A stretch of 64,000 nucleotides of DNA from Squalus acanthias (taxonomy: Eukaryota). Each line of letters starts with the position of its first letter. The first letter of the stretch is position 1. A model generated the notes under the pieces. The model searched no databases. It saw only the letters and a list, made by a program, of their open reading frames with translations, and was not told where the DNA came from. The translations under genes were made by a program, and so were the position numbers. This document shows, one piece after another, positions 1 through 64,000 of this stretch. The stretch covers positions 186,001 to 250,000 of the forward strand of contig JASTWF010000070.1 in the NCBI GenBank assembly GCA_030390025.1, written 5' to 3'.

Positions 1-120
1 CATCGACCTGAAACGTTAACTCTCTTTCTCTCTCCACGGATGCTGCCTGGCCTGCTGAGTTTTTCCAGCGTTTTCTGTTGTTATTTCGGATTTCCAGCAT
101 CCGCAGTATTTTGCTATCGT
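1..120 (+). mobile_element. Penelope-like element fragment abutting the end of an Ig light-chain C exon
   Basis: Same sequence as the repeat at about 26260-26380 (catcgacctgaaacgttaac...ttccagcatccgcagtattttgct); joins directly to the last C-exon codons. Family assignment is from recall of shark repeats. Confidence 0.6.
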
Positions 121-147
121 ATTAGCGCCTCCTCGTGTTCAGACTGA
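121..147 (+). pseudogene. 3' end of Ig light-chain (sigma-cart) C exon, cluster 1, interrupted by a repeat
   Basis: ATT AGC GCC TCC TCG TGT TCA GAC TGA (ISASSCSD*) matches the ends of the C exons at 10541 and 27984; followed by the same 3'UTR with AATAAA at 458-463. Confidence 0.85.
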
Positions 148-967
148 GGCGGTGCGAGTTGGCAGTGGAGTTTGATTTTTGCTTGTGTTTAATGTAAGGA
201 AACAGATCATTCGATGTGTGCAATCCGCCTTTTGTTGCAATATAATCGCTGTAGCAATTTCAGTTTTTGGTAAAGAACCCGAATGTTAAATAATATTAGA
301 AGAGAGCGAAATGATTGTCCAGCTTTGTGAGATGGAACTTTCTGTACAACTGTCCCCAATATCTTGTGTGTAAACTTTCGCTGTGTGTAGAATGGGGACA
401 GATTTCCCTTTAGTCTGTGACCATATTGTGATTGGGAACTTGTGTAACACAGCTCTTAATAAACGTGAAATGCTGCCACGAGCTTAAAGTTGTCCGTCTT
501 TACTCAGCGCTTAAAGGGACATTGAGTGGATTACATACAATGTACAGAACAAACAGGCCATTCAGACCAATCAGTCTATGCCTGTGTTTATGCTCCACAC
601 GAGCCTCCTCACACCCCTCTTCATCTCACCCCATCAACATATCCTTCTATTCCTTTCTCCCTCATGTGCTCCTGAATTCCCTGTTGGATTTCTTAATTTT
701 AAGTTCATGCTTCCTTGTTCTGGACGTCCCCTCACCGGAGTAGTAGTTTCTCTCTATCTACCCTATCAATTCCTTTCAAAATCCTAAATAACTCAATCAA
801 ATCACCCCTTAACATTCTATATTCCAGGGAATACAAGCCTAGTTTATGTGTAATCTCTCCTAATTTAACCCTTGGATCCCTGGTAACATTCTGGTGAATC
901 TGTGCTGAACTCCCTCCAGTATATCCTTTCTGAGATTCGGTGCCCAGAACCTGTACACTGTGCTCCA

Positions 968-1625
968 GATACTGGATTGTTGAAGAAGGGTGGGAGAGAT
1001 AAACCAGATAACTACCGGCCTGTCAGTTTAACGTCAGTTGTGGGGAAGTTAATAGAATCTGTCATTAAGGGTAGAGTGACTGATCACTTATGCAATTATG
1101 AGCTGATCAGAGGGGGCCAGCATGGCTTTGTTAAATGTAAATCATATCTGACTAATCCAATTGCATTTCTTGAGGAGGTCATTAATCAGATAGACAAAGG
1201 AGTGTCTATGGATGTTATATATATGGTCTCCCAGAAGGCATTCAATAAGGTTCCACATTAAAGATTATTGGCCAAGTTGAGATGGCATGGAATTGGGGGG
1301 AGACTTTTGATTTAAGTTGGAGTTTGGATGGGAAGTAGGAGACAGAGAGTCGGGATAAAGAGTAGGTACACAGATTGGCGGGATGTGACAAGTGGTGTTC
1401 CCCAGGGATCTGTTCTGGGGCCTCAATCTTTCCACTGTATATATTAATGAGTTGGATGAAGGAATAGAGAGTTGTATATCCCATTTTGCAGGTGGTGTTA
1501 AGTTAGGAGGCGCAGTAACTTGTGTAGATGGGAGGAACAATTTGGAAGGGGATATGTACAGGTTGTGGAGTGAAACGTAACAGATGTCGCTCAATGTGGG
1601 GGAGTGTGAGGTAATCCACTGTGGA
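968..1625 (+). mobile_element. CR1-type LINE reverse-transcriptase fragment (decayed)
   Basis: KKGGRDKPDNYRPVSLTSVVGKLIES...KAFNKVPH motifs with stops; paralogous copy at 11466-12125. Confidence 0.85.
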
Positions 1626-2399
1626 TCTACTTCTGTTCCGGTGCTCCTAGATCAGCAATTGGGGATTCTGAATATGGTTAATCATGCATGTGAAATGTCC
1701 AGAGAACAGCGGACAGAGGGTGTCGCCAATGAGCATGTGCAAGGGTGGTGGGGGAGGCGGGACTGCGAGTAGCATGCGTGAGCACCAACGAGCTTACATA
1801 TTAACCCTGTGTGCGTACGTAATAATCACACGTACTATGAACGTGCTGACGTACGAGCACCGTGCTTACCTTGCATAATTAAATAGATGTGCTTGTGAGT
1901 ACAATTGAGGTCATTCTCATAGCACTGGAGGTGGTAAATTTCTATAAGTGTACTGATAAATAAAGATTATTAATCTCTCTATCTCTTGAGTCCACCAGCA
2001 TTTATTAAAGTGAGGGATAATGATTATTCTGACACCACACATCACGTGGCTGTTTGATTTCCAAACCTTAAACTTCTGCAGATCGGTGCTGAGACCCCAT
2101 GTGTCACTTTGGCGCCCTAGCTTCAAAAGTGAAATTATTCCATTGCAGGCCATTCATTAAAGAGCGCCACGCATCATTCTGGGAGTAGATTACGAAAGAG
2201 ATTGCTAAACTCAGTCTGGTTCAGCTGCTCAATGAAGTATTGAAAGGGGACATCCTTCAGTTCGGAAAAGCACAGATAGTGAACGTATGGTCAGGGTCTT
2301 TGGGCTGGGCTGTGAACGAGGAACTGGAAGATAACTTATGAACTACACCCGGGGCAGCAAAAGAGGAAAAGATGAACAATTTCCACACAGTATAGTAGA

Positions 2400-3560
2400 T
2401 CGGTGCGAAAGACTCCCTGTGGACACACTTAGGCCGCGATATACCCGAACCGGGCGGGTCGCGGCCTCGCTGCTGGCTATATCCCGGCTTTCGACATGAC
2501 TTTCCCCTGTTTGGGCTTGTTAATCCCGCGCATCGAGTTTCCCGGCCAATTGACGGAAGCGGGTCTGATGACGTCATTTTATTATGTGTCATCAGCCGAT
2601 TTTCTTAAAGGGACCATGCGCAAATTTACTTTGACATTTGTGCTGTTCCTGTTCTGCAGCATTGAAGTGCGGCAAACATTGACAAGCACTTCACAGAGGT
2701 AGACGGCTGCACCTACGCTCTCCCATGACTCCCTCCAGAGCACGTAGGGACATTCTTTTCCCTTCCAAAGAGACCTCCACAGGAGACCAACGCAGCCTGG
2801 TTGCACAATGCACAGGAGGACACAAGCAGAGATATCGTCAAGAGGACCAGGCTTCAGTGGCGCAAACTTTTCAATGATCTCAGTAGAACACGAAACGTTA
2901 ATGCAAAGCCACTCTCAACCTTATCCTGATGTGCCACTCATCACATCCCCATCACTCTCTCTTCCCTGTCCTACTCCTGCACAGGCTTACTCACACCAAC
3001 TTACCTTGCACCTCCACCCATCCCTCTCTACCTATATTCTCTCTTCCACAGCTCACTAGCAAACCTTCACACTCATCCTCATCCTAGTTCAATCATATGA
3101 ACTAACAACACACAAGGGTTGGAACTTGTGTGTTTTAGCCGATGTTCATTTGAAGTATCTGCTAATGTGCTTAGTGGCTTAGTGAGTTGCAGTGAATGGT
3201 GAAACATAATCGTACCCCCCACCCCCGCAATGCTGATGAGTGAGAAAGGAATGGCTTGGGTATTGTAGGGATACTTTACGTTGTTGTTGTGGGGTGGTGC
3301 CAACCTGGAGCATTATGTGGCAGCCATATGGGTGTGGAGCGTCAAGTGAAGTAAATCTGGCCATGGTGAGGCCAACCCTGGCGTCCCGGTCAGCAATGTG
3401 GTCTGGTGCTGATGCCCTCTGTCCTGTGCAGCATCAGGTGATTGCAGAGAAGGTTGGTGTTGTTTTTGGTCAGGATCCCGCCGTCATCTCGCCCCCATGC
3501 CTCTTAGTGCACCGACAGCACTATATTAGATTAAACTTCAAATGTAATGTGACCATGGCT
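2400..3560 (+). mobile_element. PIF/Harbinger transposon relic with Myb/SANT-like ORF remnant
   Basis: About 2700-2900 reads AAWLHNAQEDTSRDIVKRTRLQWRKLFNDLSR, a Myb/SANT-like trihelix motif typical of the Harbinger DNA-binding ORF; paralog at about 12860-13990. Boundaries approximate. Confidence 0.6.
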
Positions 3561-5175
3561 CCTTTAAAGAAACAAAAAGAAAATACTGCAGATGCTGGAA
3601 ATCTGAAACAGAAACAGAAAATGCTGGAGATACTCAGCAGATCAGGCAGCATCTGTGAAGAGAGAGATGCTGCTTGACCTGCTGAGTATCTCCAGCATTT
3701 TCTGTTTTTGTTCCTTTAAAGATCCCGGCTGAAAACGCGTCATTAATGACGTCACCAGACCCGCTCCATCTCATTGGGCCGGGTAACGCGCTGGGTGGGC
3801 TTAATAGGCCCCATTAAGGTAAATTCATTTTCCACAGCGGGATGGAGCCAGCAGCGGGTTCGCGACCTGTCATGGCCACCGCCCGCACCGGACCCGCCCA
3901 GGTCAGCAAAGATCTGGCATTAACTCCAAAGCGAAAGGACAGTCCTGGAGGTGTGAATCCGGCGGATGGACACTCCTGTCACTTCAAGTGCTCCACCTGT
4001 TCGATTGTCCCGCAAATTTCTGAACATTTCAAATTTCAACTGCTGATTGCGAAACTGCATGGATCCCAATCTGTCCCAAGCCCAACTCTAAACCGCTCCG
4101 CCTCTCTCTGCACCTATAAGACCTTACTTGAAACCTACCTCTTCGACCAAGCTTCTGGTCACCTGTCCTAATATCTCCTTATGTGGCTCGGTGTCAAAAT
4201 TTGTCTGATTTACGCCCCTGTGAAGCGCCTTAGGACCTTTTACTACGTTATCGGCGCTGTATAAATGTAATGATGATGTTATGTTGATGCTTTGTAACCT
4301 ACATATAGTGCTCTTAGAATACGTTGTTGACCTAGCAATTCTTTCCTGAACCCAATAGGACCTGGGAGCTGTATTGGGGGATTGGCTCGGAATATGATGG
4401 GTGGGAGAGGGAGGGTCGGTTTAATATGAAAATGGGGTAACCCCACCCCAACATACTGCTTCAACTGCTGCCGCCATATTTAAGCTCTCAGGCGGGAAAC
4501 CTCATTGTAATATTTAAATCATGTTCCCACAGTGCAGTTGGGAGCCTGACTTAAATTTAACGGCTGCGAGCCGGGTTTCCCGGCGCTTGGGAAATCAAGC
4601 AGCGAAATCTCCCCTTAACTTTCTCTGCTCTAAGGAGAACAATCCCCGCCTCTCCAGTCTCTCCACATAAGTGAATTCCCGCATCTCTGGTACCATTCTA
4701 GTAAATCTCCTGTGGACCCTCTCCAAAGTCTTGACATAATTGTTAAAATGTGGTGCCCAGAATTGAACACAATACTCCAGTTGAAGCCTAACCAGTGTTT
4801 ATTAAGGTTTATCATAACGCCCTTGCTTTTGTTACCTATGCTTCTATTTTAACAGCCTTCTTAACTTGTCCTGCCACCTTCAAAGATCTGTGTGCCTGAA
4901 CCCCAGGTCTTTCTGTTCCTGCACCCACTTTACTAACTGAAATGGAGCTATAAACCCTGTCAACATGTTTGCAGAAAGGTGCACTTTACTAGTAATAATT
5001 AATAATTCTTCACGTTTCCTTCTTTCCATATTAATATCCAGTTCTGATGATTTAGTACATGTCCACTTCCACATTGCTACATTTCAGCTGCACAATTTAC
5101 TTCTACGAAAGTAGATGCGATGTGTTCAGCTGAATTATGGCATTAGGTAGCATGATAAATACTGTAAAAGCTATT

Positions 5176-5928
5176 GGCCCAGAAATTAAAGACGGAGCCT
5201 TCCTGCGGGGGTAAGGCTTCCCCGCGATATCTCACTGCGCGCCTGCCTTTTCCTTCCGAGCTCACACGAACTTTAGTTTCAAGGCTGCAGCTGTGCAGTG
5301 TGTGCGTATCCCACAGACGCAGTTAATTCGTGCGAGCTGTGGGATCACGTGATTCAGTTAGAGCCAATGGCAGCACACCATCTTTCATTCATAGTTTTGA
5401 CAGCAAGGGCTGTCAAAGCTATGAATCTATACCCCCCCAAAAGAACAGCTAAACCTCAATTAATTTTTTTTAAAAAACCATCACATTAATAAAATAAGTA
5501 TAGTTAAATAAATTAACCACTTTAAACAAAAAATTAAATTTTTGAAATTTTTTAAATCTTTTTAAAAGTTATAAAAATAAACTTACCTTTCTTTAAAGTC
5601 TCTAAAAAAGATATACCTGTTGAAAAAAAATTAAAATAATACTTAATTAACGACTTACCTTGTTAAAAGAGGGTCTTACGCCTCCTTTCTTTATGTGCAA
5701 AATCTTCCATGCTTACCTGCGCGTTCAAAGCACTAAGTGCACTAAAGTGCACTGCGTGCGCGCAGCCTGTAGCGCGCACGCGGTTCACTTAGGAACCTCC
5801 CCCTTTTGAGTTCACCAAGTGCCGGTTTTCAGCGCATGCGCAGTGCATGCAGAAAACCGGCAATTGGAGACAGAATACGCGAGAGTACACAGTGCGTACT
5901 CTCGCGTACTGAGACTAATTTTTGGGCC
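5176..5928. mobile_element. MITE, PIF/Harbinger-like, about 750 bp
   Basis: TIRs GGCCCAGAAATT...AATTTTTGGGCC, flanks ATT/AAT; empty site in the paralogous unit near 20560; second copy at 21061-21800. Confidence 0.75.
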
Positions 5929-6229
5929 AATAGCTCCTCTCGGTTATACCTAAATATGTAACAGTAACCTTTTTACTATCCTTGACACACTGCATTTTGC
6001 TGGAGGAATCACCCATCTTTTATCGGGAGAGTTTGCTGTAGTTTCGGTCATGAGTTCTGTTTGCTGTATTTCATAGCGGCTCTTTTTAAATAGACTCTGT
6101 AGACTCTTTGCTGTCATGAGCTGTTTAAATAGAATCTGTTTGCTGCGTATATAGAGTATGTTTGCTGTAAAATAGATTGTTTGCTGTGAATCCTGTCTTA
6201 AGCCCCGACCTGCCTCCAACAGCAACAAC

Positions 6230-6680
6230 CACATCAACTTTTATTTGTATAGCACATTTAATGACGACTGGACATCCAAACGTGCTTTAAAGCCAATGAC
6301 ATACTTTTTCAGGTGTAGTCACTGTTGCAATGTTGGGAACGCGGTAGCCAATTTCTGCAGAGCAACTCCCACAACCAGAAATGTGATCATCTGTTTTACT
6401 GATGATGCTTGAGGGATAAATATTGGCCTCAGGACACCGGGGAGAACTCCCCTGCTCGTTTTTGAAATAATGCCATGGGATCTTTTACATCCACCTGAGA
6501 GGGCAGACAGCGCCTCGGTTTAACGTTCCATCTGAAAGACGGCACCTCCGACAGTGCAGCGCTCCCTCAGTATTGCACTGGGAGTGTCAGCTTAGATTTT
6601 TGTACTCGAGTCTCCGGAGTGGGCCTTGAATCACCGAACCATCTGACTCAGAGGCGAGGGTGTGACAGACTGAGTCACAG
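6230..6680 (-). mobile_element. tRNA-derived SINE (Deu/SacSINE-like)
   Basis: Reverse-strand tRNA-like head near 6620-6680; related copies at about 32240-32870, 43230-44040 and 54990-55385. Confidence 0.6.
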
Positions 6681-6689
6681 CTTCAACGT

Positions 6690-7600
6690 AGCACGTTAAC
6701 GTATAAAAGCTCACAAAGTGCTTCACAGGAGCGTTAACTATCATGACACTAAACCACATAAGGAGGCATTAGGACAGGTGAACAGAAGCTTGGTCAAGGA
6801 GGAAGGTTTTAAGGAGCGTCTTAAAGGAGGAAAGGCAGGTAGAGAGGCGGAGACGTTTAGGGAGGTGGCAACTGAAAGCTCGGCCGCCAATGGTGGAGCA
6901 ATTAAAATCAGGGATGCTCAAGTGGACAGAATTGGAGGAGTCCAGAGATCTCGGAGGGTTGTAGGGTGGGAGGGGATTACAGAGTTTAGGAGGGGGCGAG
7001 GCCATGGAGGGATTTGAAAACAAGGATGAGTGTTTTGTAATCGAGGAACATCTTAACCAGGAGCCAATGTATCTCAACGAGCACGGGGTTATGGGTGAAC
7101 GGGACTTGGTGCGAGTTCAGACAAGGGCAGCAGAGTTTTGGATGACCTCAAGTTTACGGCAGGTAGAAAGTGGGATGCCGGCCAGGAGAGGGTTGGAATA
7201 GTCAAGTCTAGAGGTAACAAAGGCATGGATGAGGCTTTCAGCAGCAGCTGAGCTGAGGCTGGGCGGAGTCGGGCGATGTTATGGATGTGGAAATAGTGGT
7301 GGTGCGGATATGTGGTCGGAAGCTCATCTCAGCGTCAGATGTGACAAAAAGGTTGTAAACAGTCTGTTTCATCCTCAGCCAGTTGCCAGGGAGAGGGATG
7401 GAGTCCATGGCGAAGGAGCCGAGGTTGTGGTGGGGACCGAAGTCCATGGCTTCGGTCTTCCCAATATTTAGTTGGAAGAAATTTTTGCTCATCTAGTACT
7501 GGATGTCGAACAAGCACCGTGACAATTTAGAGACAGTGGAGGGGTCGAGAGAGGTGGTGGTGCAGTAGAGCTGACACAGTGTTGTCAATAGACACGCTGA
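6690..7600 (-). mobile_element. L2/CR1-clade LINE 3' fragment
   Basis: Minus-strand remnants MSKNFFQLNIGKTEA and LSSFKTLLKTFL; paralogs at about 21815-22520 and 56410-57380. Confidence 0.7.
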
Positions 7601-10212
7601 TCTTGGCTATCGTCCAATGTGGAACTATAGTTCCCAAGGTGCATTGCGCGGTGTAGCCAGTGCTCTGCAATGATTGGTTCTTCAGTCAACCGTGTCAGTG
7701 TCAGCAGTGACAAAGCTTTGGGGACCTGTGCAAGGTTGAGAGAGCAGCTCCAGTCACAGCTCCAAAGCCTATTTAATAATTCTAAGAGATCAGAGGAATC
7801 AGTGATCAGTTCAAGCGCAGAAACTGAACCAAGCACCTGGGCGTCACCGAAAAGCCCCTTGTCCAGGTGAGAACCAATCCCTGCTGCTCCGGCTGCTCCA
7901 GGGGGCGAAAATCCCTCCGGCCGCTCTGTGTGATTTTCTAAGGAACAGGGGAATAGCTAACTTCACAGTTACACAAATCAGATATTTATTAAACAAAAAA
8001 TATTATTCCTTTCACGCTAATATCTCGAGCCAACCCATTCATTTACAATTTGATGCATGTTTCTTTCGACATGAAGTTACTGACAGGAACCAGTTTTAAT
8101 CTGACTTTTAAAAACATGAATCAAGACTCTGTGTGGGGAGTTAGGGATTGACTGCAAACAGGGGAAGTGTTCAACATCACAGAGCCCCAGAAACAACTGA
8201 CCCCGCCGCTTAATAATTCAACTGGAACAGGGTTTAAAACGGGAGCTGCGCGCATTAATCGGACCCGCAGCAAATTAAAGGCAATGTGTCATTTTATTAA
8301 TATTGTGCCGAGTTTTATTTGTCCTCTTGAGTTTTAAATGGGATGCCACAGACTGTAATAGAACAACTTCTCTTTAATCGGGGCAGGCTGTAAAATGTCG
8401 CTTTCTTCCCCTCTTTCTCATTCATCTAATTCGCCCTTCACTCAGCCTCAGGAATATTCTCATCAGAAATGTATTTTCAGACTGAAGCCCAAGTTATATT
8501 TGTCAATTGAGACCCCAATTTTAAAGGGATTGACGAATCCAGGGTTGTCTTGCTGCTAATTTAGATAAAGGACGTCAGTCTATGATGAAATATGTATTTT
8601 AGGGGGAAAAAATTATTTTAAAATCTGATGCAGTATATCAGACAGTAACAGCTCGTTATCAGAACGATTCCGGCCGAAGTGCATCTCCTGGGATGATCTG
8701 TCGGGTCCCGCTACCGCCCAGCGTTGAACGGATCGCTCCTGGACCAGCGAGACTGAGCTGATCCCGAGAGAGAAATCATTTCACCCGCGCGGGGAGGAAT
8801 CCTTACTTACCTCTGTAGCGAGAATCTTTTACAACCCTTGTTCCCCCTTTACTAGAAATATCGAACAGTGAAAACCCTTCATCAAACCGGGGAAAAGAGA
8901 AGGCTGAGGGGTGGCCGAATAGAGGTCTTTACAATGATGAAAGGTTTTGATAGAGTGGATACAGAGAGAATGTTTCCACTTGTGGGGAAGAGCAAAACTA
9001 GAGACCATCAATATAAGATAGTCACCAAGAAATCCAATCGGGAATTCAGGATAAAATTCTTTACCCAGTGAGTGGTGAGAATGTGGAACTTGCTACCACA
9101 GGGAGTGGTTGAGGCGAATAGTATAGATGCATTTAAGTGGAGGCTAGATAAGCGCATGAGGAAGAAGGGAATAGAGGGTTATGCTGATAGGGTTAGATGT
9201 GGAAGTAAGGGAGGAGGCTTGAGTGGAGCATAAACGCCGGCATGAACTGGTTGGTCCGAATGAACTATTTCTGTGCTGTATATTCTGTGTAATTCGCTGT
9301 AAACCATTTACAATATTGTTAGACAGAGTCACTACATTAATTCCCAGCACGGATACAATGTCCTCTCTTTATTCAGTGAGCTCTTCAATACCCGGTAACA
9401 GACCCGACTCAATTATCATCGCCGCAACATTTAAAGGCGATCAGTTTTGAACTCGCAATTCGAAAAAAAACATGAATCGTAAAAAAAACTTACGGTATCT
9501 TATAGAATGATGCAGCACAGAAGGAGGCCATTCCGCCCATCGTGTCTGTGGCGGCTCTTTGAAAGGGCTGCATCAGTTTGAGATATCAGAACATATGTGG
9601 ACTCTCTCTGAAAAGCGGGTCACAGCTCCGTGATTTCACCGCTTTAAAGTTAACACTGAACGGGTTTTAAGACAATCAAACGCTTTATTATATTCAAGTA
9701 AAAAGCAAAAAAAGTGCAATTACAGGAAATTAAATAAAAACAGAAAATGCTGGGAATACACGGTCGGTCGGTCTGTGTCTGGAACGGGAACAGACAGGTT
9801 AGTGCGGTTCCGGGGGTGTAACCTGCACCTGAACTGGTCAGTTACTGATCTTTCCGCCTCTCACATGCTGACTGACCCGGTCTGTATTTCCAGCATTTTC
9901 TATTGTTATTTTACAAGAAAGAAAGGAAGACTTGTATTTCTATAGCGCTGCTCACGACCTCAGGACGTCCCAAAGCGTTTTACAGCCAAATAAATACTTT
10001 TGAACCAAGTTATTGTTGTAATGTGTGCAAGCGAATTGGCAGAGCAGCAAAGGAATTAGAGATTTAAGAATTTATTGGAACTTCTGTATTAATCAGTAAT
10101 TTATTTTAAAGTGAATGTTGTTCGGGGTTGTTTGGCGTCTTTGATTTCAGATCAGAGCGTCCCACTGCTGACGGACTCCATAAACTAATGAATTTTCTCT
10201 CCCCCCACACAG

Positions 10213-10541
10213 GCAGCGAGGATCGAAGCCCCTCGGTTCTTCTCCTCCCTCCCTCCTCGGAAGAAATCGGCTCGGGATCGGCCACTCTGTCCTGCTTGGT
10301 CAGTCGCTTTAAGCCGGGCTTGGTGCGGCTCCGCTGGTGCGTGGATGGCCAAGAGACAGACAGCGGGGTGACGACAGGCGCCGTGTCCCCGGACAGCGAT
10401 CAAACCTACAGCCTGAGCAGTTACCTGAGAGTCCCCGCCTCCGCCTGGAACAAGGGCTCCAGCTATTCCTGCAGCGTCAGCCACGGCTCCCTGAGCTCGC
10501 CTCTTCTCAAGACCATCAGCGCCTCCTCGTGTTCCGACTGA
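10213..10541 (+). pseudogene. Orphan Ig light-chain sigma-cart (type I) C exon, cluster 2; ORF intact but promoter, leader and VJ deleted
   Basis: cacacag|GCAGCGAG acceptor; SEDRSPSVLLLPPSSEEIGSGSATLSCLVSRFKPG...YSCSVSHGSLSSPLLKTISASSCSD*; C1-set with C-terminal interchain Cys; AATAAA 10854-10859; no V upstream (junction at about 8685). Confidence 0.88.
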
Positions 10542-11465
10542 GGCGGTGCGAGTTGGCAGTGGAGTTTGATTTTTGCTAGTGTTTAATGTAATGAAACAGA
10601 TCATTCGATGTGTGCAATCCAGCTTTTTTTTTGCAATGTAATCACTGTAGCAATTTCAATTTTTGGCAAACAACCCGAATGTTCAATAATATCAGAAGAG
10701 AACGAAATGATTGTCCAGCTTTGTGAGATGGAACTTTCTGTACAACTATCCCCATAATCTTGTGTGTAAACTTTCGCTGTGTGTAGAATGGGGACAGATT
10801 GCTCTTTAGTCTGTGATCATATTGTGATTGGAAACTTGTGTAACACAGCTCTTAATAAACATGAAATGCTGCCACGAGCTTAAAGTGGTCCGCCTTTACT
10901 CAGCACTTGAAGAGACATTGAGTGGATGACATAGAATGCACAGCACAAACAGGCTATTCAGCTCAATCAGTCTATGACGGTGTTTGTGCTCCACACGAGC
11001 CACTTCCCATCCTATTTCATCTCACCCCATTAACATATCCTTCTATTCCTTTCTCCCTCGTGTAGTTATGTAGCTTCCCCTTAAATATTTCTACACTATT
11101 CTTCTCAACTATTCCATATGGTAGTGAGTTCCACATTCTCAGCACTCTCTGGGTATAAAAAGTTGCTCCTGAATTCCCTACTGGAATTCTAAATTTTAAG
11201 TTTATGCTTTCTTGTTCTGGTCCCCCCCCACCGGAGGAGTAGTTTCTCTCTGTCTACCCTATCAATCCCTCACAATATCCTATGAACCTCAATCAAATCA
11301 CCCCTTATCATTACATATTCCAGGGAATACAAGCCTAGTTTCTTTAATCTCTCCTCGCAATTTAACACTTGGCTCCCTGGTAACATTCTGGTGATTTTAC
11401 ACTGAACTCCCTCCAATATATCCTTTCTGAGATGGTGTGTCCAGAACCTGTACACACCGCTCCAG

Positions 11466-12125
11466 AAACTGGATTATTTAAGGAGGGTGGGAGAGAGAAG
11501 CCAGGTCACTATCGACCTGTCAGTTTAACGTCAATTGTGGGGAAGTTAATAGAATCTGTCATTAGGGATAGAGTGAGTGAACATTTAAGCAAATATGAGC
11601 TGGTCAGAGGGGGCCAGAATGGCTTTCTTAAAGGTAAATCATATCTGACTAATCCAGTAACATTTCTTGAGGAGGTCACTAATCAGATAGAGAAAGGAGT
11701 GTCTATGGATGTTATCTGTATGGAATCCCAGAAGGCATTCAATAAGGTTCCACATTAAAGATTATTGGCCAAGTTGAGACCACATGGAATGGGTGGAGCC
11801 TTTTGATTTGGGTTGGAGTTTGGATGGGAAGTAGGAGACAGAGAGTCGGGATAAAGTGTAGGTACTCAGATTGGCGGAATGTGACAAGTGGTGTTCCCCC
11901 GGGATCTGTTCTGGGGCCTCAATCTTTCCACCGTATTTATTAATGAGTTGGATGAAAGAATAGAGAGTTGTATATCCCTGTTTGCAAGTGGTGTTATGTT
12001 AGTAGGCACAGTAACTTGTGTAGATGGGAGCAACAATTTGGAATGGGCTATGTACAGGTTGTGAGTGGAGTGAAACATGACAGATGTCGCTCAATGTGGG
12101 GGAGTGTGAGGTAATCCACTGTGGA
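11466..12125 (+). mobile_element. CR1-type LINE RT fragment (duplicate of 968-1625)
   Basis: Same RT motifs at the same position relative to the preceding C exon. Confidence 0.85.
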
Positions 12126-13107
12126 TCTAATCCTGTTCCTGTGCTCCTAGATCAGCAAGTGAGGATTCTGAATATGGTTAATCATACATGTGAAATGTCC
12201 AGAGAACAATGGACAGAGAATGTCGCCAATGAGCTGTGCAAGGCTGGTGGGGGAGGCGAGTTTACCTATTAATCCTGCGTGAGGACGTAATAATCACACG
12301 TACTGTGAACGGGCTTACGTATGAGCACCGTGCTTACCTTGCATAATTAAATAGCTGCGTTTGTGAGTACAATTGAAATCATTCTCACAGCACTGGAGAT
12401 GCTATGTTTCTATAAGTGTACTGATAAATAAAGACTATTAATCTCTCTATCTCTTGAATCCACCAGTATGTATTACAGTGAAGGATAAGGATTATTCTGA
12501 CGCCACACATCACGTGGCTGCTTGATTTCCATACCTTAAGCTTCTGTAGATCGGTGCTGAGACCACAGATGTTACTTTGGCGCCCTAGCTTCAAAAGTGA
12601 AATTATTCCATTGCACGCCATTCATTAAAGAGCACCACGAATCATTCTGGGAGTAGATTACTAAAGAGATTGCTAAAACCCAGTCTGGTTCCATTGCTCA
12701 ATCCAGTATTGAAAGGGGACATCATCCAGGTCGGAAAATCAGAGATAATGAACGTATGGTCAGGGTCTTTGGGCTGGGCTGTGAACGAGGAACTGGAGGA
12801 TAGCTTATGAACTACACTCGGGGCAGCAAATGAGGAACAATGAACAATTCCCACACAGTATAGTAGGTCTGTGTCAAAGACTCCCTGTGGAGACACTTAG
12901 ACCGTGACTTCCCCTAACTGGGCGGGTTCGTGGCCGGCGAGGTCGTTGGCGGGTCGCGGTCTCGCTGCTGGCTGCATTCCGGCCTCCGACATGACTTCCT
13001 CTGATTGGACTTGTTGAGCCCGCGCATCGAGATTCCCGGCCCATTGAAGGAAGCGGGCCTGATGACGTCATTTCATGCCGCGTCATCAGCCGGTTTTCTT
13101 AAAGGGA

Positions 13108-13294
13108 TGATGTGGAGATGCCTGTGTTGGACTGGGGTGGACAAATGTGAGAAGTCGCACAACACCAGGTTATAGTCCAACAGCTTTATTTGAAATCAGA
13201 AGCTTTCACCTGACGAAGGAGCAGCGCTCCGAAAGCTTGGTGATTTCAAATAAAGCTGTTGGACTATAACCTGGTGTTGTGCGACTTCTCACAA
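13108..13294. mobile_element. Short palindromic Penelope-derived insertion with 12-bp TSD
   Basis: TSD TTCTTAAAGGGA at 13096-13107 and 13295-13306; empty site near 2600; 53-bp inverted arms 13146-13198 and 13241-13293. Confidence 0.75.
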
Positions 13295-13995
13295 TTCTTA
13301 AAGGGACCATGCGCAAATTTAATTTGACATTTGTGCTGTTCCTGCTCTGCAGAATTGAAATGCGGCAAACATTGACAAGCACTTCACAGAGGCTCACGGT
13401 TGCACCCAGGCTCTCCCATTACTCCCTCCAGAGCACGTAGGGAGGCTCTTTTCCCTTCCAAACAGACCTCCCCAGGAGACCAACGCAGCCTGGTTGCACA
13501 ATGCACAGGAGGACACAAGCAGGGATATCGTCAAGAGGACCAGGTTTCAGTGGCGCAAACCTTTCACTGATCTCAGTGGAACACGAAACGTTAATGCAAA
13601 GCCTCACTCCCCCTCATCCTGCTGTGCCACTCATCACATCCCCATCACTCTGACTTCCCTGTCCTACTCCTGCACAGGCTTACTCACACCAACTGACCTT
13701 GCACCTCCACCCATCCCTCTCTATCTACATTATCACTTCCACATCTCACTAGCCACCTCTCACACTCACCCTAATCCTAGTCCAATCATACCAACTAACA
13801 ACACTTTTGTGTTTTGGCCAATGTTCATTTGAAATTTCTGCTAACGTGCTATCGACAGATTGGTGTGCAATTTTGGAAGTGGCTTAGTGAGTTGCAGTGA
13901 ATGGTGAAACATAATCGTACCCCCACCCCCGCAATGCTGATGAGTGGGAAAGGAATGGCTTGGGCATTGTAGGGTTGCTTTACGTTGTTGGTGTG

Positions 13996-16900
13996 GGGCA
14001 TTCTGAAGGGGGAGGGCGAACAGTCAGAGGTCGTGGTTCACATTGGTACCAACGACATGGTTAGAAAGAGGGATGGGGTCCTGCAACAAGAATTTAGGGA
14101 GCTAGGTAGCAGATTAAAAAGCAGGAACTCAAAGGTTGTAATCTCTGGATTACTCCCGGTGCCACGTGCTAGTGGGTATAGGAATAGGCGGATAGAGCAG
14201 ATGAATGCGTGGCTAAACAGTTGGTGCAGGAGGGAGGGCTTTAGTTTCCTGGATCACTGGGTCTGCTTCTGGCGAAGGTGGGACCTGTACAAGTCGGACG
14301 GGTTGCACCTGAACCGGAACGGGACCAACATCCTTGCGGGGAGGTTTGCTAGTACTGTTGAGGGGGTGGGGGGGAGGGGGGTGTTTAAACTAACTTGGTA
14401 GGGGGATGGGATACGGAGTGGAGCTATAGTAGGGGGTGATGCACAGTCAAATATAGAGGAAAAAACAAGTCAGCCTGGAAGGCAGAGCAAATATGTAACG
14501 ACATAAGGGAGTATGGCAAGGCTGGATGGCATTTATTTTAATGCAAGGAGTCTTGCGAGTAAGGCAGATGAATTGAAGGTGTTGATGAAAATATGGGAGT
14601 ATGATATTGTTGCTATCACAGAGACATGGTTGAGGGAGGGGCAGGATTGGTCGCTCAATATTCCGGGGTATAGAATCTTCAGGCGAGACACAGGGGCATG
14701 TAAAAGAGATGGGGATGTCGCAATATTAATCAAGTAGTCAATTGCTGCTGTAAGGAGGGATGATATCTTAGCAGGTTCCGCTAATGAGGCCATATGGGTA
14801 GAACTTAAAAACTAAAAGTGGGCAAGCTGAGAGTGTACTATAGGCCCCCAAACAGTCAGGGGGAGATAGAGGAACAGACATGTAGGCAAATCTCAGAGAA
14901 GTGTAGAAATAATAGGATAATAATAGTAGGGGATTTCAACTTCCCCAATATTAACTGGGATAGTCAGAGTGTGAAAGGCTTAGAGGGTGCGGAATTCTTA
15001 AAGTGCATCCAGGAGAGCTTTTTGAGCCAGCATGTAGAAAGTCCTACAAGAGAGGGGGCGGCACTGGACCTAATTCTAGGGAATGTAGCCGGGCAAGTGG
15101 TAGAAGTATCAGTAGGAGAGCATTTTGGTGACAGTGACAAGAATTCGGTGAGATTTAAGGTAGTCATGGAAAAGGACAAATATGGACCGGAAATAAAGGT
15201 TCTAAATTGTGGGAAGGCCGATTTTAACACGTTAAGGCAGGATCTGGCCAAAGTGGACTGGGATCAGCTACTTGTAGGAAAATGCACATCAGAGCAGTGG
15301 GAGTCTTTCAGAAAGGAAATAGAGAGAGTACAACGCCAACTTGTTCCCGTAAAGGTCAAGTGTGGGACCAAAAAACCCAGGGAACCCTGGATGTCAAGGG
15401 ATATACAAGAATGGATTAGGAAAAAAGGGAGGCTTTTGGCAGATACAAAGGACTAAAAACTGTGGAAGTCCTAGAGGAGTATAGAAAGTGCAGGGGGGTA
15501 CTTAAAAAATAAATTAGGAGAGCGAAGAGGGGGCATGAAAAAACACTGGCGGGAAATTAAAGGAAAATCCCAAGGTGTTTTATAAGTATATTCAGGGCAA
15601 GAGGATAACCAGGGAAAGAGTAGGACCCATTAGGGACCAAAGTGGCAATCTGTGTGTAGAGCCGGAAGATGTAGGTGAGGTTTTAAATGAATATTTTGCA
15701 TCTGTGTTCACTATGGAGAAGGACGATGTAGGCATAGAAATCAGGCAGGGGGATTGTGATATACTTGAACAAATTAGCATTGAGAGGGAGGAGGTACTAG
15801 CGGTTTTAGCGGGCTTAAAAGTGGATAAATCCCCAGGCCCTGACGAGATTTATCCCAGGCTGCTGTGTGAGGCAAGGGAGGAGATTGTAGGGGCTCTGAC
15901 ACAAATTTTCAGTACCTCTCTGGCCACAGAGGAGGTGCCAGAGGACTGGAGAACAACTAACGTAGTATCATTATTCAAGAAGGGTAGTAGGGATAAACCA
16001 GGGAATTGCAGGCCAGTGAGCCTAACATCAGTGGTAGGGAAATTATTGGGAAAAATTCTGAGAGACAGAATTAGTCTCCACTTGGAGAGGCAAGGATTAA
16101 TCAAGGATAGTCAGCATGGCTTTGTTAGGGGGAGATCATGTCTAACCAATTTGATTGAATTTTTCGAGGGGGTGACTAGGTGTGTGGATGAGGGTAGTGC
16201 AGTTGATGTAGTCTACATGGACTTCAGTAAGACTTTTGACAAAGTCCTGCATGGGAGACTGTTTGAGAAGGTAAGAGCCCATGAGATCCAGGGCAATTTG
16301 GCACATTGGATCCAAAATTGGCTTAGTGGCAGAAGGCAGAGGGTGATGGTCGAAGGTTGTTTTTGTGACTGGAAGCCTGTGTCCAGTGGTGTACCACAAG
16401 GATCCATGCTGGGTCCTTTGCTGTTTGTAGTGTACATTAATGATTTAGATATGAATGTAGGAGGTATGATCAGTGACGTAAGAAAACTACTAGGCACTTG
16501 GTCTAAGCGTTAAACAAAGCTTTAATCAACTGTTTTACAACATGGAGGTCCAGTTATGGCCTTCAAAGTTCCTGTTAAGAATGTCCCGCGCAAGCTGGGC
16601 CCGTGCCCGAATATTTATACTCTCCCTGGACAGCGCCACCAGCAGGCCACCCAGTATTATTTCATAAGTAATTTCCACATGAATGACAAGATTCATGTCA
16701 ATCAGTAAGTTCGCAGATGACACGAAAGTTGGTGGAGTGGTAAATTGCGAGGAGGGAAGCCTCAGGCCACAGGTCGATATAGACGGGTTGGTTAGATGGG
16801 CAGAACAGTGGCAAATTGAATTTAACCCTGAAAAGTGTGAGGAGATGCATTTTGGGAGGACTAACAAGGCAAGGGAATACACAATGAATCTGGAACTCAC

Positions 16901-17105
16901 TGCCTGAAAGGGTGGTAGAGGCAGGAACCCTCAAAACATTCAAGAAGCATTTAGATGAGCACTTGAAACGCCATAGCATACAAGGCTACGGACCAAGTGC
17001 TGGAAAATGGGATTAAATAGATAGGGGTTGATGGCCGGCGCGGTCACGATGGGCCGGAGGGCCTCTTTCTGTGCTGTATAACTCTATGACTCTATGACTC
17101 TATGA
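13996..17105 (+). mobile_element. Long CR1 LINE: ORF1 SGNH-esterase C-terminus plus frameshifted ORF2 (APE endonuclease and RT)
   Basis: VVVHIGTND...DGLHLN esterase motifs; YFNARSL, ITETWL, GDFNFP endonuclease motifs; RT GVPQGSMLGP and FADDTK; (ACTCTATG)n 3' tail at about 17081-17105. Confidence 0.92.
16474..16700 (-). mobile_element. Solo LTR (227 bp) inserted in the CR1 RT
   Basis: TGAC...GTCA ends, 5-bp TSD ATCAG (16469-16473 and 16701-16705) splitting GGMIS|KFADD; minus-strand TATAAA and ATTAAA inside. Confidence 0.8.
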
Positions 17106-18997
17106 TGCACTTCGGCCGGAATCGTTCTTTTAACGTGCTGTTACTCTCTGATATACTGCATCAGATTTAAAAATAATATTTTCCCCCAAAATACAACGTG
17201 ATGCCCCAGCAGCGTGGTCCCCGTTGGCGAGCTCAACATTGTTGTTACTGCTCTGTTAACAAGGTGATAATGACCTGAATTGGCTCCCCCGCCGCCACGT
17301 GTCGGGTCTGTTCAGCGCTGGCAGACCCGACATTTGGTAAATGCGCGTGGTGGCGGGTTGCCAGCGGGATCCCAACCAGTGTAAAAAAAGACATTTTCCC
17401 TCCTGACCCGCTACCGATCCCGCCGCTGAAGCCCAGGAAAATTCCCCCCTAAGATTGCAGTTAGACTTTAGGTTGGAGTCGTTTAGAACTCGATACAGAC
17501 CCAGCCGGTATTTTCCGGTGTGATAGCGGGCGAGATCGGCGGGGGGTCGGGACGGACTTTCGATTTTTTTGTCTGCGGGTCAGGATCCCGCTGTCATCTC
17601 GCCCCCATGTCCCTTAGTGTACCGACAGCACTATGTTAGATTAAACTTCAACTGTGATGTGGCCATGGTCCCTTTAAAGATTCTGGCTGATAACGCGTTA
17701 TGAATGACGTCATCAGACCCGCTCCATCTCATTGGGCCGGGTAACGCGCTGGTCGGGCCTAATAGGCCCCATTAAGGTGAGTTCATTTTCAGCAGCGGGA
17801 TGGAGCCAGCAGTGGGGTCGCGACCCACGATGGCCACCGTCCACGCCGGACCCGCCCAGCTAAGCAAAGTACCGGCCTTGACTCCAAAGCGAAAGGACAA
17901 TCTTGGAGCTGTGAATGCGGCGGAATGACACTCCTGTCACTTAAAGTGCTCCAGCTGTTCGATTCCCCCGCAAATTTCTGAAGATTTCAAATTTTAACTG
18001 TTGGTAGCGAAACTGCGTGGATCCCAATCTGTCCTGAGCCCTTTTCTAAACCTCTCCGCCTCTCTCTTCACCTTTAAGACCCTCCTTATAACCCACCTCC
18101 CTGAGCAAGCTTTAGTCACCTGTCCCAATATCTCCTTATGTGGCTCGATGACAAATATTGTTTGTTAAGCGCTCCTGTGCAGCACCTTGGGACGTTTTAC
18201 TACGTTAAAGGCGCTGTATAAAAACACGTTGTTGTTGGTACTCTGTAACCTACATACAGTGCTCTTAGAATACTTTATTGACCAGCAATTCATTCCTGAA
18301 CGCAATAGGACCTGGGAACCCTATTGGGGGAATGGATGGGTATAAGATGGGCGGGAGAGCGTGGGGGGCGGCGGTTTACATATAAAAATGACCTAACCCC
18401 ACCTGAACCCACTGCATAAGCTCCTGCCGCCATATCTAAGCTCTCAGGCGGGAAACCTCATTATAATATTTAAATCAGGCTCCCACAGTGCAGTTGGCAG
18501 CCTGACTTGAATTTAATGGCTGCGAGCCGGGTTTCCCGGTGCTCAGGAAACCCAGCATCGAAATCTTCCTTCAACACTCGCTGCTCTAAGGAGAACTATT
18601 CCAGTCTCTCCACATAAGTGAAGTCCCTCATCGCTGGTACCATTCCAGTAAATCTCCTCTACAAGGTCTTGACATCTTTCTTAATGTGTGGTGTCCAGAA
18701 TTGAACACAATACTCCAGCTGAGGCCTAACCAGTGTTTATTAAGGTTCAGCATAATGCCCTTGTTTTGTCATCTATACCTCTATTTTAACAGCCTTCGCA
18801 ACTTGTCCTGCTACCTTCAATTTTGGTTGTACCTGAACCCCAAGTCTCTCTGTTCCTGCATTCCCTTCACTAACTGAAATGGAGCAATAAACCCTGTCAA
18901 CATGTTTCCAGAAAGGCGCACTTTACTAGCAATAATTAATAATTCCTCACGTTTCCTTCTTTCCATATTAATCTCCAGTGTTGGTGATTTAGTACAT

Positions 18998-20496
18998 GAT
19001 GGAATCTGGAACAGTACCCATGGATTGGAGGGTAGGTAATGTTACCGCACTATTCAAAAAGGGTGGTAGAGAGAAAACGTGGAATTACAGACCGGTAAAC
19101 CTGACATCGGTAGTGGGGAAAATGCTAGAGTCCATTATAAAAGATGTAATAGCTGAGCAATTGGAAAACAGTGACAGGATCGGACAAAGTCAACATGGAT
19201 TTACAAAAGGTAAATCATGCTTGACTAATCTACTGGAATTTTTTGAGGATGTAACTGGTAAAATAGATAAGGGAGAACCAGTGGATGTGATGTATTTGGC
19301 CTTCCAAAAGGCTTTTGATAAGGACCCGCATAAGAGATTAGCGTGTAAAGTGAAGGCACATGGGATTGGGGGCAAGGTATTGACTTGGATAGAGAACTGG
19401 TTGGCAGACAGAAAGCAAAGAGTTGGAATAAACGGGCCTTTTTCCGAGTGGCAGGCATGACTAGTGGGGTACCAGAGGGATCGGTGCTTGGACCCCAGCT
19501 ATTCACAATATATATTAATGATCTAGACAAGGGAACTAGATGTAATATCTCCAAGTTTGCAGATGACACAAAACTGGGTGGGCGTGTGTGCTGCGAGGAG
19601 GATGCCGAGAAACTCCAGGATGATTTGGACAGGTTGGGTGATTGGGCAGAAGCGTGGCAGATGCAATATAACATGGATAAATGCGAGGTTATCCACTTTG
19701 GTATCAAAAACAGAAAGGCAGATTATTATCTGAATAGCAATAGATTGGGAGAAGGGGAAGTGCAACGAGACCTGGGTGTCCTTGTGCACCAGTCGCTGAA
19801 GGTAAGCATGCAGGTGCAGCAGGCGGTTAAGAAGGCAAATCGTATGTTGGCCTTCATAGCGAGAGGGTTTGAGTACAGGAACAAGGATGTCTTGCTGCAG
19901 TTGTACAGGGCCTTGGTGAGACCACACCTTGAGTACTGTGTGCAGTTTTGGTCGCCTTATCTGAGGAAGGATGTTCTTGCCATGGAAGGAGTTCAGCGAA
20001 GATTCACAAGGCTGATACCTGGGATGGCAAAAATGCGGTATGCAGAGAGATTGGGTCGATTGGGCTTATTCTCGCTGGAGTTTCGAAGAATGAGACGGGA
20101 TCTCCTTGAAACTTATAAAATTCTGACAGGACAGGACAAACTAGATGCAGGAAGGATGTTCCCAATGGTCGGGGAGTGCAGAACCAGGGATCACAGTCTA
20201 AGGATAAGGGGTAAGCCATTTAGGACAGAAATGAGGAGGAATGTCTTCACCCAGAGAGTGGTGAACCTGTGGAATTCTCTGCCACAAGAAGGCAGTAGAG
20301 GCCAATTCATTAAATAGATTCAAGAAGGAGTTGGATATATTTCTTAAGGCTAAAGGGATCAAGGAATATCGGGAGAAAGCAGGGACAGGGTACTGAATTT
20401 GGATGATCAGCCATGATCTCATTGAATGGCGGAGCAGGCTAGAAGGGCCGAATGGCCTACTCCTGCTCCTATCTTCTATGATTCTATGATTCTATG
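18998..20496 (+). mobile_element. 5'-truncated CR1 LINE (RT plus 3' tail)
   Basis: ORFs 18996-19460 and 19385-20317 with RT motifs; (TTCTATGA)n tail; absent at the paralogous site near 5060-5110. Confidence 0.92.
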
Positions 20497-21060
20497 TAAG
20501 TAGATGCGATGTATTCAGCTCAATTATGGAATTAGATAGTATGATAAATAATGTAAAAAAACCTAATAGCTCCTCTGGGTAACACCTAAATATAAAACAG
20601 TAACATTTTGCGCACATAATTTGTATTCTCTAAGTATCCTCGACCCACTGCATTATGCTGGAGGAATCACCCAGCTTTTATCGGGCGAAGTTGCTTAGTT
20701 CCGGTCATGAGTTCTGTTTGCTGTAGTTTGTACATGCTCTTTTTAAATATACCCTGTAGACTGTTTGCTGTCATGCGCTGCTTAAATAGACTCGGTTTGC
20801 TGAATAAATAGAGTTTGTTTGCTGCAACTTAGACTGTTCGATGTGAATCCTGCCTAAAGTCCCGCCCCACCTCCAACAACAACAACACCATGTATTCATA
20901 TAGCACCTTTAATGTAGTAAAACGTCCAAAGTTATTTCACAGGAGTGTTATGAAAAACGTTGATACCGAGCCACATAAGGAGATATTAGGGCCAATGATC
21001 AAAAGCTTGATGAAAGAGGCAGGTTTTGAGGAGTGTCTTAAAGGCGGAGAGAGAGGTAAT

Positions 21061-21800
21061 GGCCCAGAAATTGATCTCGCTCTGTTCCCGCTGGGGTAAG
21101 GCTTCCCCGCGATCTCTCACTCCGCCTGTGCTTTTTCAGATCCAGCTCGCACGACCTTAATGTTCCAGACATCAGATGGGCAGTGCTTGCGTATCCCACC
21201 GGCGTAGTGAATTCGTGCGAGCTGTGGGATCACGTGACTCAGTTAGAGCCAATGGCAGCACACCATCTTCCATTCATAAGTTTCACATACATGCTGTGAA
21301 ATCTATGAATCTTACACCCCCCCAAAATAACAGCTAAACCTCAATTAAATTAAAAAAAAACCATCACATTAATAAAATAAGTATAGTTAAATAAATTAAC
21401 CATTTTAAATAAAAAATTAAATTTTTGAAAAAATTTAAAATCTTTTAAAAAGTTATAAAAATAAACGCACCTGTCTTTAAAGTCTCTAAAAAAGATATAC
21501 CTGTTAAAAAAATTCAAAAAAATACTTAATTTACTACTTACCTTGTTAAAAGTGGGTCTTACTCCTCCTTTTTCCATTTCTAAAATCTTCCGTACTTACC
21601 TGCGCGTCCAAAGCATGAAGTGCACAGCGTGCGCGCAGCCTGTAGCGCGCACGCGATGCACCGAGGAACCGCCCCCTTTTCAAAAGACCAAATGCCGGTT
21701 TTCAGCGCATGCGCAGGGCATGCAGAAAACCGGCAATTGGAGAGAGAATACGCGAGAGTACGCAGTGCGTACTCTCGCGTCGCCGGATGAATTTTTGGCC
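21061..21800. mobile_element. MITE, PIF/Harbinger-like (second copy)
   Basis: GGCCCAGAAATT...AATTTTTGGCC ends; internal sequence homologous to 5176-5928 but inserted at a different site. Confidence 0.75.
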
Positions 21801-22807
21801 CATCGAAGCAGAGAGGTGCAGCGAGGGAGGTCCAGAGCTTAGGGCCTAGGCAGCTGAAAGCACTGCCACCAATGGTGGGGCGATGCGCAAGAGACCAGAA
21901 TTGGTGGAATGCAGATATCTCGGAGTTTTGTAGGGCTGGAGGAGATGACAGAGATAGGGAGGGGTGAGGCCATGGAGGGATTTGAAGACAAGAATGATCA
22001 TATAAAAATTGAGGTGTTATGTAACCTGGTGCCAATGTAGGTCAGCGAGCACAGGGATGAACGGACTTGGTGCATGTTTTGGATCGTCTCAAGTTTACGG
22101 AGGGAAGAAAGTGGGAGGCCGGCCAGGTGTGTGTTGGTATAGTCAAGACTAGAAGTAAAAAAGTTGCGCATGAGGGTTTCAGCAGCTGATGAGCTGAGGC
22201 ACGGTAGAGTCAGGCGATGTTATGGAGGTGGAAATAGATTGTCTTAGTTATGGCAGATATGACACCATGGTTGTCAACAGTCTGTATCAGACTCAGACAG
22301 TTCCCAGGGAGAGGGATGGAGTCGGTGGTGAGGGAATGGAATTTGTGGCGGAGACTGAAGAGACTGGCTTCGGTCTTCCCAAAATTTCGTTGGAGGAAAT
22401 TTCTGCTCAACCAGTGCTGGATGTCGGACAAGCAGTGTGACAATTTAGAGACAGAGATGGGGTCGAGAGAAGTTGTGGTGAGGTAGAGCTGACACAGTGG
22501 TGTCAATAGACACGCTGATCTTATGTATTGCCCAATATAGAACTCCAGTTCCCAAGGTGCAGTGCGCAGTGTGGCCAGTGCTCTGCGATGATTGGTACTC
22601 CAGTCAGCCATGTCAGTCTCAGCAGTGACAAAGCTTTGGGGACCTGTGCAAGGTTGAGCGAGCAGCTCCAGTCACAGCACCAAAGCCCCTTTAATAATAT
22701 TAACAGACCAGAGAAATCAGTGATCAGTTCAAGCGCAGAAACTGAACCAAGCACCTGGTCTTCACGGAAAAGCCCCTTGTCCAAGTGAGAACCAATCCCT
22801 GCCCGAA

Positions 22808-22836
22808 TGTAGTGCCGGCTACTCCAGGGGGCGAGA
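22808..22836 (+). promoter_or_regulatory. Candidate CTCF site about 0.9 kb upstream of the IgL leader
   Basis: TGTAGTGCC-ggct-ACTCCAGGGGGCGAGA resembles the CTCF core plus upstream motif; conserved at 7892-7909 and 59741-59768. Confidence 0.45.
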
Positions 22837-23627
22837 ACCCCTCCGGCCGCTCTGTGTGTTATACTAAGGAACAGGGGAATACCTAATTTCACAGTTACAC
22901 ATTTCAGATATTTAATAAACAAAAAATATTATTCCTTTGACGCTAATATTTCGAGACAACCCAATTATTAACAATTTAATGCCTGTTTCTTTCGCCCTCA
23001 AGTAACTGACACGAACCAGTTTCAATCTGACTTTTAAAAACATGAACCAAGCCTCAGTGTGGGGAGTTAGGGATTGACTCCAAACCGGGGAAGTGTTCAA
23101 CATCACAGAGCACCAGAAACAACTGACCCCGCCGCTTAATAATTCAACTGGAACAGGGTTTAAAACGGGAACTGCGCGCATTGATCGGACCCGCAGCAAA
23201 TTAAAGGCAAGGTGTCATTTTATTAATATTGTGCCGAGTTTTATTTTCCCTCCTGAGTTTTAGAGGGGGCGACTCAGACTAGAAAAGAACAACTTCTCTT
23301 TAATCCGGGGCAGGGTGTAAAATGCCGCTTTCTTCCCCTGTTACTCATTCATCTATTGGCTCTTTACTCCACCTCAGGAATATTCTCAGCTGATCCGTAA
23401 CTCTAGAATCCGCCCGTCATTCTTCTGAGGTAGAACACAGACTGAATCTTGATTAAACGCAAAAATCTTCGAAATCTTGGAATCTTCCCTTCACAGAAAC
23501 TCCAAATGCAGATTACGCATTTGTAAGTTAAAGGTTTAAGAGTTTAATAATTCAATCAGCCACAAATAGATTTTTAAAACCTCGAAATAAAAATCTGCCG
23601 GCATCCTTTTCCTGGCCCCTCCCACCG

Positions 23628-23650
23628 ATTTGCATACCGGGTAATAAATA
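23628..23650 (+). promoter_or_regulatory. Ig light-chain promoter: octamer and TATA-like box
   Basis: ATTTGCAT (23628-23635, light-chain orientation) followed by TAATAAATA, about 130 nt upstream of the ATG. Confidence 0.85.
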
Positions 23651-23767
23651 GACCCGGAGTCTCGGGTTTGCAGACACTGTAACCGGACCGGGTCCCGGAG
23701 TTTACAGGAACAGCGCACGGTTCAATCGGAAATTTGAGCGGCGGCTGTTGGCGCTTCTCCGGAGGAA

Positions 23768-26700
23768 ATGGCTCCAGCGATGCATCTCCTGTGGGCTCTG
23801 CTGATCCATTTAACAGGTGAGAGACGGATGGTTTTAATCACGGGTTTATCCGCATCTAAATCGGTTCAATACCGAGATTCGGGCCGTTTTCTCTCCGTTT
23901 TTTTGAAGCATTAACGTCCTATTTGCTCCAAGTTACTAAATGGGTTGCTTTTTTCTTTTATTGAAGATGTCCTGGCGGCTCCCGTCCTCAATCAGTCCCC
24001 AATATCCGATCCTGTCTCCGCGGCCCAGACCGCCCGGTTACAGTGTGCGATGGTGAACGGGGCTGTGGGCAGCTATTACGTAGACTGGTACCGACAGCGA
24101 CCCGGGGAAGCTCCGGTGTGGGTGCTCTATCACAGTACCAGTGGCACTATCATCCGAGGTACCGGCTTCACATACCGTTTTCAACCTTCCAGAGACGCCT
24201 CCGCTAACAGTTACATTCTGACCATCGGAAACCTGGTGCCCGGTGACTCCGCCGTCTATTACTGTTCTGTGTGGGACTCGGAATACAGCTTCGGACCGGG
24301 GACCGCCCTGAGTATAAAGAGTAAGTGACTCTCTCATTCTATCGTTTACATTGTTTCAATTATTATTAATTTACAGTCGCTTTCATTCCCGGGCGCCAGA
24401 GAAATCTCCATTCAGTGAATTTTGATGTTGGATCTATTTATACCCACAAAAATGTTAAACTGGTCAGAATTGGAATTGTTGAAGTGCCATGGGGAACAAC
24501 AATGCGCTGAAATTAAGTCTGACACCATTTCCTGCTCCCATTCAATAGGGGAGATGAGGAGAAGTGTTCTTTTTACGCAGCCAGTTGTTGTGATGTGGAA
24601 TGCGCTGCCTGAAAGGGCGGTGGAAGCAGATTCAATAGTAACTTTCAAAAGTGAATTGGAGAAATACTGTGAAGTCATGAATTAATGTAAACAGTGTTCT
24701 TTTTACGCAGAGAGTTGTTAAAAAGTGATTCCCTCCTAAATGGCCGGGCTCTAATTTTAAGGTGATGTCCCCTGGTTCTTGGTTTCCTCACCGGAGGAAA
24801 TCGTTTTTGTGTAGCTACCCGAGCGAATCCTTCTTCACATTTTTAACACTTCGAACAGATCGCCCCTGAATCTTCTAATCTCAAGGGAATACAAGCCAAG
24901 TTTATGCAATCCGTCCTCGTAATTTAACCCTCTAAGCCCCGGTATCATTCGGATGCAGCAAGAGACAGAGAGAGAGAGAGAGAGATAGGAAAGTTGTGAG
25001 CTACACTGTGAAGTTCTGACAGTGGACACTGAATATGTCACTATGTTACACTGAGACTTGAAGGGGAGAAAATTGCAGGGCTCTGGGGAAAGAGCAGGGG
25101 AGTGGGACTGATTGGAGAGCTCTTTCAAAGAGCCGGCACAGGCAAGATGGGCCTAATGGCCTCCTTCTGTGCTGTTTGATTCTACGCTATTCCTTACTTA
25201 TTCCCTTAGTGTATGTGGAAATATTTATATTGTCCAGAGTCGGCACCGCCTGATTTTAGAAAGATTGCCCGGAGCCGGTGGGAGAGCCCCCGGGGGAATC
25301 CCCACATTTACCGTAATTTGCAACTTTCAATGTTGCTGCTGGTTTTATTCCTGTGGCGTATTGTCCCCCTGACCGCAGCCGTCGGGTGTCCGGCTCTGGG
25401 CTGGGAGAGAGAGAGGACCCTCCCGAGACCCGCTGTCCCAGCACACAACCGGTTGGATCGACTCCCTGTCGCCAGCAACACCGGGACTAGTCGGGATTGT
25501 ATTCGTTTGACGAGTCCGGTTTTATTCTGAATTTCGTGATCCGTTATTTAATCTGTCTGAGTTCATTATTTGCAATCTCCGCGCTGTTTATGGAGCTGAA
25601 CCGCCGCTTTACCATGGAGCGGCGCAGTGACAATTACTGACCAGCCCCGTGTGTGTGATTGAGACTGGGTGATGCTTGTTGAAGGGAACTTTCTCTCCAT
25701 CTCATTCTCTCGCTGCTGTCCCTCTCCCTCCACTAGGCTGTGGCTGCTGACTCTCCCTGTCCAGTGTCGATTCTCCTGGATTGATGTGTCGGGTCCCACT
25801 ACCGCCCAGTGTTGAACGGATCGCTCCGGGACCAGCGAGACTGAGCTGATCCCGAGAGAGAAATCAGTTCACCCGCGCGGGGAGGAATCCTTACTTGCCT
25901 CTGTAGCGAGAATCTTTTACAATCCGTGCTCCCCATTTTACTAGAAATATCAAACCGTGAAAACCCTTCATCAAACCGGGGTGACCTAATAGACGTCTTT
26001 AAAATGATGAAATATTTTGATAGAGTAGACACAGAGACCATTTACACTTCATCTGGATTCATGTTATGTTTCTTAACTTGTCCCATTACCATCTCCTTCT
26101 GCCTTGCACCATCATCCCTTTTGTCTCTTAATCTCTCCTGCCTTCCAACCTGTCACAGACCTTCCCTTTTGTACTTTCCTCCCCTCCCCCCCTTCCCTGT
26201 CCGGACACTTGCTTAAAAACTTGTTCCATCTCCAACTTTTTCCAGTTCTGACGATGGATCATCGACCTGAAAAGTTAACTCTGTTTCTCTCTCCACAGAC
26301 GCTGCCTCACCAGCTGAGTATTTCCAGCATTTTCCGTGTTTTTTCAGATTTCCAGCATCCGCAGTATTTTGCTTTTCTATTAGTGTTCCCACTTGTTGGG
26401 AAGAGCAAAACTAGAGGCCATCAATATAAGGCAGTCACCAAGAAATCAAATAGGGAATTCAGGAGAAACTTCTTTGCCCAGAGAGTGGTGAGAATGTGGA
26501 ACTCGTTACCACAGGGAGTGGTTGAGGCGAATAGTATAGATGCATTTAAGGGGAGGCTAGATAAACACATGAGGGAGAAGGGAATAGAGGGTTATGCTGA
26601 TAGAGTCAAATATGGGAGGAGGCTCGAGTGGAGCATAAACGCCGGCATGGACTGGTTGGTCCGAATGAACTCTTTCTGTGCTGTATATTCTGTGTAATTC

Positions 26701-27984
26701 TGTGTAAACCATTTACAATATTGTTGGGCAGAGTCCCTACATTAATTCCCAGCCCGTGTACAATGTCCTCTCTTTATTCAGTGAGCTCTTCAATACCCGG
26801 TAACAGACCCGGCTCAATTATCATCGCCGCAACATTTAACGCCGATCAGTTTCTAACACGCAATTCTAAAAATATATGAATTGTAAAAAAAACTTCCGGA
26901 CTCTTATAGAATGATACAGCACAGAAGGAGGCCATTCGGCCCATCGTGTCTGTGGCGGCTCTTTGAATGGGCTGAATCAGTTTGAGATATCAGAACCTAT
27001 GTGGACTCTCGGTGAGAAGCCGGTCAAAGCTCCGTGAATTCACCACTTTAAAGTTAACACTGACCGCATTTTAAGGCAATCAAACGCTTTATTATATTCA
27101 AGTAAAAAGGAAAAAACTGCAATTATAGAAAATTTTATAAAAACAGAAAATGCTGGAAATACACGGTCAGTATCTGTAACGGGAACAGACAGTTCCGGGG
27201 GTGTAACCTACACCTGAACTGGCCAGTTACTGATCTTCGCGGCTCACAGATGTTGACTGACCCGGTCTGTATTTCCAGCATTTTCTATTATTATTTAACA
27301 AAGAGAGAGAAAGAAGAAAACGAAGAAGGGACGAAAGAAAGAATGAAAGAGAGAAAGAAAAAAAAAGGAAAGAAGGAAAGAAACAAAGAAAGAGAGAATT
27401 TGCTTTAAAAAATCTCCTTTCACGACCTCAGGATGTCCTAAAGCGCTTTACAGCCAATGATGAACTCTTGAACCAAGTGACTTTTGTAATGTGGGCAAAA
27501 AAATTGGAAAAGTAGCGGATCTCCTGTATTAATCAGTAATTTATTTTAAAGTGAATGTTGTTCGGGGGTTCTTTGGCGTCTTTGATTTCAGATCAGAGCG
27601 TCCCACTGCTGACGGATTCCATAAACTAATGAATTTTCTCTCCCCCCACACACAGGCAGCGAGGATCGAAGCCCCTCGGTTCTTCTCCTCCCTCCCTCCT
27701 CGGAAGAAATCGGCTCGGGCTCGGCCACTCTGTCTTGCCTGGTCACTCGCTTTAAGCCGGGCTTGGTGCGGCTCCGCTGGAGCGTGGATGGCAAAGAGAC
27801 AGACAGCGGGGTGACGACTGGCGCCGTGTACCCGGACAGCGATCAAACCTACAGCCTGAGCAGTTACCTGAGAGTCCCCGCCGCCGCCTGGAACAAGGGC
27901 TCCAGCTATTCCTGCAACGTCAGGCACGGCGCCCTGAGCTCGCCTCTTCTCAAGACCATCAGCGCCTCCTCGTGTTCCGACTGA
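23768..27984 (+). CDS. Intact germline-joined Ig light chain, sigma-cart/type I (NS5-like), cluster 3; exons 23768-23816 (L), 23967-24320 (VJ), 27656-27984 (C)
   Basis: MAPAMHLLWALLIHLT|DVLAAPVLNQSPISDPVSA...C...WYRQRPGEAP...YYCSVWDSEYSFGPGTALSIK|SSEDRSPSVLLLPPS...SSCSD*; GT/AG phase-1 introns; AATAAA 28289-28294; resembles shark type I light chains as recalled. Confidence 0.92.
23967..24320 (+). CDS. Germline-joined VJ exon of the sigma-cart light chain
   Basis: V-set Cys/Trp/YYC and J motif FGPGT in one exon, no RSS, AAGA|gtaagt donor. Confidence 0.93.
26040..26380 (+). mobile_element. Penelope-like fragment nested in a CR1 3' fragment in the J-C intron
   Basis: Interrupts ...gacacagaga|...|gtgttcccacttg of the CR1 tail; carries a degenerate CTGACGA...GAAA motif at about 26248-26275. 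Confidence 0.55.
27656..27984 (+). CDS. Sigma-cart light-chain C1 exon (cluster 3)
   Basis: Same 329-nt length and near identity to 10213-10541; intact ORF. Confidence 0.93.
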
Positions 27985-30900
27985 GGCGGTGCGAGTTGGC
28001 AGCGGATTTTTGCTAGTGTTGAAAGTCATGAAAGAGATCACTCGATGTGTGCAATCAGCCTTTTTATGCAATGTAATCGCTGTAGCAATGTCAATTTTTG
28101 GCAAACAACCCGAATGTTATATAATATTAGAAGGGAACGAAATGATTGTCCAGCTTTGTGAGATGGAACTTTCTGTACAATTGTACGCAATATCTTGTGT
28201 GTAAAATTTCGCTGTGTGTAGAATGGGAACAGATTTCCCTTTATTCGGTGACCATATTGTGATTGGGAACTTGTGTAACACAGCTCTTAATAAACATGAA
28301 ATGCTGCCACGAGCTCAAAGTGGTCCGTCTTTACTCAGCACATAAAGGGACATTGAGTGGATTACATAGAATGTACAGCACAAACAGGCCATTCAGCCAA
28401 ACTGGCCCATGCCAGTGTTTATGCTCCACTCGAGCCTCCTCCCATCCTTGCTCATCTAACTCTATCAGCATAAACCTCTATTCCCTTCTCCCTCATGTGT
28501 TTATCTAGCTTCCCCTTAAATGCATCTATACTGTTCGCCTCAACCACTCCCTGTGGTAGCGAGTTCCACATTCTCACCATTCTCTGGGTAAATAAGTTTC
28601 TCCTGAATTCGCCATTGGATTTATTAGTGACTATCTTATATTGATGGCCCCTAGTTCTGGGTCTTCCCAACAAGTGGAAGCATCTTCTCTACGTCTACCC
28701 TATCAAACCCTTTCATAATCTTTAAGACCTCTATCAGGTTACCCCCAGCCTTCTCTTTTCGATACAAAAGAGCTCCAGCCTTTTCAATCTTTCCTGATAT
28801 TTATAACCTCTCAGTTCTGTATCATCCTTGTAAATCTTTTATTGCACCTTCTCTAGTGCCAGATTCGGGGGGCACAGAGTGCTGGGGGTAGATAGTGATG
28901 GAGGGGGGTTACAGAGAAAGGGAATGGCGAAGCTATGAACGGATTTGAACAAGGAGATGTCAATATTAAATTGGGGGCCTTGGGGGATGAGGAGTCCCTG
29001 CAGTTCAGCAAAACCGTGGATGGTGAGTGAGTGGAACTTGTGGGGGATGGGCTACGGGCGGAAGAGATTTGGATGAGCTCAAGACTACCAAGAGTCTTAG
29101 GTAGGGGTACCGCGAGCATTGGACAAGTCATGTTAGGAGGTAACAAAGGCTTGGATGAGGGTTTAACGGCAGGTGGACTAAGGTAGCGGGGAAGGCAGGA
29201 AAGGTTAGCGAGTTGAATGTAGGTGACCTTTGAGGCGGACAGGTCATGGGCCGAGAAACTCAGATATGAGTGGAATAGGGCCCTGAGATTGCGAACAGTC
29301 TGGGTCGAGGGTGGCGAGTCTGTGGCGAGAGAGAGAGTGCTCTCCCGGGGAAAAGATTCCCTAGTATTAAAGTTCCAAAACACTACATGGAGACCACATT
29401 CAAGTACAGGTGACCAGCTCTGCCACCTCGCTTTCAGATGTTGTCAGCTTCAGCCAGATGTGATCTGGAGCCAGCAGAGCGGGGTCATCCTGGCATTTCC
29501 CAGCTACACACGGTTTGGCGCTATTTTAATTCAGTCTGGGGGAGAGCTCAGTATAGGCGTTACTAATCGGTACCCCTCCCACCTCACCCCTCCCACCGGT
29601 ACATGCACAGTTACGGTCAGTGAGATAATCCACACGACAGACGGTAACAGTGCTACATAAGAGATTGCCTCAGAATCAACACAACCCATAGTTCAGGCAG
29701 AGAGTCGTGCATCTTATTTTCCCAGTTCGGATCACAGGAACAGGAAGAGACCATTCAGCCACTGGAGCCTGTTACACAGGAACAGGAACAGGCCATTCAG
29801 CCCCTCGAGCCTGTTACATAGGAACAGGAAGTGGCCATTCAGCCCTCGAACCTATTCCTCCATTCAATTAGATCATGGCTGATCTGTATCTTAACTCCAT
29901 CTAATTGTCTTGGTTCCGTAACCCTTAATACCCTTACCCAACTAAAATCTATCAAATCTCAGTTTTGAAATTTCCAATTGACCCCCAGCCTCAACAGCTT
30001 TTTGGGGGAGAGAGTTCCCGATTTCCACTACCTATTGTGAGAAGAAGTGCTTTCTGACATCATCCCCGAACGGCCTGGCTCTAATTTTAAGGTGATGCCC
30101 CCTTGTTCTGGACACACCCCACCAGAGGAAATAGTTTCTCTCTCTCTACCCTGTCGAATCCTTCAATCATCTTAAGCAACTCAATTAGATCGCCCCTTAA
30201 TCTTCTATATTCAAGGGGATTCTAGCCTAGTCTGTGCAAATCTCACCCTTTTTGTCCGCAGTAGCGTTTGGTTTGGTCTCTTGTGCCGTTTAGTGTATTT
30301 GCTTCCATATGCTCAACAGTGAGTGATTTTACTCCAATCTCTCCAGATTTCTCCAGTCTTTAATGCTAATTCCATCTCCTGAAGGTTTGTGACTCTACTC
30401 TGAGGCTGGCCTCGGGCTGGGATATCTCCCACATGTTATGGGGCGCTTCTATACTCAAAAGTTAGGCAGACTACAAATCAGTTTCCATCTCGCAGTAACG
30501 TGTAATACTAATCGGGAATTCTGGCCGAACCGGACCCCTGAGAGGAGTGCTGTTTTGCCGGACTGGGAGCCAATGTAGGTCAGCGAGCACAGGGGGTGAT
30601 GTGTGAACGGGACTTGGTGCGAGTTGGGACACAGACCAGCAGAGTTTACACCCCTGATTATTCTCCTTTACAGAGACTGGGATAGCAGCATCCCAGAATC
30701 AAATTTACTCCGAACGACCGCTCTACCACTACGGGCTCCACTGAAGTCGTGAATTGATTGTGCATTGTGGGTATCATTGTCCATTGAACATTGCAATATA
30801 TCTGGGAGTCACAGGAAGGAAGTGGTGCTCACGCTGCTTCCAAACCTCAGCTCTGAAGTGTGAAAAGGAGTCGCCAGGGGGTGACAGAGAAACGCCATCA

Positions 30901-32431
30901 GACACACACACCCTGATCACATGTTGGCTCCAGGGGGCGTTTGGTTAAATGAACGACCCCATTCAGGTTTAAGTTTCAGCCATATAAAAATTGAAACATT
31001 AATCTATTTTGAGACTAATTGATTGTAAATAGCTAATGAGTCGATGGGATGTCAGAGCGATACAATGAATGTTGTTTCACATTGTTATTATGAAATATTC
31101 AAGTACACTGATGGTGGGAGTTTGTGAATTATTGCGTGGTACATAAGATCATAAGAAATACGAGCAAGAGTAGGTCAGTCCGCCCTTTGAGCCTGCTCCG
31201 CCATTCAATAAGATCATGGCTAATCTTCTACCTCATCTCCACTTTCCTGAACTATCCCCATATTCCTTGATCCCCTTAATATTCACAAATCTGTCGATCT
31301 CTATCTTGAATATACTCAACGACCGAGCCTCCACAGCCCTCTGGGGTAGAGAATTCCAAAGATTCACCACTCTCTGAGTGAAGAAATTTCTCCTCATCTC
31401 AGTCCTAAATGGCCGACCCCTTATTCTGAGACTGTGATCCCTGGTTCTAGACTCCCCAGCCAAGAGGTATACACTCTTACTGCTATTTTCTGGCATAAGT
31501 TGTTCTTTAAAAAAATATATCGATACAAAGATTAAAGTCAGGAACAGGAGGAGGCCATTCAGCCCCTCGAGCTTGTCTCACAACCCAATGAGATCATGGC
31601 TGATCTGCATCTGAACTCCATTTAACCGCCTTGGTTCTGTGACCCTGAATACCCTCACCCAACAAAAATCTATCGATCTCAGTTTTGAAATTTGCAATTG
31701 ATTCCCAGCCTCAACAGCTTTTTGGGGGAGAGAGTTCCAGATTTTCACTACCCTTTGTGTGAAGAAGTGCTTCCTGAACGGCCTGACTCTAACTTAATTA
31801 ACAAACTGTCCATTCGTTGTAATTATATAGAACCTGAATGCAGAAACCCTCTTGCTGCTCATTTTACATGTACAGAATTCAAAGGGAGCGACCCCTCCCC
31901 GCATTCACTCCTATTACAAGGAACTCCGATGGACGCAAGTCTTTTTAATTGATTGCTTTTGTATGCAATGGGAAAAACTATCAGTTAATTCTCATTTTGC
32001 ACAATTCCAGTGGCTGAACCCTTTCCAATTCATCCCATTCGAAGGAGGATGATCATTAACTACCTATGTGCAAAATACCAAAGGGTCAAACCTCAAAATT
32101 GTTTGATACACCAAATATAATATTGTCAACTTTGCTTCAATCTTTATCAAAGTTAAGGTATTCTATAGTAATGCAGTGTTTGATTGCTCAGACACAGTAT
32201 CTGATATAACAAGAAAGTGTTGCAAAACATTGAATGCAATCAAGCTCCCACAAACAGCAGTGTGATAATCATCAGGACATCTCTTTTATTGATGTTGACT
32301 GAGGTATAAATGTTGGCCCAGGACACCGAGGATAACTCCCCTGCTCTTCTTCCAATAGTGGCCCTGGGATCTTTCACAGTTACCTGAGAGAGAAGACGGG
32401 GCCTCGGTTTAACGTTGCATCCAAAAGTCGA

Positions 32432-32761
32432 CCCCTCCAACAGTACCGCGCCTCCTCAGTATTGCTCCTCCGACAGTGCAGCGCTCCCACAGTACTGCTC
32501 CTCCGAAAGTGTGGTGCTCCCTCAGTACTGCCCCTCCGACAGTGCGGCGCTCCCTCAGTTCTGCCCGTCCGACGGTGCGGCGTACTCTCAGTACTACCCC
32601 TCCGACAGTGCGGCGCTCCCTCAGTACCGCCCCTCCGACAGGGCGGCACTCCCTCAGTACCGCCCCTCCGACAGTGCAGCGCTCCCTCAGTACTGCCCCT
32701 CCGACAGTGCGGCGCTCCCTCAGTACTGCCCCTCCGACAGTGCAGCACTCCCTCAGTACCG
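32432..32761. repeat. 33-bp minisatellite (about 10 units) inside a SINE
   Basis: Tandem CCCCTCCGACAGTGCRGCGCTCCCTCAGTACTG units with no spacers. Confidence 0.9.
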
Positions 32762-33390
32762 CACTGGGAGTGTCGGCTTGGATTATGTGTTGAAGTCTCT
32801 GGGGTGGGACCTGAACAAATGTCTGACCTTCTGCCTCAGAGCGAGAGTGCTACCCACTGAGCCACGGCTGACACAGGATGAGTAACAGAATCAATTCCTG
32901 CAACAAAGACACAGGCGGCATTCAGATACTGGGTGAAACAGTTAAAGAAAGAAAGACTGTCACCTATTATAGCACGTCCCAATACTGGCACTGGCGTGTC
33001 GGCATAGATTTTTGTGCTCAAGTTTTTGGACTGGAATCATGAACCCACGACCTTCTGACTCGAAGGCGAGAGTGCTGCCCACTGAGCCGCGGCTGGTATT
33101 ATAACAGATGATTGCACCTTTCTTCAATCTGGTCTATTTGTGTTGGTACAAGTAAGGGTGTATGAATGAATGCGTTCTGGACCAATAAAAAGCAACACTC
33201 GGAATAGAATCATATCCTCGCGCCCACAAGAATGACACAACCAATCCGGTGCATGCAATTCAGCACTGCCTGCCTTCAGTTCACAGTTTAATCAGCCTGC
33301 ACTGCTCGCCGCCTTTCACGCCTGTTTAACACGAGCTGGAATGCATTGCCCTTTGCAGGCAGACCTGTGCGTGGGCGTTTAATGTGTCAA

Positions 33391-33402
33391 CAGGAAACCG
33401 CA
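33391..33402 (+). promoter_or_regulatory. ETS-RUNX composite motif in the R1 promoter
   Basis: CAGGAAACCGCA about 170 nt upstream of the ATG; homologous CAGGAAAACCACA at 49908-49920. Confidence 0.55.
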
Positions 33403-33570
33403 GCGAGCCTTGACATTGCGCTGTATTTTCCGGCCTTACTATTTTTAAAACGCAAGCACGCAATTTCCGCAGCTCTGCCTTTCACATCTCTTGCGAGCCG
33501 GGCCCAGCGCAAAGATATCCCAGCAAAGTGTTCAGTGTGCAGCTCACAGCAAGCGTCTCGGTCGCAGACA

Positions 33571-36500
33571 ATGAGCTTCTTAACTCCCTGCGCGCTGTTC
33601 CATCTCTTTCCAGGTCAGTCTTATGTGCTTCTAATACATGGCGGAGTTCAAGCGTAAGATCATTGAGCTAGTCAGACAAGTAGAAGAGAGCGCGCTGTAT
33701 TCTGTAATATTAGTGTCATGTTGATGGACTGGATTATCTCAGGCGAATGAAATTAGACCAAATGTCAATATTTTCCATCTATTGGATGTCCCGTCTGCCC
33801 TCTCAGGTGGAGGGAAAGATCCCACGGCCACTATTGGAAGGAGAGCAGGGGAGTTCTCCCCGGTATCCTGGGGCCAATATTATATCCCTCAATCAACATC
33901 ACAGATTACCTGGTCATTATCATATTGCTGTTTGTGGGAGCTTGCTGTGCGCAATTTGGCTGCCGCGTTTCTTACATTCCAGCAGTGACTACACTGCAAA
34001 AGGTAATTCATTGGCTGTAAAGATCTTTCTTCCTTTCTTTCTTTCTTTCTTTCTTCCTTTCATTCTTTCTCCTGTTATAGACTCAATTTTAACCCCCATC
34101 AGTTGACTCATTTAGATATTGGTATCCATGCTCATTAATGATCGGATGGTCCTATTCACAGTTTACTGCTGTACCCGTTTCTTTATAGGAAGCGGTGTTT
34201 TTTTCTGCCGTGTAACAGACCCTCTTGTGAATATGTTGTTCTCTCAGTTATTGTCTCTCAGGAAGTTTTCCGCCAGAATCCGCCGTTTCTGACTGTCTCC
34301 GTTGGAAGTATCTTTAAGGTGGATTGTCACACGGGTTGGTTAGCAGTAGAAGCTGTGCACTGGTACAAGCGGCAGCACCGAGAGCATCTACAGCTAGTTT
34401 ACACCGTGGGAAAGTACATGCCTCCTGAAGGAAGATTTTCCGGAGAAGTTAACAACGAATCCAGTATTTACTCTCTGATTGTGAAAGATGTCCAGAGGAA
34501 TGATTCGGGGGTGTATTACTGCGCAGCTAAGAAGTATAGCCTAATGCCCTTGATATTCGGAAACGGCTCGAAATTGCTCATTGCAGGTAAGAATTGCGAT
34601 TGTTTTACTCATTTCATCATAAATAACGACCAATTTACGTCGAATATTAATGGTATCTTAACCCCCCAAACTCGCCAGGGTCTCCGGAAATCTTTCTCTT
34701 AGCTCCACCGCCGGATGAAATTCCCTCGCTGGAAAGGGTCCCATTGATGTGTTTGGTGAAAAGCATGTCTCCCGATTCCCTTCCCGTTCGCTGGAATGTT
34801 TCTGGACAGGTTACCGAGGAACCGAGCGATTCCGGGACAATAGACCCGGACGGGACCTACACTGTAAGGAGTCACATCAGCGTCTCGGCGGAAACTTGGA
34901 GCAGCGGCGCTGTCTGTACTTGCGCCGTTCCAATCAACTCCACTGGGGATCTGATTAGTGAAAGTGTCTCATCTCAGAGATGTAACTATTGGCAGTGACA
35001 CTTTCCTAATATCTTCCGTGCTGATGTAAGAGTTAATTGTTCGCAATATCACTTTATACATTCAAAGTCTCTCCCTTTCTGCGTGTCCATGTAGAATTAC
35101 CCAATCATTTACCCCTCTCAATGTTGCAGTGTTGAGCTTTCTGAATTATAAAGTCCATCTGTCTAGCTAGGCCATACTTATATGGTGGGAGAGAAGGAAT
35201 CTATCTGAGCTGTCCATGCGTAAAATTGGAAAATATAATTGCCATTTCCAGTTTATCACTTTCTCTCTCGATGCCTGTATGTAGGTATCTGTATTACACA
35301 GTATGTACAGGTCATTCGGCCCAACAGGTCCGTGCCGGTGTTCATGCTCCACACGAGTCCCCTCCCATCCCACTTCATTATAAACCCATCAATATCCATC
35401 TATTCATTTCTCCCTCATGTGTTTATCCAGCTTCCCCTTAAATGCATCTGTGCTATTCGCCTCAACCACTCTCTGTGGTAGCGAGTTCCACATTCTCACC
35501 GCTCTCTGGGTAAAGAAGTTTCTCCTGAATTCCCAATTGGTTTTAATAGTAACTATCTTTTATTTGTGGCGCCTAGTTCTGATCCCAAGCGCCCCCCCGC
35601 CGCCACAAATGGAACGATCTTCTCTACGTCGACCCTATCAAAGGTTTTGACAGAGTAGATAGAGAGAGAATGTTTCCACTTGTGGGGTAGAGCACAACTA
35701 GAGGCCATCAATATAAGATAGTCACCAAGTAATTCAATAGGGAAGTCAGGACAAAACTTTTTACCCGGAGAGTGGTGAGAATGTGGAACTCGCTACCACA
35801 GGGAGTGGTTGAAGCGAATAGTATAGATGCATTTGAAGGGGGAGGCTGGACAAGCATGTGAGGGAGTCGGGAATAGAGGGATAAGCTGTTTGATTTAGAT
35901 GAGGAAAGACGGGAGGAGGCTCGAGTGGAGCATAAACGCCTGGAATGGATTGGTTGGGCCGAATGGCCTGTTTCTGTGCCGTATATCCCATGTAATCCTA
36001 TGCAAACCCTTTCATAATCTAAAGTCCTCTATCAGGTCACCTCTCAGTCTTCACTTTTGTCGAGAAAGGAACCCAGCCTGTTCAATCTTTCCTGATAGGC
36101 ATAACGTCTCAATTCTGGTATCATCCTAGTAAATCTTTTTGTATCTTCTCCAGTGTCTCTATATCCTCTTTATAATATGGAACCCAGAAATGTTCTCAGT
36201 ATTCCAAGTGTGGTCCAACCAAGGTTCTACAGAAATCTAACATAACTTCTCTGCTTTTCAATTCTATCCCTCTAGAAATGAACCCCAGTTCTTGGTTTGC
36301 TTTTATGGCCTTATTAACCTGCGTCGCTACTTTTAGTGATTTGTGTATCTGTACCTCCAGATCCCACTGCTCCTCTGCTCCATTTAGACACTTATTTTCC
36401 AAGGAGTATGTGACCTTCTTATTCTTCCGACCCAAACGGTTTCTATCTAACGTTTCATCTAAGAGAGGAGAAAGGTGTCACTTGGGCTACCATATACCAG

Positions 36501-38532
36501 ATGAGTTGCGGACAAACACTTAGAATCCGTATTTTGAACTGACTGTGGTGAGCATTTATAAATGTCTGGGCTAGTTAAGGACAACCAGCAGCGATTTGTG
36601 AAAGTGGAGTCGTGTTTAACAAAATTAAAAGAGCTTTTGCGGAAGGGACCGATTGGATAGTTAAAGGGATTGCAGTAGATGTAACGTGTATGGAATTCCA
36701 GAAGGCGTTTGATAAAGTGTCGCACAAGAGGGCTTTTGGGAAACAATTTAGAGGTTTGGTGTGAAGGAGATGTGGCAGCCTGGATGGAAAGTTAGATGAC
36801 ATTCAAGACATAAGGAGATAGGGTTAATGGGTATTCCTCGGATTGGCGAAGGATTGGAAGTGGTGCATCCCATGGGACAGAGTGGGCTTTGGGATTAGTT
36901 TTGGATTGATACAGGAATATGGAGAGAGAGCCGGGTAATGGGATTAGTTTTGGATCCATCTAGCAAAGAGCCGGCACAAACATGGAGGGCCTTTTAGTCT
37001 CCTTCTGTGCCCTACCCTTCGATAGGTTCACGGTTATATAGTTCTGTCTGTCTATTTGTCTNNNNNNNNNNNNNNNNNNNNNNNNNNNNNNNNNNNNNNN
37101 NNNNNNNNNNNNNNNNNNNNNNNNNNNNNNNNNNNNNNNNNNNNNNNNNNNNNNNNNNNNNNNNNNNNNNNNNNNNNNNNNNNNNNNNNNNNNNNNNNNN
37201 NNNNNNNNNNNNNNNNNNNNNNNNNNNNNNNNNNNNNNNNNNNNNNNNNNNNNNNNNNNNNNNNNNNNNNNNNNNNNNNNNNNNNNNNNNNNNNNNNNNN
37301 NNNNNNNNNNNNNNNNNNNNNNNNNNNNNNNNNNNNNNNNNNNNNNNNNNNNNNNNNNNNNNNNNNNNNNNNNNNNCTAATGATTTTCAGCAACATTTTT
37401 AATTTGTTCTCGTGATGTGGGTGACGCGGGCAAATCTAGCATTGATTGTCCATCCCTCGTGGTTGAGAAGGTGGTGGTGGGTCTCCTTGAACCTTCTGCG
37501 AGAACCAGAAGGCTCGGGTAACGGGATTGTTTTAAATAAAAGGTTGTTTTTTTCTTTCTTCAGAGCCCCCGCTACAAACCAGCTGCACTTTACTGCTTTA
37601 CGGGAGGTCGTCGGCGGCGCTTCTCCTTCTGCTGATGGTTGTTGTCGCCGCGGGAAGGAGCTGCAGGAACCGGCGGTCAGGTAGCGGTTGTCGGGAGGCG
37701 CTCCAACTCCACGGCGCTCCCAATCAATCCATTTATTGTGTCGTTTGCTCATTACATGTTAGTGGACCGGTTCAGTGTGAAATGTGTGCATTTTTGCTCC
37801 ACACATGGAGCTTCCTTTCTTTGTTTTTTAATCCAACGTTTAAGATTCATACTTGATTCTGTGAAACTTTGCATAGTGAACATTACTGGATAGACTGATT
37901 GTTTGTAAAACTGCGAAAGTAGATTAAAAGCGTAGATCTGGATATTTTAAGTTTGTAATTATAAATAATAACAGAATGATGATTCACCAGGATGATACCG
38001 GGGCTAAAAGGGTTAAATTATGAGGACAGGTTGTACAGACTCGAGCTTGTATTCCCTTGTGTATTGAACATTCAGGGGTGATCTAATTGAGGTGTTTAAG
38101 ATGATTGAAGGATTTCATCGGGTAGGTAGAGAGAAAGTATTTCCTCTGGTGGGGGATTCAAGAACAAGGGGGCATGACCTTAAAGTTAGAGCCAGGCCGT
38201 TCAGGGGTGATGTCAGGAAGCACTTCTGCACACAAAGAGTAGTGGAAATCTGGAACTCTCTCGCCAAGAAGATGTTGAGGCTGGGGGTGTCAATTGGAAA
38301 TTTCAAAACTGATATTGATAGATCCTTGTTGGGTAAGGGTATTAAGGGTTAGGCAACCAAGGCGTGTAGATGGAGTTAAGATACAGATCAGCCATGATCT
38401 GACTGAATGTCGGAACAGGCTCGAGGGGCTGAACAGCCTCCTCCTGTCCCTCTGTTCCTATGATGATGATGTGGGCTATGATAATGGTTTCTGTTTTCTC
38501 TCATAGACTCTTTACGCCCACCTGGCGTTTAA
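33571..38532 (+). CDS. R1: non-rearranging VJ-C1-TM IgSF receptor, activating type (TM Arg); exons 33571-33613, 34248-34586, 34679-34981, 37564-37680, 38507-38532; may be defective or secreted
   Basis: Leader MSFLTPCALFHLFP; V ...VDC...HWYKR...YYCAAKKYSLMPLIFGNGSKLLIA; 92-nt intron; C1 ...LMCLV...WNVSG...GTYTVRSHI...VCTC; TM exon PPLQTSCTLLLYGRSSAALLLLLMVVVAAGRSCRNRRS; tail DSLRPPGV*; AATAAA 39128-39133. A direct C-to-TM splice would create TAG, and a gap lies in this intron. Confidence 0.75.
34248..34586 (+). CDS. R1 VJ exon (V-set with in-exon J motif FGNGSKL)
   Basis: ctctcag acceptor, GCAG|gtaag donor, canonical Cys, Trp and DSGVYYC. Confidence 0.9.
34679..34981 (+). CDS. R1 C1-set exon
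   Basis: GSPEIFLLAPPPDEIPSLERVPLMCLVKSMSPDSLPVRWNV...DGTYTVRSHISVSAETWSSGAVCTCAV. Confidence 0.88.
37062..37376. other. Assembly gap (315 N)
   Basis: Run of N in the R1 C-TM intron. Confidence 1.
37564..37680 (+). CDS. R1 transmembrane exon with Arg
   Basis: Strong polypyrimidine/cag acceptor, 117 nt, phase 1-1, ends TCA G|gt like the R2 TM exon. Confidence 0.78.
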
Positions 38533-39519
38533 TGCGGTTCCGACCCTCTGACGGGAAAGGAAAGCGAGCGCCTGCCGGATATGACGTGTTGTGGAAAGTT
38601 CCCTCTGCTTTGCTCTCACTGTGGGATCAGTAAGACACGCTCAGTAACAATTCAAGCCACCTGTTCCTCAATTGTGTGCCGCTTCCGCGTGCTTTTGGGA
38701 TCCATTGACAGGAAATTGGCAAGCTCATTCAGAAGAAGAACCAGCGCAGTAGAGCCCTGAGGTGTAAACCCTTCCGAGAGACTTTGATACGCCGGGTTCA
38801 AGTCCCAAAGCACCACAGAAATCCGACTATTGGAAGCAGTGGCGTGCCGACTGGAGAGTCTTAACACCGAACATATCCGGCGCAATTTCAAGCGCATTTT
38901 GCAAATGGGATATTTCGCCCCAAGCGGAAATTCGAAACATATTTAAATTCTCTCTTACGCATCGTCTGCTATTCTTAAGATCACACATCGCCTGCAGTTT
39001 CGGTTCAATCTCGACATGTTTCTCCTCTCTTGCATTGGCGTTTTTAGATTAATTGTGAATCTTTGTATGTGAGCACGATATAATTCAAATAATCTTTACA
39101 ATGCATCAGTGTCCGAGTTACAAATACAATAAAACAGGTTTTGAAACCCCAGCATTGTGTTTTTGATTCCAGCCCTTTGATCGTTCAGTCCAGATGCGCT
39201 CAGTGTATCTCTGACGCCGATTTACAAGGCACATTTACAGAACAAATGTGTGCGGTTCAAAAGTGGGGCTCAGGACCGACTGGGCAGCTCAGGCACTGCC
39301 TCCGGATTTAGGCTGCATTGATATTAAAGCTGGATTGTAAGTGGACCCCGAGCGTTCTCTACTTCTGTCCTGGGAGTGAACTCTGTCACATTTACTATCG
39401 AAAGTAGATTATTTTAAATCCATCTGCTCTTTTTAATAATGCAGTTAAGTGATTTCGTCAGCAAATTTATGGTGGCTTTTACCCACTATTAGTTTCTATT
39501 AGTTCTTAGAAAATACGTT

Positions 39520-40250
39520 TTCAAATGGGGTAGAGGATCTGGGGTGCAGATACACAAATCACTAAAAGTAGCGACACAGGTTAACAAGGTCATTAAAACA
39601 AGCAAAACAAGCACTGGGGTTAATTTCTCGAGGGATAGAATTGAAAAGCAGCGAAGTTGTGTTGAACTTGTATCGAACCTTGGTTAGACTACACTTGGAA
39701 CACTGTGCACACTTTTGGTCTCCATATTATCAAAAAGGACATTGAGGCACTGGAGACGGTGCAAAAAAAGATTTACAAGGATGATACAGAACTGAGAGGT
39801 TATAACTATCAGGAAAGATTGAGCAGGCTGGAACACATTTCTCTCGAAAAGAGAAGACTGAGGGGTGACCTGATAGAGGTCTTTAAGATTATGAAAGGGT
39901 TTGATAGGAAGAGGAGATGTTTTGACTTGTGAGGAGACCAGAAGTAGGGGCCATAAATAGAAGATAGTCACTAATAAATCCGATAAGGAATTCAGGAGAA
40001 AATTCTTTACCCAGAGAGTGGTGAGAATGAGGAACTCGCTACCACAGGGAGTGGTTGAGGCGAATAGCATAGAAGCATTCAAGGGGAAGCTTGATAAACA
40101 CACGAGGAAGAAAGGATTAGAAGGATATTGTGATGGGGTGAGATGAAGAGGGGTGGGAGGAGGCTCGTGTGGAGGAGAAACCCCGGCACGGACCAATTGT
40201 TCCGAATGGCCTGTTTCTGTGCTGTGAACACTTTGTAACTTTGTAAAGCA
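39520..40250 (+). mobile_element. CR1 LINE 3' fragment
   Basis: LEKRRLRGDLIEVFKIMKG motif and CR1 3'UTR. Confidence 0.8.
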
Positions 40251-41723
40251 GAACCCTTCGGCTGTGACTGAAAGCGGTTTGCTGGTGATGTTAATAATTC
40301 GCAGCGGTAACACAATTCGCTCTTCACATTCGGAAATCGGGCAAATATAAGAGTAAAATTCAAAGGCTGTTTCGCCGAGATGCTGTGATATATTTCGGGT
40401 ACACCTTCGATTTCATATATATTTAAAAGCTGGGTATGAGGTCTTTGGTGTGGTGATTAATGGATAATTGAGCTGGTTATTAGGCTCTGATCTCATCGAG
40501 AAGCTCTTGTAATTCATGTACCGAGGGGATATAAACATGCCGAAATTAACAATATTTTGCTGTCAAAATATTCTGCACAGATATTGCAAAGAGTATTTGG
40601 AGACACTTGTCACAAGGTCGCTGCAGGTGAAAAAGGCCATTCTACCAAACGTAGCTCAGGACTCCAGAAAGGTTCTGACCTTCTCGCCCATCAGGGCAGC
40701 CAAACTGTTACCTAAATGACTCCAGGGGTTTTCATTCACACCAGAGGACCATTCCATGTGCTGATCACTCCTTGTGTGTTGAACTTCCAGTAATCAGTCT
40801 TCAATTTGCTTTTTAGTATTCCGAACTAATTATCCTACTAGCGACAGGAACATTGGAACGGGAGGAGGCCATTCAGCCTCTGGAGCCTGTTCCACCATTC
40901 AATTTGATCATAACTGACCTGCAGGTTAACTCCATCTACCCGTCTTGGTTCCGTATCTCTTAATACCCTAACCCAACAAAAATCTATCACTCTCAGTGCT
41001 GAAAATTTCAATTGACACCCAGCCTCTACATCTTTTATGGAGAGAGCGTTCCAGATTTCCACTACCCTTTGTGTGAAGCAGTGCTTCCTGACATCACCTC
41101 TGAACGGACTTGGTCTAATTTTAAGGTTATGCCCCCTTGTTCTGGAATCCCGCCCCCCAAACAGAGGGAATAGTTTCTCTCTATCTACCCAATCAACTGC
41201 TTTATCATTTTTATCACCTCAGTTGGATCACCCCTTAAACTTCTAAACTCAAGAGAATACAAGGCTAGTCTATGGAACCTGTCCTTAGAATTTAAACCTG
41301 TTTTATCCTGATCACATTTATTATAAGTGAAATATTGGTCGATAGGAACCGCTCGTGCATCGTTACATTCGAAGAATAATTTATTTTATTTACACACAAG
41401 CATTTGCAAATAAAAATCCTGTTACTAACGGGAACTACAGGATGAGCAGGAAAGGTTCAGATAAACACCAAATCGAGAAGTCCCTGCTCTTAATGTTTGT
41501 CTCACGCTTGAATTACACTAATGCAGTGGAATATCTTTACAATACTCAAAGCACGTTCGTTACATTGAACAGAAAGAGTCTTTGCAACCTCCGGCGAGTG
41601 CAGGGAGATAGTTTAGATGTTTGACGGGATTCTCCGTGACTCCATTCTTATTCCCGAAGGCTGTGGGTTCTTTTGTAAGTCCGGTCTCCTCCCGCATCCA
41701 TCGGATAGAAACCCTCCGGGTTC

Positions 41724-44700
41724 TCATCCGCGACCCGCCTTCTTTTTTGATGACTTTTCCGAGGCAGTAAATTCCAGAGAGGCGTAAAGATGCTGGTCTC
41801 GAGGGCCGCCCTGAGACAGGAAACATTGACATTTCAAGATATTTAAAGGCAGGTCAAACTATCTCGTCCTGCAGTCGCGTTTTATGGAATCATAGAATTA
41901 TGCAGCACAGAAGCAGGCCATTCGGTCCATCGTGCCTGTGCTGGGTCTTTGAAAGATCATAAGAACATAAGAACATAGGAATTAGGAGCAGGAGTCGGCC
42001 ATACGGCCCCTCGAGCGTGCTCCGCCATTCAATAAGATCATGGCTGATCATCGACCTCAACTCCTCTTTCCCACCCGATCTCCATATCCCTTGATTCCCC
42101 TAGAGTCCAAAAATCTATCTATCTTAGTCTTGAATATATTCAAAGACTGAGCATCCACACCCCTCTGGGGCAGAGAATTCCAAAGATTCACAACCCTCTG
42201 AGTGAAGAATTTCCTCCTAATCTTAGTCTTAAATGGCCGACCCCTTTTCCTGAGACTATAGCCCCTAGTTCTAGACACTCCTGCTGGGGGAAATAACCTC
42301 TCAGCATCTACCCTGTCAATCCCCCTCAGAAACTTGTAGATTTCAATGAGATCACCTCTCATTCTTCTAAACTCTAGAGAGCATCGGCCCAATAAATTCA
42401 ATCTCTCATCATAGGACAGCCCTCTCACCCCAGGAATTAATCTAGTGAACGTTCGTTGCACCGCCCTTAAGGCAAGTATATCCTTCCTTAGATAAGGAGA
42501 CCAAAACAGAGCACAGTACTCCAGGTGTGGTCTCTCCAAGCCCCTGGACAATTGTTGCAAGGCTTCCTTACTCTTATACTCCAACCCCCTTGCAATAAAG
42601 GCAACATGCCCTTTGTCTTCCTTATTGCATGCTGTACCTGCATGCTTGCTTTCTGTGTTTCTTGCACGAGGACACCCAAATCTCTCTCAAGACAAACATT
42701 TAAAAGTTTCTCACCATTTAAAAAATATTCTGTTTTTCTATTCTTCGTACCAAAGTGAATAACCTCACATTTCCCTACATTATACTGCATCTGCCACTTT
42801 ACTGCCCACTCTATCCAATTAGTCCCGCTCTTCCTGCTTTTCCCCACAGACCTGCACATAATTATCCTTCGAATACTTATCCAATTCGCTTGTGAAATTT
42901 AGCATTGAATCTGCTTCCACCACCCTCTTTCTAAATTTGAGAATCTTTTGCTTAATATGTCCACACAAGTACTGTCTGAATAATGTTTTAACAAACAGAG
43001 GAGCACAACTCGTAAAGCAGCTTAACCCAGAAATCACCAACATTTTATCAGAAAACTTGGATGATGAGTCTATTTGTTTGACTGGATGGTCACATCAAAA
43101 CAATCCAATCAGACGGCCATGTTTCGCCATCTCCAAGGTTACGTAGATCACAATCACTCAAACACAATCAATCATATCCAACCAGAATCACACACACACG
43201 CCATCACACATCATAACAGAAAGAAAGACTAGCCTTTCTACAGCATCTTTCATGATCTCAGAACGTTCCAAAACGCTTTACAGCCAATTAAATGCTTTTG
43301 AAGTGTAGCCACTGTTGAAATGTAGGAAACGCGGCAGCCAATTTGCGCACAGCAAGCTTCCACAAACATCCATGTGATAATGACCAGAACATCTGTTTTT
43401 TCGTGATGTTGATTGAGGGATAAATATTGGCCGAGGACACTAGCGAGAACTCTGCTGCTCTTCTTCGAGTGAGTTATTTTACGTCCACCTGAGAGGGCAG
43501 ACGGGGCCTCAATTTATCATCTCATCTGAAAGACGGCAGCTGCGACGGTGCAGCACTCCCTCAGTATTGCCCCTCCGAAATGCAGCGCTCCCTCAGTACG
43601 GCCCCTCCGACAGTGCAGCACTCCCTCAGTACTGCCCCTCTGACAGTGCAGCGCTCAATCAGTACTGCCTCTCTGACAGTGCAGCACTCCCGCATTACTG
43701 CCCCTCCGACAGTGCGGCGCTCCCTCAGTATTGCCCCTCCGGCAGTGCAGCGCTCCCTCAGTACTGCCACTCCAACTGTGCAGCGCTCCCTCAGTACTGC
43801 CCCTCCGACAGTGCGGCGCTCCCTCAGTACTGCCCCTCCGACAGTGCGGCGCTCCCTCAGTACTGCCCCTCCGACATTGCGGCGCTTCCTCAGTACTGAC
43901 CCTCTGACAGTATAGCGCTCCCTCAGTGCCGCACTGGGAGCGTCAGCCTTGAATTTTTTTGCGCAATTCTCTGGAGTGGGACTTGAACCCATGACCTACT
44001 GACCCAGAGGCAAGAGTGCTACACACGGAGTCATGGCTGACAATCACACACACGCACGCTCACTTACACACTCACAAAACCTCATACATACACACACACA
44101 CTCACTCTCTCAGGCACTCACTCGCAGACACACACACACAATCTCATACGCACACACACACTCACACACACACATTCTATCCAAACAGTTTCCTTCTTCG
44201 ACGACTTACCATAGAAACATATTTTGACTTATCTGTGAAATTATTCTGGCTGTCGTATTATTCCTGAATCTTCATAATAATATATTAAAAACAGTATCTC
44301 GGCCGGATTGGGGGTGGTGGGTGGGAGCGGGGGTTGGTGGGGGGAGCGGACATGGATTCAATGTAGAGATAAAAATAATATAAAATAGCAAAAATCTGTA
44401 AATCTGAAATAGAACCAGAAACTGCTGGAAATCCGCAGTTGAATCTGGTGAAGGCATTCTACCCGGAACATTAACCTATCCTTTCTATTATCAGATGGGA
44501 AGAGGGCTGCGGGATATGTTCTGTTTCCAGTTGGAGCAACGAATGGGATTCGCTGCAAATTAAGATGATCTGGACTATGACCTGCTCAATGCCAACCGCA
44601 TGAAATATCCAGCATGTGGCGCATTGCACCCATCCCAGAAATCACCAAGTTCCTGTATATTATTGCAACAGGTTCAATGAACTTACTTACATGTATTGCA

Positions 44701-47700
44701 CCCTGATGTGTCCGCTTCGCCTCCATTTGACGGGTGTCACCTGTGTATTAACAGTTACGAATATGTATTTAAATATTATCAATTCTGTCTAATCTATAAT
44801 TAATTATAGAGGCACCATGCGCAAATGGTCCACTAATATGACAATGGTCCATTAATACGCCAATGGTACCCCAATATGCCAGTGGTCCAACAATATGCAA
44901 TGGCACCTCAATATGCCAATTGTCCCCCATACGCCAATGGTACCCCAATACGCCAACTCTCTCCCACTATGCCAATGGTCCACCAATAATATCTCAATAA
45001 TATCTCAATAAGCCAACGAACCCCTAATACGCCAAGAGTAGCCCAATGCGCCAATGGTCCCCCACTATGCAAATGGTACCCCAATACGCCAATGGATAGA
45101 CACGGGCTATCCATCCCCGGTGTCTGGCGGCTATTGTCCATCTGATACGCAATTGTCAGCATTAATAACCAATAATTAGCCTTTCTGTAGAACCAGTAGA
45201 ACGGAGCACGATGGCAGGACATTTTATTGCCTGGAAATGAACTTATTGATCTTTGAAATATCCTGCGATTGATGTTTTATCTGCACCAACATTTCAATCC
45301 AACTCACCCGGGTGTCGCTCATTTCTTCCGGCTCTTATCGTTCTCTCTCTCAAATTAAAACTGTATGCGAAGAAAAATATTAAACAAGCATTACTTCTTT
45401 TACATCGTTTGTCACATGCCATAAATATCGAGAACAGAATTGTGGAATGGACTTTGAATCAATCTTAAAGGACGTGGAAAATATTGAAATTGGAGTTGGG
45501 GTTGACTGGTTTTGACACATGTGTTAAATACAGTGAGACTGTTACTGATGAACATTGTAAATGGTTCAGTTACTCACCTTTCCTTGTGGGGTCTCTTGAC
45601 TCGTTCTTCTGAAACAATTAACTGTAATTAGTATTTAAAGCTTCTAGAAGGGAATCACATTAAACAAACATTTATTAAAATATTCCGTATAAACGTAAAT
45701 TCTCACCTGATCTGTTGCTTTTATGATTCCAAATGAAAATGAGGATCAATACCAGAACCAGGATCACCGAGACAGTTATTGCAACGGGAAGGGTCAGAAT
45801 GCACCACCCTACAGAGAGAAACACTTAGAAAATGCATCTGGGTCAAATCATTACTTTCTGGGATACTCTGATGAGAAACGTGAACCAGTTACAATGTAGG
45901 AGCATCAAACCCGGGGTGTGAAAGGACAAACCAGCCAATGCGACTAATATTGGACAAGTGAAAGCTCATAATGGAATAAATTGCACTAGTTTGGTGGTTT
46001 AGGCAAATTGACAGACGGCACCCTCAGTACTGCCGCATAATTTTACTAATGCACAATCAAAACATCCTATTTGAAAACTGAATCATAGAATGATTACAGC
46101 ACAGAAGGAGGCCATTCAACCCATCGGGTCTGTGCGGGCTCTTTTGTGGAGCTAAGCAATTAGTCCCACTCCACTTCTCTTTCCCCATAGCCCTGTTCAT
46201 GTTATCCCTTCAAGTATTTATCTAATTGTCTGTTGAAAATTGCTATTGAACCCGCTTCCACCGCCCTTTCAGGCAGCACATTCCAAATCACAACAACTCG
46301 CTGTGTAAAAAAATCAGCTCATCTCGCCTCTGGTACTTCTGCCAATCAAATTAAATCGGTGTCCTCTGGTTACCGACCCTTCTGCCAATGGGAAAAGTTT
46401 TTTCTTATTTATTCTGTCAGAACCCTTCATGATTCATGATTGAATCTCCTCTTAACCTTCGCTGCTCTATGGAGAACAATCCCAGCTTCTCCAGTCTCTC
46501 CACATAACTGAAGTCCCTCATCCTTGGTACCATTCTAGGAAATCTCCACTCTACCGTCTCCAATGAATTGACATCCTTCCTAAAGTGTAGTGCCAAGAAT
46601 TAGACACAATACTCCAGCTGTGGCCCAACCATTGCTTTATAAATGTTTAGCATAACTTCCTTGCTTCTGTACTCTGTTCCTCTATTAATAAAACCAAGCA
46701 CCCCATATGTATTTTTAACAGTCTTCTCGACTTCTCCTGCCACCTTCAAAGATTTGTGCTCATACACCCCCCATGTTTTATTGTGATAAACTGAAACGAT
46801 TACACAATTTCAGTGAAGCTTCATAACCTGATTATATGAAATTATATTTCACGGGGAGAGTGGGGATTGATAAGGGGGGTTCGGGTCTTTAAAACAGCAA
46901 ACGAGAAAATAAACGGGTGGAAATGAGCGAGCGTCTGATGCCAGCAGACGCGTTCAGCCAACTATTTCACCGCATCTCTTGACTAGTTTCAGGTCAGAAA
47001 GCGCGTTCACTCCAATCCATTCCAGGATGCGCTGCCTGAAAGGGCGATGGAAGCTGATTCACTAATAACTTTCAAAAGGGAATCGGATAAATAATTGAAG
47101 GGGAGAATTTTGCAAGGGCTGTGGGGAAAGAGCTGGGGCGGAGTGGGATTAATTGGATAGCTCTTTCAAAGAGCCGGCTCAGACACGATGGGCCGAATGG
47201 CCTCCTTCTGTGCTGCATCATTCTATGATTCCAAAATGACCCGCAGAAATTTAAAGTCAGCCAAGAGCGGAGGAAGTAGCTACAAGACCTGGGACGGAGG
47301 GCAACCTTAGCTTATTTCAATGTATTTTATAACGCACTATTCTCCTGATATATAGATATTCATGCTTATCCCGTGGTGTTGCTTTATTTACAGACTTCAG
47401 GCGATTAGGAGCGAGTGAACTACTCCAACTGACGCTAAAGCTCAATACTGCCATTCGCCATACAGATCACCGACTTACCTGCCACTGTTTTGGGCGCGAC
47501 ACGCTCTTGGCCCAAGATTTGTCCTTGGAACCCAGCTCAACAATACAGGCGCAGACCCCGCCGCTTCTCCAGGCTTCCCCCGAGACCATCACATGGCTTC
47601 TGATGCTGTAGGTCCCGTCCGGGCCCAGTGTACCGGAATCGCTGCGTCCCTCGGTCACCTCTCCGGTAACGTTCCAGTAAAGAGCAATCTGGTTCAAGGA

Positions 47701-48910
47701 GACGCCAGTGACCAAACACACCAAGGGGACGGTGTCCCTTAAATGCGGCTCCCCCGGCAGAGCAAACACCAGCACAGCCGTCTTGGGTGTGGAACTGTCT
47801 GGACAGGGATTGGGACACAGTTAACTCTTACTTTACACCGAATGATATTGCTGTGCATGATCTGAATTCAATTTGGTTTTGCTCTTACCTCCAACCAGCA
47901 GTGTGGATCCATTCCCGAGCGGTGCATAGCTACCGCTAGCAGCACAGTAATAGGAGCCGGTGTCAGCCACCTGTACATTGCGGATTTCCAGGATCAGTAT
48001 ATATTTGGTGTGTCCTTTTTTAGAAGTAAACTTGCAATCGGTCCGATTACAGGATGGGATATCGATTAGTCTCGGGGCTTCACCCACATGCTGCTTGTAC
48101 CAGAAATAGCTATTCACCAAATTCACTTCATAAATCTCGTGACATTCCAATTTGACCGACTGGCCGACTCCGGCTGTCACTGTGAAGGGGCTCCGAGACT
48201 GGATGGGCTGCGATTCTGCAACTAGAAGGATTATTGTGACATTAGAAGTGATTATTGAGCGATAGAAAGAAGCCGCGTTGAAACACCTCGCCTGTAATTT
48301 AAGAACAGCATCATTATTGCCTTCAGTTATTGCTGGTTATATCCATTCTCTAGTTTGCCTTTACTTCGCCTTATAGAAGGACTAGAAAGTAAACCAACAT
48401 GATCAACAACAACTTTCTTTGATACAGCGACTTTAACGTAATTAAGCGACCCAAGGCGCTTTACACAAATTTGACACCTACCACAGAAGGAGATATTAGG
48501 ACAGGTGACCAAAAGCTTGGTCAAAGAGCTAAGTGCTAAGGAGCGTCTTAAAGGAGGGGAGAGAGGCGGAGAGGGTTAAGGAGGGAATTTCAGAGCTGAG
48601 GGCCCAGGCAGCTGAAGGCACGGCCACCATTGATGGAGCGATGGAAATCGGGGGATGCGCAAGAGGGCAGAATTGGAGCAGCGCAGAGATCTCGGAGGGT
48701 TGCAGGGCTGGAGGAGGTTACAGAGATAGGGAGGGGGAGAAAATATCAGCCCAAAAGTTGTTAGTTCGGTCACATTTTCAACTTAGTAAACACAGTCCAT
48801 TGTTTCCAGTTTTTGGCTGATTCCATTTAGGAGTTTGGAACCGTGTCTCACTCACCGTAAGGCCAGAACACGTGGACAATGAGGATCAGGGAAAAAGTTG
48901 CCTTGAACAT
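41724..48910 (-). CDS. R2: non-rearranging VJ-C1-TM IgSF receptor, inhibitory type (YASL tail); exons 48856-48910, 47889-48221, 47479-47798, 45707-45808, 45578-45608, 45308-45360, 44691-44740, 41724-41810
   Basis: Leader MFKATFSLILIVHVFWPY; V ...KLEC...FWYKQ...YYCAASGSYAPLGNGSTLLVG; 90-nt intron; C1; neutral TM WCILTLPVAITVSVILVLVLILIFIW; tail exons phase-compatible (1-2, 2-1, 1-0, 0) ending GGPRDQHLYASLEFTASEKSSKKKAGRG*; the C1 donor is 1 nt out of phase with the TM exon. Confidence 0.8.
41957..42820 (-). mobile_element. CR1 LINE 3' fragment in the last R2 intron
   Basis: RPHLEYC...RRMRGDLIE...FFTQRVVNLWNSLP on the minus strand. Confidence 0.88.
43540..43930. repeat. 33-bp minisatellite (about 12 units) inside a SINE
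   Basis: Same unit as 32432-32761. Confidence 0.9.
44820..45095. repeat. Imperfect tandem repeat of about 20 bp (CCAATGGTACCCCAATAYG-like)
   Basis: Repeated ccaatgg/ccaata units in an R2 intron. Confidence 0.7.
45707..45808 (-). CDS. R2 transmembrane exon (uncharged)
   Basis: tctctctgtag acceptor, 102 nt, long hydrophobic stretch, TCAG|gtgag donor. Confidence 0.85.
47479..47798 (-). CDS. R2 C1-set exon
   Basis: DSSTPKTAVLVFALPGEP...LVCLV...YWNVTG...DGTYSIRSHV...GVCAC; clearly homologous to the R1 C1. Confidence 0.88.
47889..48221 (-). CDS. R2 VJ exon
   Basis: V-set Cys/Trp/DTGSYYC, J-like LGNGSTL, extra Cys pair SCNRTDC; canonical AG/GT. Confidence 0.9.
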
Positions 48911-49131
48911 CTTGAGGCCGGAGCCGCGCTCAGTTATTCCCGTGCTCGCTCTCAACATTCTGCATTCGGAGTGGGCGCCGAGTGACCCGAGCGCACACAC
49001 AGTTGATTACACCCCCTTCAGATACGGTGGAAACTATTCCGCGCTAAGCCTTTGCGTGTGTATCTTGTTGGATGCCACGCCTCATGCATTTTACATGTGG
49101 GCAGTGCCTGAACGTCACAGCGGTCAGTCTA

Positions 49132-49139
49132 ATGCAAAT
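49132..49139 (-). promoter_or_regulatory. Octamer ATTTGCAT upstream of R2
   Basis: Plus-strand ATGCAAAT about 220 nt upstream of the R2 ATG, with CRE-like GTGACGTTCA at 49109-49118. Confidence 0.45.
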
Positions 49140-49879
49140 TGCAGGATGGCCATAAAGAGCTTTCGATTATATTTCGGAGAGGGTGCCAGAAAGGTTATGG
49201 TTTGGATGCGTGCACTTGTCATTGTTCTGAATTTTAATTTTGGCAGTTAAAGTTGAGAATTGTATTTAATTCATTCACGGGATGTAGGCGTCGCTGGCAA
49301 GGCCAGCATTTATTGTCCATCCCTAGTTGCCATTGAGAAGGTGGTGGGGAGCCGCCTTGTTGAACCGCTGCAGTCCCGTGAGGTGAAAGTGCTCCCACAG
49401 TGCTGTTAGGGAGGGAATTCGAGGATTTTGACCCAGCGACAATGAAGGAACGGCCGGTATTTGTCCAAATCAGGATGGTGTGTGTGACTTGGAGCGGGGA
49501 ACTTGAAGGTGATGGTGTTACCATGCGCCTCCTCTCCTTGTCTTTCTAGGTGTTGGAGGTCGCGGGCTTGGGAGGTGCTGTCGGAGAAGCCTTGCCGAGT
49601 TGCTGCAGTGCATCTTGTAGATGGTACACACTGCAGCCACGGTGCGCCGGTGGTGGAGGGAATGGATATTTAATGAATTATATTGAGGCTCAGAATAGTA
49701 TCAATTACTTCTGTGCTAACACTGGGCAATGCAGATAAACAGGACGCGGTGTCACATGGAAGGGGAGGCTGTAAATGTGGTCAATGTACTCGAGTCGGCT
49801 CTCTGTTAAGTTGAATCTACCCTGGGTGACAACTGTCTTTTGTGTGCGGTTGAACATGTTGCCTGACTGTTTGAAATTT

Positions 49880-52300
49880 CTGTGTGTGGGCGGCTAATCT
49901 GCAGAAACAGGAAAACCACAGAGAGCTTCTAGCTCGGACATTATTTTCCAGCTGAAGTCAGATACTCGGCCAGCCGTTTCCGCAACTCACTGCACTTTGC
50001 ACATCTCCTCGCAAGCGGCCCGAGCAGCGTGATCTGTGGTATTCAGAGCAACAGGCGCGGTCACAGTCAAAGCGCCTCTTCGCTGCCAACGAGCTGGCCC
50101 CTCTCTACTTCAAGCTCAGACTCGCTTCTTTGTCAGTTGAGGTCAGGCATTTCCGCATCACTGTTCAGAAATTCAGTAAGATACTAAGTGGTCTGCTCAA
50201 CTCAAAACCAATTCTACCAGAAATTAATTCTAAAATTAAAATTGATGTAACTTTCTCTTAGCTCCCAGTTTCCATACCGCTTCATTCTTCTGAAGATGGC
50301 CACCCTTGACATAGGTTCCATAGGCGCCTTCCATAGAATTACACAGAATGTGCAGCACAGACACAGGCCATTCGGCCCACCTGGTCTGTGCCGGTGTTCA
50401 ACCTCCACAGGAGCCTCCTCCATCCCCTCTTCATCTCACCCCATCAGCATATCCTTCTATTTCTTTCTCCCTCATGTGTTTATCTAGCTTCCCCTTAATT
50501 GCATTTATGCTATTCGTCTCAACCACTCACTGAGGTAGCTTTCAAGCATTGTGTCGAAACTAGTCAACCCCAACTCCGATTTCAGTGGTATATTATTTAT
50601 ATTTTCTACGTTCTTTTAAGATTGATTCAAAGACCATCCCACAATTCTATTCTCAATATTTATGGCACGTGACCAAGGATTTACCATAATTAATGCTTGT
50701 TTCATATTTTGTTCGCGTACAGTTTTAGCTTCAAAGGAATGTTTCGCCCCGTGAACAGAGAGCAGGCCGCGGTCTACGTCATCTTAATTTCCATCCAATC
50801 CCCATTATCGCTCCGAATGGAAACAGAGCGAATCCATCAACCGCACTGGTATCTACTGATAGAAATGATCAGTTAATGTCTTTGGCTTAATGCCTTCGAC
50901 AGACACTCATCCGCAGTGTCATTCCAGCAGTTTTTGTTTGTATTTCAGATACCCAGATTTTACAGCGTTTTTATTATTTCTACAGGGAGTCGAGGCCCCC
51001 CAGCCCACCCCGCTGTGGTGATTGTTTTTAATACTTTAGCCACAGGAATTATTATAGAGATGCAGAAATGCGACGACATTCCTGGATAATTGTGAAGATA
51101 ACTCAAACTATGTTGCTAAATGGCTTCCATGCTAAGTCGATATACAAGACTTAAGATTGCGTTTCTGTGCATGTGTATGTCTGTGTTTATACGTGGGTGA
51201 GTCTGTATTTTTATTTGTGCGTGTGTGTGTGCGTCTGTGTGCGTGTATATGTGTCGAGGTGTATATGTGTGTGTGCATGTGTGAGTATGTCTGTGTGTAT
51301 ATGTGTGTATCTGTGTGTGTGTATATATTTCTCTTTATTCATGGGATGTGGGCGTCGCTGGCAAGGCCGGCATTTATTGCCCTTCCCCAGTTGCCCTTGA
51401 GAAGGTGGTGGTGAGCCGCCTTCTTGAACCGCTGCAGTCCCGTGTGGCGAAGGTGCTCCCAAAGTGCTGTTAGGGAGGGAGTTCCAGGATTTTGACCCAG
51501 CGCCGATGAAGGAACGGCCGATAAATTTCCAAGTCAGAATGGTGTGTAACTTGGAGGGGAACTTGGAGGTTTTTCCATGCGCCTGCTGCCCTTGTCCTTC
51601 TAGGCGTACGTTTATGTGCGTATGTGTTTGTGTAAGTGTGTGTATGTAAGTGTTTGTATGTGTTTTTGTATCTGTATGTTTCTGTATAACGAGAAACTGT
51701 TGCTATCTGTCTACGCCACTAAGCAGCGAGCTTGGCCCTCCTAACTGGCAAACAGCGTTTTCATTGAGCTCCCAGGCACACGCAGACTCTTCGCTTGCGT
51801 GCAGGGGCGCCATAGCAGCGGTTTACATTCTCTTAAACTAATGACCAGGGGCCATTGTTCGGAACTATGCCCCTTGACCCTGGAAATAATTTTTCTGGCA
51901 GATGGCGTATGACGAAACGGCTGATTGGATTGGTTTGACGTGTCAACCAATCAAACAGTGCAGCTGTCTGAATGGACACTTTCATTAAAAAAATTATCTT
52001 TTTGTTTTCTAACTTGTGATTATTTATGATTAATGTCCGTCTACTGTTGCCAATAAACAGTAAGCCAGATCCGTGTCTTATGGAGAACGAGTAAGCTCAT
52101 GTAAACGCGATTCAAATATTTATATATTTCCCTGTTTTAATATGTTTTCCAGGCTCGGGGCGGCCCGCGTGACCAGACTCGACATATCGGCGGATTTTGC
52201 TGCATTGAAAATGTCATGAAAAAAGAAGGCGGGAAAGAGGCGAGAACACGAATGGGTTCTATCAGATTTACGAAAGAATCCACAGCAGGCGGAAACAGTA
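49880..52300 (+). pseudogene. R3: decayed third VJ-C1 receptor paralog (promoter and cytoplasmic-region relics; V, C and TM absent)
   Basis: 49880-50150 homologous to the R1 promoter; 50545-52300 is an inverted homolog of R2 45520-41700, including the last-exon relic ttttccag|GCTCGGGGCGGCCCGCGTGACCAG at 52153. Confidence 0.7.
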
Positions 52301-52691
52301 ATTAAACTTGCAATGTAAAGCCACAGAGACTCTCAACAAACACCTAAACTATCTCAAACTAAGGAGCTTAAGATGATTAAAGTTGATAGAAAATAGAAAG
52401 ACTTGCATTTCTATAGCGCCTTTCACCACCACCGGACGTGTCAAAGCGCTTTACAGCCAATGAAGTACTTTTTGAGGTATAGTCCCTGTTGTAGTGTAGG
52501 AAACGCAGCATCCAAATTGCACACAGCAAGCTCCCACAAAGACCAATGTGATAATGACCAGTTCATCTGTTTTTTAGTGATGTTGGTTGAGGGATACATA
52601 TTGGACAGGACTCCAGGGTAAACTCCCCTGGGTTTCCTTGATATATTTCCATTGCATCATTTACGTCAACCTGAGAGGGCAGACAGGGCCT

Positions 52692-53250
52692 CATAAGAAC
52701 ATAAGAAATAAGAAATAAGAGCAGCAGTAGGCCATACGGCCCCTCGAGCCTGGTCCACCATTCAATAAGATCATGTCTGATCATCGACATCAACTCCACT
52801 TTCCCGCCCTCCTCCATATCCCGTGATTCCCCAAGAGTCCAAAAATCTATCGATCTCAGCCTTGAATATACTCAAAGACTGAGCCTCCACAGCCCTCTGG
52901 GGCAGAGAATTCCAAAGATTCACAACCCTCTGAGTGAAGAAATTCCTCCTCATCTCAGGCTTAAATGGCCTACCCCTTATCCTAAGTCTATGCCCCCTCG
53001 GTCTAGACACCCCAGCCAGGGGAGACAACCTCTTAGCATGTACCCTGTCAATCTCCTTCAGAATCTTATATGTTTCAATGAGATCACCTCTCATTCTTCT
53101 AAACTCCAGCGAGTATAGGCTCATTCTATACAATCTCTCATCATAGGACAGCCCACTCATCCCAGGAATCAATCTAGGGAACCTTCGTTGCACCGCCTCC
53201 AAGGTAAGTATATCCTTCCTTAGATAACAGACCAAAACTGTTCACAGTTT
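52692..53250 (-). mobile_element. CR1 LINE 3' fragment
   Basis: ORF 52771-53235 with CR1 C-terminal motifs. Confidence 0.85.
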
Positions 53251-56200
53251 AGTGCTTCATCTGAAAGACGGCAGCTCTGACAGTGCAGCGCTCCCTCAAT
53301 ACTGCACTGGGAGTGTCAGCCTAGATTTTTGTGCTCAAGTCTCTGGAGCGAAACTTTAACCCACCACTTCCTGACTCAGAGGCGAGGATGCTACCAACTC
53401 GGCCACAGATGTCTCTCCTTTAGATAAAGGGAAAATATTTCCTCTGGTGGGGGGAGACCAGAACAAGGGGGCATAACCTTACAATTAGAGACAGGCCGTT
53501 CAGGGATGATGGCAGGAGGCACTTCTTCACACAAAGTGCAGTGGAAATCTTGAACTCTCTCCCCGCAAAAGCCTTGAGGTTGGGGGTCAATTGAAAATTT
53601 GAAAACTGAGATTGATAGATTTTTCTTGGGTAAGGGTATTAAGGGTTACGGAACCAGGGCGGTTAGATGGAGTTAAGATAAAGATCAGCGTGATCTCATT
53701 GAATGGCGGAACAGGCTCGAGGCGCTGAATGGCCTCCTCCTGTTCCTATGTTCCTATCTCTGTGCACTCGCCAGGATTTACGTAGAATGTATTGCTTTTT
53801 CAAACACCGCTTAGTGTATTCTAAAGATAATCCTGTGTATCAGTAGGATGGCGGTATGCAACTAACTTAAAACAACGAGGACTTTCTGGTGTTTCATTTT
53901 TCTGCACTTTTTGCCTTGACTGGTGCCACTGTAGCAAGTTAGTGACCAGTTTGTTGGAAATTTCCCGCAAGCAAATTAAAAAAAGTTTTTCTAAAATAGT
54001 ACAATGCACTAGAAGTTTAAAATCATAGACTCATAGAATGATTACAGCACAGAAGTTGCCATTCGGCCGGTCGAGCCCGTGTCGGCTACCCTCAAGAGCA
54101 CTTCTGCTAGTCCCACTCCATGCGCCCTTTCCCAATAGCCCTGCAAATTTCTTTCCTTCAGATATTTTCCAATTCCCCTTTGAAAGCCACGATTGGGTCT
54201 GCCTCCACCACCCTTTCAGGCAGTGCATTCCAGATCCTAACCACTCGCTGCGTAAAAAGGTTTTTCCTCATGTCGCCTCGGTTTTTTGTCAATCACCTTA
54301 AATCCGTGTCCTCTGGTTCTCGGCCCTTCTGCCAATGGGAACAGTTTCTCTCTATCTACTCTGCCTAGACCCCTCACGATTTTGAACACCTCTATCAAAT
54401 CTCCTCTCAACCTTCTCTGCTCTAAGGAGAACAACCCCAGCTTCTCCAGTCTATCCACGTAACTGAAGTCCCTCATCCCTGGAATTGATGAATTGTTATT
54501 TTGTAATTAGAATCCGTCATGATTTCTTGAATGAGAAGAGGATTGCTGATGCTGGATATGATAAATATGTGTCCAAACATCCTACCTCCAAATTGGCCAG
54601 CAGGTCTCTCAAAGAAGTTCTTGATTTTAGTGTATATTTATGTTGGCCGCTAGGGGCGCTGTGTCGCGAGTTTCCATTCAGTGCATATTGAAACCAGGCC
54701 TCATCATTCGGAGTACTGTGCATTCTGACCAATTTACCTTAGGCTAATTAAGTAAACGGGACTGATTGATTAACTGTTTATTAATGTTGCTTATTGCTTG
54801 AGAGGTTTGTTCACGCCCGTTATATTTCTGAAATAAAAGATTGAGAAACCGTGTTCTTCCCCAGAGTACAGTAGTGATTCACACTGAACTAGGATAAGTA
54901 AACCATTGCTTGTTCAGGTGTTAGCAATGGTGCAGTTGCTACCACTCTCGCCTCTTGACTCGGAAGTTTGTGGGTCCAACTCCCATTCCAGATTTCAGGA
55001 TGTCCCAAAACGCTTAGAGACAAGGCTGTACTTTTAAAGTGTAGTCACTGTTGTAATATAGGAAACGCTGCAGCCATATTGCGCACAGCAAGCTCCCACA
55101 AACAGCAACGTTATGGTTTCCAGATAATCTGTTTTAGTGATGTTGGTTGAGGGATACATTTTAACCAGGTGAACCCCAGCTCTTCTGCGAAATAGTGGCC
55201 GTGGGATCTTTTACGTCCAACTGAGAGGGCAGATCGGGCCTCGGTTTAGCATCTCATCGGAAAGGCAGCACATCCGACAGTGCGGCGCTCCCTCACTACT
55301 GGCACTGGGTTATCAGCCTGGATTATGTGCTCAAGCCTCTGGAGTGGGACTTGAACCCACTACCTTTTGACTCAGAGGCGAGCAGGAGAGGATGTTATAT
55401 TCTGCAAATGCTGAAATGAACGCTCTCCGAACAGAGATATCAACCACAAGGCTATTTGAGGACAGAAGATCCACTACTTAACCGACCAACACCAGACCAT
55501 ACTTGGGAAGGCCTGAACCCCTCCGATGATACCTGGGAGAAGTTTTCTAAAAATTGTTCTTGTGAATAAAATGCAATCCACAATAAATGAATACCTACCG
55601 GTATCTGCACACGTGTGTTTAAAGACCACCTGCACCTTGTGCAATAGAAAGTGTTGCAGAAATCTATTCTATTCCACAATTTGAGAAATATCCAGCAATG
55701 ACACATTGCAGTAAGTCGAAGATATATTAAGTGTAACTGGAATTGTTGGTAACCATGTTCTGCTGGAGCTTGCTTGATGTTGTAAGGGAGTTAAGGAGAA
55801 ATTTCCAGAGATCTTTTCTTCTGAAATTTAGCATCACTGGCGTTTGTAGAGGAAGGTTTACATCCAATGGATATGGTTAGCATTCATTACCTGATGGCAG
55901 AAACACATCTTTCTATTTATTCATGATGGTTTTGTGTGTAACCATTGCTTGCATTTAATTGAAAAATTTGTTGTCGCGAACATTCTTGATTGAATGATGC
56001 TTATTCCCCAATGTTTGTTTCTAGAATCATGATTAAGTTGTTAGATATGTGTGTGAATCACAATATCAAAGCAAAATTGTAAACTATATCTCATTGTACT
56101 TCCTGCGCATGTTCGCTGAGCTATCAGAGAGAGAGAGAGAATGAGAGAGAGACAGAGAGAGAGAGAAAGAGAGAGACAGAGAGAGAGAGTCAGAGAGACA

Positions 56201-57382
56201 CAGTGAGAGAGGGAGAGTTGCTGTAGTTTGCGTCAGGAATTCTATTTGCTGTAGTTCGTACAGACTCTTTTTAAATAGACTCTGTAGACTGTTTGCTGTA
56301 CTGCGCTGCTTAACTAAACTCTGATTGCTGAGCAAATAAGGTTTGTTTGCTGTAAAATAGGCTGTTTGCTGTGAGTCCTGCCTTAATCCCGATCCAACTC
56401 CAACAACAACAGCCACTGCTAGTTATACAGCGCTTTTAGCGTAGTAAATGTCGCAAGGTGCTTCACAAGAGCGTTTTCAGAAAAAAATTACTCCAAGCCA
56501 CTTAATAACTATCGATATATTAGGGCAGATAACAAAAAGCTTGGTCAAACAGGTAGGTTCTAAGTAGCGTGTTAGAGGAGGAGCGAGAGATAGGGAGTTG
56601 GAGAGGTTCAGGGAGGGAATTCTAGAGCTTAGGGCACAGGCAGCTGAAAGCACAGCCGGCAATGGTTGAGAGATTATAATTGGGGATGTTCAATAGGTCA
56701 GAATTAGAGGAGCACAGATATCTCGGAGGATTGTGGGACTGGAGGAAATTACAGAGATGGGATAGTGAGGCCGTGGAGGAATTTGAAAACAAGGATGAGA
56801 CATTTAAAATCCAGGTATTGCCTAAACGGGAGCCAATGTAGTTCAGCGAGCACAGGGGTGATCATTGAACAGGTATTGGTTAGAATTAAGACACGGTCAG
56901 ACGAGTTTTGGATGACCTCAAGTTTAAGTAGGCTGGAATGTGGGAGGCCGGCCAGAAGTGCTTTGGAATATTCAAGTCTAGAGGTCACAAAGGTACGGAT
57001 GAGGGTTTCAGCCGCAGATGAGCTGAGGCAAGGCCGGTGTTGGGCGATGTCACAGAGGTGGAAATAGGCAGTCTTAGTTATGGTGCAGATATGTGGTCGG
57101 AAGATCATCTCAGGGTCGGATATGACAACAAGGTTGTGAACAGTCTGGTTCTGCCAGGGAGAGTGATGGAGTCCATGGCGAGGGAGTGGAATTTGTGCCG
57201 GGGACCAAAGACAGTGGCTTCGGTCTTCCCAATATTTAGTTGATGTAAATTTCTGCTCATCCAGTGCTGGATGTTGGACAAGCAGTGTGACAATTTAGAG
57301 AGAATGACTGGGTCGAGAGAGGTGGTGGTGAGGTAGATCTGACACAGTGGTGTCAATAGACGCGCTGACTTGGCTATTGGCC

Positions 57383-59468
57383 ATAGAAACATAGGAACAT
57401 ACAAACATAGGAGCAGGAGTAGGCCATTCAGCCTCTCGAGCCTGCTCTGCCATTCAATATGATCATGGCTGATCCTCCATCTCAATACCATATTTCCGCT
57501 CTCACCCCATACCCCTTGATGCCTTTTGTGTCTAGAAATCTATCTATGTCCTTCTTAAGTATATTCAGTGACTTGGCCTCCACAGCTGTCTGCGGTAGAG
57601 AATCCAACAGGTTCATCACTCTCGGAGTGAAGAAATTTCTCCTTATCTCAGTCCTAAATGTCCTACCACGTATACTGAGACTGTGACCCCTCGTTCTAGA
57701 CCTCCCAGCCAGGGGAATCATCCTCTCTGCATCCAGTCTGTCTAGCCCTGTCAGAATTTTATACATTTCAATGAGATCCCCTCTCATTCTTCTAAACTCT
57801 AGTGAATACAGGCCTAGTCGACCCAATCTCTTCTCATACGACAGTCCTGCCATCGCAGGAATCAGCCCGGTGAACCTTCGCTGCACTCCCTCTATGGCAA
57901 GTATATCCTTTCTTAGATAAGGAGTCCAAAACTGCACACAGTACTCCAGGTGTGGTCTCACCAAGACCCTGTATAACTGTAGTAAGACATCCTTGTTCCT
58001 TTACTCAAATCCTCTTGCAATGAAGGCCAACATACCATTTTCCTTTCTAACTGCTTGCTGCACCTGCATGATTGCTTTCAGTGACTGGTGTACAAGGACA
58101 ATAAGGTCCCTTTGTACATCAACATTTCCCAATCTATCACCATTTAAATATTACTCTGCCTTTCTGTTTTTCCTACAGAAGTGGTTAACTTCACATTTAT
58201 CCACCTGCATCTGCCATGTATTTGCTAACTCACTCAACTTGTCTAACTCGCCTTGAAGCCTCTTTGCATCCTCCTCACAACTCACAATCCCACCAAGTTT
58301 CGTGTCGTCAGCATACTTGGAAATATTACATCCAAATCATTGATATATATTGTGAATAGCTGGGGCCCAAGCACTGATTCCTGCGGTACCCCACTAGTCA
58401 CTGCCTGCCACCCGAAAAAGGTCCATTTATTCCTACTCTCTGATTCCTCTCTTTTAACCAATTTTCTGTCCATGCCAGTATATTACCCCTAATCCCACGA
58501 GCTTTAATTCTGCACACATTAGCTCTTATGTGAGACTTTATCAAAGGCCTTCTGAAAATCCAAATACACCACATCCACTGGTTTTCCCTAATCTATTCTA
58601 CCAGTTACATCCTCAAAAAACTCCAGTAGGTTTGTCAAACACGATTTCCCTTTCATAAATCCAGTTGACTTTGTCTAATCCCGTTGATATTTTCTAAGTG
58701 CCCTGTTATCACATCCTTTATAATAGACTCTCGCATTTTCCCTACTACTGATGTTAGGCTGACCGGTCTGTTGTTCCCTGTTTTCTCTCTCCCTCCTTTT
58801 TTAAATAGTGGAGTTACATTTGCCACCCTCCAATCTGCAGGAACTGTTCCATAATCTATAGAATTTTGGAAGATGATAAACAATGCATCCACTATTTCCA
58901 TGGCTACCTCTTTTAGTACTCTGGGATGCAAATTATCAGGCCCTGGGGATTTATCAGCTTTCAGTCCCATTAATTTCCCCAGCGCTATTATTTTACGAAT
59001 ACTAACTTCCTTTAATTCCCCCTTCTCACGAGACCCTTCGTTGCCGAGCATTTCTGGGAAGTTATTTGTGTCCTCTTCCGTGAAGACAGAACAAAAGTAT
59101 TTGTTTAATTGCTTTCCATTTCCTTGTTACTCGTTATAAATTATCCCGTTTCTGACTGTAAGGGACCTAAATTTGTCTTCACAAATCTTTTTCATTTTTA
59201 CTTAATTGTAGAAGCTTTTACAGTCCGCTTTTATGTTCCTTGCAATTTTACTCTCATACTCTATTTTTCCCCTCTTAATCAATCTCTTGGTCCTTTTTTG
59301 CTGAATTCTAAAATGTTCCCAATCCTCAGCCTTGCTACTTTTTCTGGCAACTTTATATGAGCCTCTTTAGATCTAATACTGTCCTTAATTTCTTTAGTTA
59401 GCCATTGTTGGGCCGCTTTTCCTTTTGTGTATTTGCGCCTGAAAGGAATGTATAACTGTTGCATTGTA
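57383..59468 (-). mobile_element. 5'-truncated CR1 LINE
   Basis: Minus ORFs 58653-59051, 58282-58473 and 57482-57964 with RT motifs; absent from the paralogous sites near 7610 and 22520. Confidence 0.9.
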
Positions 59469-60784
59469 TGTGGAACTATAGTTTCCAAAGTGCAGTGCGC
59501 TGTGTGGCCCGCGCTCTGCAATGATTGGTTCTCCAGTCAGCCGTGTCATTGTCAGCAGTGACAAAGCTCTTGTTTCCTGTGCAATGTTGAGAGAGCAGCT
59601 CCAGTCACAGCACCAAAGCCCCTTTAATAATTCTAACAGACCAGAGGAATCAATGATCAGTTCAAGCGCAGAAACAGAACCAAGCACCTGGGCTTCACCG
59701 AAAAGACCCTTGTCCAGGTGAGAACCAATCCCTGCGCGAATTCAGTGCCGGCTGCTTCAGGGGGCGAGAATCCCGCGGCCGCTCTGTGTGTTTTACAAAG
59801 GAACAGGGGAATACCTAACTTCACAGATGCACAATTCAGATATTTATTTATGAAACAAAAAATATTATTCCTTTGACGCTAATGTCTCGAGCAAACCCAA
59901 TTATTAACAATTTAATGCATTTTCTTTCGCGCTCAAGTAACTGACACCAATCAGTTTCAATCTGACTTTTAAAAACATGAACCAAGACTCAGTACGGGGA
60001 GTTAGGGATTGACTCCAAACAGGGGAAGATTTCAACATCACAGAGCCCCAGAAACAACTGAACCTGCCGCTTAATTATTCAGCTGCAACAGGGTTTAAAA
60101 CGGGAGCTGCGCGCATTAATCGGACTCGCAGTAAATTAAAGGCAAGGTGTAATTTTATTAATATTGTGCCGAGTTTTATTTGCCCTCCTGAGTTTTAAAG
60201 GGGATGACTCAGAATATAATAGAACAACTTCTCTTTAATCCTGGGCAGGGTGTAAAATGCCGCTTTCTTCCCCTATTTCTCATTCATCTAATTCGCTCTT
60301 TACTCCACCTCATGAATATTCTCATCAGAAATGTATTTTCAGACTGAAGCCCAAATCATATTTATCAATTGAGACACCAATTTTAAAGGGATTGAAAAAT
60401 CCAGGGTTGTCTTGCTGCTGATTTAGAGAAAGGGAAGTCAGTGTATTATGAAATATGTATTTTAGGGGGAAAAGATTATTTTAAAATCTGATGCAGTATA
60501 TCAGAGAGCAACAGCACTTTATCAGAAGGATTCCGGCCGAAGTGCATCAGCTGATCCGTATCTCTACAAACCGCCCCTCGTTGTAGAACACAGACTAAAT
60601 ATTCATTAAATGCCAAAATCTTCGAAATCTTGGAACTTTCACTTAGCAGATACTCCAATTGGATTTTAAACATTTTCAAATGAAAGGTTTAAAATTCTAA
60701 CAATTTAATCAGGCACAAATTGATTTAAATAAAAATACCCGAATTAAAAATCTGCCTCCTTCCTTTTCCTGGCCCCTCCCAGCC

Positions 60785-60806
60785 ATTTGCATACCGGGTA
60801 ATAAAT
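60785..60806 (+). promoter_or_regulatory. Ig light-chain promoter octamer and TATA-like box (cluster 4)
   Basis: ATTTGCAT 60785-60792 then TAATAAATA; same layout as cluster 3. Confidence 0.85.
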
Positions 60807-60923
60807 AGACCCGGAGGCTCGGGTTTGCAGACACTGTAACTGGACCGGGTCCCGGAGTTTACAGGAACAGCGCATGATTCAGTCGGAATTTGAGCGGTGG
60901 CTTTTGGCGCTTCTCCGGAGAAA

Positions 60924-61478
60924 ATGGCTCCAGCGTTGCATCTTCTGTGGGCTCTGCTGATCCATTTAACAGGTGAAAGACGGATGGTTTTAGTCACGGG
61001 TTTATCCGCAACTAAATCGGTTCAATACCGAGAATCGAGCGGTTTTCTCTCCGTGTTTATTGACGTATTAACATCCTATTAGCTCCAAGTCTCTGAATGA
61101 GTTGATTTTTTTCTTTTATTGAAGGTGTCCTGGCGGCTCCCGTCCTCAATCAGTCCCCAATATCCGATCCTGTCTCCGCGGGTCTGACCGCCCGGTTACA
61201 GTGTGCGATGGAGAACGGGGCTGTGGGCAGCAAACGCGTGGAATAGTTCCGACAGCGACCCGGGGAAGCTCCGGTGTATTTGATATATCACAAGCATGAT
61301 GGCACCATCTACCGAGGTACCGGCTTCACAGACCGTTTTCAACCTTCCAGCGACGCCTCCGGTAACAGTTACATTCTGACCATCGGAACCCTGGTGCCCG
61401 GTGACTCCGCCGTCTATTACTGTGCTGTCTGGGACACGGAATACAGCTTCGGACCGGGGACCGTCTTGAGTATAAAGA
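60924..61478 (+). pseudogene. Germline-joined sigma-cart L (60924-60972) and VJ (61125-61478) with in-frame stop; C exon expected just beyond the window
   Basis: Conserved FR2 Trp TGG changed to TAG at 61244-61246; otherwise colinear with 23967-24320 (CAVWDTEYSFGPGT). Confidence 0.9.
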
Positions 61479-64000
61479 GTAAGTGACTCTCTCATTCTAT
61501 CATTTACATTGTTTCAATTATTATTAATTTACAGTCGCTTTCATTCCCGGGCGCCAGAGAAATCTCGATTCAGTGAATTTTGATGTTGGATCTATTTATA
61601 CCCAAAAAATGTTAAACTTGTCAGAATTGGAATTGTTGAAGCGCCTCGTGGAATAATACTGCGCTGAAATGAAGTTTGACACCATTTCCTGCTCCCATTC
61701 AATAGGGGAGATGAGGAGAAGTGTTCTTTTTACGCAGCGAGTTGTTGTGATCTGGAACGCGCTGCCTGAAAGGGCGGTGGAAGCAGATTGAATAGTGACT
61801 TTCAAAAGTGAATTGGATAAATACTTGAAAAGGATAAATGCAGAGCTTTAGGGAAAGAGCAGGGCAGTGGGAATAATTGGATAGCTCTATTCAAAGAGCC
61901 GGCACTGGCACGATGGGCTGAATGTCCTCATCGGAGAACTGATTGATAAAATAGTGACAGAGGAACAGGAGGAGGCCATTCAGCCACTCGAGCCTGTGTG
62001 AAAAAGTGCTTCCCTCCTCAATGGCCGGGCTCTAATTTTAAGTTGATGTCCCCTGGTTCATGATTCCCCGACCGGAGTAAATCGTTTCTCTGTGTTGACC
62101 CGATCGAATCCTTTTTCACATTTTAAACACCTCGATCTGTATCACCTCTGAATCTTCTAACCTCAAGGGAATACAGGCCAAGTTTATGCAACCCGTCCTC
62201 GTAATTTAACCCTCTAAGCGGCGGTAGCATTCGGGTGCGGCAAGAGAGAGAGACAGAAACAGAGAGAGAGGAAAGTTCGGAGCTACACTGTGTAGTTCTG
62301 ACATTGGGCACTGAATATGTCACTATGTTACACTGAGACTTGAACAGGAGAAAATTGCAGGGCTCTGCGGAAAGAGCAGGGGAGTGGGACTGATTGGAGA
62401 GCTCTTTCAAAGTGCCGGCACTGGCACAATGGGCCGAATGGCCTCCTTCTGTGCTGTATGATTCTATGCTGTTCCTTACTTCTTCTCGATGTGTATGTGG
62501 AATTATTCCTATTGTCCAGAGTCTGCACCGCCCGATTTTAAATAGATTGCTCGGAGCCGGCGAGAGAGTTAGCGGGGAATGCCAACCCATTTACCGTCAT
62601 TTACAACTTTCAATGTTGCTGCTGGTTTTATTCCTGTGGCGTATTGTGCCCCTGACTGCAGCCGTCGGTTGTCCGGCTCTGGGCTGGGAGAGAGAGAGGA
62701 CCCTCCCGAGACCCGCTGTCCCAGCACACAACCGGTTGGATCGACTCCCTGTCGCCAGCAACACCGGGACTAGTCGGGATTGTATTCATTTGCCGGGACT
62801 GGTTTTATCCCGAATTTCCTGCTGCGATATTTAATCTGTCTCAGGTCATTATTTGCAATCTCCCCGCTGTTTATAGAGCAGAACCGCCGCTTTACCTTGG
62901 AGCGGCACAATGACAATTACTGACCAGCCCCGTGTGTGTGAGTGAGACTGGGTGATGCTTGTTGAAGGGAGCTTTCTCTCCACCTCATTCTCTCGCTGCT
63001 GACCCTCTCCCTCCCCCAGGCTGTGTCTGCTGACTCTCCCTGTCCAGTGTCCCCCCGGGGATAGCGCCGAGGTCTTTAAAATTATGAAACGTTTTGATAG
63101 AGTAGACACAGAGAGAATGTTTCCACTGGTGGGGAAGGTCAAAACTATGAGCCATCAATATAAGAGAACACCAATAAATCAAATAGGGATTTTGTTACCC
63201 AGAGAGTGGTGAGAATGTGGTACTCACTACAACACGGATTGATTGAGGAAAATAGTATAGATTTAAGGGGAAGCTAAATAAGCACATGAGGGAGAAGGGA
63301 ATAGAGGGTTATGCTGATAGAGTTAGGTGTGGACGGATGGGAGGAGGCTGGAGTGGAGCATAAACGCCGGCATGGATTGGTTGGGACGATTGTCTGTTTG
63401 TGTGCTGCATATTCTGTGTAATTCTATGTAAAGCATTTACAATATTGGTAGGCAGAGTCACTACATTAATTCCCAGCCCGTGTACAATGTCCTCTCTTTA
63501 TTCAGTGAGCTCTTCAATACCCGGTAAAAGACACGGCTCAATTATCATCCCCGCAACATTTAAAGCCGATCAGTTTCTAACTCGCAATTCCACATGAATA
63601 TGATTCGCAAACAAAACTTCCGGGCAGTTATGGAATGATACAGCACAGAAGGAGGCCATTCGGCCCATCGTGCCTGTGGCGGCTCTTTGAAAGGGCTGCA
63701 TCAGTTTGAGATATCAGAACATAATGTGGACTCTCGGTGAAAAGCGATTCACTGCTCCGTGATTTCACCACTTTAATGTTAACACTGAACGGATTTTTAG
63801 ACAATCAAACGCTTTATTATATTCAAGTAAAAAGCCAAAAAAACTGCAATTACAGGAAATTAAATAAAAACAGAAAATGCTGGGAATACACGGCCGGTCG
63901 GTCAGTGTCTGTAACGGGAACAGACAGGTTAGTGCGGTTCCGGGGGTGTAACCTGCACCTGAACTGGTCAGTTACTGATCTTTCCGCCTCACTCATGCTG

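Follow-up and report, generated by a model that had tools for sequence, protein, structure and literature searches.

The locus analysed here, a 64,000-nucleotide stretch of Squalus acanthias DNA (positions 186,001 to 250,000 of contig JASTWF010000070.1; hereafter, the window), raises the question of whether the gene R1 encodes an activating receptor derived from an inhibitory ancestor by a switch in the reading frame of its last exon, as the first-pass annotation had proposed. The reading that we prefer, at a probability of roughly 0.55, is that R1 acquired an activating-type module through the gain of a transmembrane (TM) Arg and the deletion of an exon, and that this module is now silenced by a newer stop codon at the junction of the C1 and TM exons. 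The copy is probably a relic.

R1 lies on the forward strand of the window and forms a convergent pair with R2 on the reverse strand, with immunoglobulin light-chain genes on both sides; convergent R1 and R2 genes recur along the contig. Counting R1, 17 copies of this non-rearranging, PRARP-like receptor, with its VJ-C1-TM layout, were modelled. The leader exon (33571–33613, 43 nt, phase 1) is open and conserved across the 16 paralogs. The germline-joined VJ exon (34248–34586, 339 nt) is likewise open, carries an FGNG J motif and matches the Pfam V-set with an E-value of 3.6e-12, and the C1 exon (34679–34981, 303 nt, phase 1-1) matches the C1-set (E 1.9e-10). The TM exon (37564–37680, 117 nt, phase 1-1) has an open frame and intact AG/GT splice sites, as annotated, and the last coding exon occupies 38507–38551, with an AATAAA signal past the 3' UTR at 39128–39133. 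The flanking light-chain genes comprise germline-joined VJ and C exons at 23915–24328, 27625–27984, 10185–10541 and approximately 61196–61490, the first two of which have Pfam V-set and C1-set matches. Directly before the TM segment of both R1 and R2 is a Cys that is near-invariant among R1 homologs and could form a putative interchain disulfide.

For comparison, 16 other R1 copies in the genome were modelled (L011–L026) and two more broken ones were mapped. In a sister subfamily the TM was mapped in five copies, with two more matches having no TM exon in the stretch examined, and the R2 set comprises 17 other modelled copies and one near-identical duplicate. Matches to the V exon amount to about 19 close copies and a distant subfamily at about 50–54% identity, and those to R2 number 27; two matches on C19 are ordinary V segments outside the family. 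In the R1 copies L055 and L056, the V exon is split by an insertion and the tail Tyr is replaced by Phe. The nearest database proteins are from sharks and rays and bear loose automatic names. More distant turtle proteins have the same layout (E 1e-39 to 4e-30), and none of the matches is named PRARP.

The last coding exon of R1 can be read in two frames, both of which had been annotated correctly. Entered in phase 1 it gives DSLRPPGV before a stop (38530–38532), and entered in phase 0, the ancestral frame, it gives TLYAHLAFNAVPTL before a stop and encodes a Tyr motif. A Tyr motif closes 30 of the 32 homologs that have a TM, so chance does not explain the phase-0 frame. The paralogs reach it through a 59-nt spacer exon, some 143 nt past the TM exon, that converts phase 1 to phase 0. 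This exon is kept in 16/16 modelled paralogs and in two further broken copies, and a matching spacer peptide is seen in homologs from other species. In all 15 paralogs having the last exon, the spacer leads into the TxYxxL-frame tail; in L025 the spacer acceptor is damaged and the last exon is absent. The proposal of an inhibitory-type ancestor is correct. An ITIM or ITSM is found in the translated tail of 9 of the 17 R1 copies and of the same 30 homologs, and is absent from that of the R1 in the window.

Alignment to L016, L021 and L026 reveals a 111-bp deletion in R1, with its junction at 37790–37791 and a breakpoint that slides within a run of T, which removes the spacer exon. A near-identical duplicate at the start of the contig carries the same deletion and the same Arg. 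A scan of 37701–38480 for AG..GT exons bridging phase 1 to phase 0, under thresholds lenient enough to retain a paralog's genuine spacer exon, returned no candidates. The suggestion that exon loss silenced the Tyr motif is correct as to the lost frame, but the loss concerns one 59-nt exon and not counterparts of the three tail exons of R2. Provided that the TM exon splices to 38507, the frame switch of R1 is real at the DNA level, and the resulting short tail would be free of tyrosine with its stop inside the last exon.

The annotated TM Arg is encoded by AGG at 37605–37607 and is private to R1: Ser, Thr or Cys occupies the column in the 16 paralogs, and Arg is found there in 0/16 paralogs and in 0/32 homologous TMs. 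Orthologs lacking the Arg had been named in advance as evidence against an activating receptor, yet an Arg derived in this copy predicts the same pattern. The residue is at position 6 inside the best 19-residue hydrophobic window. The NxxR motif is absent, residue –3 being Leu both in R1 and in L028, a family copy outside the window. Two zeta/FcR-gamma-type TM exons are present in the genome, which speaks for the presence of the adaptor type alone. Two R2-type proteins from other sharks (P0044 and P0047) have an NxxR TM and are missing the usual tail motif.

Two lesions that the first-pass annotation had not described bear on whether these features are expressed. The first is a private T at 34981, the last base of the C1 exon, where 16/16 paralogs have G. 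Since this T and the AG that opens the TM exon make TAG, the R1 frame from the leader is not open through the TM; canonical splicing ends it at residue 228, and as assembled R1 is not the activating receptor that had been proposed. The T also costs the donor its –1 G, where the +5 G was missing already, a change that usually weakens such a site. Read-through of the donor is predicted to end at 233 residues and skipping of the TM exon at 236. Two bypasses are predicted to stay in frame: a possible cryptic phase-1 donor after 34963 (34961–34969), which most paralogs have too, would if used yield a membrane form of 269 residues, and a transcript without the C1 exon would encode one of 174. The donor scores are crude consensus-match counts that do not separate real from cryptic sites (6–9 for real donors, 6 for the mutated donor). 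The junction stop is known from one assembled copy, the contig-start duplicate being without the C1 exon. Because it is private and lies within the young half of the gene, it is likely to be recent and to postdate both the Arg and the deletion.

The second lesion is in R2, whose leader (48856–48910), VJ (47889–48221; Pfam V-set E 1.3e-10) and C1 (47479–47798) exons lie on the reverse strand. The C1 exon measures 320 nt, against 321 or 315 nt in 17/17 other copies, and one C is missing near its end at 47492–47494 in both assembled copies and in 0/17 others. This shifts the frame of the uncharged TM exon (45707–45808) and ends the ORF after residue 240, ahead of the TM, so that both genes of the cassette end just after C1. 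A 13-nt micro-exon that would rescue the frame was rejected, as it would leave an intron of 46 nt and the 17 paralogs need none. Three small tail exons at 45578–45608 (31 nt), 45308–45360 (53 nt) and 44691–44740 (50 nt) lead in phase 0 to the last coding exon (41724–41810), which encodes the LYASL motif, and in this respect the annotated route of R2 stands. An AATAAA at 47382–47387, on the same strand and 92 nt past the C1 donor, is common to 14 of the 17 other R2 copies and may yield a family-wide secreted isoform. Three R2 copies of the 17 have a TM Lys: L040, in which the tail is broken; L042, which keeps the motif; and L045, which has lost both the motif Tyr and the canonical V cysteine. 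In a further R2 copy, L038, the three tail exons are lost and the TM is without charge.

The two halves of R1 have different histories. Between the leader intron and position 36600 or so, the gene is about 1–3% divergent from the nearest of L011–L015, and the TM exon is 6% from the nearest copy and the sequence just past the deletion 20%, with the exception of a short stretch directly after the TM exon (1.8%). In the tree for the 5' part, R1 falls inside the L011–L015 clade (100/100) on an end branch of 0.008. The end branch is 0.068 in the 3' tree, where placement in that clade is rejected (p-AU 0.012), and the 3' placement is in turn rejected on the 5' data (p-AU 0.002). R2 repeats the pattern less strongly: its V region clusters with the R2 partners of L011 and L012 (0.96), and its 3' part does not. 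V exons move among other copies too, as in L034, which in the V tree falls outside the clade that it joins in the 3' tree. By these trees and AU tests, R1 is an old-lineage 3' half joined to an ectodomain recently homogenised with that of inhibitory-type sisters, with a distinct signalling half; the exchange could have run in either direction. The duplicate at the contig start (G000:C3553:55-12500) is 99.45% identical to window positions 37377–49823, is indel-noisy over its first 4 kb and has 22 substitutions over the remainder; either the other haplotype or a recent duplication may explain it.

The preferred reading, in which an activating-type module arose and was then silenced, would order these events as follows. 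Ancestral splicing from the TM exon through the spacer to the last exon would have produced a TxYxxL tail that recruits SHP-type phosphatases. Deletion of the 59-nt spacer would then have joined the TM exon to the last exon, leaving a 17-residue tail without tyrosine whose stop codon, being in the last exon, would spare the mRNA from decay. The partner of the TM Arg would be an FcR-gamma or CD3-zeta dimer, and sequence exchange would have kept the ectodomain matched to the inhibitory sisters L011–L015. The G>T change at 34981 would have come last, leaving the copy to yield either a transcript that decays or a V-C1 chain in soluble form.

The alternative that survives best, which is credible although we regard it as less likely, is plain birth-and-death decay, in which an inhibitory copy was crippled by the deletion, the Arg arose by chance, and decay continued with the junction stop and the frameshift in R2. 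Lesions are indeed common in the R1 cluster, with 8/17 copies broken. The TM exon of R1 differs from the majority state at seven sites, none of them synonymous, at a rate close to that of its flanks, and no purifying signal was found in it. The chance that any Arg or Lys arises in the TM core over such histories is 19–25%; the dead sister copies L029 and L051 gained a second, mid-TM Arg, both genes of the cassette are truncated after C1, and L038 shows that tail exons can be lost without a TM charge. Against decay, 4/5 TM-mapped copies of the sister subfamily have both an Arg in the column of the R1 Arg, there encoded by CGT, and a stop in the spacer exon. Three of these are broken upstream, but in L028 the same switch looks intact. 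The chance of a basic residue in the same TM column is lower (p about 0.04–0.06), and the sister subfamily gained its Arg and tail stop independently of R1. Also against decay are the homogenised ectodomains of R1 and R2 beside their old signalling halves, and one spliced contig that matches only the window copy.

A full paired-receptor system with repeated activating members (R1, L028 and the three R2 copies with Lys), in which the change at 34981 reroutes R1 to an NKp30-like Arg receptor with one V domain or to the cryptic-donor Arg receptor, seems to us rather improbable. A related and distinctly doubtful proposal is that the receptor continues to be produced: the T at 34981 could be an artefact of assembly, a null allele carried by one animal, or a base that splicing bypasses. 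The two in-frame bypasses would permit this, and the spliced contig, of low depth, joins 34586 to 34679 (GT..AG) with no differences over 176 nt, in which each of the 16 paralogs differs at at least three sites. The run from which it comes is taken to be RNA by guess, none of the runs being recorded as such; the match suggests that the R1 copy, or an allele, is transcribed and spliced. The contig, however, includes C1, which argues against forms that all skip that exon, and its end at 34826 falls before the C1–TM junction. A form without C1 was noticed in none of 37 homologs, the cryptic donor would remove six residues from the end of C1, and both assembled copies of the partner R2 carry the frameshift. 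Two runs guessed to be RNA leave the TM and last coding exons uncovered, with no RNA joint that involves the TM exon, and this weighs on neither side. Two DNA runs give G at 34981 and a Ser codon at 37607 and leave 37868–37928 uncovered; their contigs merge some 17 copies and lose rare variants, so that they speak neither for nor against the lesions. There is precedent for polymorphic nulls among activating partners, as passages of PMC5701461 describe for SIGLEC16P.

It is very unlikely that the cassette now serves as a soluble V-C1 pair, or decoy, for which both chains would end past an intact V and C1. R1 would stop at one of its three predicted residues (228, 233 or 236) by whichever splicing route, R2 has its early AATAAA, and isoforms without a TM occur among annotated homologs (four clear cases in 37, and 4/14). 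That signal is shared so widely by other R2 copies that it is no innovation, however, and R1 has none within 1.6 kb of its donor. Lesions near the end of C1 are found in L018 and L020 as well. The 50-nt rule, moreover, marks such spliced transcripts as targets of decay. The first-pass suggestion of an unseen exon in 37681–38506 that restores phase 0, and with it a dual receptor with Arg and TxYxxL, can be dismissed, since the deletion took away the phase-shifting exon of every paralog, no bridging candidate exists in the scanned interval and the upstream stop applies in any case.

PRARP is characterized by a single joined VJ exon, a V domain followed by a C1-set domain and a TM, a two-gene pair and a tail with ITIM or ITSM. 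R1 and R2 share the germline-joined VJ exon, the C1 exon, the TM, the two-gene pair and, as a family, the Tyr-motif tail. Unlike PRARP, the shark family consists of about 20 tandem cassettes beside immunoglobulin light-chain genes, and the window copy of R1 is truncated, with a translated tail free of ITIM and ITSM. To our knowledge, a basic TM residue without a Tyr motif is not part of the PRARP description; some shark members have this combination. By these features the shark family is PRARP-like in layout. Non-rearranging PRARP or VJC1 pairs were reportedly described by Fu et al. 2019 (J Immunol 202:1992) and Ohta et al. 2019. Work on PRARP and VJC1 is mentioned in passages of PMC10751288 and PMC11599192. 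A literature search whose reach did not extend to the original PRARP papers found no description of activating members of the shark family, and none of the records listed concerns the R1 gene; the passages of PMC12227049 concern UrIg2 and do not mention the R1/R2 pair.

The proposed route has precedents. Passages of Abi-Rached and Parham 2005 (PMC2213150) describe Mm-KIR3DH of the rhesus macaque, which lack exon 8 and lose their ITIMs through a frameshift, and describe activating receptors as short-lived. As in KIR3DH and the recurrent activating KIR and Ly49, R1 would be an activating form of an inhibitory homologue in which loss of a tail exon shifts the frame, with a signalling module recombined onto another ectodomain and a short life. 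It differs in its VJ-C1 ectodomain (Ig-C2 in KIR), in the physical deletion of its exon and in an Arg gained by point change. Merohomogenization of paired receptors, in which the ligand-binding parts are homogenised, is set out in PMC3210942, and the 5'/3' pattern of R1 matches it. SIGLEC16 and SIGLEC16P with SIGLEC11, as far as the passages of PMC5701461 go, similarly combine a homogenised ectodomain, a distinct signalling half and a null lesion upstream of the TM; R1 belongs to another protein family, with another TM residue context and a stop seen in one assembled copy. Excerpts of PMC2413239 and PMC1440944 list FcR-gamma-coupled receptors with an N-terminal TM Arg (LILRA2, NKp46, GPVI, Fc-alpha-RI and Xenopus XFL TM1), the former giving NxxR as the TM context of FcR-gamma partners. 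In these terms R1 is alike in the outer position of its Arg and, if the TM exon is spliced to 38507, in its short tyrosine-free tail, and unlike in having no NxxR and in an Arg at position 6, against position 3 in Fc-alpha-RI. Judged by its sequence, R1 resembles a paired activating receptor yet lacks the open frame and the NxxR; the L028 frame is open.

NKp30 (NCR3) has a single VJ domain set directly on a TM that contains an Arg, with no C1. R1, unlike NKp30, has a C1 exon that is spliced to V, and only the hypothetical C1 skip would give the NKp30 layout. The best 60 PDB matches of R1 are Ig and TCR V domains, none of them named NKp30. The route proposed for R1, a TM Arg and loss of a tail exon, an ectodomain kept matched by exchange and an early death, is one already known from KIR and Ly49. 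Its occurrence in a shark family built like an antigen-receptor chain that does not rearrange suggests that such pairs carry accelerators as well as brakes, and that the accelerators turn over fast there too.

A better object for direct test than R1 is offered by L027 and L028, with the same V and C1 and opposite signalling halves. L028 (L028:278-7634; G000:C3553:130000-139000) lies about 50 kb before the window and combines the TM Arg with a spacer-exon stop; its ORF is open over 278 residues and stops 24 nt ahead of the last junction. L027 (G000:C24:48879400-48888400, minus strand) has an uncharged TM, with Ser, and a full ILYARL tail. The two may be live paired receptors or, alternatively, alleles with signals of opposite sign. 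Their identity over 9 kb is 99.65%, with no difference in V or C1, and 18 of their 29 substitutions fall in the 500-bp bin that holds the TM and spacer.
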